Shown piece after piece: positions 1-64,000 of a stretch of DNA of 64,000 nucleotides (positions within the stretch are counted from its first letter, which is position 1; each line of letters begins with the position of its first letter). Both the position numbers and the translations under genes were made by a program. The DNA is from Trichoplax adhaerens (taxonomy: Eukaryota; Animalia; Placozoa): assembly GCF_000150275.1 (NCBI RefSeq), contig NW_002060987.1, positions 23,926 through 87,925 on the forward strand, read 5' to 3'. The notes beneath the pieces are model-generated. The model did not search any database, was not told the origin of the DNA, and was given only the letters and a program-made list of their open reading frames with translations.

Positions 1-1659
1 GGGTACAGTAAATTGACCATAGTAATAATTTCATTAAAGGGAAACATGAATGATTAATCCACTTAATTAAGCGCTAATCGCGTAGTATTAGTTGCTAAGG
101 TTATGGTTATACGTGTGGTATACTCGTATGTTGATGGGAAATGGCACTTGTAGATCAGCAGTTCCGTTCAATACACTCGAGTACAAGAGGCAGGAATGCA
201 AAGAGCGTTATCTCCCCCATAGATGAGTGTAATTGTACCGAATGTATTGGTAGATTGTTGACCACTTGGTAATAAACAGTTAACGAAGGATTATAGCAGA
301 ATACTTCGGTGTTGACTGTTTATGACTCTAATTCGAATGGATTTGATGTGTCATTGTAGCCACGCATTCACTGTTCAATCGAATAGTTACAATGCTATGA
401 CTTTTTTTTGTATGCAACCTGAAGAAACAAACTGCATATTGCCGGCCCGCGTCAGATCAGATTTTAGAAACGTATATTACATACCATACTACAATCAGTG
501 GCACCAACTGCCCTACATACATTTCAATGTTGCATTTATCAGTGATTGTGCCACTAGAAAGATCAGACATGGGGATATTTTCTCTCGCCGCATTATTGCA
601 TTCAACATTATACGCAAAGTAAAGCACTTTCCATTTCTTGATAATAACCCTTATACCAATACTGTAACTATGGTAAGTCTGTCAGGTAGATTTAAACTGC
701 CAGTTAGTTATCTTCGATTGAACAAGGAATAATAGTATTTTAGCTTGCTAACTACATTTCCTGTGGAGAATGTTGAACGTTATATTGATGCAATAGATCA
801 AGTGCAATGTTAATGGTGAACAATGTACCGTTATTGGGAAAGTGGACATGTCTATTCTGGGACATCTATTAAGTGTTTTCAGTACTTTGTTTTTCGATAG
901 TGACTGGTGTATTATGATGTATACCTTGGGTCGTTTTCGCTGGCTTTGACGGCGTGTTATTACATCTTCTTCGTCGCTGTTTCTCGCACCTGGAGAAAGC
1001 CACTTATTTTCTGGTACGCTTTGTTTGCTTCCGTTCATCTTCTCTCAGTCTACTCTAAATGATGACTATGATGAACCCATTTGATAACGTTAACACTGAT
1101 CCATGTTACAATCAATCTACTCCATTACAAGTTGACAACGTCCATGATTACATCTATACCTCACTACATTAACTATCGGTATACTGACTGAATTTCAATT
1201 CAAAATAGTCAAATTCTCCATCTTCTGATCAGTTGACTACTAGAGGTACTAGAGCATTGATACGAGTAAAACTTGCATCCCGTACAATGATGATAATGGC
1301 AGAATCAATTACCAGTTTCAATGGTTATCCGATTTCTTTCCGCTACCAATGAAAGGATAGTAATATTCTTTCCGGTAATAGTCCAACAGTTTCTACTTGT
1401 TTCTATCAATCCTTCTTCAGTTCTAGGATAAATGAAGTGAGAAATATTCAATTGACTACCTAGACAAAGGGCAGCTTGAGTCGCAACTTCACCAACACTA
1501 ACACTACCGTACGATGCACTGCGTATCATGTATCCTACACCAGCTGACTACAGTGACAGCACTAAGCCAGCGTCGAATCTATTTGAATCGAGTCGATTCA
1601 ATTTTGCTTGTTTTGCTGATTGGATCAGAGTCCGACTAGCGTCACACCGTACTAAGGCT

Positions 1660-2110
1660 TACAGTACTTTTACTGTAGGCTACAGTACAGCACAGTACAG
1701 TACAATTTTGACAGTGTACTGTACAGTACTACAGTATAATCGCGTACAGTACAGTACAGTGCTGTACAGCACAGTACAAATTTTACAGTGTACAGTACTA
1801 CAACCACATACTGTACACTGTACAGTACAGTACAGCACAGTACAAACTTCACAGTGTACAGTACCATAATCGTATACTGTACACTGTACTGTACTGTACA
1901 GAACATGAAACCTTATTCGTCTGGTACTAGACCTGAGAAAGGTCCGGTTTACAGCATAGTACAGTACAGTATGAGCCTTTGTGGCCATTGTAGTACTGTA
2001 CACTGTGTACAGTACAGTATAATAGTACAGTACAGTACTGTACTGTACAAGCTCAACAATTCATGTACTGTACGTGTGTATAAAAGAAAGCATCACAGTA
2101 CTGTACTCTA
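1660..2110. repeat. TACAG/CTGTA-rich low-complexity array with a degenerate 65-80 bp higher-order unit
   Basis: Dense interleaved CAGTA and TACTG pentamers. CAGCACAGTACAAAxTTxACAGTGTACAGTAC recurs near 1688, 1768 and 1833. This explains the spurious YSTVQ/CTVLY ORFs in the track. Confidence 0.9.
2079..2085 (+). promoter_or_regulatory. Candidate TATA box for TMEM181
   Basis: TATAAAA at the 3' edge of the TACAG array, upstream of a GCCATGG followed by a GTAAGG donor (2249-2257). Confidence 0.3.
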
Positions 2111-3590
2111 CTGGCTCTCCAGATGGCTCAATGGCAAACTTTTAGTCATCATCGAAAGTAGTTGCGCTTATTGCGGCTGGAATCACCATTAAGGAATTCT
2201 ATCTGTCTACATCCATCGTTGAAAAAATTCTTTCTTGTCCATGTAGCCATGGAATGGTAAGGACAATATGTCTATTCTAGATGATCGAGGATGCTAAACA
2301 TGACTCTATTATCATAGCATCACAGTACCGCAGGATAAGATGAATATCAATTAATTATACGCGTATATTATAATTGTCAACCAAGCACATCTGGCCAGGT
2401 AACACTAGCATAGAAGCAATAGACTCACAAAGTATTTGTAGCAATATCCCTATGACATGATTATGTTGTGCAGTGGAATTACTAGTACTCCTGCTAGATG
2501 GCAATACAATCTGCCACAGATTGAAGCGATACCATCGGTCAGTCTAAGTTAAATTCAAATCCATGGTACAAACAAGAAACCACAGTATTAGATTAACAAT
2601 TACAATCAAGAAGAAGAAGATTAACTGAAATTCTTCCATAGCTTATAATGTGACCTTTAGCCTCAGTAGATTGTATGCTGCAATGATAATGGAACACTTT
2701 CTTCATAAGTTCACGGTTCTTGAGATCGATTGTGTCTTGCTACTTGTCATGTTGCCTACAGTACGAGTACAGATTAATAACATGAATCAGTCATCACGTC
2801 TACAAACTTGAAACCCTCGAGTCTCCCACTAGGCGGGTTGCAAGTAGAGTGTGTATAGTACTTTCTTGCATTAATCACTGATGTTCAGTTGATCTTTATA
2901 CAAATTATACAACACGGAAATTGACTGTGATAGTAAATATCATCTGTGCAGTACATGCTAATAAATCACGTACAACAATAACTACTGTAATAAGTGTACT
3001 ATCTGTTATGTATAATTATTAAATCGTCTCTTGTGTAATTGAGTTGGTGGCGGCTCTCTTTTGTGGTATTGCGATAAATTGCACAAGGGCTTTGTATTAA
3101 CCTCACAAATGATACTACTACCATCACTTATACAGTAATTAAAGTTTTCCTTTACATTCTTCCAATTTATCGATGAGAATCCAATTTACACTCATTGCAT
3201 AACTAGGTGAAGAATAAACTGATTCGTAGTTTGTGTCAAGCGTGATGATAATAATGGTAAAGCTTTGCATACTTTACAAAGGTATTCATAAATCGGTCAC
3301 ACTCTTACTTCACAGTACAGCATACGTACATATAACGGAGATGGAAGCATCATTTCTACTGCTCTACACTAAACTACTTACTTCTTTGCGATGCTAATTT
3401 AATCAAGACAACTACATCCATTTTTGCCTACAAAACATACTCTCAATGATTTATTATTGTATACGGTGGTTGATAATTATAATTATTACATGTACAGTAT
3501 ATAGTACACTGTAATGATAACGAAATAGAGTTACCGATGGGTATTAGTTATCATATTGATTACAATTTCTCTTTCGTCTTATCAAGTTCG

Positions 3591-6500
3591 ATGCAATTGA
3601 AGTTACATGCTCTTACAAAGAGACAATTTGCCTTGGTTTACCTAGCTTTCTTTTTTGGCTTTATTATCCTGATACTAGTTGGAGTTACGGGTAAGATGTA
3701 ATGGTATTATTGCAATTATAAGAATTGTTCAAAAGCATTATACGCGTACTTTATTGGAATGTAGTCTAACAAATGATATGTATACGAACTTGGACTCGAT
3801 CAAGTAGCAATCTCTAATTGTTCAATATTAGCCAATTCAGCATCACTTAATACTAACCTCCATAAATCCTTACTTTGTCGTATTACATCTACCACTATTA
3901 TAAAGATCATTTGCAAAGATAATGTTATGACAACAGTCAGATCATTGAACAGTGAAGTAGTAGTAGATTAATCGAATCATTTCTTTGAGAAGCGAATAGA
4001 ATTTAGCAGTGTACCCTAAATATCACAAGCATTTCACTAACGTAAGGTCTTTCTTTATGCATACTTGAATTAATTGCGTAAAATCAGTTATTTTAGCGAT
4101 ATTTAATATAGGTACCTTTGCATTTCTAATGTATGCGATATAGTACAGTACAGCATAAACTACTAAACATTTAGTAGTCCATGAGTACAGGTAGCTACAC
4201 TCACATGCTTTCATTATCGTCGTTCTTAAGAATTTGCTAAAGGTTACATTCTCCAAAATTGATCTTGAATCATTTATACTATTCAATACTAACTTGTGTG
4301 CTTTACGGCTCAGCTACTAAGTACTCTGAAAGTGATCATGACTTGCTATTACGCTGTGGGCTTAAGAATAAGCTTTCGCCTTCAAGCTTATTTTTATCAT
4401 CTTCTATTATTATACAGGGCCTCCAGTATTAACTCCAATTGCTGCAAACTACAGCAATTCGGTAACAAAACCTACGCATAGTTCTCTAAATGTAAGTTAA
4501 AGGGAACAACACCAAAGAATAATGACTATCTACATGAATGAGTGAACACGATAACGCTAATATATCGATATGATTACCTTTTGCAACTAATTAATTATTC
4601 ATTGCAGCAGAAGATTTTTCTGTAGTAATCAAAAATATCCATAGCGTTACTGATTGTGGATATATTTCAGAGTGGACCTTTTACAGTAAACACTGGAGAA
4701 CACGCTTTAAATTTATTTAATCAACAACTCTGGCTATTTTGTCGCCTGAAAATCAACGAGCAATCTTCCGGTAAAGCAAGTTGATTGTGCTGTTTTATGT
4801 AAACAATGTATTTAATATGTTAAATCACTGATTTTGTATGATTTCATAAAATTTCTACTTGACTCGTTTGTTTTCTCTTTATCTATAGTACGTATCTTGG
4901 GTATAGTATTTCAAGTTAAAGCAACTGTAAAAGGTAGAAATAAAGATGGACATTACGTGATACTTTCTGACTTTAATCGTACTCGAAAATTAGAATGCAA
5001 GGGATCGGTATGTCTATTTGCTTTGAGTATCTTTCATACGGCTTACAATCATTTTATATATATGTTAATATATATATATACAGTTTGAACATTTTTTTAT
5101 GACATTGTATTATTTTGATAGAAATGTGAAGAATTCATGGTATTTCATGTGGGATTTCTGAACTTTGAAAAATACGAAGTAATAGTACGATTTCACGGAT
5201 TGGATGCAATTAATGTTACTAACGTACGCTTTGAGGTATGTTAGAAGCCTTTCATTAAGGAATACGTTATAAAATTTTTATAAGTAACTTGCATAGAATA
5301 ATGCTTACTAGCTGTACCAGCAATTAGGACTTGGATTATAATGAATGAGTTTTGAAAATGAACTTTTAAATTGATATATTTATTCATTAATATATTTAGT
5401 TTCAACACTACAATGTCGCCTATTCCAGAATTGAACTGTGGCTTCGATTCATATTCGCCGTTTGCTCTTTTGTCATTGGCGTAAGTAGAGTGTATAATCT
5501 ACAGTTTGAATATAAAATATCTGTATACTAATAACAAATCTTGATGATAATCTCTTTAACAGTGTGTTTTCATATACATCCTTCGGACATTTGGGATCCA
5601 TCAGTGGACAGTTGAGCAAAAGTAAATGATTATGATATAATCCGAATTTTACTACAAATAATCCCAATTCCATACTGTTGTTATCGTAGTAATAACAAAT
5701 TTTTCATTGCTAAGACTGCCATCATATCACGCGACTTTCTCGGAATGTAGTACCACCACCTTTATAAATTATATAATTAATGAGACTTTCTTATCTTTCA
5801 GATGGCTTTCATTTCTTCTTCCATTACTGCTACTATTCAACAGTCAGTAGAAAATGTATTTCTCCGTTTATCTTGAAAGTGATCTTTAAATTCTATTGAC
5901 TCTTTTGTTATAGATCCTTTATATCCATTAAAATTCCTTGTAACCAATGCGTCTGCATACGTTATCGACGCCATTTTTGAATCAAGTTTTATTGCTGCTC
6001 TTCTATTATTTTGGTTATGCATATCTCACAGTATGAGAGAAGTATGATATTGATCGGACGGATGATTTTGATACTAACTTACATTCTTGTGTTCTAAGCT
6101 AAACTACAGTATAAGGGCTAGTTTGGATCCATTTGCTATATTAACATCTCAATACATATTAGCATTATAGCAAGAAATTCTTCACATTTTATGCGCCGAA
6201 GATATTATTAGTCGGTCTGCTATGGATTGCTGCTTTTACCTTGTCTGTATGGCAAGAGTAAGTGTGTAATGTTCATCAATAAAATTGTGTATAAAATGAC
6301 ATAATAAGTGCTTCCATTTTAATAGAACTATTGAATTAAATGCTCCAATCGAACAATACACGCAATATGCCGCCAAATTTGAGGTAAGAAGTAATTACAG
6401 ATACAAATGCACGCTTTTATACATCGAAGTATGAAATTATAACTTAAGCCAAATTTCTGTCTCTATGCGTAGGGTCTAAAAGTATTTCTGTACATCCTGA

Positions 6501-7432
6501 TTGGACTGTATGTGTTGTACTTACTTTATTTGTTAGTCAGAGCATATGGAGAACTACGTAATTTAGCCTTTCATGGTAAGGAATTCGTAACTATTATAGC
6601 ATATTAAATGTTATATGAGTAACTCTTTTGGTATTTCTGATGTAAGCGCCCTAAAGTTAACTTTGAGCTGTTTTTCGGTCATTTTATGGCATATGCTTTA
6701 TTTCTCCTTATGTAGATGTAAAAATGAAATTCTTCACATCATCAATGCTCTTCGTGATGATTGTATGGTAATAACAATTATTCTTTACAGCGATCGATCG
6801 ATTATAATTAACTATAAGCGTAAACCCACAAATTATAAATCTTTTGGATGACATAACGCTTACCCTATGAATTTTTTATTTATTTCAAGCGTTGTTCTTT
6901 TAGTCATTCAATATGAACGATCTACCTTGCATACCAACATTTTAGCTCAGTTAATCACTCTCTATCAAAGACATATCCTAAGAAATTGATACAAATCAGA
7001 AATTTTGTCAACTTTTAGCCAATATCGCTGCATTCCTTAACCTATTTTACATTCAGAATTCGTTATCCTGTTTGGAGTATTAAACTTTTACATTTACATG
7101 ATGGCATTCGTCTATTCTCCAGCGAAATTTGCAATTGAAGGTTAGCTTTATTAATACATCGCTGTAAGATTTGTCGATAAACTAAAACTAACACGTAGTT
7201 TATACCTCTCTGATAGAGGCTATGAATAAGCGCAATGCAGTTTTTTCAGCTTTAAATGGAGAAGAGCGTGTCATTTACGGGTAAGTAACTCTTGATATCC
7301 GTTTCAATTTTAGCTTATAATTAATTGCTTAACCAATTAATTAATTTCCTTTTGAAAAATGGCAGTAGGAAGAGGAGTAAAAATCAACGATTACCGCTAG
7401 AGAGCGACGAAGATGAAGAGTTATCATCTTAA
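3591..7432 (+). CDS. TMEM181: TMEM181 (GPR178, Wntless-like multi-pass membrane protein), multi-exon
   Basis: Spliced translation gives MQLKLHALTKRQFALVYLAFFFGF (cf. MRLYTLSKRHFVLVF), IELWLRFIF, WTVEQ|RWLSFLLPLLLLFN.PLYP, LLLFWLC, SEFVILFGVLNFYIYMMAFVYSP and an acidic C-terminus ending in TAA at 7430-7432. A possible coding micro-exon ATGGAATG at 2249-2256 is phase-compatible with the acceptor at 3586. Confidence 0.9.
6973..7050 (+). other. U12-type (minor spliceosome) AT-AC intron in TMEM181
   Basis: 5' end ATATCCTA, branch site TTCCTTAAC at 7033-7041, 3' end AC. Removal gives LYQRHSEF, colinear with vertebrate HYQNSAEF. Retention introduces an in-frame TGA. Confidence 0.9.
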
Positions 7433-8482
7433 TCTTTTATACATTAAAATGACTAGTCTGTCACTATAATTGAATATATTTTGTTTGCAGTGTACTTTAT
7501 GTATTTAGTTCTTGATGAAAAAGTACCATCCATCGTTACTTATGTACAAATTGCATACCTGCTTCGATTATATTTATGAATTCGACCTATTATTAGCAGT
7601 ACGATAAATAGGGTTTCAGAACTGTTAAGGTAAATTGTACTTTTTGTGCTTTGTATTGATAAGCCTGACTGCAAAAACAATTGAAATGTCGCAATATCAT
7701 TAATTCGATAGAAAGCTATCTAAAAAAGCCTATAAATTGAGCATAAATTGAAGCCTATAACTGTAACCCTGAAGAAATTCGAACGCATCTCTAAGAATTA
7801 AAGTAGACAGATTTATTTGTTAAGTTCAAAATTAAATTTTATAGATGATTATGGCAGTTAAGCGTAATCCCTCACATTACAGTCATATATTTATTATGAA
7901 GCATAGTTACCCTCATTATTTATCATTTAAATATCTTCTATGCTAATAAAATTTGCAACAATTTTGCCACGCATAAATCTGATTGCCTAATCTTGTTGCC
8001 ATTAATCATGGGATTGTAATTGGTACAAAGCAGCCTTAGAAGGATGATTTGTTGTTCTTGCTATCTATCCTATGCATACAGTACTACAGTACAATGAACA
8101 GCAATACCAATAATAATTCATAGCTTCAATTAGGTAATTGCTTATTCTATATACTTTATATTATCACGGATTAAACTTAGAAGTTAGAATTTTAAGCTGA
8201 ACGTGTCAGTATTCAGTAACAGCAGTGAATTTTCCAGCGTGTACACTGGAGAAATAATGCCGTACTCGCTGAGACCCGCGGAAATTCCACTACTATTCGT
8301 AGCTGAAACTGGTAGGAATTCCACTGCTATACTGTAGAAAATATGCAAATCATCTACGTTAGTGTCCACCAGTACGGGCAGTATCACATTGTGGATTGTT
8401 TAATGGAGCAATCGGTTGGTCGTCAAAACTTATTTGCTGTTGCTGGTCAAAACGTCTTTACTGTTGCTATGCTACAGAACCT

Positions 8483-8641
8483 TACAGTTTACAGTACTGA
8501 GTGTAGAGTTACAGTACTGTACACTGTAACTGTACAGTACAGTACTCGACTAAATACTGTACTGTATACTTAGTGTAAAGTACTGTACAGTAGTACTGTA
8601 CTCATGCGCGAAAGCTACCGGTGCATTAATTAACTACAGTA
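8483..8641. repeat. TACAG/CTGTA cluster upstream of RWDD1
   Basis: Repeated TACAGTACTGTAC-type palindromic words about 230-380 nt before the RWDD1 ATG. Confidence 0.75.
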
Positions 8642-8865
8642 TATTGAATAGAAGATACTGCGCCTTACAGTATTAGGCTTTAGAGCTCTTTGACTGTATC
8701 CGAAACAAACAAAAGTTTCGTGATCAGTCCATTGCTAAATATCAATTTGCGATTCTAATTCATCGCTACTAGTCAATCTGCCAGTCTATAAGTAATACAG
8801 TGTTATAACTTAACTTATAAGAAAGATTTTTTGATAGTAGGTAAGCTTTAAAATATGCTAAGGTG

Positions 8866-10534
8866 ATGGATTTCGCCGAAGAACAGCGTAATGAAGTAGA
8901 GGCTTTGGAATCCATTTATCTGGATGATCTTCAAAGTAAGGAGCACATGTGAATGTTGAGTGATATAGTTATTGCTAATTTGGAAAGGCGAGATATACGT
9001 GTACAGTACAGTATTTACTTTCTCTGACTACTGTATGTCGTATGCTTCACCGTGGACATTTAAAGTTTTTAAAGGATCTTTTAGTTTGTAAAGGTAGTAA
9101 TTCCAATGTTGGTTAGCCAAACGCTAAAGCTGTACAATTTATTCAGCATTTTTGTTATACACTATCACAATACAGTATACTACGATGTAGTATACCATAG
9201 CACGTGAGACATTTTGCCCTTATTGCATATACTCGTACCTAGCTACTAAAACTATATTGCTTCAACAACCTTTCCAAGATGCATTTCTTGCTTTTATCTT
9301 GTTTTCCTATCAAAACGAGGTAAGATTAAATGCGCATTTCTTTCAAATTTTGCAGTAATAGAAGAAGATCCATGGTCCTTTACTATTTACGTCGAGTGTG
9401 ATCAACAGGAGGATAACCCAAAATTCGAAGGTAGTACTCATTCTATTTATATTTATTTTATATTACGCTGTAAGGACTTTCCACCACAATGTGAATAAAT
9501 TGCAACTAGCACTAATTATGGTTATAATCGCTGATTCACGTGGTTTATTGACGACTTGTCTATTTAGTCAAGAAAGTTTAGATTTGCTGGTTGTTTACCT
9601 TGAGCGCGTACAAACTACAATGTTTTCTATTTTCAATATTTCGGAAATAGCATGTTCGGTACAGTTTCGCTTTACTCTTACCCCGTGTTACCCAGAAACT
9701 CCGCCGGAGATACAAATTATTGAAAAAGATAACCTATCTGATAATGATATATCTGATATTATGGAAATAATGAAGGAACAGGTTAGCTCTCATGAATTCA
9801 TTTATGTGTATCATCAACGGAGTCGCTCAGTAACCTTTCGTAACACCGTTAGGCTGATGAAAATTCAGGCATGGCCATGGTATTTACGTTACTATCAGCC
9901 GCCAAGGATAAGATGGCAGAAATTGCAGAGAATATTCTCATACAGAAAGAAGACGAAATCCAGAAGCTGAAAAGGCTTGCCGAAGAGCGTGATAAGGTAT
10001 GAATTGTTATGTCAAAAGGCATCTTTAGATACAGTTTATGATCATAAAATCACAGAGTCAATTAGACGAATGATAATTCTTTGGGTTGAGTTTATTTTGA
10101 GTACGTCTATTTCTTAGGCTATTCGGTTAGGAACTCCTGTTACAGTTGCAAACTTTTTAAAATGGAAAGCTGAATTTGAACAAGAGCAGTCGGCTGCCAA
10201 GAAGCGCTCGAAAAATAACGATAGCACTTCTACTAAGTTAACTGGTCAATAAATGTTTCCGTAACTATTACTTTAAATTAACTCCAATTAAACTATGTGC
10301 TATTAATTATCTTGTTTCTTAGGTCGGCAATTATTCGAAAGTGATAGCTCTTTGAAAAATTCAGATGCTTCATTTATGCAAGACGGTAGTTATTTGCAAT
10401 AATGAATTTAGTCTACAGTGTCATTTTTAAATTAAACACTAACGGATTCATTTATAGGTGATGTGAGAATTGATGAATCACTGTTCGAAGATCTTGACGG
10501 TTTGGATATTGAAGAAGATATGGAAGACGACTAA
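8866..10534 (+). CDS. RWDD1: RWD domain-containing protein 1 (DFRP2), 7 exons
   Basis: MDFAEEQRNEVEALESIY, YPETPP, GMAMVFTL, GTPVTVANFLKWKAEFE, KLTGRQLFE and an acidic tail IDESLFEDLDGLDIEEDMEDD*. All introns are GT-AG. Confidence 0.95.
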
Positions 10535-10841
10535 CGAATATAGTTACGTGTACAATAATAGTATCTTCGCATCATGGCGACCAAATTTTATATAGAACTG
10601 TATCATTTATTGGCTACTATTTTATGTAAATCATGGTAAACTTTTGTTGAATAATCGGAATAATATAATATTACTTGCTGCAAAGACGCATTAATATTGC
10701 ATAACAATTTATACAATTAAACCTCAAGCAGGCCATTCAATTTCATTTCGAAAAAATGTCTATTATACAGGAACTAATTATTATTGCATGCGAGTGCCTC
10801 GATATCACCTATTTCTTAGTGCTAGAAGCAATTTTAGATAT

Positions 10842-13800
10842 TCATAGCCACGTTAAAGTAAAGTTATTGGCCAAACTCTGTTCAACATCAGTGACATTCA
10901 GTACCTGCAGATACACGTAAATGTAGTAAATATCAAAACAATTGGTTAATTTTAAAATCTTGACTAATATCCAATGACGCCGCACTATGATCTGGATATT
11001 AACTCATTGATTTAGCATATCCTGCTCTAGCAATATTAACTTAGGCTTTAATGATTACCTTTGACGCGGAATTAAATTGAAATGTCGTTAACGAAATGCC
11101 ATTTAGGAAAATATTAGTCACTGTTTTTGACAACCCAAATATAAGGATACGACCTAACGTTGGCAACTGTCGGTATTCAAATTTGGTAGTGATTCCGTCT
11201 AATTGTGTCTGAAATTCATAGAATTCGGCAAGGTGAGTTTGATTCAAATTACGCAAGTTTACTGCATATTCACGTGCCTACATTTGAACCTGGCATATAA
11301 ACTATTCCTTATTATCATATCTAAGCTATGCTTACCCCGTTGGCCTTAAATTCCAGTAAGGAAAAATTACCGTTTCTATACGTATCTAAATTTCGAAGCA
11401 ATGAATGACTCAAAGTTAAAATAGCATCTGCAACACCATAATAACTGCTGTGATTTTCTCTATCAATCATTAGGTTTCAAATAGTAATAAGAACGGCTGC
11501 ATTAGCATATATTATAAGGGATGCTGCATTGTTGAGCTATCACTATGCAAGCAACCATTAAGTCTTGCTATTGTACATAATTGTTAATTTGGCTATTACA
11601 CTACAGACAATAATTAATTTATATTTTCTATTGGCATAATGATTTACAACTATACGTTCCTACTATTATGTTGGCAGAGTGAACGTAAGTGGTATAGTAA
11701 TCATCACAGATCATACACGGTGCATAGAACGCTAAAATACGACACAGATGCATGCGAGTAGTTACAAACCGATAGATATGCCGTCATCCCAAAATAAGTT
11801 TCCAGTTGCGCTGCTGTTATCGTCAAGTGCCACTATTAGTCCGAACTGATTTAATCGACTATCGGAAAAATCCGTTATTTAGAAATCTTTAATTAAAGTT
11901 TCTTAACGCACATCCTGTACTACGTAGTAACGTACTTAAATTATTATTTCACAACTATCGCTGTTACCGTTCGTTCATACCTGTATTCAGTGTTGTTTGC
12001 CGGCTCCTGGGTGGGCAATATATAGCCTCCTCTCACATGCAATGGTATATAATCGGCAGGAGCAGATAACACTACCGTTGTACCTCGCTGGTTTGACAAA
12101 ATTTCAACACCAGTCCTGTAATCATACCATCGAGCGTTTGGGAAATAAGCATGTACTGTTATGGCTCCCTGAGTGAGCACCGGTGAAATTAACAATCCTC
12201 CTCCCCACATAAATTGTTTATCAGTACTTCTACAATTAATGTCTTTAGGGAATTCCATCATTAATGGCCTCATAACTGTGAAACCTTCCGTGTGTGCTAT
12301 ATGAAAGAGCGTATATAGATACGGTAGTAAGGTATATCGAATTTGGAGTACGTTAAGGGAATTTAATGCAATTGCTCCATTAAAAGCAGCTGGATCTTGA
12401 TCAATGCTATGGATGCTATTATGATTCCTCGAGAAGGTATAGAATGCTCCCAATTGCATCCATCGATTGCATAACTCAACAGAACTATCTCCAGAGAAAC
12501 CACAAATGTCGGCACCAATATAAGGAATACCAAACATATTAAATTCCAAGCAACCGATTATGGAGTAAGTCATAGAAGGCCATTCAGATTTATTATCGCC
12601 CAGCCAGTGTCCACCATACCGTCCGCTACTAGGAAATGTAGATCGTGATATAACTATACTCCTTAAATTGTTGCCTAAAGCCATCCGTACTGCAGTCAGA
12701 GACGGCAAAATTTCACTATGACCATATAAGCTGTGAACATTATAATGGAGTGATTGATATTGCTTTGCATCCATACAGATAGTTTTATCATATAGCACAG
12801 CTCCCCATAAACCTCTAGGCTTATATGGAGGATTATTATAGGCGTTATTAGGGCATCCAGCAATAGATCCTTGAACAAAATTAGCTGGCTCATTCATATC
12901 AATCCATAAGCCATCAAATTTTAGAGATTTGTGAAAAGCGACGACTTGATTTTGCCACCAAATACTTGCGGAAGGATTACTAAAGTCAGGGAAGACCGCA
13001 TTACCGCGTGGCCAAACTTTACCGATCAAATTTTTTCCTGAACTATCATTAACAAATACATTCATCCTAATACCTTCGAAATAAGGAGGATATGTGTCAT
13101 TAGTTTGATTATTACTAATTGCAGGATCCAAGATAATAATATAGTGTTGACCATGTGTATGTAACTCTTCCACATATTCAGGTAAACCAGCATAAGCATT
13201 TGTGTCGTACGTAAAATCTAAAGCATATCGCATATAGTCAATATCCCCATATAGTACATCTAAGGGTATATTGTAATCCTGCATCCTTCGCATTACTTCC
13301 TTGACACGAGTAAGGCTACCGTATCCATATTTGCTAAGTTGAAAACCTAGGGACCAATAGGGTGGCATTAATGGCAATCCAATGGTTTTTGTGTAGTCTT
13401 GAGAAACTGCAGAAGGAGATTCACCGACAAATACGAATATATCGATAATACCACCAATTGATCGAAAAGTTAAAGCAGGGGCACGTGAAAGTATAAATTC
13501 CATTGCATTGCTATTGAGGAAAAGAGCTCCATTACTATGGCCCTGACTGTCTTCGATATTGAGGTAGAAGGGATGAACTCCGTATAAATTAGCATTTTCT
13601 ATAGGTGGTTGATCTCTTGCAAATAAACCCCATAGTTTCCAATTAAAATCTTGGTGTTTTAATGTACGGTGTTCGTGTTCGCCTAACCCGTAAAAATCTT
13701 GCGATGCTAACCTAGTGCTTATTTCTAAAAACTGATTTTCGTAAACTAACCCACCAATTGAAGTATCAAATATTACTTTTCCTGTAGATTTTCGCTTAAT

Positions 13801-16800
13801 GGAAATTGCAAAGGGCATTGCAGTAACTGAAATATTATATAAAGTTGAAGATAAAGCCCTGGGTGACGACGTTTGATCTGTATTTGGTAAATCGATCGGA
13901 ACTTGATAACGTTCCTGGTTGGGATCGTACATTCGAATACGGATTCGCGAACTAGTTTGAGTTTGAATGTCGACAATAAGTTGCTTTACTGCATTTTGGA
14001 TGATAACTGGATTATTTTTACATCTTGTTAAATAAGCTCTAATGCCAAAATTCGTTGTGACGATAGATGCGTTATAAGCTGCATAATTGTGAGGAAAAAA
14101 ACACCACGGAGCGTTAGCATAATTACCATCATGATTTGGAACCCAACAACAGCCTCTTGCTCTGCATGAATTTTCATTTGCACCATGTTGCGGAAAGCAA
14201 TCAATTCTTTCAGCAGTTTGTACTGCTAAACATGATGATGATGATGATTCATGGCTTCCACATTGATCGCTAGGATAAGCTGGTACTTGCTGAGGTGTTT
14301 CTTGGGTGTAATTCCAATGAATAATGAATTTTTCGTCAACAGGTATTTGTACTCCACTGATATTTAAGATTTTAAACTCACTATCGTATGCATAATTCTC
14401 GATAATTGTTTGATTTATAATCAACTCATTTATAGAATAAGCCATGCCGTAGAAAATAATATTCTCTATTACACCTTGAATACCGTAGCCCTTATGCAAT
14501 ACTGTGGAAAATAATAAGTTTCCTTCAACAGTGTATCGTATTAATGTATAGTTACCAAGTTGATAAGTGCTAGCTGATTCTCCGTCATCTAGGTAAAGTT
14601 GGCCGTCAGCAGTATTATTATCATCAAGGGCAATTAATAGTGTGTAATTATTCATTCGACTGAGTAGAGTATTATTGGAAGGTTCTTGCATAGGCAAAAT
14701 TGAACCTCCTCGTACATGTAGAGGAATGACATCGGCAGGAGCCGATAAAGAAAGACTGGTTCCTGGTTGAATTACTTCTTTTCCAGTATAAAAATCATAC
14801 CATCGGGAGCTTGGAAAATAAGCATTGACCGTTGTTTTGCCTTGCTCGACAACAGGAGTAATCAATAAATTATTTCCCCAAAGAAATTGCTTATCTACTG
14901 TTCTGCATGTTTTATCCTTGGGAAAGACTACAAAAAGAGGACGCATAACCGGCACTCCGGTAGAATGAGATTCAAACATTAACGTATACAAGTAGGGAAG
15001 TAAACGGTATCGAATAAGAAGAACTTTACGGGCATTAGCTGCAAAAGTTGCACCGAAACTAGCTGGGTCTTGTGGAATAGCAGAATCGCTGTTATGATTT
15101 CTTGCCATTACATAGAAAGAGCCTAGCTGCATCCAACGACCACATAATTCAGCATTGCTGTTACCTGAATAACCGCAAATATCAGCTCCTACATATGGAA
15201 TCCCAAATAGGTTAAATTCTAAACAACTTATAATAGATGTCGACATTGCCTCCCAGGACGCGGTATTATCACCTAACCAATGACCACTATAACGGCCACT
15301 GCCTGGAAAAGTCGATCTTGATAATATTATTCCCCTCTTAAGAGGATTAGCTTTACGAATTCCAGACGATGTTGGTAACGTTTCGCTATATCCGTAAATA
15401 TTATGAACGTTATAATGTCTCGAAGTAAATTGGTAAGAATCCAAACATATTGTTCTTTGATATAAATAAGTTTCATCGATGCTACCTGCCATTAGATACC
15501 GTATAGATTATAGAATTATTAAAAATTAGTGGTATTTAATTTAGCTAAAATTCATCGTCTTACGAGGTTTATAGGGTGGATTATTATATTGGTTAACTGG
15601 ACATCCTTGTGTGGAACCATCAATAAAATTTGCCGGTTCATTTTTATTCTATATCGTTAGAACAATAATGTAAAAGTCATTAGGCCTTACATAAAATCTC
15701 TAATTATCGTCTTAGATACTGCAAAACTTGAACTGTATTTCTTACAATCCAGATTCCATCAAATTTAATAACTTGATGAAACTGCTGAATTTTGTTTATC
15801 CACCATTCTTGTGTAGCAGGATTCATAAAATCTAAAAATACTGAATCTCCTATAGCGAGGGCCTTTTCAGACATTAGCATGCAGGTAAGAATGGAATAGT
15901 CACTGGCGAATTCTACTTCATTTTTGAAAATATTTATATGGCGTATTATAACAATCTCTTACCTTGCCAATTAATGGTTTATTACTGCTGCTAGAATTAA
16001 TAAATAAATTTTGTGCTAGCCCTTCGTTGTATATAGTATAATTAGATATCGACTGATTATTGCTTATGGCTGGATCCTAAATAAAACAAAATTATATAAA
16101 GACAAATCTATGGTAAGCTTTTATCGAAAATTTATGGTATAGGTAAACGAAATTTTAATTTTGTATTAAAAATAACTGTTTTGGACAATTTTATTCTAGT
16201 CGAACTACAAGCTCCTACCAAGGTAATCAAATAATGTATTCCCATTTCATGTAGCTTGTTAACGTAATTGGGCAAGCCTGCATACGTATTTTCATTATAG
16301 GTAAAATCCAAATTTGCTCGCATATAGTCAATATCACTTAAGATTACGTCCTATATTATATTTGGTAAAATAATAATGTAATTATTTTATCTCATTTCTG
16401 TATTGTTTATATTTCAGGCTACATACCACTGGAATATTGAAATTGCGATTGTTTTCTAATACATCTTTAATTTGCTGCAAGTTCTTATATCCATATCGAC
16501 TTAATTGAAAACCAAGAGACCAATAAGGAGGTAGAAGTGGCAATCCAATTGTCTGTTGGGAAAATGAGTAAGACTGCTAAGCGTGACAGTACGGCTGAAT
16601 TTGGCACAATAATGTTGCATACGAATTGAACGTTTACAGCCAAGAGTCAGAAGAAAGAGCCATTCTATTAACATTACGGACTTTCTTTGAATAATACTTA
16701 AAGTATCTGCATGAACTGAAACTACTAATCATCTCTAGTACGCGATCCTCAATTAATGCTAATGTGTGCGTTCAAATAGTGCCAATGAATGTAAATTCGG

Positions 16801-19800
16801 ATTATGCGACAGTAATACCTGTATGTAATCGCTAATAACATCCAGAGGGTTATTGCCGACGTAAATAAACAAATCAATGATACCTCCAGTGATGTAATAT
16901 GTTATAGCTGGTGCTGGAGTAATTTCCACTTCTGTTGATTAAATTGATAACATAGAACGAGTCGATTAAGTGTAAATGCAAATAAATCATTCACTGTACT
17001 GTATCTAAACTAGCGTATTTCAGTCATTTACAAAAAAAATTCTATAGTAACGTAGTTATTTAGTTATTGTAAAGCTATAATGACCCAAAGCATTGCTATT
17101 TAAGAGGAAAATGCCATTGGAATTGCCGTCGTCATCTTCAATGTTGAGATAAAATGGATGTACTCCGTATAAATTTTTATCAGCCTAATTATACAAAATA
17201 CAAAATTTAATTTAGTCATCGTGAATATATAGCGGCTTTTGTGCTAATGTCACAAAGTTAAGCAAATAGCAGTGATTAAGGAATTAATTCAGTACCTGAG
17301 GTTGGTTATTAGCCGAGAACATCCCCCATCGTTTCCAGTTAAAATTTTGATGTTTTAACTGTTGATGCTGATGCTCTCCGAAACCGTATAAATCCGTAGA
17401 TTGTATCTTTGTAGCAAATTGAATATACTGGTCCTCAAATACCAGGTTGGCCAGGCTGGTATCAAATCTAATAAAGTAAACTAGTTAACCAGACTTCCTC
17501 TAGTCCCAATAACTATTTTTACATAAATCAATTGTGTAAAGAACGCAGCAGAGTACTTGTAAACAGTGCTATCATATGAGATGATGACTTTTATTACATC
17601 TCAGTGACACTGTAATAATTCTTAATATCCGTTTTAAGCGCGAATTTTACAGTTGATGAGAATGGGCAGTCATGAAAATCAAAGGCTATATCTTCAATAA
17701 AGTATCATAGCAACCTTTAATTACTCAATTGCAAATGCTTACAGTATTAGAAGATATGAGAGCAATAACTTTTAAGACTTACACAACAGCATTGGTCGAT
17801 TTTCTAGTAACAGAAATAGAAAATGGGAATTCTTGAACTTCAACTGAATATGCCGGTTCTAAAGGAGCTTGTGTTTTGTTCCGATTTAATCCTGGTAAAT
17901 CAAGTGGAACCGTATATCTGGCACTGTTTGCATCGAATATCTGATAACGAAGATAGTAATAAATTGCTTATCACCCATACCGTACTATGCATTTTCTGGT
18001 AACTTAAGACCAATATAAGTATGGATACAAAGATAGCGTAGTAATGTGATATGTTAGTTATTAGTATAGGGGAAACTTACCTTTATTCTTAACCTCGAAT
18101 TTGTTTGATAGTCGATATCAAGAATTAGATAATGAATTGCAATACTGTACATTGTTGATGCCTGATTACATCGGGTAAGGTAAGCTTTGATGCCATAGTT
18201 TGTTTTTTCCGCTGCAGCACGATAATGCGAATAATTTGCGGGATAAAAGCACCACGGTGCTCCTTTTACCTGAACAGGAGACCAGCAACATCCATTTTCT
18301 TCACAAATTTGTTGATTTATGCTGCTGGAAGTACAATCTATGCGCTTGTTTACTTCAACATTTGCGCAAGCTTGGCTTCGTTGCCATGAAGATGTGCAAT
18401 TATTTGTGGGGAAATGTGTAGGAATGGAAGAAGCGGTTGGGGCTAATATTTGTGTAGATGATAAGTCATTATCGACTAAAGTTGAAGACGAGATAATTTC
18501 CGAAATTGTGGTCGAATGTAAGCCGATATTTGAAGGCGAATTCAAAACAAATGTAGCCGTTGGACTTAAATTTTGCGTCAAGAATAGATTCGAATCTGAT
18601 GAGACAGAAGGTAAGATAACTTCCGGGGTATGATGAGGCGAAACAGGAGAAGACTCCACTGTTAGTATTTCGGAAGAGCGTGATTCAATTTCTGTTAGAT
18701 GGGAAGAAAAAGAGGCACTTTCCGCAATTGTGGGAGGGATCAAGCTACTAACTAAAGGTGAATTCCAAACCGAAGATCCGGATGAATTCAGAATTTGAGT
18801 AGAGGACAAGTCCGCATCCGTCAAGGTTGAAAAGGAGTTAACCTCCAATAGCACAGAAGAGTACAAACTACGGCTTAAAGGAAGGTTCAACATCGACGAT
18901 GTTGTAAATGGATTCTGGCTTATCAATGAATCAGTATCACTTAATGCAAAAGAAGCCGTTTCTGAAGTAAGACTGGATGAAAGGCTGGAACCAGCTAAAG
19001 CCGATATTAGAGATGAGGGCAAATAAGTATTTACCAAAACTGAAGAAGAGATTGCTTCTGATATTATAGATGATGTCGGAGTAAAATTTCGTGTTGAGAG
19101 TGAGTCAGTATCAGCTAAAATAGAAGAGAAGAAAATTTCTGAAGTAGAACTGGATGAAAAAGAGTAATCAGGTAGAGTTGGAGAGTATAAGTTAGTACTT
19201 GATAAGACTGAAGAAGAATAGATTTCCGAAGTAGAAAGAGATGAAAATATTGGTACTTGTGTAGACGATAAATTATTATCTATAGAAATAGAAGAGGATA
19301 TTATTTCTAAAATTTTCGAAGAAAAGCTACTGCGTAATGGTAACTCAGAAGATCCAGACGGCGTAAATTGTTGGATGGAGGATAAATCGGTATCTACTTT
19401 TGCTAGAGACGAAATAGTTTCTGAAGTAGTATAAGATGGAATCGATGAAATAATTGGAGGTATTTGTGTTAGTTTAGAAGACAGATTAGAGTCTACAAGA
19501 ATAGTTGAAGAGAAACCTACTGTAGAATCTAAGCTTACACTCATGTATGAATTCCAGGTTGAAACAGTAGATAAGATCAATGCCGGTGTAGAGGAAAAAT
19601 CAGTATCTTTGGAAATCGAGGAAGTGATAATTTCTGAATTTTTTGATGAAAATAAATTGTTAATTGAAGGCAATTTCCAAGAAGAATATGTCGGAAGCAA
19701 TTCTGTCGAAGATAAACCGTTAGTCTCGACGTCGGAGTTAGAAACAAGTTTTGATATTGCCAGTGAGCTTAAATTGTAATTGTTAGTCGTTACTAAACTT

Positions 19801-22129
19801 AAAGACGCAGCTTTGGTTAATATATTTGAGGTGATCATATCAAATCCTGCGATGTTAGTATGAGATGTAAAAGTTTGATCTTGAATAATTGAAGATAGGG
19901 TAGATAACGATTTGCCAGTTAAAGGTGCAATATTACTAGACATTTGATTTACTGTTGGAACAGATCCTTCGCTGATAACTAGCACCGACGTAGATTGTAT
20001 ACTGTTGATCAATGACGTTGGTTGTATTGAAGGAAAACTGCTGATAGGCTCGAAATTCGGATGCGATGAAGTACTAAAGGACAACCGGTAAAAGCTAGAA
20101 AATTTTGACTGTTGAGGAGTCAAAGGTATAAAAGTTGAAGAATGAGCGGCGGTGGTGCCAATATTCTCTTCTTTGCTAATGATAGAGGACATTAAATCTG
20201 TTCTTGATAACTCTTGAAAATACAAGCTAATAGAAGATAAAGTAGAACCCGATGGCTCCTTGCTAGTGAAGGAAGTTATTGAATCGAAACTAGTCAAGCC
20301 TTGATTTTTGGTCAAAATCAGAGTTGTAGGAGAAACTGAATGTTGTCTAGAGGCTATAGTATGATAGCTATAGTACTCTGGCATTGATTGAAAATTTGTA
20401 TTAATTCGAGATAAGGTATTGGAGCCCACATTTTGTGAAACAGTCTGCGATAATAATGAATTTGAAGGTATCTGATCGCTCTTGTAGCATGGCATATTGC
20501 TATTCATTGCATTAATTGTATTGCAAGATTGGACTTCGGTCGATAGAATCGATGATCCTGCTATGGTTGAACTTTGATGAATTGAAGTCGTGTAGGATGC
20601 AGTTTGCTTTATTTCTTCATTTGAATAACTTTGCAGAGAAAATTTCGATGGTACTATAGTTAAGCTGGTAGCGACCACAGAAGGCCTTTCTGTTCCATAA
20701 TTAAAACTTGAATATGTGACCGAATTTTGCTGCAGCGTTTTGGAAATTTGATCGCTTGTTACAATAGAAGCTGACATGCTTGGGTTGTCTAGAGAATTTT
20801 GCTGCTTAGTTTCTGAAATGGTAACTTGTTTGGATGAAATATCGCTAGTATCAGGTGCTGCTCCTAGAGATGTGGATATTTTTGTTATTTGTGACCTTAA
20901 ACTTAGTACATCTGTTGACGATATTTCATACTGGTTGTCGTTCATAGAAGCAGACCTAGTTGCAGTTGAGATTGAATTGATCGCACCTCCAGACATCGAC
21001 GACGGGAACGCTACAGTGCTTAAATCTTCCTAGATTGATACAATTATATAGATAGTGCTTAGTTCTTTTGCGATTGGGTTCTAGGTTCAATCGTTAAATA
21101 GCTATATTCCTAAAAGTTAGAATGTCTGTTAGCTTCTATCAAATAACTGACTTTAAAAATTTATAGTTATAGAAAAAGTGTGCTAGTTGTTGATTTAATT
21201 TCAGACTGGATATCGGTTATGGTCGATGAAGCCATTCAAAAAAATTGTTGTTATATATCTAAAAAATTCTAATCTGATTTTTTAGTAATCATAGCTAAAT
21301 ACCGTATATACAATAGCAATAAATAATTTAGTCTTGTACCTAATAAACAGTAGTGATGTTTCAAGCTTTAAAGAAGAATTATTTATGAGCGTCTAAAATA
21401 TCGTCCATTGTCACAATGTGCTATCTAGAATAGTGTTAAGCAGGATACAGAATTGGCTCTTAATTTGATTAAATTGTTAATCTTGAGGGTAATTGTTGTG
21501 CATATGATTTCTTGCTTAGATATCATTAGCATACCCGAAGCTCGTATGTGCATATCATAATAATTGGTTATGCCACTATTCTGGCATATATACTTAAGTT
21601 CTATTTTCGTTATAGCAATTAAATCATACATTATCGTAAACTTTTATAGCTTCTTGCTAGTACTTTTATTGGGTAGGAGATTAAGAAAAATCGAATAACA
21701 TATGATAGTACTGTAATTATTTTAATAATTAATGGATATGAATGTATTAAATACTATCATTCTGATACAATATAGACCGTTAAAATGATATGACAGTAAT
21801 CTTCACTATGGCTTGCTGAATTTATATCTGATAAATACTTACTAAAATGTATAAAGGCTACTTCTTATTATATATAAATCTTACAGTCGAAAAATACCAA
21901 CCTGTTTCAATGTTGTTTTAAGTGACTGGTAAGAAGAGGGTACTGTTAAAAAAGCTGAGTCCGTAGGGGATGTAGTATCCACAGGCAATTGCGTTCCTGT
22001 TAGAGCTTGAAATTCCAACAAGTTTGGTACCGAGACGTAAGCAATCGGTACCACAAAGATGGTAGTAATGGTAGCTACAAATGCTACGCCGATGAGTAGT
22101 TTCATAGAATTATTCATAAACAACTTCAT
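10842..22129 (-). CDS. Sucrase-isomaltase/maltase-glucoamylase-like tandem GH31 alpha-glucosidase, type II membrane protein, about 2,700 aa
   Basis: Exon 22129-21902 encodes a signal anchor ([22 protein letters not shown]). Exon 21029-18081 encodes the Ser/Thr stalk and trefoil (RIDC..C...GCCW...PWCFYP). About 9 short exons follow to 15564, then one exon 15485-11981 (HWLGDN, GADICG, second trefoil, WIDMNE, HWLGDN), then exons 11858-11770, 11385-11336, 11208-11059 and 10904-10842 ending FTLTWL*. Confidence 0.93.
18440..19640 (-). repeat. Degenerate coding repeat in the mucin-like stalk
   Basis: About 12 copies of a [24 protein letters not shown] motif with a period of roughly 28-40 aa. Confidence 0.75.
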
Positions 22130-25100
22130 TTTTATTCTGCTGCTGGTGTAGAAGTGATATTAATAATGATTATAGAAGACTTTAGGAATACATCAAAGTT
22201 TGCAAAGTGATTACAAGGGCCTTCAAATTTCGCCTCTAATCTTTAATCATGTTGATGGTATGTTGATCTAGGAACGATTATGATGATGGAAATTCGTATC
22301 TCGAAATATTAGTAACGAATGTTACGGATAAGGCACGTTTGCTTCTATTGTTTATGGCATAGACTTTATATACGGATAATCCAAGCAAGTACACTCTTAA
22401 TTATTTACTTAGTATGTTTACATTTGAGCTTACGTGCTACATTAAAAATAATGGTGGGTAGGGTTAAAAATCAATTACGGTAAGGAAAGAATAATAATTA
22501 AGTTTTGATCCTTTACTACCATAATTTGTATGGCTCAATCAGATCTATGTTACGAAGTCACATATTGTCCGGGTAGTGACTAGGAAGCGTATACAGTAAG
22601 ATAATCTAGATGTGAATGTTCTTTCGATGCATTGCTTAATGCAAAATATGTTCCCATTCATTTGAACGAGTAATTTACTAGTAATTTATAAACGCTCAAT
22701 CTTTCATTCTCTTACAATTCTTGGTAACACTTCCAAGTCTTCCATAATGGAATACATTTATAATATGAAAAATCATTATAGAAAGTAGATGGCATATTAC
22801 TAAACCTTGGCAATGTCTTAGTTGTTAGCACTTGAAAGTTCTTACTATAGATACCTTCAGATCTTTCTTATTTAAGAAATGCTATCATTATGATAGTATA
22901 TAGAAATTAGTTTGTGTTATGCAATATAATATCTAGGCAATTTTGCTCATTATTCTATATCTGATCACTGCTATTTATTAGCTAGCCACAATAGGTAAGC
23001 TTCTAAGAAAGTATTGATTTTTCATGGTTTGTTTGTAGATAGATGATATTTTACAATTTGTCTAAATTTTAGATATTTTGCAAGTATTTATTGTAAATAC
23101 TGGAGAAATTCTTGAAGTTTGAGATAGTTATTGAGCTCCTAGGGTATGGAATTGGAACTGATTGCATTAAAGAAGGCTAAGTATGAAATACTGGAAATTT
23201 TATCTGTTTTCTTAAACGATGCCAGTCGTTGTTTATTAGTTACTTATTATACCGTGAATATACATTTTTCCATAGGGCAATTTAATTGCTTGGCGTTAGG
23301 GTTTGTGTATGCGGTAAAAATTCAGATTGGAATGTTATAATGATGAATCTATTGCTGTAATAAATAAAGCATATCCTCTACATGGGAATATTAAATTAGT
23401 TCGTTAATTACTTTAATTATCTGATTCTAAAAATGTAATTACGATGGTCATTTAAGTTAACTATAAAAGAATGTTATAAGTATAGTAACTATTGCGTAAT
23501 AAAATTAATTTCAAATTTACTTTCTTTCAGAATCTGATTAATTTTACTATGGTATGAGTCAACCTTCTAACACTATGGTATTTTAATTGAAATCTCTATC
23601 ATAATTTGTTATGCATACTATATGGAAGTATCTTTAGTATAAAATCTAGGTACACTACAAATACCAAATGTAGTATGCGTGTCTCTGGAAAATTCTGAGG
23701 CTATTCTTAAAATACCAAGATATCTTTAAATTTGTTATTTCTTTATTATATTCACTTAATATGACTCGTACCTGTATATATTACAATGCATCTCATTTTA
23801 TTTTCATTAACTACGGAATGTATTACGAAATTCACTGAAAGTAAGTTAAGAATTTCTGTTATTAAATAATTCTAATGTTAATGTGCATACTGTACAGTAT
23901 ATAGAATTAGAATTATTTACGTATGAGTAATTGTAAAGCGCAGGAAGTGACTATCTTAAACAATAGAAAATATTCAAAGGTATGCTAGTTGTTTAGCGGA
24001 TATTTTATTGTAAACGATTTTTTTATATGTAAAGTAAAACTGTGGAATGCTTGTTATAGAGATGAAATATCTATAGCTAGTTGAGTAGTAGATGTTGGAC
24101 ACACTCATATTAACTAATAATTATGAATAAACATTATATGAGTATCGTTAAAGTTTTCTAAATTACATGGCACAGACTTATAAGTTTAGAGGAATTGAAA
24201 AAGCCTGAATTTAAATTGAGCGAAGTGCGAAGAAAATTTGTATACTCATATTTGGTAATATGGGCATGATATACGGTAATTAGATTTAACATATATTACA
24301 AAATGATTTGTGTTCGATTTTATATAAAATTGTCTGAAGCTATCATAAATGGCATGTTTGTCTTCGTTATCTTTCTAGGGGCTACGTTGTCTATTTCTAT
24401 GAATATTATATTGTACTTCAATTTACCGCTTATTAAATTATATGCAATAAAGCATTGACTACCATGTACATCTTTATACTTTTGAGCTAATTTCTTAGGC
24501 AGTTAATGACGAACTAGCCCATGGAATGTCAAAACATTACAGAAAGTTGTCTCCAAATAGACTTTTAGTTATACGATTAGTCGCTAGTTGACTTATAAAC
24601 CATGAATTCATCATATCTTGGATCTACTAATAATGCAAGGGAATATTATTAAAAGAATTTAGCCTCGTCTGTTTATTGTGCGAAAGTGAATATAGATATA
24701 GGAATAATGGAAAAGCTCTCATTGGAAGTTAATTCGCGCTAAATTTGAATCTTTTAATAATTATTGGCATTGTAGATGAAGTAGATCATATAGCGTGAAA
24801 TTGAGTGTTGGATCAGTAACTGGTCATTCCGATCGTTTTATCATAACTAATTAAAAGAGTTGTCGTAGTTGCATAATTATAGCTTGAGTACTTTTTTACA
24901 AGTAGGATTAGACATCTAATAATAAGGTGACAAATGATGTTTGATTATAGTGCAAATTTTCAGTCTTAAGCGTACAGTATATCGTAGCTTTGCAGATTTA
25001 ATTTCTCTGACAAAGAAATTACAATACTTTAATTCAGGCATCACTTGGCATCAAGCTGGAATAGAATTGCATTGATAGACGTAATACACATTAGTGTAAA

Positions 25101-25789
25101 ATATAACTAACTTACTGACATGATTAAGGTGATCACTCTATTTATGTCAGTAGCCTTGGTTGTTCAATGCAATTCGAGAGTTTGGAACCATAAAATTCTG
25201 CATTGTTTATTAAGATAATTTTAACCATTTACGTACAAAGTAACGCTTACAATAATTATTTTTTGCATGTTATTTACTACGGGTGTAAAATTTCAATGAA
25301 ATTAATAAGCAATATACATTATCGGGGCTTTTACAATAGCATCTTGCGTAGTTACAATATCTTCTGAAAATATCAGAATAGTCAATTTAGTGGTAAAACT
25401 ACAAAAGCTTACACTAGCGAGAAATTGATTCGTTATACTCGTGTATGTCAGCTAGAACCCAGTTTATTAATTGCAGTATTCAGTAATGCATAAAGCTAGA
25501 GCATATTTTTAATATAGCATTAAGTTTAGCTATGATTTTACGTCTTATTAATTAATTTTTAGATCAGCAGCTAGGACAGTTTCACCCATTGATATTGCTT
25601 AGTAGCCTGTATCTAACTGATGACTTGGTACGCATTGAATATAGCACAGCGCCATATCGCAGAAAGCAGCTTATTCTTATGTTTAGAATAGGACAATCTC
25701 CACCGTGGAATGAAATTGATAGAACTTATGGCACAATTAAATTATCATGTTAAATAGTATTTACGAATTTCTTTACAATGCCGCCATTT

Positions 25790-27904
25790 TTAGCGGATAT
25801 CAGTAGGCCATTTGGTATGGAAGGGTTGAGATTTGAAAGATAGTCCATTAGAAGGCCTTGAAATAACATCATCATCTTCACAGCAAAAGACGATTACACT
25901 TGGAGTTGTAGCTGTACCTTTATGAAGTTCATGTTCTTCACCAGGAGCTAACTCCGTTACGGCTGTCAGCAACTGATAATCAACATGTGGCGCACTTTCA
26001 GTAATAGGTTCCCAATCTATCGGTGGTGATGTCGGTGGCGATAATAAATACTGTTTGGTTGGCGTTGGAGGGCGTAAGTAACGGTCTTCATCGGATACTT
26101 TTGGTACCTGGGTTTTTTATAATATCACGTTAACATAGTCCGCAGTATTGTAAATTTGTAGCGTCATAAATTTGTCAGAAAATGACTGCAGACTGTAATA
26201 TGGTATTAACTCGTAGAGTATAAATCGGCTTTGATATATCTAGGATAAGGATTGTTATTTAAATACAGCCATAATATAAATCTGTTACCTGTATCAATAT
26301 GACTTTTATTGGTTCGCCATGAAACGGTATTTGGTGTAGTTTTGCTTGAGCGATTTCGGCATTGTTTCTATTTTCAAAAGTGACTCTTACTTTCTTGAAA
26401 TTTTTCAAATAATTAAATCTGATATTGTTATCCACTGTTCTGAAAAGCTGTTCAAATTCTCTCTGTATATTAATAAGAATACAATATAAGAATTTCATCT
26501 CATGAAAAGGTATACGAGTATTTTATTACTTCCGTGGTAGTGAACGGTAATGGATAACTGGAAATTTCTAAAATTAGGTATTGATGCCACACGACCGAAA
26601 AAATCTCTGATTTAAGTAACAATCTACGCGTATTCATCACTACTACTTCATTTTCAATTCACTGGGATAATGTTCTGCTCATACATTCAAGAAGAGATGT
26701 GGAAATGGATTATAAAATAATACAGCATGTAGTAATATAAAATTGATTTATAACATTAGTTGTAACGATCACTGCTACGATGATAATATCGCTGTATAAC
26801 AAAATAATACCAGGCTAACGTATTAATTCAAAAGATGTTATCATTAAAATACAAGAAGAATCAGAAGACAGTGAAACTCTTCCTGCAGTATATTAACGAC
26901 TACAAAAGTCGAACGGAATTCAACGCAACATCAAGTGATGAAATAGTTTCGAACTTACGCGTAATGTACAATAAGTGTACATGATGTATAGTACTACACT
27001 TTTCGTTATCTATGTTCAATGATGTTGACATCATGATGATTATTTACTGTAACAACAGTAACAAAATGAATCATGAATTATAACATTTTAGTCCATGCAT
27101 CATTCTAACGTTAAGTCAATCATGGCTAACGAGAATAGGGTACTGTAATCTATTGGCGTTCATTTCATTTTATATAGGGAAATACAAAATCACTCCTATT
27201 TCATTGCACTACATCGGCTATGCAAAGTCAGAGTCACTTGCTAGTACTGACAAAAATACTGTTGCATGGTTAAATTACTTGTGGCAGCGATTAAGTCAAG
27301 TACTGGACGTGTACAGCATTGGCAACTTTATTACTGCAGAACGGAATCCCAATTTCTGAATAATCCAGTAGTCGTATAACGAAAGAATTTTAGTTTATGC
27401 ATTATTTCATGCAGGCAAGATTGTCAACGAACATTTGATAAAGCCGAAGATGGATCGCTTGAGTCAGTCACTAATTAATTGTACTGTATAATAGTGTACA
27501 TATAGTATAGCAGTTTAACTATTTCAACGCATATCATTGTTGATGCCGGATTCTATCATCAAATTGAGGCTCCATAGCAGTGATTTCTACAGTATTTTGC
27601 TCTACGGTACCATGATCCGATTAATGTAATATATCATACAAAATGGTGGAAAAATATTGACGAGATTGGATTACAGACGTAACCACATAATCGACAGCAA
27701 AGTCTAGATGGATAACACTTAAAATCATCAATTTACAATGTTGATGATTAATACCTTTAAAGATAGGTCTTGGAAGAAAGCATCTGGTAAATCAGCGATA
27801 GATAAAACGGTTTGATTTTCGGCTTGTTCGTGTTGCGAAAAATCATCTTTTACAGCGTCATCATTCACGTTTTCATTGGTAGTATGATTATAATTATCTA
27901 ACAT
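25790..27904 (-). CDS. RCAN: Regulator of calcineurin (calcipressin), 3 exons, 213 aa
   Basis: Exons 27904-27755, 26462-26289 and 26107-25790. RRM-like FEQLFRT..F.YLKNFKKVRVTF, YLRPP, YLLSPPTSPP (FLISPPxSPP motif), PGEEHELH and PSVIVF (PxIxIT-like). Confidence 0.93.
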
Positions 27905-28156
27905 GGCTAATTGAAAACAATATCAATATGATATAGTGCTATGGTTGATTTTGAATCGATCAAAAAATGATAATGTGTACGTATTCGTATGTTATGCGCA
28001 TCGACAGGGTGATACAAATATATGGAAACGCTTTGCGGTTTTTTGTATGGATAATGTTTGCCCAATTTTCTTCGCTTCAAATTGTGCAGCCAGTTTAGAA
28101 TTTTCTACTTGAATCCGATCAAAAGCTTGGTGGATGGTCTCAAGCAAAGTTGTTTA

Positions 28157-28320
28157 CTACAGTAGAATGTACACTATACTAAGAAAAAAATCATTCGAGT
28201 ACTGTACAGTACAGTACTGTAGTTCTTGCTTTACCTCTACAGTACTGTACAGTTTGTATTTCATCAACATACTGTACGTACTGTACGGAGGAACAAGGCC
28301 TACTGTACACTGTACAGTAA
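28157..28320. repeat. TACAG/CTGTA cluster between the RCAN start and tRNA-His
   Basis: Repeated TACTGTACAGTA words; a similar patch lies at 28500-28555. Confidence 0.7.
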
Positions 28321-28375
28321 GAAGAGTGGATAGGAATTTTTTAAATTGTCTATTTTTCCCTCTTCCTTCAACTTC

Positions 28376-28447
28376 GCCGTGATAGTATAGTGGTCAGTAC
28401 TTTGCGTTGTGGCCGCAAAAACCCAGGTTCGAATCCTGGTCACGGCA
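28376..28447 (+). tRNA. tRNA-His (GTG)
   Basis: GCCGTGA/TCACGGC acceptor stem, TTGCG-TT-GTG-GC-CGCAA anticodon arm and GGTTCGAATCC T-loop (B box). No intron. G-1 is not encoded (C at 28375), as expected for eukaryotic Thg1 addition. Confidence 0.98.
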
Positions 28448-28454
28448 TTTTTTT
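28448..28454 (+). terminator. RNA polymerase III terminator
   Basis: T7 run directly after the tRNA discriminator base. Confidence 0.9.
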
Positions 28455-28795
28455 GCATCAAGCGTATCGTACGATTTTTTACTGTCCAGCCATGCGGACG
28501 TACAGGGTACAGTAACTGATACTGGTACTGTACATTTACTGTACTGTACTGTAGTAAACAACTTTTGTTGAAACCATTCACCAAGCTTTTGATAGCCACT
28601 ACTCAGGGACTACTCCAAAGAAGAGAAGGACATTTTTTGCAGCTTTCGGCCGTGTCCCGCCCTTTCTCTTCTTTCGAGTACAATATTTTTAATAATTGAT
28701 TGTCGGTGTGAATATTTTTCAAATAATTAATTATAAGCTTTTTCGAGACTTATAACATTACAGTCAGTATTTTGGAAATCAGATGAATCTACGTA

Positions 28796-28835
28796 CAGTA
28801 CAGTACAGTACAGTACAGTACAGTACAGTACAGTA
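28796..28835. repeat. (CAGTA)8 perfect microsatellite
   Basis: Eight perfect CAGTA units followed by CTGTA, about 200 nt upstream of the ATG at 29040. Confidence 0.95.
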
Positions 28836-29039
28836 CTGTAGAATCAGAACTTTAGAATTTAGAACTTAGAATTTGGTACTGTAGCAAATCATCTTTGCAC
28901 TGTAGACTGACCATGCCGAACGGTGAGGTGATTTGGATACGACAGATTAACTTGATTTCACTCGTACAGATCATAGCTTGAAAAATAGATTCCGTTTTCG
29001 GTAGAGCATACAATATTGTCAAGATTCTATATTTCAACG

Positions 29040-31040
29040 ATGATAGTCAATTCTGTACCGCTACTTCTACCAATCATTTTATTAGCCATATTGCAAATAC
29101 CTATGGCTCGCTCGGTTTGTGATGTAATATTCACTAATCGATCCTCAGAAGATGGAATGGGAACTGATACCATTAGTAAGCTTAACAATGATCGTTATCA
29201 CTTGATTAACTTACCTTTAAATTATAACGTAACTGTTCAGGTGGATGTTGGTGACGAAACACGGAATTTATATATCATCAACTATTATATAGCAAATCTA
29301 TATAAAAGTAACGCGCAAAATTTTGTGAGGCTTCCAACCGAATACATAAGGCTTTTAAGTGGATTGATAAGATGGCTTTTAGGTGTTAGAAGCAGTAAGG
29401 ATATACTCAGTATAGATGTTCAACTTGCATGTGGCAATGAGAGTTTGAACCAAATTTTTAATGGCAGTTGCCAGCTTGTACCGAAGCGGGCCCTAAAAAT
29501 CATGGCTGACTATTGGTTGGATAAGTTTCAAATTAATTGCAAGTCAGACGTACACTGTGTTGATCAAAAAATATGTATGCGTATGGATCCGAATTGCCCT
29601 CTTTATTGCAAGGAACATAATGGGCCTACCAAAATGGAAGAAGAGAAGACCCTATCCCCAATTAGCGTATTGTTGATATATACAGCCTCTGTTTTGCTGC
29701 TCTTCAGATTCATTCTCTCGGTTTTCATGCATCCCACAAGTCCAAGTACGGCCATTATACAAGGTGAACAAATGATTTGTACATCTCAATCACTTTCTCT
29801 CAGAGATACTTTGAAGCTAGTGACTTATCATTATGTTCCTGAGGGACAACATTATCAAGTACTACTCTTCCATTTGATAATAACTTCGATATGGATAATT
29901 GAATACTTTACTGGAGCGCTAGGTAGTTTTAGAGCAGATAATTTTCAAGTGTGGATTGAAGTTTTATGGTTCAACTTACCGCGATTCTTTATTTGGACTA
30001 TAATTATCTTCGTTAATACCTTACAAGGCATCATCGTTGCTGTCATTGCTGCTATAAGAAAAAAAACTGTACAACATTGTAACGACTACAAGAAAGCGAG
30101 TGATGATTGGTTTGCAACTTTTATTCATAAAGGATTCTTTTACAAAATTCTGTATTGGCTACAGTTGCACGTATTTATTTTCGCTATTTCTTTCAAAGTC
30201 AATGACTTTAACATAAAATCCAATCGCTTTTATAAATATTTTCTAACAATCTATTTTACGATGACATTCCTAACAATATCTTACGTATTAGTGGATTTTG
30301 GTTTTATTGTTCTAGGTGCCATCATCTATGTCACTTCCTTTCAAAACACATCGATACCTTATCTTATAATCGGGTTACCGTTGAATATCGTTTTAATTGC
30401 TTTAATTCAAAATCACTTAGGTCAAAGACGATACTTGTTAGACTTATTCAACAAAGTGAATGCAACAGATATTCCAGTATATATTAAAACTAATCAAAGA
30501 CAAAACAAAGTCTTGATGAAAGTTTCTCGTAACGCAGTTCCGTTCACTAAACAGTTAGAACATTTCTTCCGACAGAAAAAAACTGGAAAAGATGTTACAA
30601 ATGAGTATTTTATATTTAACGAAAGAAGTTCTGATGAAACAATAAGCGAATTAGCTGAGATAATACATTGGGAGGATGTTGGATCAAACTTTGAAATTGT
30701 TGAAAATTGGAACGGGCAGAAGTGGATAAGATCATCTATTTATAAATCAGCAGTTGACGCTTCAGGTATTGCAAGTGTAAAAAAACTGTTTGTAGACTGT
30801 CTTATTCTAGTATGTATTGAAATTGCCTATTTTTTAATAGTATCTATAGTCAACGATGAAAACATCGATTCAGTACGCAGTATTATTGGTGGTGTATTAA
30901 TACCTTATATTTCTATAGTTGTTGCTATTTTTATTACACGTACATCTACAAATGAAACATCTGATAAAAGAACTATCTGTAAACTTATAGCTAAAGACAT
31001 AGATTATTTAAAAGCAACAGCTATTGTATCCGAAGTGTAA
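29040..31040 (+). CDS. Uncharacterised single-exon multi-pass membrane protein (666 aa)
   Basis: A 2-kb uninterrupted ORF in AT-rich DNA. N-terminal signal peptide, Cys- and N-glycosylation-rich ectodomain, about 8-9 hydrophobic segments, C-terminal SEV. The first ATG is at 29040 (the track starts at an upstream TTG). Confidence 0.85.
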   Translation: MIVNSVPLLLPIILLAILQIPMARSVCDVIFTNRSSEDGMGTDTISKLNNDRYHLINLPLNYNVTVQVDVGDETRNLYIINYYIANLYKSNAQNFVRLPTEYIRLLSGLIRWLLGVRSSKDILSIDVQLACGNESLNQIFNGSCQLVPKRALKIMADYWLDKFQINCKSDVHCVDQKICMRMDPNCPLYCKEHNGPTKMEEEKTLSPISVLLIYTASVLLLFRFILSVFMHPTSPSTAIIQGEQMICTSQSLSLRDTLKLVTYHYVPEGQHYQVLLFHLIITSIWIIEYFTGALGSFRADNFQVWIEVLWFNLPRFFIWTIIIFVNTLQGIIVAVIAAIRKKTVQHCNDYKKASDDWFATFIHKGFFYKILYWLQLHVFIFAISFKVNDFNIKSNRFYKYFLTIYFTMTFLTISYVLVDFGFIVLGAIIYVTSFQNTSIPYLIIGLPLNIVLIALIQNHLGQRRYLLDLFNKVNATDIPVYIKTNQRQNKVLMKVSRNAVPFTKQLEHFFRQKKTGKDVTNEYFIFNERSSDETISELAEIIHWEDVGSNFEIVENWNGQKWIRSSIYKSAVDASGIASVKKLFVDCLILVCIEIAYFLIVSIVNDENIDSVRSIIGGVLIPYISIVVAIFITRTSTNETSDKRTICKLIAKDIDYLKATAIVSEV

Positions 31041-32664
31041 TTCAAGAAATTGGAAAATCTTCTAAGTTTTTAGATAAAATGAAGCTTCGGTGAACGTATA
31101 TTGATAGATGCTTTTTACCTATTTGAAAGTAAAGTATGTTTATACATAATTATAGATTGCCCGTAATATGTAATATTTAGATTGTACTACAGTGTAAATG
31201 TCTTACTACAGGCATTTAATATTGTTCTTAAATTCTGATTTGGTATCTATTGTATCTAATGCTACGATACTATTTCCTGCATGCATTCTATTCCTAAAGC
31301 TCTAAATACCATCGCTTTCCGCCTTAGAAATCATTAATTACAATAGTTACAATGTTCGTATTTCCTTACGTTACTTCACGACAGTTTACATACTGCTCTA
31401 CTGTAACTACCACATTGTGCACCATTATCGTCTACAATAAAGCCACCTTTTCTTCTTCATGCTAAAACCCTTGTGTATTTCTCTGCATCGCAACTAAATC
31501 TGGTACTGGTGACTCATTGAAGCCTCCATCACGAACGATAGTTCTAAGAGGAACTGTTACTGCTTGCTTTTGCTTTGGATTAAATCGTATTTAATCGTAT
31601 TACAAAGCAGAATATTTTAAGATCGGAGAATGCTCATCTTTGTCGCATATAAACTACTCCTGTAATTACGCGTATGGCTGATAGAGCTACTGTTGTAGCC
31701 GATAGTCACACAAGTCAATATCTCAATTTGTGTAACTCGAATTTTGTTCCAAATAACTGTTAATAAGTTCAATTAATGCTTGATTGAATATCAAATAAGA
31801 CTTAAAAATAGGTAAGCCAGTGTTGGGTTAATGAATTAGCTTCCGGTTAGAATTACTAGTACTGTATATTGTCGATTAGTACGGTATACTGTCATTTACT
31901 GTACAGTAGTTATACTATAACTAGTATGAAATCTGTCGCGTTGCTGACGGATGAACACCTTAATTAGGAATCTGCAAGACATTGAGATTTTAGATGCTGA
32001 TTGTCTAAAGCTACTGGTAGTAATGCTATCCTGAACTGCCTCTTTGCCCAACTGTTGAATAACACTGTGCACTTATTTATACATTTGTTAGCAAGAATAT
32101 AAAATTCAAGAACAATTATAGGGCGGGAAGGTGAGATTACAAATCCGTCCGTAATCGGTCCGAAATACGGTACTGACGTATAGTGTACAGTACTGTATAC
32201 TGTATAGTGTTAATAGATACTGTAGATCAAAATAACAACACTGGTTCTATCCAATCTTCGTGAATTAAAGTTTGCTACTGTTGCACTCTTCCAAGTTGGT
32301 TCTAACCTGATCATTATTGTTATTATTACCTGGTAATCATTACTTTTTCTACTACTGTATCGATGAATTGGATAACTAGATACTGGAACTAGATACTGGA
32401 ACTGAGCTGTCTTTCTCTTCCTTTATGGTAATTATGGTACAGTGGGATTGATGTTGAAATTATTTTTATTATTCAGATTAATGATAATATCAGTTATCCT
32501 TCCAAGAATGCATTGAAATCCAGTTGATGTCGATCCAATTGATGTATATTGCAAAATTTCAACGCCTTGTATGCTTAGAATAGGATTTACTTAGGACAAT
32601 GCTATATAAAAAAGACACAGGCTCAAGGACCTAGTAAGATAAACCAGCTCAGTTAAGATCGACC

Positions 32665-35600
32665 ATGTTTTCAAGTAGAATTGTCGCTGCTGATTTTTAC
32701 CTCGCCAAACCCATTCAAAAATTGGATGCATGTTACTCGGATTTTCGACGATGCCCAACCAAACGAGTTCCGGTCGTTCGAATATTTGGTGCTACACCGG
32801 CTGGCCAAAAGACTTGCCTTCATGTACATGGCGTTTTCCCCTATCTTTATGTCCCTTATGATGGTAGTCTGCCTGTTAGTAAATACTTATTAGAGTTTGC
32901 TAATAGCATCGATAAAGCTATTCATGTCGCTACCGGTGTCAAATCAACCGATCAGGATACATCGAATATGGCTTGGCAACAAGTCGTTTTTAAAATAGCC
33001 ATCGTCAATGGAATGTAAGAATCAAATTGATTACTAATAATGTGCTACAGGTTTCTATATGGTACTATCGTAAGACTAATGTATTGTATATTACTGTCGT
33101 GTTCTTTACTTGACTACTGTATCTGAAGTGCATACTTCAGTGCAGTTTGAAAGAATTTCGAGCAAACTGCTATTCTAGACTCATTTTGTTATTGCTATTC
33201 TGCAGGCCCATGTATGGATACTACAACGAAGAAAAACAGTTTATGAAGATTTATTTATATAATCCAAATCTAGTAGGGAAGTAAGTTAGAACGATCTCGG
33301 ATAGTTTTGTGTAAAAAGGATACCAAGTACAGACATGCAGTTACTCTGTGCTTCATATATCGAATGTAATATGCTCGCTTCTTACGCTTCAATAGGCTAA
33401 GGTAAAGAGTTACGTTATGTTCTTTGCATATATGGTACCCATGACATTGAGCTAATGCCACTTTGAGTCTTTCTGCTGCGTTGAAAGTTGCAGAATAGAC
33501 GATAATAATAGATAGCAATTCTAATCAATCGTTCACTTTACCTGTAGTTACATGAAACGTTAGACCTTCGTATTAAGAATGGTAGACAACTTTTGACCTA
33601 GTGAACTGATATTTATTAATTATTGTAACAGGGTTGCAGAGTTATTATTAGCCGGTGCTATCATGAATAAAGTCTTTCAACCGCACGAATCGCATATTCC
33701 ATTCATTTTGCAAGTAAGTCACAATATGACTCAACTGATTGTATTGGAAAATGGTTGCTTAATAACATTAATGATGATTCCAGTAAATATCAGTTAAGAA
33801 TACTTACTAATTTTTGTGTTGCAGTTTTTCATCGATTATAATTTATATGGGATGAACTTAATCAAGCTTGCTGTTGTTAAATTTCGCGCCCCATTGAATG
33901 AAGATAGTGAGTATTTCAGAATTGATTTAGTACTAATCGATTTCTAATCGGCCATAATAGGATAGTTTTCTCAGCATAATAAATATCGTACCAAATATTA
34001 TAGGCATTCACTATATTAGCCCTGTAGGTGAAACACCTCGTACTCCCATGATGTCTTCCTCGGCAGTAACTGGATACTCTCCTTATCGTAGCCCTGGACA
34101 TAGAATTTGGAACAACGCATCCATTCCAGCGTAATTGACTAGCATTGTATAGTTGTTTTAGTCTTTTGCAGAATGTCATTTACTAATTCGTGATTTGTAT
34201 TGCCATGATTCCATCTTTTGATCGTATTAATGTTTCAAAAATGTGTCGATAATTAGGAATCTGATGACATCATACGAAGCTGAACGAATGAGTACTTGTG
34301 AACTGGAAGTCGATTGTGTTGCTGCAGATATTATTAACAGGCTAGACTTGGAAGGTGACTGTAATTAAAAGGGCTTTCATTATCTTGAATTTTGATAATG
34401 TGTTTCTGGTGTTTAAGCTACTGTTTAAAATTACTATCTAAAACTTCCATCTGTATTTGGCATAGCTACAAAGGGAATAAATCCTGGTATTAAAGCAATA
34501 TGGGATGACGAAATTCAACGTAGAAAGAATAAAGGCGAATCCTCACAGCTAACGCCGCCGGCTTCTCAAGGTAAAATTGATTAAAGTGACCATTAGTTTG
34601 TCTATTTTTCGTGGTGTAATTATTAGGTGCTATGGCAGTGGTAATGAATGTTTAACATTACTTTGTTTTCATTTTGCAAGAGCGCTGCCCAACTTACGAA
34701 GACTCATCTGAAATAGAATTTAAAAGAATAGTTGCTGCAGCGATTAAGCAATTTGAAAATGAGCAAAGGTAGCGAACTGACAATTGTATATCTGACGAAA
34801 TTAGCATATGTTCGGTCTAGGTAATTTATTGGAAACTTGTTCAGCAATCTTCGTATAATGTGAACTTTACTCGGTTATGTTTTAGCCAGCAGGATGCGAA
34901 TGTCAGCTTGGATAGTGATCAGTTAGAATTATCGCAAATCGGTTCTACCCCTTCCTGTCAAATTGAGATTCACTCGACAAGTTTGAACTCCAATAAAGGT
35001 ATTGCTAGCTGTAGGAATAATATAAAATTAAAACATTGGGCAAATAATTCTTAAATTATGCAGCTTTGATATAAATTTTTGTTGTGAATCCGGACTTTAG
35101 AAGTCAACTCCATAATTGAGCATACTGACTCTGCGATCAATGATAATGCTGTAGGAGAAACTGACGTATCTTATCGGCGTAAGATCCTCCGTTAAACTTT
35201 TGTGTCTATTATTTATTACTAACATGTGTTTGTGGTATGCAATTATATGGTAAACTTTCGAAAACTTGTCTTTATAGGGTCCGAAGTTTCAATGGACTCT
35301 GAACTGGTGGATCTTTTAGCCCATCTTGGCAGTAGTAACGACACTAATAGCCTATTTAGCAGTAGCCAATTAAATGATATAAATTCACAAGATGAAGTTA
35401 GCATTTTCAGCGGAAGTGGTAGAATGGAAGTAGATGCTAGTAAAGAAGACAATGAATTGATAAAATGTGATGATGACGATGAAGCGTTGTTAATGTCGCA
35501 GATTTGGACGTTAGATGCTTTTAACAATAACGATACTGTTGTTAACACCGGTGTACAAAGGTAAATATCGTGTCTCAAATTACTGTTGCTTTGCATGCTT

Positions 35601-38600
35601 ATCCAATGCACATTGTTTTTATTTTGCTAACGGTCAATCGAAAGGTGAAAAATATAACAATTCTGTGTAATTTGTCTAGTATTGCAGTAGACAGCGAGCG
35701 ATCTTTTTCGTTTGTGGAAGAAAATACGCTTATAGAACAAGTTGATGGTGAGGATGATTCTGATAAAGAAGTAGAAAAGAATACAGCAAAATCGTTAAAG
35801 TTAAAATCAAATCGAAAAACTAACGAATGCGGTAATTCTATGACAAGAAATGTGAGCGGTACCACATCAGGTTTGAATATTTTACTAACCTAGTCTAGCT
35901 GATGTACTATTACGTAGTCACATATATTATTGTACCCACAGTGAATGAGTATAATACATTGATCCTGAGCTAAGATAGAACGAATACTTCAGTACAATTG
36001 TAATACTGGAGTTTGTATCCTAACATGGCTAGAAATGGAATTAGGATTAATTGAGCGCTTTCCTACACAAGCTGTGATTATTCCTATAATAATTTAGAAA
36101 TTTTGTGTATAGATGTTATTAAATCTAAAAGGAAATATATAGTCAACGATGACCAAATGGAAACGAACCTGACAAACGTCAAGAAGAAAGTTGCAAGAAA
36201 TTTATACAACGACTTTTCTGTTGATGAGAAAGCAAGAAAGACGGAAGAGATTACGGTGAACCAATCAAATAATTCCTCAGAAGTCATAAAACATGGAACG
36301 GAGATGAAAGTTAATTTTGGTTCCAATTCTTTTTATATTTACTTAAATGATATGGGCATTAATACCGATACTTTAGGTTATGAATTGAAGACAGCTAATA
36401 AAATAGAATCTAATCAAGAAGAATTAGTGAAGAATCTTTCAGCTGCTGTAACACCATTTGTGCAATGCAACCTTAACAGCGAGAACAATCTGAGCAATGA
36501 TATCGATCATACTTTAATCTCAGAAAATAAGTTATCGGTTATCGAAGATACTATTAGCCACGATAAGATTGGAGAAAATAGAAGTTTCGTTGACGATAGT
36601 AGTGATATCGAAACAAACACGTGTGATGTCTTGTATAAATTATCATTTTTATCGCCTACTTACCCTATGAGTCCTACCGAGACACCACCAAGACCATCTA
36701 CTCCAGATTTTGGTATAGATAGCTTAGCAGTTGGAGGTTATGTGGATGTTGACAGATTGAATGATATGCCACTGAAATCAAATGAAAATAGCGCATCTTT
36801 TGTGTCGGTAAAAGTGGAAAGACAAGATGATGATGCTTCTGGCAACTTTGATCTGCGTCCTGGCTTAGACAGCACAGTTACTGAAACATCAATAGAATTA
36901 AAGCCAGCCAAAAGTTCTCTACCAGTAGCAGTATCAGCTATTACAAATGAAGATAAACTTCAAGTAGTTAAGCTGGATGTACGACCTGGATTCATCAATG
37001 ACTGTGAAAGTGCTCAGAAGGAGATAGATGGAGGCGAAATTTCGGGGCGATTATTATCTATGACGAAAGATTGCGAGGACGTCACGGTAGCGATGGAAAT
37101 ACCATCAAAAGAAGATTTTGATACACAGAAGAATCTTCAAGCTACGATAGGACATAGTTCTTCGTCAAATCCGTATGATTATGAAAATGATGCAGAAGAG
37201 AAGGGAAAGATGGAAAAAAATGTTGAGAATTTTCTTGTAAATTATCAGCAATTAAAGGATGTTTGTGATAATTCACTGAAAGATCAATGTAATGTACTTA
37301 AATATTATTACAATCCACCGCAGCGACATGAGATCAGTAGTACTCTATCAGACTACGGGCTACCTCATGCCAAGTATCAAGAACCATTTTATAGCAACGC
37401 GGAAGACTTACCAAATATGTCTATGTAAGCGAAGTACATATTAAAGAACGATGTTATATCGACCTAATGTTATGTAATGATTCTAGTTTAACTAACTCTG
37501 CTTTTTGATTTTTCTACAGGGAAGTAGGGAGTATGGCGTTAAAAGTCAAATCATGTATAGTAAGTATGGTATCATTTTCAATTGTTGTTCTAAATAGATC
37601 AGATTGTTGATAATTTTTTTAATAAATTGGCAGATAGAAAATCTGACTGAATTTGATACTGGGTGCTCGCTTTCGTTTATGTTGGGTTTAAATCAGTGGC
37701 AATCTATTCTATTTATTAATCATCCAAAAGTAGATGAAACATTAGCCCATTTAGCATGTCGGTCTTTACCTGATATAAGTTACGAGATGCATAAAAATTT
37801 TATTGCTCGCGATGCTATCCTTGGCGATAGAAATGTTATAGTTATCCCAAGCCTAGAACCTCCAACACGAAATAGCGTTGAAAAGTGGATAACTGATAAA
37901 AGTTATGGTATCAAACGAAAGCAATCTTGCATCGTAGACGTTGATAATCTGGACTCCAGTGTAGTTGGCGATGGTGCTAAAAAGCAGAAATCTGTTCAGT
38001 TTGACAAAATATGTCATCAGGTGGGAGATTTTACGCAAGACCCTTCAATGATTAGTGCTATTCTCAATGAGAGTACGCGTGAAAGCTCATCACCCGCCAG
38101 TCAATTATCTACAAGTACGAAAAATTTAATCACTGATAGTGAGAAGTTCCTGATTCCCTCCCCTTGCTCAAAATCTTCGTTATCAAATTCACCTAAAACT
38201 GGATCAATAACTGATAATAAACCAATGGTTAATATTGCTGGAGACGCGTACGTCAAAGGAGATTTTAATTGTTCTCCTCGCACACCGCTTAGTAAGGAAT
38301 CAATACATGACAATAACCTCAAATTTAAACCAAAGGATAGAATATTTACTGCCACTGAAATGGTAAAAGAGTTACGCATTATTTTTTTATCGTAATATTA
38401 TCATGTGAATCAGCGTTATACCTTTTGCTTCGATAAATCATGCTAGGACTCTGTACAGAAGTTTGGGCGTCGTTTAGCTGCAGATTCACAAATTGAAGGC
38501 CCATCTCCAAAAAACACATATGACTTTCGTATTAGCCAACATAATCCAGACACTGCGAAGGCTGTTCATGAAGTACATTATTCTTGCAATTGACAAAGTA

Positions 38601-41600
38601 CTTGGTTAGACTGTAATTAATTTGAGTTCTGTTTATTAATAAGTACAACATCTAACAATAATGAGCATAGAATTGCATATAGAACGAGAGCGAAGCTAAA
38701 TCCTGATCCGGAATGTGATCCAATACGCGTATTATTCTATCATTTATATCGTGATATTCCACGTAGTTCACATCTTAAGAATTCCTTTTCTGGTATGATT
38801 ATTGTTGATCCAAGCCTGTACGACAGGGAGAGTTCAGTACAAGCTGATTCAAAAGGATCATTCGATATTAAATGTAACGATTCAATTACGCTATGTGAAG
38901 GTTTCAATTCTGATGATAGTTTATTCACGTCTCCTGATGAGAAGAAGTCTAATCGTAGCGGTCGTGTAATGGACGTATTAAATTTAAGTGGTAGAAGTAG
39001 AATGCTTGATAAATGTGGCGTGACAAATGCTTGGGTAGAATATGTACCTGATGAAGATAGCCTTTTGAAGTCTTTAGGATTAGTTATGAAAAGGTGCCTA
39101 TTAGTAAATTTAACAAAATGTACGATATTAAAATTCCGGATTTTGATATCGCATCCGGCAGCATGTTAATTACCTTGCAACTGACATTTAGATGTTTTCC
39201 TTCTTTAGTTATAATTTAGTTTCATAAACAATTTTAATTACAATTGTTATTTGTATGTATAGCTGGGATCCGGATATTCTAATTGGCTATGAGATTCAAA
39301 TGCTTTCATGGGGCTATGTATTCGACAGAGCTAAATTTTTGAAAATCGGTTTAGCGCCTAGATTGTCGCGTATTCCTGAACAAAAAATTAGATCCCAAAT
39401 TGAGTTAACTGATAATTCACTCGCTCGTTATAAAACAGACTTATTTGTAATCGGTAGAATTTTATTGAATGTGTGGCGAATAGTTCGAAGCGAAGTAAGT
39501 TTTACATGTAATAAAATGTACTGTTTTGACGATTGGGTAAATGGTATGCTATTCATGTATCATTAAGGATAATGGATAACCATTTTAATTGACTTCAGGT
39601 TACATTGAATATTTATACATTTGAAAATGTTTCATACCATGTATTACATCAAAGGGTGCCTCATTATTCCTTTGAAACATTAACGGAATATTTTAATCAA
39701 GACTCTCACAGGTAAATGCGAATATCTGTTAAAATCCTATAGGATATAGGCGTTAGTAAGCCAAGAGTAGATTTGTACATTTTCGGTATGTAATATCTGT
39801 TGGCTCTTATAGGTGGAAGACAATTGAATATTATCTAATGCGCTGTCGGAGCAATTTTTTATTGTTGAATGAATTGGATACGGTCGGTTTAACTAGTGAA
39901 TTTGCAAGACTTTTTGGAATTCCGTTTTATTCCGTTTTATCAAGGGGAAGTCAAGTAAGACTGGAAAAGCAATATGAACATCACATTAAAAACACTATAT
40001 CGATCTTATGGGATACACAGAATGATATCTTCTCCAATTTTAATAATTTAGTTCCGAGTAGAATCCATGATGTTGCGAATTGCAAAGCCGATGAATTATA
40101 TAGCAGTGTCACCAAGCCCTGATCAAAGAGCTATGTATGTAACAGGACTGTTCTAATTTTTATGTATTATAATTAATCTAACTACGATTTCAGGATGAGA
40201 GCTCCGGAAGTGATATCCTTGATTTTGGAGCCTGAATCTCGTTTTTACTCAGATCCGGTTGTGGTTTTAGATTTTCAGTCCTTATACCCATCAATAATTA
40301 TAGCTTACAATTACTGCTTTTCAACTTGCCTGGGAAATGTCAAGAATATTATCACGTTCGTGACGCACAGCAATATCTTAATCGCAGATATAGTTGACTA
40401 TTGTATGAAAACTAACTATAATTAAGTTTATCTATAAATTAATCTGCGTATTTTTAATATTGATAAAAGAGACGAAAGTAGGCAATTTGGTTGTACTACA
40501 TTGCGTGTACCTTTAGCAACCATGAAGGTAACGATCGTGCACTATTTTACTTCATGTTTTAATCCTCACTGTTATTTATCTGTATTACATTAGACTTTTG
40601 TTATAAACTAATTGTACAGTATTAATATTGACATGTATAGAAAATTAAAGAAGACTACACTGTCTCACCGACGGGACTCGCCTTTGTTAAAAGTAACATC
40701 CGTAAAGGGGTACTACCAAGGTACAGTAGTAGCAATGCAACATTAAGGGAGCATAACTAACGTCATTGCTAGCTGCTATTGATTTATTTACTATTTGCAA
40801 ATGATATAATGTAGAATGCTAGAGGAAATCTTAAATACTCGTGTTATGGTAAAAGGAGCTATGAAAAAAAACAAAGGAGATAAGGTAAGTCTGCCATTAA
40901 TACATCATATTACCTTGCAAGATTTGGGTTATAACTTTAGATCGACGAATTTTGGCATTAGGCCTTAGAACGTCTTCTAAATGCGAGGCAGCTAGGATTG
41001 AAATTAATTTCTAATGTGACTTATGGTTATACTTCGGCCAACTTTTCAGGACGTATGCCTTGTGTTGAGGTTATTAAGCATTAGATAACAAACCTTTTAT
41101 GATCTTGACACCCCTAAAATGCTACTATTCTTACATTGTAAATTAAGACATGAATGCAATCTTAATAAATGTAATTTGGAATTGAAGATTGGCGATAGTA
41201 TCGTAGCTAAGGCTCGAGAGACTTTAACCCGTGCGATACACTTGGTAGAAAATACTCCCGAATGGAAAGCAAAAGTTGTTTATGGAGATACAGATAGGTA
41301 TGCTACTATTTCTTAGTTGAATCAAGTAAGTACAGTAGCTAAATGTTGAAACTCACTTGATTTCAAACAGCACTAGGCAACTGAATATTTTCTGTTTTTG
41401 CATACGTATTGTGTAGCATGTTCATTTTACTTGAGGGTGCCACTAAGGATGAGGCCTTTCGTATTGGTAGAGAAATTACGAAACGGGTTACGGAACTAAA
41501 TCCTGTACCGGTTAAATTAAAGTTTGAAAAGGTCTAAGTTACTTTCAGTACTTGCGTACGAGATGTTAGTCTAGTATTATTATTCTAAGTACTAGCATGT

Positions 41601-43317
41601 GATAATATTATTCATATGCACTGTTTTTATTTAAGTATATAGACTAAATGTTAAATAATCTTATTTAATATTATATATTTTATTTAGGTGTATTTGCCAT
41701 GCGTACTACAAACGAAAAAACGCTATGTTGGATTTGCATATGAAAAAGAAGATCAATTTGAACCAATTTACGATGCAAAAGGAATAGAAACTGTTCGCAG
41801 AGATGGCTGTCCAGCTGTTGCGAAAGTATATATATGTCTATTATCATAAAGAACTTAATTGAGGAGGCTGTATTAATTATGCAATCTAAATTGTTAACGA
41901 GAATATTTTTATCGCTGTCTACTTTTCAGATATTAGAAAAATCTATCAAGATGTTATTTATGCAACGAGATGTATCATTAATAAAGAAATTTGTATTGAG
42001 GCAATGTCAAAAATTAATTGATGGTAAAGCCAGCACAAAAGATTTTGTTATCGCTAAAGAATATCGTGGGCGTAGCTCATACAAACCGGGGGCTTGTGTT
42101 CCCTCATTGGAGATCTCAAAGTAGGTTCAACGGAGGAATATAGCTCACAGTTACGGATGATAAATAGTACTAGCTGTTAATGCAAAGGATATTGAAACTA
42201 ATGAAGTGTTCTATATTATGAAACTTTAGGAAATTACTAGCTACTGATAAGCGGGCTGAACCGCGAGTTGGTGAACGTGTACCGTATGTTGTGGTATATG
42301 GAATGCCCGGCTTGCCATTGATACGTTTGGTTCGAAGGTAAAGGAGTTAATACAGTAATAGCTGCTCTAGTTCGTCAATTATAGTATTCATTAAGTCGTT
42401 ATATATTTTTAATACTGACCGTATTTTTGGCTACTATGATAGGCCTATTGAATTCTTAAGCGATCCAAGTTTAAGGTTAAATGCAGCATATTACATTACG
42501 AAACAAATTCTTCCCCCTCTTAATAGAATATTTTCGCTTATCGGTGTCGATACAAATGCATGGTGAGCAATTCATTGCGTAAAAAGTTACCTTCATAAAA
42601 TCCTACGTTTAACAATATTATCTAAATCCTAGTCATATAGCATAATTATATTCGAATATATTATAAGTAGTTAGGTCTCTTTTTAACTTGATAAACGTAA
42701 AATTTGAATTAGACATTTTTTACCTTGCTTTGTTCTATCTTTTAGGTATAATGAATTACCGAGATCCCTCCGTTCGGCGGCTTTTGTCCCTCAAAGTAAC
42801 GATCTAATTCAAAAGGTTTGTCTTTGTCCTCATAATACTTATAAAGTTGTTGATTATCTATCAATTCGTTATTAATAGTTTATATGTGAACATTTTAGGC
42901 CACAATCTCTCAATATTTTAATAGTTTAAGATGTCCTATATGTGAAATTGTTACAAATCATGGTATTTGCTGTAAATGTCAATCTGATCCTCAGAAGGCC
43001 ATTTTATTAATACAAGATCGTCTACGCTTGATGGAACGTGCTCATTGCAAGATGAAGGAGGTAATGATCTTAAACAGTAACCGGTATACCATTAAATGAT
43101 TCAAATTAATCATTTGTGGTACTTAAATTTATTGTGTACTAAGTAGATCATTATCATTTCATAGTTATGTTATCAATGCATTGGGGTTCGCCTTTGTGAT
43201 GTCCAATGTGAATCATTGGATTGTCCTATTTTATTTAAAGTACTGAAGGCAAAGCACGAATTAGTACAAGCTTCGCATTTACGAAAAGTGATTGAAGTAT
43301 TTTCTAGCAGAAGTTAA
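32665..43317 (+). CDS. REV3L: DNA polymerase zeta catalytic subunit, copy 1 (apparent local lesions at 38643 and 38680)
   Basis: [84 protein letters not shown] (motif A), [15 protein letters not shown] (motif B), YGDTDS (motif C), KKRYVG, and C-terminal CysA/CysB clusters. Stop at 43315-43317. Confidence 0.92.
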
Positions 43318-44699
43318 GTTTTGGGAGTCACTAATTTCTTACATAATTTACTAATCTCTAGAAATGAAATTTCTAGATTAAATTATTAGCTCTTTAAGAT
43401 GTTTTTGTTTAATTTATATTATTGGACAGATAGGAAAATAACCTAGTTTGGCCAGTATTTAATCTAAGTCAACATTTTATTTTATATTTTAACTAGCCGA
43501 ATCCACACACCCAGTTGTGTATTAAACATATCTATTACATAGTCAGATCAGATCAATATTGGATCTAAAATTTTATTTAGAGCGGTAAAACCGCTTTATG
43601 CCTTGCTCTGTAAACTACATGAAGCATGTATCTGAATTACTGATGCATATTTTAGCATAAGGAGAAAGTAGTGCATGCGCTACCGTGCTTCTTATCTCAT
43701 AGGGCATGCATTTATTTTATTATAAGAGCAATCGATTCATCGAACGTTCTACCTAGTGTATTTCCAGTTAGCTTAATTGTTTGGCTAATGAAATAATTTT
43801 GTCAATATAATGTTGATGTACTGTCTATTTATTGTTTCCATCTTCATTTTAATTATGTCACTATATCTCCTTTTATATTATTTGTTAATTATTATTTATT
43901 TATTACTTCTCATTTATCAAGATCATAAAATTATTTTCAGCTTCTCAATATGTGTAGATCGTCTAGATCCTAAATTACTCGACTTCTTAATGATCTCAAT
44001 ACTTGAAAATAGCTTTACTACTAATTAAAATCATTTGCAGTTTCGATAGGCACATCGCCTCCATCGTAGGTTACTCGTCTACTATATTATCTCCATACAT
44101 GAAAATAATCTTGCAACTATTGGAGATCGTCGAATCTGTAGGAGTGTTTTGATATGTACTGTAGTTCAATATCCTTTTCATATGACTAATTTGACAAGGA
44201 GGTACGAAGTGCCTTGTGGTGTTTGCTATAATCAATTTTTGTATCATTTAAAGTCAGTTACAGCTGCTTGACCCTGATGAAACTTTAACCCGAATAATTG
44301 TAACCGGTTAAAATGAATTCAGAATTGATTGTGGTAGACATGACTAGAAATTTCGTACCTTGATGAATATCAGAGGAACGGTACATATTTTTTTGTTTAC
44401 TTCAATACTTTAGAAAGTAAAGACATGAACTGTCGTTACGGTACGGTATAGTGCTCGAGTAAGAAGAAAAAGTTTCTTTACTTCTATGACAGCACCATAG
44501 ATGCACAAAGAAAATGCCTTAGAAGTTAGAACTTTGAATAGGGCGTAGTTTTTCTTGAAGTGCAGGAGAATGAAAGATACTTAACTGGTAAACTACAGCC
44601 TTGATCTAGCCTAGACTAAGTCCATGATTATGAATTAGATGTATTGCCTATACTGTAAGACCAATTAATTAATTATTCGATCCGTCATTTCGTTCCGGA

Positions 44700-44800
44700 T
44701 ACTGTCAACTACAGTGCACAGTACTCTAATTTACAATACATTTTACTGTACAGTACTGTACTAAACGTGAGCATGATTAAACGTACAGTACAGTACTGTA
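44700..44800. repeat. TACAG/CTGTA cluster upstream of REV3L copy 2
   Basis: TACTGTACAGTACTGTAC and GTACAGTACAGTACTGTA. An equivalent patch precedes copy 1 at 32170-32225. Confidence 0.65.
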
Positions 44801-45197
44801 TTTCGAATATTACAAATACTACCTAGCCAAATCGTGGAGGCCATCATCGCTGATTAGAGCAAGGCTGATTTCGTTGTATAATATATTCTTCATGTTATTG
44901 GGCTATTTAGGAATCCTTGATATTGTTAAGATATAGATTGATCAGAGGTAGAATAATTGTAGTATTAACGTATGGTGAAATATTGCATCAATGGTTCTAC
45001 TGTATTACCAGCCTTTTAAGGTACAGATAGATGGAGGTCCATGAATTGCAAGAAAGGAAAATTAGTCTCCGATTAAACCTTGGAGTAGCAAGCCAACATG
45101 ACAGTCGTGACTTATTGTAGAAGTGTTCAGGTGTCCAAGATTGACAGCAAATAGTCATTTCTTGGAAGAGTATTCGGAATATTAATCCGTTGCCATA

Positions 45198-48100
45198 ATG
45201 TTCTCAATCAGAATTTTTACTATCGATTTCTATATGAGTAGACCGGTGCCTAAGCTGGATGTTTGTTATTCACCATTTCGTAAGACATCGGTCAAGCGTG
45301 TACCTATTTTGCGAGTATTCGGTCCAACACCAGCTGGTCAAAAAGCATGTTTACACATTCATGGTGTTTTCCCTTACTTATACGTTCCTTATGATGGCTC
45401 ACAACCTGTTGATAAGTACTTAGAAGAATTTGCTCTTAGTATTGATAAAGCAATTAACGCCTCAATGAGTGAGTCTAATGCAGCTTCCAGTAATTCGTGG
45501 CATCAGCAAACGGTCTTTAAAATATCGCTTGTTAATGGAGTGTAAGTATTTCATTTTTTGTGCATTTTAGTATCCATTTAGAATATGCTTTCGTTGTACT
45601 TGGCTTATGTAGGACAGTACTTGGGATGAGATATTCCTAACTCATATGATCGAGTAGGTTATTGACAATGTCCAATGTACAGTACTGTACTTTATATAAC
45701 ACTAGTAACGTTTGACCACTGATGATGTCATTGTTGGCAAATTTCATCCATTCTCTTTCATAACTATCATATGATATAGGAAGCTAAGTACAGTATAGTT
45801 ATGTTTGACTGTAACTCAATTTTCTTTGGTTCGATAGGCCAATGTATGGTTATAATCCAAGCCCTAGGCCCTTTTTAAAAATTTACATTTATAACCCTAA
45901 CCTGGTGGGCAAGTATGTGAATTATGTGACTTTGCATAAGTGCAGTATGAATTAAGATAACTTAAACTCATGCTATAGAATATATTTTTTGCAGTGCATA
46001 TTCACATGAACGTATAGTGCAGTTATTACTGAAGTGATACAAAGTATTAAAATTAGCTACGCTCTCTGGGCTACTGTAATGCATCATTCGTAATTGAACG
46101 CATTTTCATTAATAAAACGGTATTGATCTTGAAGAATTGCAGATTTGCTCTTAACTGGAGCTGTCATGAATAAAGTCTTTCAACCTCATGAAGCTCACCT
46201 GCCATTTACATTACAGGTAAAAAGATATAAAGTCTTTATATGGTTAATAGTGAAGATAATACTTCATCTTTCTCATTCAGTAATGTACTATTGCAATGTT
46301 ATCACATTCGAAATTTAAATGTAATCCCACTTTAAGTTAATTTAATGGAAAAATGCGCACGATATCATTGGATCTAATGCTGTAATATATATGTTCTCTC
46401 ATGCATAACGTTATAAACAACTCATCACTAACTCCGAGTATCTCTAAAACAATACACTGTATGGCACTGTACTGTATCTTATATATACTTGAGATTTATA
46501 ATTAAAGCACTACAAAATAATTACTGTTATAGTAGACTAGCATTATGCGATGAAAATAGTCCACGTAATTTAGAAAGTTATAACATAACACCATGTGGTA
46601 TCTGCTGTGGAAATCTATTAATACTCATAGGTTTTGTATGACGAAGTAAAAACAAATTAAAATGGAGTGGATAATATAATTGATGGAACTGGCCCTTTAC
46701 CTTTATTTTTGGCTTAATATTATTTTTCCAAGTTTTTCATCGATTACAACCTCTATGGAATGAATTGGATTAAGTTAAATGCCGTAAAATTCAGGATAAC
46801 GGATGATATACAAGGTAGCACTGCTCTGAATTGATATTTAGCGTAATAAAATATGCGAGATAATTTGTAGCCAAGGAAATTCCTTTCGTTTTCCTTACAG
46901 ATATGATGTCATCAGAGATGACCGATTTATTCGTTGTGGATAATTGTTCCTTGCCATCGACTGCTCTACAACCTTATCTCACTCCAGGTGAAAAGATTTG
47001 GAACAATCAAACTATCTCTGAGTAAGTAATACACTATAAACGACTAATACTTGTTAATGCAATATCCGGCTTGTGCCTTGGTAAAAGCTGTGTGTTAATT
47101 TTTATTGTTAGTCCAAGTTAGCTAGATAATGTGATATTATTTTAATATTGCTCTATGGAAATTGATATAATTAACTATCGTACTACGTGTTAGTTAAAAC
47201 GCTATAAATCTTTTGCATGAACAGGCAAGATTGTTTAAGTGAATTAGAACGTACCAGCAGCTGTGAAGTAGAAGTCGATGCTGTTGCGGCTGATATTATC
47301 AATCGGCATGATTTAATAAGTATGTATCTTATGGCTGATAGAGCCATACTGTTCACTATTAGATCTGAACAGTGCTTTCTGCGTAATTAGATCAGGTTGG
47401 TATTAACCCTGGAATTCAAGCCTTGTGGGATGATGAACGACAACGACGACATGATAGAAATGAGTCTTCTCAGTTAATAAAAAATCCTTCCCAAGGTTAA
47501 CCTTACTTTAAGAATTCAGCTTAAAAGTGATACTGCCACTTATGAGAACATCATCCTTAGCATCAGGGTGATCATCAATAAATTCATGCATTTTTGTGAT
47601 TATATAGAACGAGAAGATCCTGTTGTTTTAGAGACTGAACAGCTTTTCCTGAAGCAGATTGATAAAATTATCTATGGTTATGATGAAGCACTTAAGTAGG
47701 TTTGCAATTTTTTTGTATTTGTTACAAATTTGTTACTTGAACGCACTTTGATTTACACTAAAGAGAAGCAATTTCTACAACAGGAATGAGAATTACGTAA
47801 AAAAAGATGATTCTATTCAAGTCAATGTAACTGCAGCATTAGCTTTTGGGAACGATGCTCATACGATTCAGTCTGGTACATTTTTGTGATTAATTAGATG
47901 TTATAACGCCTTTATGATCGACAATATTTTGAAGTAACAAGACAGAATCTTTGACGATACGCATATTGAAATTGGATATTTTATGCAATATTGTTATTAT
48001 TATTAATAAAGATTCGTTAATAATATTCCACTTGATTAGACAAAGACAGTTACGACATTTGTCAAGCTGATGACAGCCAGTTTGTTAAACCATCTGAATT

Positions 48101-51100
48101 AAACTCAAGTTTGAATGAAACTATAGACCTTTACGAAGGTACTTGTATATTGTTCCTTGCCGACGAGAAATGCCTTGTTAGCTGGATAAATTTAACCGCT
48201 TCATTACTTTACAGATGAGGGCTCTATTGATCCGGATCTAGTCCAACTTGTTGCAGGTTTGGCAGACGACATTTCTAGTAGTCAAATATGTGAGACCATA
48301 CCTGATGATGGCGAAGTTAGTGTTCTCTACGGTAGCGGTGCTATTAATGACTCCATGTCTGACGAAAAGCTGCGGTTGGAAAAGGAGGAATTAGAGGAAA
48401 GTCTGGAAATGTCTCAGGCGTGGAATTGTAAAAGTACCATTACAGAAAACTTGAACGATTCGTAAGTATTGCATAAAGTCAATGCTACAAAATTAGATTT
48501 ATTTTAGCCGCAAAGAAAAGTACTTCTACTTGAGTACCAAGAATTACGTACTTCTGGCATATTATGTTATCAAAGATATGCTTATTAACCTAAAGCCATT
48601 TTAATTTTGTAGGTTAAGCTCTCAAAATATGTTATTTACTTCTCCGGAATCTACCTCTGGCGATGCAAGTCATATATTCCAGCTAGATGGCGCAGACGAT
48701 TCTTCGTCAACGGAGAGTCTAGAAGATGCTGCAAGTGATTTATCAAGTAATGACCAACCAGTTACGCATAAGTTAGCAGATAGTTTGACCAAATTGAAGA
48801 GAATTCGCAGGAAAAGCTCGGTAGTCAACCAGATGGTGGCATCTATACCTGTGACTCCAGGCAAAGATGATAAATCGTTAGACATTCCGCATCGATCGCA
48901 ACAATCCGATCATGAAAGTAAAATAAATCGCAAAAGAAAATTGCAACCAATAGTAGCCGTTGCACAAATTATTTCTGGTAAAGGTAATACAAAATTACCG
49001 ATCGAATCAACTAATCAGAAAGTGACGTCCACTGCTCAAACAGATGATGAAAAAAGCTTAGCGGTAGCAAAGATAAAATCTGTACCAGTTCTCAAATTTT
49101 TAGATAAGAATACAAAAACTGATATTTTTGACGGAACATTCGATTCTCAAATGAGGGATGAGTTGGTAGTTGATGATATGCAAAGTTTAGAAAAGTCGGA
49201 TCATTCGTTAAGCGCGAGTCAGGTACAAAGTCCTAGCAAGAAATTAAAGGGACAAGGTATTGACGATAGGACAATGAAAAGTTGTGATTTTAATTTTGAT
49301 GAACAAATGAGAAGAGATTTTCGTGTTGATAAAAACACCGCTAATATTCATGGGAAGAAACAACCTTTAGCAACTCAACGTGGTAACGCGACATTGATGC
49401 GCTATTTTAGCAAGGTCACAAAGGTGCAACAGGACGGTCATTCTGAGGTGGCAACCCCGACCAATTTAAATCAAACTTTAGGAAAGCAGGATGACATAAC
49501 CAGTACAATAAATGATACTTCAAATACGACTGCAGTAGCATCAAATGCAAGTAATGACGAAAATTTATTGCATAGTCCAGCTGAATCATTGCTATGGTCA
49601 TCTCTTGGCTCTGGCAGTATTACATTTCCTACCTGTAATAATAGGACTACGTCAGAAGATGTCATGGTCAACTTATCATTTCCGTCTCCAATACATAGCT
49701 CGCCTAATAGTAATACACCGCCATTAGCGAATTCTCCGAATCAACATAGCAATACCAGCGATAGCTACTTTGTTGGAAGGGCAGCATCGCAAATAGGAGA
49801 GAATATGCATCATCATAATGAAAGTCAACTTGAATTATGTGAAAGTTTAGAGCCGTTGTCTTCATTTGGTTCAGTTCGTGAAGGTAATGATGCTCATGAT
49901 ACTACATTAGATTCTGATATTCGGCCAGTTTTGACCAGTTCCCTAGAAGATAAGAAATCACAGCTTTCGAGTGCTCTACCTGTGAAAATTCAAACTGATA
50001 TTAGTTATAGGAATCTCTGCTACAGGTTAATAAAAGAACTTAACTGAAAATTCTACATTTATCTATTTTGTATTTCTCTACCACAAAAGATATCTTTTTA
50101 CGACAAATTGCTTCTTTAATAGCCTACCTTTAAATGAATCTGGTGTTTGGAGACCGAATTGCGATCCACCGTCAAAAGAAGATATCTTGTCAACTTGCTC
50201 ACAAGTTGGTGTACTAGGGGCTAAATTTGTTGAACCATATTGTAGTGAGGCGGTAGATATACCTCGGCGACCAAAGTAAGATTTATTTGAGAAAGGAGTA
50301 TTTAATGTTAAATCCAAATAAAAGTCGAAGAATACGGTAGTGTTTCAACGTGTTTATGCATGTATTTAAATTATTACTTAACTAAATAGCATCATTGTAA
50401 TTAATGTGTACAGAGAAATTCAAGGCCGATTTTTGAGAGTTAAATCAGATAAGGTTAGTTGTGTGAGTTAAAATGTTATAGACGATTGGAATGCCTTAAG
50501 CTTATACGGTATACTTCGCTTGCTCTTTCAAATATGTAACTTATATTGCACCTGGCCTTGATGGAAAGATTTCAGAGCTACCGAAATTCGAATCTGGAAA
50601 TAATAACACTGTATATATTAGTGGCTTAAGCCATTGGCAACTTATTTTAAGCAATAGCATTCATCCGTACTTACGTCATTTTATGAAATCAAGTTACAAT
50701 GACTTAAATTATGATCGTAAAGTGCCGAAGGAAATCCTCCCGGTAATTAACTCTGTGCGTAAAGCGGATGCAGTTATTACACCCTGTAAAGGTCCACCCA
50801 CTAGAAAATCTATTTGTAATGACATCGAAAAGAGATGGAAAAGTAGCAAAAAGGTAGTCAAATTAAGTGCGTCGACAGAATCGAAAGAACAGTTTTTACC
50901 TGAAGACTATTCGATAAACGTAAGTAATTTTAATATATTTCGGTCATTATAAATTTTACCTTACTTTAAACATCGGTGCCGTTTGTTTGTATATGCTATT
51001 TATTTAGTTTCAAGATGATACCAGAAAACTGAATCGTGTTAGGGGTCTCGATACACACGATTGTGATCTTGTGATACGAAGTAGTTTTCACAATCCAAAG

Positions 51101-54100
51101 GATGGAAAAGCTTCACGAGAGGTTTTTTTATCGTAATACTCTTCAATGATAATTAAATTAATTAATATATAATATAAATGCAGCCTTCGATGAGTTCAGC
51201 TTTAATACAACAGTAATGTTTTTCAATTAGGTTGAACATTTAACGACTTTAAGTTTGGAATTACATATTGGAACCAGGAAGGATTTGTCTCCTGATCCAG
51301 AATTCGATTCAGTTTTGGGGATATTTTATCATGTTCATAGAGATATTCCTGATGGTGATGCCTTAAGGAAAGAGATTACAGGAATGATTTTGGTCGATAC
51401 GAAATTGCAGAAGGTTCCATCATCCTTGCATGAGCATGATGAATTGAATATAGCTGATTTGGGTTTGACTAGCACACAAAAATCAGCGACGATAGATAAC
51501 GACCCAACAGTAGAAGAGGAACACCGCTCAAGTAGTAGCTTCAGGTCTCGTAAATCCCAGTACCAGAGACAATTGCTCGCGAGATGTGGTGTGAGTGATG
51601 TGATCGCAGAATATGTAGCGGATGAAATTTCCTTATTGCTAGCACTTGTTAGACTAATCAGAAGGTCATTATATATTTTAATCATGCTTACTTATGTTTT
51701 ATCCAGCAAGGCTAAATGCGATCTACACTGTTCTTTTCAGATGGGATCCAGACATCTTAGTCGGGTACGAAATTCAAATGTTGTCTTGGGGGTATTTGTT
51801 GCAGCGGAGTAAAAGTCTTCAAATCGATTTAGCGACTTTATTATCTAGAGTTCCATCTGTAAATAATAAATTTCAACTGGAGTTGGAAAATGATTTCCAG
51901 GCTAACTATAAGACTGATGTATTCATTGTTGGTAGAGTAATAGTCAATATTTGGCGTATTATGCGTTATGAGGTAGTTGTTCAAATTTTAGAACTAGCAA
52001 GTGAGGGAAGATCTTGAGATGGTTATCTATTTTGCCAGGTCGCGTTAAGAAGCTATACTTTTGAAAGTGTAATAGACCATGTTTTACATCGCCGACATGC
52101 ATTACATACTTTTCGCTCTTTGACGGATTGGTTTCATGATGATAGAAATCGGTAATTCTATCGTGATATTTAAGTTTAAAGTTCACCACATCGGCTGTTT
52201 TATATGATGACTATTTCATTGTAGGTGGCGCACCATAGAATATTACATTATTCGATGTCGTGGTAATTGGCGACTACTCGAAACCTTCGATATGATTGAT
52301 AGAAGCAGTGAATTCGCTCGGCTCTATGGTATTCAATTTTACTCTGTCCTTTCAAGAGGGAGTCAGGTATAAGTTAAAGCTACAGTTAACAAAATTTAAT
52401 GGAATGCAATAGTTGCAATTCTGTACCATGAAGTGTAAGGACTAACTTAATATCGTTTAGTTTCGTATTGAGTCGATGCTTCTTCGACTGGCGAAACCGA
52501 TGAATTATATTCCGGTGTCGGTTAGCGAGAAGCAGCGAACTTGGTAAGTTGATACTAGCACTCGATGTCGTCGAGTTTGGCTTTAACAATTTTTATTGCT
52601 ACTTGTAGTATGCAACTCATATGCAGTATATTAGGTATTTAAGCTTTAGATCAATTTAAAAGTTTCGTAAGATATTCATAGACAAGGCGTAAAATCATGC
52701 ATTTTGCGTACATGTAGGATGAAGGCCCCTGAAGTGATTCCATTAGTTATGGAACCAGAATCACGATTTTATTCGAATCCTGTGTTGGTTCTAGATTTTC
52801 AATCTTTATATCCATCTGTGATGATAGCATACAATTACTGTTATACCACTTGTCTTGGCCGCATTTCTGGAATTGCAACGTAATATGCATTTAATCTCAT
52901 TAATCGAAATTAATAATTGACAGGGCATTATCTTATAAATTTGAATATATTTAACACAATATAATAAATGTGTTTATAGGGATAAAGAATTTAAATTTGG
53001 CTGCACATCACACCAAGTTCCGTTGTCTTTGCTAAAGGTTAGCATCTAATTTGACGCCATGTGGATAAGTATTATTGCTACATGACTAACTTATCATCCT
53101 ACTTTAACGTGTATGTAATTGATATAGAAGCTACGAAATGATATAAGCATTGCACCATGTGGAGCAGTCTATGTAAAAGACCATATTCGAAAAGGCGTAA
53201 TACCGAGGTAAAAATGTTATATCCGTTTAAGTGCCTGTTAGCATTTATTTAGAATTTAATTGATTTAGGCTTTATTAAAGTTATGATTACATAGTTATAT
53301 ATATTTGCCGTATTGTTAGAATGTTGAAAGAAATATTAGACACACGTATCATGATAAAGCGAGCTATGAAGGATTGCAAAGATAATAAGGTGTGTATACG
53401 TACTTTATGTTGATCTTTTCTAAGCGCTTATTCTCAGTAGGAAATAGCTTGAGCACTTCGATTTTATTTCGCATTTAGTCACTTCATCGCCTCCTCGATA
53501 TACGACAGTTTGGTTTAAAAATGATAGCTAACGTAACATATGGGTATGCAGGGGCAACGTTCAGTGGTCGAATGCCGTTAATCGAGGTTTATGATAAGAT
53601 AGGTTTAGTGTAGTACTTTAGCACTTATAAGTTATGAAGGTATAGAAAAATCGCTTCTTGTTTGCATTTTTAATAGTTAGCTGACAGTATCGTCAGCAAA
53701 GCACGCGAAACTCTAGAACGTGCTATTAAGATTGTCAATACGACCAGTAAGTGGAATGCCAGAGTTGTATATGGTGATACAGACAGGTAAGTTTTTAGTA
53801 TGTCTTTATGAAGAAGTATAAATGAGCTAATAAACCAGAAACGTAACTTTGCAGTATGTTCGTACTGCTGGAGGGTGCAACCAAAGCTAGAGCTTTTGAA
53901 ATTGGTCGAGAAATTGCTGAGACTATCACATCTATGAATCCCAAGCCAGTAGCTTTAAAGTTCGAAAAGGTCTGCAAAATTAAAAAAATATATATTTATA
54001 AAATAAATATGAATAAATATTTTCGTAATTTTGGTGTCCAAATACTCTTTAGTTATTCGATGCTAATTTAATATTATGATTAGGTGTTTTTAAACTGTGC

Positions 54101-55917
54101 CATTCATCCACGGTTGATCTTAATGTCTTATAATAATATATTTTAATTGAGTTGGATTCATTATAAGCAGTAATAGGGTATTTACTATCTGTGTTAGGTA
54201 TTTTTACCCTCACTATTAATAACGAAAAAGCGGTATGTCGGCTACGCATATGAATCTGCCGACCAGAAAGAGCCTACTTTTGATGCTAAAGGTATCGAAA
54301 CTGTTCGAAGAGATGGTTGTCCTGCAGTGTCAAAGGTTATTTATTTATTAATTAATCCTGTGGCATTTCTGTAACTTTTAAAGATTAATTGTAAAAGGTC
54401 GTTGAATTATTTTATTTTATATTAGATCATGGAAAAAGCAATTAGGATACTATTCTCTAGACGTGATATGTCACTTGTCAAGAAATATGTATTGCATAAG
54501 TGTCGAATGCTTATAGAAGGCAAGGTCGCAATTAATGACTATGTTATCGCTAAAGAATATCGTGGCAAGAGCACCTACAAGCCGGGTGCTTGTGTGCCGG
54601 CTTTAGAAATCACCAAGTATGCTACTTGAGTACATATGATGAAATATCATTATAGTTTTCGCTCTAACTAGATAGTAGATTTTATCATAGTTACCAAATA
54701 AAAGATTTTGACGCTATGCATATGATTCTTTAATAGGCAGTTGCTGGCTCATGATAGACGATCAGAGCCTCGTATTGGAGAGCGCGTGCCATACGTCATC
54801 GTCTACGGTGTACCTGGAGTGCCATTAATTCGTCTCGTTAGAAGGTATCATGTACAGTGTATATACATTACTTATAGTTTAAAGAATTTTATGTTTTATG
54901 CAATAGTTGAAGTGTAAGCTAATAATTCAATTTATCGATTGTAATGCTGTTTTAATCAAGTTCTCTTTCACTTATTGGCTAGACCACGTGAACTTTTAAA
55001 TGACCCAAATTTACGCCTTAATGCCACTTATTACATCACCAAACAAATACTGCCAGCTTTAGACAGATTACTGTCTCTAATTGGCATTGATGTTGAAAGC
55101 TGGTATGAATGATGAAATGATTTGTTTTATTAATATTTTTATGTGACGAAATAATAGGACATAGAAGCTGTACTTACTGTATGCTTGGCGTTACCGTTAG
55201 AAACCGCCAATTAATTAATTAAGTATTAATACAGGCTCTAATCATATTCTTGAAACATGGATTGTTTGATTTTATTAGGCATGCTGAACTACCCAGATCC
55301 ATTCGATCAGACGTAATTAACCAGAGTCAGTTTCAGGTGGCAAAGGTATAACTGTAAAGCCACCCATAGGCGTGTTTATGTTGTATTGTACCTTTTAAGC
55401 CTACAACTATGTAACTTCCCGTTTTCGTGAAATTTCGTTTTACAGCAAGGGGTAATTTCACAATATTTTAGCAGCTTGCACTGCCTAGTTTGCGAGGAAA
55501 TGACTGTTGATGGTGTTTGCCCTTCGTGTATCCGAGATTCTCAAAAAGCAATCATGATTGCCCAGCAACGGATATCAGATTTTGAGAGAAAAAATCGTCA
55601 TCTTAAAGAGGTTGAACCTTTAGAAAATAGTTCATATTTGTATCAGTCAAATCTATTATGAAAAAAATGTATTATATGAAGGACGTCTTATTTGATTTCT
55701 AATTTGCTATTTATTGTGTTTGATTTCGTAGATATGCTGCAATTGTATTGGTCAACGTGTGATTAATGCTGAATGTATCTCTCTGGACTGTCCAATTCTG
55801 TTTGAAACTAAGCGAAACCAACGAGATGTTGATTGCATTCCGCGTTTGCGTGAATTTATATCGAAAATATCCACGATTGCTTGTAGTTCTATCGCTGAAG
55901 CACAAATTACAGGGTAA
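45198..55917 (+). CDS. REV3L: DNA polymerase zeta catalytic subunit, copy 2
   Basis: [101 protein letters not shown] and CCNC..CISLDCP. Intron positions parallel copy 1. Stop TAA at 55915-55917. No frameshift found while tracing exons. Confidence 0.93.
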
Positions 55918-57249
55918 TATATGCTGCGTGGCATACATTATGCTACAGGCGTACAGTACAGTGAATATGTGTTGCAAGTATGCGTTCGTATGCCGTCGCT
56001 ATCCCTATGTACAGTACATGCATGTAAAGTCCCTTTGTAAACAAGATTTTTAAATTTGGTACCAGGATAAGTTTTGGAAATGTATATATAATATTCTTTT
56101 CTTTCATATATATATTTTAACTATATACAATTCTATAGTATTGGGTTGGACTAGTCATTTATTGGATCAGAGCGTAACATGACATGAGTACGCTCTTTGC
56201 TATGCCCACAAAATACTGTATGTAATTCATTTTTTGAAAACCTGTTTTAAATATTTGTTATTGGCAAACTACACGGTATACTACTTAAAGCCGTAATTTA
56301 TTATCGTAGCCAGAATGTCTTGAACAATATTGGATTGGATAACTGTAAATTGATATATTGCCGTGCCTATGCTAAAACAGTATAAAACATTCAAAATTAA
56401 GGAAAAATTAAAATACAGTATCGCTTTCGACTACCTTTCACTCAACATGCAATCCTACGAGTGTTGGGGATACCAATGCCAATCACTACTGCACTTGGCT
56501 CTCCCATATATAATTTATTGTGGACGCATAGATTTATTAAGGGATGATTGTGTAGAAATGTACAAAATTCTATTACGAACGAATGCATTTTTATTTGATG
56601 GCGGTATTACCTTTGCCGCAACCAAACTATGCAACAGTTTAATTATCGATTAAATAGTGCCACTAGTGGATTTTACCAAGCCATCTCTTTATAATAATTA
56701 TTATGTCATAGTCACTATACAGTACATGATAGTTAAAATTTTTCAGCAAGACAAATCAACTGGATAAAATACACACAATACTCTGCAACAAAGCTTTGTG
56801 GAATAACGTTACACCATTCGAGTTGCTAGGTATACTTTCGAAAATAGCAGCATGATTGCAGCAACATGCACCATTTATATCAATTCTATCATGCATTATT
56901 ATGCAACATTTAAAGAATTTTTAATTCAATTAGCTACTATAGATACTCAACGAACAAGATTGAAATGAATAACATTGGCCACTAGGTAAAGCCAGTATAT
57001 TTACGTTAAATTTTCGACCAGCTGCATGATTATTTATACATGAATACCAGACACAAACATCCATTAATAACAAGTTAAATAAACGAGATTGAAAACTTTA
57101 TCACATGTAATGTACAATGAGTACAGTATTACGACCATAGGGAATCCAACTGTACATCATCAAGAAATAATGTACAATAATAGACTGGCCATCCACGATC
57201 CTCCGTCGAATTTTTTAAATTGGAATTAGCCAATCAATCAAGTGGTACT

Positions 57250-57622
57250 NNNNNNNNNNNNNNNNNNNNNNNNNNNNNNNNNNNNNNNNNNNNNNNNNNN
57301 NNNNNNNNNNNNNNNNNNNNNNNNNNNNNNNNNNNNNNNNNNNNNNNNNNNNNNNNNNNNNNNNNNNNNNNNNNNNNNNNNNNNNNNNNNNNNNNNNNNN
57401 NNNNNNNNNNNNNNNNNNNNNNNNNNNNNNNNNNNNNNNNNNNNNNNNNNNNNNNNNNNNNNNNNNNNNNNNNNNNNNNNNNNNNNNNNNNNNNNNNNNN
57501 NNNNNNNNNNNNNNNNNNNNNNNNNNNNNNNNNNNNNNNNNNNNNNNNNNNNNNNNNNNNNNNNNNNNNNNNNNNNNNNNNNNNNNNNNNNNNNNNNNNN
57601 NNNNNNNNNNNNNNNNNNNNNN
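57250..57622. other. Assembly gap
   Basis: Run of N. Confidence 1.
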
Positions 57623-57842
57623 TCACACAGAGCCTAATACTAAGTACTGTTCATAGCAGAAAGATATTTATCAAATCTATCGTTCATTCATTTCTTCTTG
57701 AAAGCGTTATAAGGAAATAATGGATTCGCTATCTGCTATAACTACTGTTTACAACGACCGCATTTGCAACCGATTCTAAAATCAATCAAGGCAAGTTTCC
57801 GTGGTGAAACAGTCATCGCTATGGGTTAGTGTTTATACTTAC

Positions 57843-60098
57843 ATGACATGGGCGCATTACTGAGTTGCTTGCGTATATGATCATTGGTGAATTTGACGAA
57901 AGCTTCATATTGTTCTATAAAATACAATGGCAGGTTAGTCTTGAATTGGAAATCCAATAGATCCATTTCTCTTTTTCTGATCAACTACACAACAATTCAA
58001 TCCATCAAAGTCTAACTAAGACACAATTAGAAAACTACTACATTACAATGAATTCTTTTTTAAAATGGACTTTAGTCAAGGGCAAAAAATGAATGGCTAA
58101 ATAGGTAAGTCAATAAAATCATCGTTCTATTCTCCTCGACGTAATCCACATCTATTTCATAATGTCGGTCTAGAAGAAACTGCTTTGACTGTAAAATACC
58201 ATCCAGTGTCAAGTTACAACGTATAACGTATGGTCTGATAATGAGAAAAAAAAGGAGCAAAGCGTCCTCGTTTGCAACGACACCAGCTTCCTCCATGGCA
58301 TTACAAAGTATGATTGCCAGCCAAATGGACAAGAAACTCGTTTCAACTTCTTTGACTGTAGTAAAATATCCATTACAGCGTGTAAAGTAATGTACGATGA
58401 TTTTAAAAAAAAAAGGAGCAAAGCGTCCTCGTCTGCTAGTACAGCCAGTTTCCTCCATGATTGCTAGCCAAATGGACAAGAAACTCGTTTCAACTTCTTT
58501 GACTGTAGTAAAATATCCATTACAGCGTGTAAAGTAATGTACGATGATATTAAAAAAAAAGGAGCAAAGCGTTCTCGTCTGCTAGTACAGCCAGTTTCCT
58601 CCATGACATTACAAAGCATGATTGCCAACCAAATGGACAAGAAACTCGTTTCAACTTATTTGACTGTAGTAAACTATCCATTACAGCGTGAAAAGTAATG
58701 TACAGCACGATGATTTTAAAAAAAAAAAAGGAGCAAAGCGTCCTCTTCTGCTAGTATAGCCAGTTTCCTCCATGACATTATAAAGCATGATTGCCAGCCA
58801 AATGGACAAGAAACTCGTTTTAACTTATTTGGCTGTAGTAACTATCCATTACAGCGTGAAAAGTAATGTACGTTACGATGATTTTAAAAAAAAAGGAGCA
58901 AAGCGTCCTCGTCTGCTAGAACAGCCAGTTTCCTCCATGATATTACAAAGCATGATCGCTAAGCAAATGGACAAGAAATTCGTTTCAACTTATTGGACTG
59001 TAATCAAATAGCATCCAGCATCAAGTCACAACGTGTCATGAGTAATAAAAAAAAATGGAGCAAGGTGTTCTCGTGTTCAAAGACACCCAGTTTCTTTGCA
59101 TGGCATCACAAAGCATCGATCGCTAGTCAAACTTGTGCAACGCGTTGTATTGATTCCTTTCTAATTTTTTTTTTACACATTGTATTGATGGATGGAAAAG
59201 TCGGAACGGGTAATCCAAAAGTCCATGACGATGACATGCATGGATCGAAAAGAAAGCGACTAGCATCGATTGGTACTTACCGGCCAATTTGGTGGTTAAT
59301 ACTTTATCGTACTCTTCCCTTAGGTCATTTTCGCGTTGCTTGAGCATTTTCTGACAAAAGGCAATGACTTCAGTAAAAGTGAATAATGGCATATCTTTCT
59401 TTCCATGGGCAATGAGGCTGTGACATTCATCCGTTGCCGATGTCGGTAAAGAAATGGGGCCACTATCATGGCCGTTCTCGTCAAAATTCAATATTCGCCT
59501 TCTCTTTAAAATTCGCTTATATTCCAGCTGGACATTTTGCCTTAATTCATCTAAAGGGAAGAAGATGAAGAATCAACAACACTGTATGACGGCATTTTGT
59601 CTACCATCGCTATCAAGACCACTACAGCTATTCCAATATGGCCGATGGTGGAAAGGTCAACGATCTTTGTAGACTTGTTTCTCCATTGCAATCCAACAGA
59701 GTGATGTTGTTTGAAGTTGGGTGTCTTGACTGGGAATTCTTCTTGCAAGTGTTGGATTGGTGTTGATGTTGTTGCAACACTGTTGTCCAACACCGTCGAC
59801 CGCCATTGCTCGATCATTTTTGCTAACCCACTTCAACTTGTATTCCCTTTCTGTCTACTCGATCATTGTCTCCCTTCATTGGCTACTACCCTATTTCATC
59901 CTTCCACTTACCCGTATCGACGCTATGGCTTAACGGAAGAAATACTTTGGATGGCTGAGCTGGTGTCGCTGGTGCCGATTGAGGAGAAATGGATAAATAT
60001 CTTCTTCGCTTACTTGGATGATGATGACTACCACTACTATTACTATGGCCGGGTAAAGGATCGAAATCTAAACGTCGCTTGAGCGTTGCGCAAGCCAT
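57843..60098 (-). CDS. AKIRIN: Akirin (final few codons not located, possibly in the gap)
   Basis: Exon 60098-59912 MACATLKRRLDFDP..PSKRRR; exon 59550-59281 ..PLFTFTEV..CQKMLKQRENDLREEYDKVLTTKLA; exon 57914-57843 EQYEAFVKFTNDHI..PMS followed by a phase-1 donor. Confidence 0.93.
58165..59131. repeat. ~160-bp tandem repeat (about 6 units) in akirin intron 2
   Basis: An A-run followed by GGAGCAA recurs at 58254, 58415, 58561, 58730, 58895 and 59057 (periods 146-169). Central units are nearly identical and terminal units are diverged. Confidence 0.95.
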
Positions 60099-61534
60099 AA
60101 CCAAACCAATTGGATCGTTACAAGGGCCCAATTCAATTCCACTACTATCCAAAGATAAATCAATGCAGATGTTGCCGATCAACGACGGATAGTCTTCCAA
60201 ACAACAGCAACAAGGGAGGAAAAAAATCCAATGGAGCCAACAACAGCCACTCAGGAAAATGGACGCACTGGTTTACTATAGGATTGAGCAGTGAAAAATG
60301 ACGACCGATGAGATAGAGCTTTGGTTTATATGGATTCCACCCAGAGTCTTGGACAGATGGCAGTCGTGACGAATGACGTTTGGGGGGCAATCGACTGGAT
60401 GCGAGCAGTCTACTTTCATAGTCATTCCTATACTCTGCACGACTGTTTGCGGTATCGACCCGACTGGATTGGCTAAGCCTTGCTTCACCTGTCACCAAGT
60501 GACGCTTCCCTAGTCATAGGGAAGGCGTCGAATTGGGTGACACTTGCCTCATACTGGACCATGGTGATAGCGCTGACTGAGTTGGGGTATTTTTGATCAT
60601 TGGTATTTGAATGACTTGTAAGACTAGTCTAAGCAGTGCTATTTAATACACTACCCTTCGACAAGGATGACGTCCCATAGTCTTACGGGATACTCTACCC
60701 TTTGAGGATAACATGGTCCAAAATGGCCTGCATGCGATGTTACCCTTGTTTGCCCACCCTACCTCGCCATGGCACCCTTGGACTACCCTCGAGGATGTTA
60801 CCCTGGTGCATTGTCGACACCTTTTCTCTGTCATGGCCCGTCTATTGGCTTCCAGTCATGTCTTACGCGATCGTCTAGGAAGTACTTCTTTCAATGGAAG
60901 CATCATCAACGGAATAGAACGATTTCCAGTTGGAGTTATTCGATGGCATCAAGATCGAGTTCAAAGTCTTGATTTCAATTTGCATGTCCATGGTAGACTT
61001 GCACGTCACGCTGCTGACTGGTCTTCAACCACTACATGCTTTTGTATTACTTGTACGACATGTTCAAGCACCAGTACAGTACACTACACCAAGACAGAAA
61101 ACAAAGGTCGACGTTGTCATGAGTCATACGTCATGACTCATAACAACATCATGGACCAATCACAATCAATCACCCAATCCATGCTTAGAGGAAGTCACTT
61201 TGTATGCGCTTGGATGAAATAAAGAGATCCAATAGTAAAGCATTGGACATTAACTCATACCTGCGTCTACCGATACGCCCAGTATACGGATTTCCCCATC
61301 CATCGTGACAGGGCGACTTGCAGTCCATTCAATCCATGGCTTGACAAGAAGCCATTGAAATGAAAATGGCCAAATTAGAAATTCAAAATCACACTTGTAG
61401 AAAGCTGCTTTTCCAGCCTACTGTAGTAATGAGCAGTGTACTGCATTGGGGACTAATTAGTACTGTAGTTAGAGTATTCAGTGATGTAAATAGTTCTTCA
61501 TCGATCTCTGAAACAAACGTAGCATTAGGTCAAT

Positions 61535-62820
61535 GATGGCAATGCTTCTTCTTGCTTTTTGTCCATTTTGTCCTGATGGACTTTATTAGCATGCTCTGTC
61601 ATTTCATTGCTAGAGGCTCGCTATCAAGCCTGTCCCTCCGGTTCCTTCGTACTCATAGAAAAGCTCTATTTGAAAAATTCTAGGAACAAACATAGCTAGT
61701 TTAATTTAGGCAATACTTCCTCTTTCTTTTTGTCCATTTTGTCCTGATGGACTTTATTAGCATGCTCTGTCATTTCATTGTTCCTTTCGTACTCATAGAA
61801 AAGCTCTATTTGAAATATTCTAGGAACAAGCACAGCGAGTTCAATGTAGCCATTACTTCCTCTTTCTTTTTGTCCATTTTCTCCTGATGGACTTTATTAG
61901 CAAGCTCTGTCGTTTCATTGCAAGAGACTCCCTATCAAGCCTGTCCCTCTGGCTCCTTCTTGCTCTTAGAAAAGCTCTATTTGAAATATTCTAGGAACAA
62001 GCACAGCGAGTTCAATTTAGCCATTACTTCCTCTTTCTTTTTGTCCATTTTGTCCTGATGGACTTTATTAGCAAGCTCTGTCGTTTCATTGCAAGAGACT
62101 CCCTATCAAGCCTGTCCCTCTGGCTCCTTCTTGCTCTTAGAAAAGCTCTATTTGAAATATTCTAGAAACAAATACAGCAGTTGCAGCATGAGTTCAATCT
62201 AGGCATGACTTGCTCTTTATTTGTCCATTTTGTCTTGATGGACTTTATTTGCATGCTCTGTCATTTCATTGCAAGAGGCTCCCTATCAAGCCTGTCTCTC
62301 TGGTTCCTTCTTGCTCATAGGAAAGCTCTATTTGAAATATTCTAGAAACAAATACAGCAGTTGCAGCATGAATTCAATCTAGGCATGACTTGCTCTTTAT
62401 TTGTCCATTTTGTCTTGATGGACTTTATTTGCATGCTCTGTCATTTCATTACAAGAGGTTCCCTAACAAGCTTGTCTCTCTGGTTCCTTCGTGCTCATAG
62501 GAAAGCTGTATTTGAAATATTCTAGAAATAAGTACAACAGTTGCAGCATGAATTCAATCGAGGCAATGCTTCCTCTTTCTCTTTTATGTCCGTTTCGTCC
62601 TAATGTACTTATTGGTATGATCTGTTTTTATTGAAAGTAATCTCGCTAGAAACAAATACAGCAGTTGCAGCATGAATTCAATCGAGGCGATGCCTCCTCT
62701 TTCTCTTTTATGGCCGTTTCGTTTTAATGTACTTATTTGGTAAGATCGGTTTTAATTGAAAGTAATCTCGCTAGAAACAAATACAGCAGCTACAGCATGA
62801 ATTCAATCAAGGCAATGGTT
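61535..62820. repeat. ~170-180-bp tandem repeat upstream of akirin, grading into a ~125-bp variant
   Basis: TTGTCCATTTTGTCCTGATGGACTTTATT recurs near 61559, 61730, 61870, 62041, 62221 and 62401. Shorter variants lie near 62586 and 62710. Confidence 0.95.
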
Positions 62821-62832
62821 TCTCGGATCGAA

Positions 62833-63114
62833 AGTAATATCCGACTCCTACAATTTTTATACACTTCGATAGTATTTTCGTACTGTTGATACGAAGAGAG
62901 TATCAGTTCGTCGTCATTCAATCATAACGGAAAGTCAATGAAAATGGCTTGTCCAAAGCTTCTTTACAGTGGTAGTCACTTTTCTACCTACTGTAGTTAT
63001 AGAGCAGACATCACTACAGTAAGAGCTGGATCGTAAAGGCAGATTGCCTACCGCTTTGTTGCAATCTTCTTAATTAATTAAAATCTATAAAAACTGTAGG
63101 AGTCGGATACTACT
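62833..63114. mobile_element. MITE-like element with 29-bp terminal inverted repeats
   Basis: AGTAATATCCGACTCCTACAATTTTTATA (62833-62861) and TATAAAAACTGTAGGAGTCGGATACTACT (63086-63114) are reverse complements at 27/29 positions. The interior is non-coding and no clear target-site duplication is visible. Confidence 0.65.
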
Positions 63115-63129
63115 GTTGAATAGTGTTGA

Positions 63130-63335
63130 TCCGTTTCCTCTTTCTCTTTCATGTCCGTTTCGTCCTAATGTACTTATCGGTATGATCTGCTTTATTGAAA
63201 GTAATCTCGCTAGAAACAAATGCAACAGCTGTAGCATGAATTCGATCGAGGCAATGGCTTCCTCTTTCTCTCTTTATGTCCATTTCGTCCTAATGTACTT
63301 ATTTATTGGTATGGTCTGTTTTTATTGAAAATAAT
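63130..63335. repeat. Continuation of the ~125-bp repeat variant after the inverted-repeat element
   Basis: TCCTCTTTCTCTTTxATGTCCxTTTCGTCCTAATGTACTTA..GAAAGTAAT units near 63136 and 63260, with a remnant near 63610-63680. Confidence 0.8.
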
Positions 63336-64000
63336 ATCGGAATCAACTCGTTTCTTGGAAACGGTCCCAAACCAACACCACAATTTGAGCACGAGTTCAG
63401 AAATGCTTTCTCGTTTTTTATTTTTTAATTTTGCCGTGATGAAGTGATTGGCCTTGTCTATTGCAATCCTTGTTATAGATTTAGTGTCAGGACATTTTTG
63501 AAAATATCTACAATCATTCATGCAATGATATCCGGTTTCAAGCGAGCTCCGGGTTACTACTTTTACAAAAGTTATTCAACTCTTCTCCAAATAAACACAA
63601 CTATTAGAGCATCAGTTTAATTTAGCCCATGCTTGCTCCTCTTCTATTTCCATCCATTTCGCCCTGTTTTACTTAATTGCATGGCCAATTAGTATCACTG
63701 TTTTAGGTTTAGGATCAGAATTTACTGGCAAATTACATATGAGTGACAATAAAAAACTATCCATTTTGTACAACAGTCAATTCATTATACTCGTATTTAG
63801 TTGGTAAATTATTAAAAGAAGAAGCATTGACTACTTACTGTATGTCAAGCTAATACTCGAGTCTGCTGTTTATTTCTAGGATATTTAATGTTACATAGAA
63901 TTAGAAGTGATGAGGATTAAGACGATTTATATATATAGAACAGTGACTAGCACACAGTTCGCGATACTTGGCGTAGTTCTTTACTAAGCGGAATGCTCAC

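Follow-up and report, generated by a model that had tools for sequence, protein, structure and literature searches.

Two REV3 genes lie head-to-tail on the + strand of the window, the 64,000-nt stretch of Trichoplax adhaerens contig NW_002060987.1 that was analyzed, with g1 (32665-43317) followed by g2 (45198-55917), each given from ATG to stop. The intergenic distance is 1880 nt (43318-45197), in line with the two head-to-tail genes about 1.9 kb apart described in an earlier, sequence-only reading of this DNA, and the end coordinate given there (55917) is the final base of the g2 stop codon. The spacer holds the g1 3' UTR, which reaches at least ~43918 (an RNA contig, X17, continues 269 nt past 43649), and the upstream region of g2. 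The sole N run of the window (57250-57622) falls outside both genes, and a neighbouring 674-aa ORF returned no Pfam match.

Gene models were built by picking splice sites by homology, junction by junction, and a tblastx anchor at 42739-42768 was dropped because it was in the wrong frame. The joined spliced models were used for BLAST, MAFFT, trees and dN/dS, while Pfam and database queries were made exon by exon. The model of g1 encodes 2157 aa, after adding one read-supported base, in 35 + strand exons (32665-33014, 33206-33280, 33632-33713, 33825-33906, 34028-34130, 34257-34354, 34466-34570, 34681-34768, 34886-34998, 35101-35178, 35278-35560, 35680-35870, 36098-37424, 37520-37559, 37697-38362, 38447-38572, 38643-39093, 39263-39494, 39599-39711, 39813-39954, 40052-40134, 40194-40355, 40470-40527, 40641-40720, 40815-40884, 40962-41069, 41188-41297, 41417-41531, 41688-41825, 41930-42120, 42230-42337, 42443-42562, 42746-42815, 42899-43060 and 43165-43317). 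That of g2 encodes 2049 aa, also in 35 + strand exons (45198-45541, 45838-45912, 46135-46216, 46733-46814, 46901-47021, 47225-47319, 47391-47495, 47608-47695, 47784-47875, 48040-48138, 48215-48461, 48613-50025, 50123-50275, 50414-50453, 50569-50919, 51008-51121, 51231-51664, 51741-51972, 52039-52151, 52225-52366, 52461-52543, 52718-52879, 52980-53037, 53128-53207, 53320-53389, 53479-53586, 53677-53786, 53855-53969, 54198-54335, 54426-54616, 54737-54844, 54983-55102, 55279-55312, 55446-55610 and 55732-55917). Both proteins start with MFS.RI directly behind an in-frame upstream stop, and each reading frame closes with a proper stop codon. The shared intron positions proposed earlier hold for 33 of the 34 introns, which agree in order and phase; exon phase is equal in 34 of 35 exons, and 15 consecutive polymerase-domain exons have the same lengths in the two genes. 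The g1 splice sites are kept in an orthologous contig (L003) from a second placozoan lineage, described below. Both predicted splice signals are present for 32 of the 34 g2 exons that could be projected onto the corresponding g2 orthologue (L006); missing signals are explained at two more exons, as exon 1 begins at the ATG (no acceptor) and exon 35 ends at the stop (no donor), while no position was obtained for the exon 15 donor and exon 33 could not be located.

The same Pfam families were recovered from both genes: REV3_N, POL3_N, DNA_pol_B_exo1, DNA_pol_B and zf-C4pol. REV3_N matched well over its 29.9-bit cut-off in g1 (E 7.7e-21) and g2 (E 5.8e-21), and a profile search of the genome found these two loci as the only REV3_N loci in the whole assembly; in g1, exon 1 (32665-33014) encodes REV3_N (PF24065) and the beginning of POL3_N (PF24055, E 3.7e-7). 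The exonuclease-like domain is matched by PF03104 in both, and the Exo I catalytic Asp is absent, the strand reading MSIELH in g1 (read-corrected) and LSLELH in g2, as in other REV3 proteins; Pol delta has DIE at this position. Pieces of PF00136 exceed the cut-off in each gene (the other PF00136 loci of the genome are on contig C1414). Polymerase motif A is DFQSLYPS in g1 (40270-40293) and g2 (52794-52817), motif B (K[LM]I[SA]NVTYGY) is intact in both, and motif C (YGDTDS) is interrupted by an intron whose position is identical in g1 (41281-41417) and g2 (53770-53855). All eight Cys are kept in the CysA and CysB sites of g1 (42932-42979 and 43168-43224) and g2 (55482-55529 and 55735-55791), with CysB, the 4Fe-4S site, as C-x2-C-x9-C-x4-C; the single-exon zf-C4pol matches are below the Pfam whole-domain cut-off because an intron splits the domain. 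Thirty-five other REV3 proteins define 226 near-invariant columns, of which 4 are changed in g1 and 7 in g2. Conserved REV3 residues are almost all retained in both genes, together with the complete set of catalytic and metal-cluster motifs, and the N-terminal domain, motifs A/B/C and paired Cys clusters claimed for each copy are present. The named neighbours in the searches are annotated as DNA polymerase zeta, and no named placozoan protein was among the matches of a representative search with exon 1 or of a Hydra-seeded search, the latter returning mostly vertebrates.

The reference assembly differs from public reads at two points at the start of g1 exon 17 (38642-38682, + strand), where the frame is broken as written. 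At 38642 the reference has A (TAAGTAC instead of TAGGTAC at 38640-38646), while runs X19 and X2 carry G, which makes the AG acceptor. Around 38680 the reference reads GAACG instead of GAAACG, and the A missing behind 38682 is present in 4 of 4 public runs from four studies, DNA included. In RNA contigs, 38572 is joined to 38643 with the frame kept. The two differences are reference errors or rare variants, and both genes are intact; a real lesion in exon 17 rescued by an upstream acceptor at 38627 was ruled out by the reads. With the reference left uncorrected, automatic annotation would call g1 broken or mis-spliced. It should be noted that part of one strain's DNA may carry a deletion allele, seen as a 42995-to-44962 junction, in which g1 is truncated before CysB; if so, heterozygous animals might tolerate the loss of g1 function.

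Transcription of both copies, on which the sequence-only reading depended, is borne out directly for g1 and indicated indirectly for g2. For g1, a 7561-nt spliced contig (X17) together with contigs from X18 and X19 reproduces every listed joint from exon 15 to exon 35, exons 9-13 being predicted from homology, and g1 is transcribed and correctly spliced. For g2, the evidence is indirect, resting on the share of g2 words in contigs rather than on observed splice joints: the two runs recorded as RNA contain 0.43 (X19) and 0.42 (X20) of the words, matching the 0.42 expected for intron-free mRNA (0.48 x 0.87), while DNA runs from several studies contain 0.81-0.87.

Despite their common architecture, the two genes are far apart in sequence. 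Identity between the proteins is 47.5% overall and 55.6% over the C-terminal 906 residues, the latter approximately the distance to coral REV3 (56%). A tblastx comparison of 32000-44800 with 44800-57000 paired ~32 exons, all colinear and on the + strand, with amino-acid identities of 33-82%. At the nucleotide level, identity is 63% even in the best-conserved coding part, intron lengths differ, and blastn returned only six exon-centred matches (65-85%) with no alignment of introns, as had been judged by eye. A second, deeply diverged placozoan-like lineage, sampled as short contigs, has a separate orthologue for each copy (o1 and o2), both found in one run (SRR30664517). The polymerase exons of L003 match g1 at 84-94% identity and g2 at 58-75%; conversely, L006 and L001 are 80-82% identical to g2 in exon 1 and 61.5-62% to g1. 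Over 569 gap-free codons of the polymerase core, g1 and g2 share 64% of amino acids with saturated dS, which together with the separate orthologues upholds the earlier view that this is neither a recent nor a haplotype duplication. Over the same number of codons, g1 and o1 are 92.4% identical with a dN/dS of 0.034, and g2 and o2 are 89.1% identical with a dN/dS of 0.030, values that are rough because orthologue dS (1.3-1.9) is near saturation and that are still clearly far below 1. A ratio near 1 in either copy, which the sequence-only reading had named as evidence against it, was not found, and the codon comparison demonstrates strong purifying selection on both.

Trees were rooted with plants as the outgroup and consisted of a PMSF quick tree with SH-aLRT support and an LG+G4 tree with bootstraps, with a non-bilaterian sample of five named cnidarians, one sponge and two more sequences (one grouping with cnidarians, one with the sponge). 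The pairs g1/o1 and g2/o2 and the clade of all four each received 100 SH-aLRT (PMSF) and 100/100 (LG+G4), and this clade sits inside animal REV3 on a stem of ~0.2 substitutions per site (three tree runs). Branches following the duplication measure 0.34-0.47, compared with 0.05-0.12 for the tips. Because the four sequences form one clade inside animal REV3, the duplication is, on these trees, placozoan-specific and several times older than the split from the second lineage. It is not common to the sampled cnidarians or sponge, a possibility that the sequence-only reading had raised against itself.

Lineage-conserved differences between the copies lie in the linker and at the point where the folded N-terminal part resumes past it. 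Sites with the REV7-binding form (hydrophobic-hydrophobic-x-P-x3-P-P) were sought in the linker, where g2 has two predicted canonical motifs, VWRPNCDPPSK (50145-50177), conserved in L006 as WKPVFDPPTK, and AVITPCKGPPTR (50770-50805). In g1 the prediction is one canonical motif, the second (37835-37870, conserved in L003), and one degenerate motif, the first (37294-37326), with Tyr in place of the first Pro found in other REV3 proteins; L003 shares this change (FKYFCNPPHR), and the Tyr motif may still permit REV7 binding. For comparison, sponge and insect REV3 proteins apparently have one recognisable REV7 motif. At the junction, g1 keeps the SQIEGPS..N.Y.F-type element (38486-38527) conserved from sponges to vertebrates, and the alignment to yeast Rev3 chains begins just upstream of it. 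Unlike these proteins, g2 lacks the element; in its exon 16 (51008-51121) it is replaced by ...GLDTHDCDLVIRSSF..., a replacement that is ~80% conserved between g2 and L006. A PDB sequence search with the 42-aa and 38-aa motif exons gave no match. The motif differences between the copies are conserved across both placozoan lineages.

The accessory subunits show no matching expansion. Copy number was raised in the sequence-only reading for REV7 and POLD2/3, and REV7 is present at one locus, which has no introns (PDB MAD2B, E 1e-72), POLD3 has one locus, and there are three B-subunit loci with none extra, the number expected for Pol alpha, delta and epsilon. The REV1_C profile gave one match only, below threshold. 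With one gene each for REV7 and POLD3 and no additional B-subunit locus, any two Pol zeta enzymes would draw on a common set of accessory subunits.

REV3 is both essential and mutagenic. To our knowledge, a single gene is taken to supply it in animals, polyploid lineages aside. Like human REV3L and yeast Rev3 (PDB 6V8P, 7LXD), g1 and g2 begin with REV3_N and POL3_N, continue through a long linker of low conservation with REV7-binding motifs and an exonuclease-like domain that lacks the catalytic Asp (SIELH / SLELH), and then have motifs A/B/C and the CysA zinc and CysB iron-sulfur sites; unlike them, the placozoan system consists of two long-lived paralogues rather than one gene. Vertebrate REV3L entries carry DUF4683 (PF15735), whereas one Pfam scan per gene of a large linker ORF (two ORFs in total) detected neither this nor any other Pfam match. 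More than one REV3L gene per animal genome is also seen in Xenopus laevis (the L homeologue) and Sinocyclocheilus, but those copies are young, near-identical, on different chromosomes and derived from polyploidy, in contrast to a local tandem pair at 47.5% identity that predates a deep species split. POLD1, the catalytic subunit of Pol delta and a sister B-family polymerase, has the fold, the CysA/CysB domain and the use of POLD2/POLD3 in common with REV3. The Pfam families POL3_N and zf-C4pol of POLD1 also match g1 and g2, which differ from it in having REV3_N and in grouping with REV3, not Pol delta.

The reading that we favour, and consider probable, is that g1 and g2 are two functional REV3 paralogues from one placozoan-stem tandem duplication, likely supplying two alternative Pol zeta enzymes with a division of labour. 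The duplication would postdate the separation of placozoans from cnidarians, sponges and bilaterians, and would be far older than the split between Trichoplax and the second, deeply diverged placozoan lineage. An older origin, pan-metazoan or earlier with one copy lost in all other animals, would fit a g1-g2 distance close to that from cnidarian or vertebrate REV3, but the fully supported clade of both copies and their orthologues, its ~0.2 stem and the many independent losses required make this highly unlikely. Smaller still is the chance that g1 is a pseudogene or decaying in Trichoplax, with an acceptor and one nucleotide gone where the exonuclease-like domain begins: the frame is broken by the reference letters at 38640-38646 and ~38680, and the possible deletion allele would remove CysB, but the extra A in 4 of 4 runs, the G at 38642 in X19 and X2, the in-frame joint from 38572 to 38643, a 7.5-kb full-length spliced contig and a dN/dS of 0.034 all describe a maintained gene. 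An assembly artefact, with haplotypes or a collapsed or expanded repeat set side by side, is the least credible alternative; the region does contain local reference errors, but 63% nucleotide identity, unalignable introns of different lengths, an independent 12-kb DNA contig colinear with g1, the recovery of 0.81-0.87 of g2 words in DNA runs from several studies and the separate orthologues elsewhere all contradict it.

Plain redundancy or dosage is the alternative to which we give some weight, while still judging it unlikely; the two copies would then perform one function within the same cells, and their motif differences would reflect neutral drift of a disordered linker. In its favour, the catalytic core is as well conserved in one copy as in the other (4 changes in g1 and 7 in g2 over the 226 columns), dN/dS is alike for the two copies, the accessory subunits are common to both, and one recognisable REV7 motif seems to be enough for sponge and insect REV3. 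However, fully redundant duplicates are seldom retained for so long, the copies are as distant from one another (55.6%) as from coral REV3 (56%), and each lineage has kept its motif states across a split with saturated dS, the g2 replacement of SQIEGPS included. These lineage-conserved differences suggest a division of labour over simple redundancy. Under the favoured reading of two alternative enzymes, the g1 and g2 subunits would most likely be in competition for one set of accessory proteins, given the single REV7 and POLD3 genes and the lack of an extra B-subunit locus. The g1 enzyme would combine one canonical REV7 site and a degenerate one with the ancestral N-terminal domain junction, and the g2 enzyme two canonical sites with a new conserved sequence in place of the SQIEGPS..N.Y.F element. 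Two specialised Pol zeta enzymes are plausible on these motif patterns. More tentatively, and with less confidence than the duplication itself, only one REV7 site may be at work in the g1 enzyme, against two in a g2 enzyme with a remodelled junction. Drawing on shared accessory subunits, the two enzymes may have diverged in how they are regulated, in lesion spectrum or in the cell types that use them, and so may contribute to the unusual DNA-damage tolerance of placozoans.

A connection to the radiation tolerance of Trichoplax, suggested in the sequence-only reading, did not gain support. The published irradiation study does not mention Pol zeta among the induced genes (PMC8635375), and a literature search combining Trichoplax with REV3L, REV3 or polymerase zeta gave no relevant paper. 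Nothing in the present analysis ties g1 or g2 to radiation resistance, and the pair stands as a testable candidate for work on placozoan damage tolerance. Strong selection has maintained both genes from a time before living placozoans radiated, and the pair provides a natural experiment in which REV7-site number and the junction motif, fused in every other Pol zeta, are separated. Comparison of g1 and g2 could show what roles the REV7 sites and the N-terminal junction motif play.

The two REV3 genes, which encode Pol zeta catalytic subunits, lie head to tail on the forward strand, paralogue 1 (g1) at 32665-43317 and paralogue 2 (g2) at 45198-55917, and are two intact, selected paralogues derived from an old placozoan-specific tandem duplication. 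Translated self-comparison recovers about 32 colinear plus-strand exon matches between them (33-82% amino acid identity); at the nucleotide level six exon-centred matches are left and the introns do not align, as the sequence-only reading had judged by eye. Its description of two full-length genes also holds, in that exon-by-exon searches find the same Pfam families in both (REV3_N at E about 1e-21, POL3_N, DNA_pol_B_exo1, DNA_pol_B and both zf-C4pol halves), and motifs A, B and C and the C-terminal Cys clusters CysA and CysB are intact in each. The window corresponds to G000:C1370:23926-87925 in an assembly of 105.6 Mb and 1414 contigs. Across the whole assembly g1 and g2 are the only REV3_N loci, and the remaining family-B polymerase loci are on a different contig. 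Around the pair, a 674-aa ORF without a Pfam family at E 0.001 lies just 5' of g1 (29016-31040, +), a 373-base run of N marks an assembly gap about 1.3 kb downstream of g2 (57250-57622), and GC skew at 18001-22000 is locally strong (0.18-0.28) relative to the remainder of the window.

Spliced models were built through a dynamic-programming first pass and junction-by-junction correction, with donor/acceptor pairs scored against eight full-length REV3 homologues from a representative search. Each model has 35 exons, encoding 2157 aa for g1 (one read-supported base included) and 2049 aa for g2, and both reading frames start with MFS.RI a few codons 3' of an in-frame stop and end in proper stop codons. 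The proposed sharing of intron positions is largely accurate, with equal phases in 34 of 35 exons and fifteen successive polymerase-domain exons of equal length, the exception being a single intron within the fast-evolving linker. Projected onto orthologous contigs, nearly all exons have AG and GT where predicted.

As the reference is written, g1 would appear broken. The exon opening the exonuclease-like domain has AA|GT. at 38641-38642 instead of the AG|GT. seen in g2 and in the orthologues of g1, and ~40 nt downstream the reference is one A short, shifting the peptide out of frame. Contigs from four runs in four studies, three of RNA and one of DNA, were aligned to 37650-43649. The extra A behind 38682 is present in all four runs, 38642 is G, the acceptor G, in RNA run X19 and DNA run X2, and the RNA contigs omit exactly 38573-38642. 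The extra A and the in-frame RNA splicing contradict a broken gene; thus the real g1 is intact, and the reference holds two errors or rare variants at 38642 and 38682 which, if uncorrected, break g1 and would mislead automatic annotation. Runs labelled organism A/B show about 30 single-base differences from the reference over 37681-43580, and the several common to all runs (e.g., 37758 G to C) probably reflect additional errors in the reference or variation between strains.

An untranscribed copy would have counted against the sequence-only reading. g1 is certainly expressed: one 7561-nt contig from RNA run X17 spans every g1 exon of 37650-43649, all listed joints match the model, and the contig adds about 3.4 kb on the 5' side and 269 nt past 43649, indicating a near full-length mRNA. 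g2 is very probably expressed, on indirect grounds. Of the words sampled from 45198-55197, DNA runs contain a share of 0.81-0.87, runs recorded as RNA-Seq 0.42-0.43 and two probable RNA runs 0.47. The 31-mers fully inside g2 exons make up 0.48 of this interval, or 0.42 when scaled to the level of the best DNA holders, and the RNA share therefore fits a complete intron-free transcript, a match of word shares in which no g2 splice joints were observed.

Separately, contigs from X2 and the probable RNA run X18 (same organism, two studies) leave the reference after 42995, in g1 exon 34 just past CysA; the sequence that follows is that of 44962-44991 with a single mismatch, a site 236 nt 5' of where g2 starts. 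The two sites share no repeat in the reference, and X2 depth splits from 47.6 into 31.1 and 16.2. The pattern resembles a deletion allele, about 1966 bp long, that may be carried by around one third of the DNA; if real, g1 ends before CysB in that allele and its 3' UTR is removed.

Over 1887 aligned residues, g1 and g2 share 47.5% identity, rising to 55.6% across the 906 C-terminal residues and falling to about 43% in the N-terminal portion. In that C-terminal segment each copy is 56% identical to coral REV3, such that the paralogues are as distant from each other as from the REV3 of other animals. Of 226 columns nearly invariant among 35 other REV3 proteins, 4 are changed in g1 and 7 in g2, for the most part by conservative substitutions. 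Single-exon searches turned up short ORFs on contigs of Logan runs SRR30664517 and SRR30664516 and of ENA metagenome assemblies. SRR30664517 yielded a 7.4 kb contig with the g1 orthologue (L003; polymerase exons 84-94% identical to g1, 58-75% to g2) and a 13.3 kb contig with a complete g2 orthologue (L006), both from a second placozoan-like lineage. Over 569 gap-free codons (Nei-Gojobori), g1 and its orthologue share 92.4% of amino acids (dS 1.3, dN/dS 0.034) and g2 and its orthologue 89.1% (dS 1.9, dN/dS 0.030); with dS near saturation these ratios are approximate, though still far below 1. Between g1 and g2 the same codons give 64% identity and saturated dS, with dN/dS not computable, and together with the separate orthologues this upholds the view that the pair is not a recent or haplotype duplicate. 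Metagenome contigs of a placozoan-like animal bear orthologues of both paralogues (L001, L005 and L008 from ERZ23498939 and ERZ23499115, sample label SAMN08714533; L002 from ERZ27264358), which suggests environmental placozoan DNA in these samples. L001 and L002 carry a g2-type exon 1 (82% identity to g2, 61.5% to g1).

Homologues for the phylogeny were named via cluster look-ups and a Hydra-seeded search, and comprised plants (outgroup), five cnidarians, one sponge, one echinoderm, molluscs, arthropods and vertebrates. g1, g2 and their two orthologues form a single clade and each orthologue pair its own clade, all three with support of 100 SH-aLRT in two PMSF quick trees and 100/100 in an ultrafast-bootstrap tree under LG+G4. 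The sampled cnidarians and sponge fall outside this clade and do not share the duplication. The stem branch measures about 0.2; following the duplication, the g1 branch is 0.34-0.36 and the g2 branch 0.40-0.47, and tip branches span 0.05-0.12. Clade and branch lengths together place the duplication as placozoan-specific and several-fold older than the split of the two placozoan lineages, with g2 evolving somewhat faster than g1. No mention of a placozoan REV3 duplication was found in the literature searched.

The paralogues also differ in lineage-conserved motifs. Two REV7-type motifs occur in REV3 of cnidarians, echinoderm, molluscs and vertebrates. g2 and its orthologue keep both, the first as VWRPNCDPPSK / WKPVFDPPTK and the second as AVITPCKGPPTR; in g1 and its orthologue the second is retained, and their first has Tyr for the first Pro (orthologue FKYFCNPPHR), making it a degenerate putative REV7-binding site. 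A SQIEGP[ST]..N[ST][FY].F element, found from sponge to vertebrates just before the exonuclease-like domain, where alignment to yeast Rev3 structures starts, is kept in g1 and its orthologue. g2 and its orthologue have another sequence in its place, about 80% conserved between the two.

The copy-number check on accessory subunits returned a single REV7, a single CDC27/POLD3 locus and three B-subunit loci, the number expected for Pol alpha, delta and epsilon. Two loci match HORMA, one of which reads as MAD2; the other, which has no second copy in the genome, encodes 219 aa and matches human MAD2B/REV7 chains (E 1e-72). This REV7/MAD2L2 gene (L009 1171-1827, or G000:C1404:1226519-1227175, -) is one unbroken 219-codon frame, its coding part intronless in contrast to the 35-exon REV3 genes. 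The REV1_C profile has one sub-threshold match. Should the two catalytic subunits both be in use, REV7, POLD2 and POLD3 are common to them. A role for the pair in radiation tolerance is not supported by the data here, and the induced repair genes in a Trichoplax irradiation paper (PMC8635375) are listed without Pol zeta. Because the copies have been long retained, have diverged as deeply as between phyla and hold lineage-conserved motif states, we infer that the placozoans may assemble a pair of alternative Pol zeta enzymes that draw on common accessory subunits and have partly separate roles.
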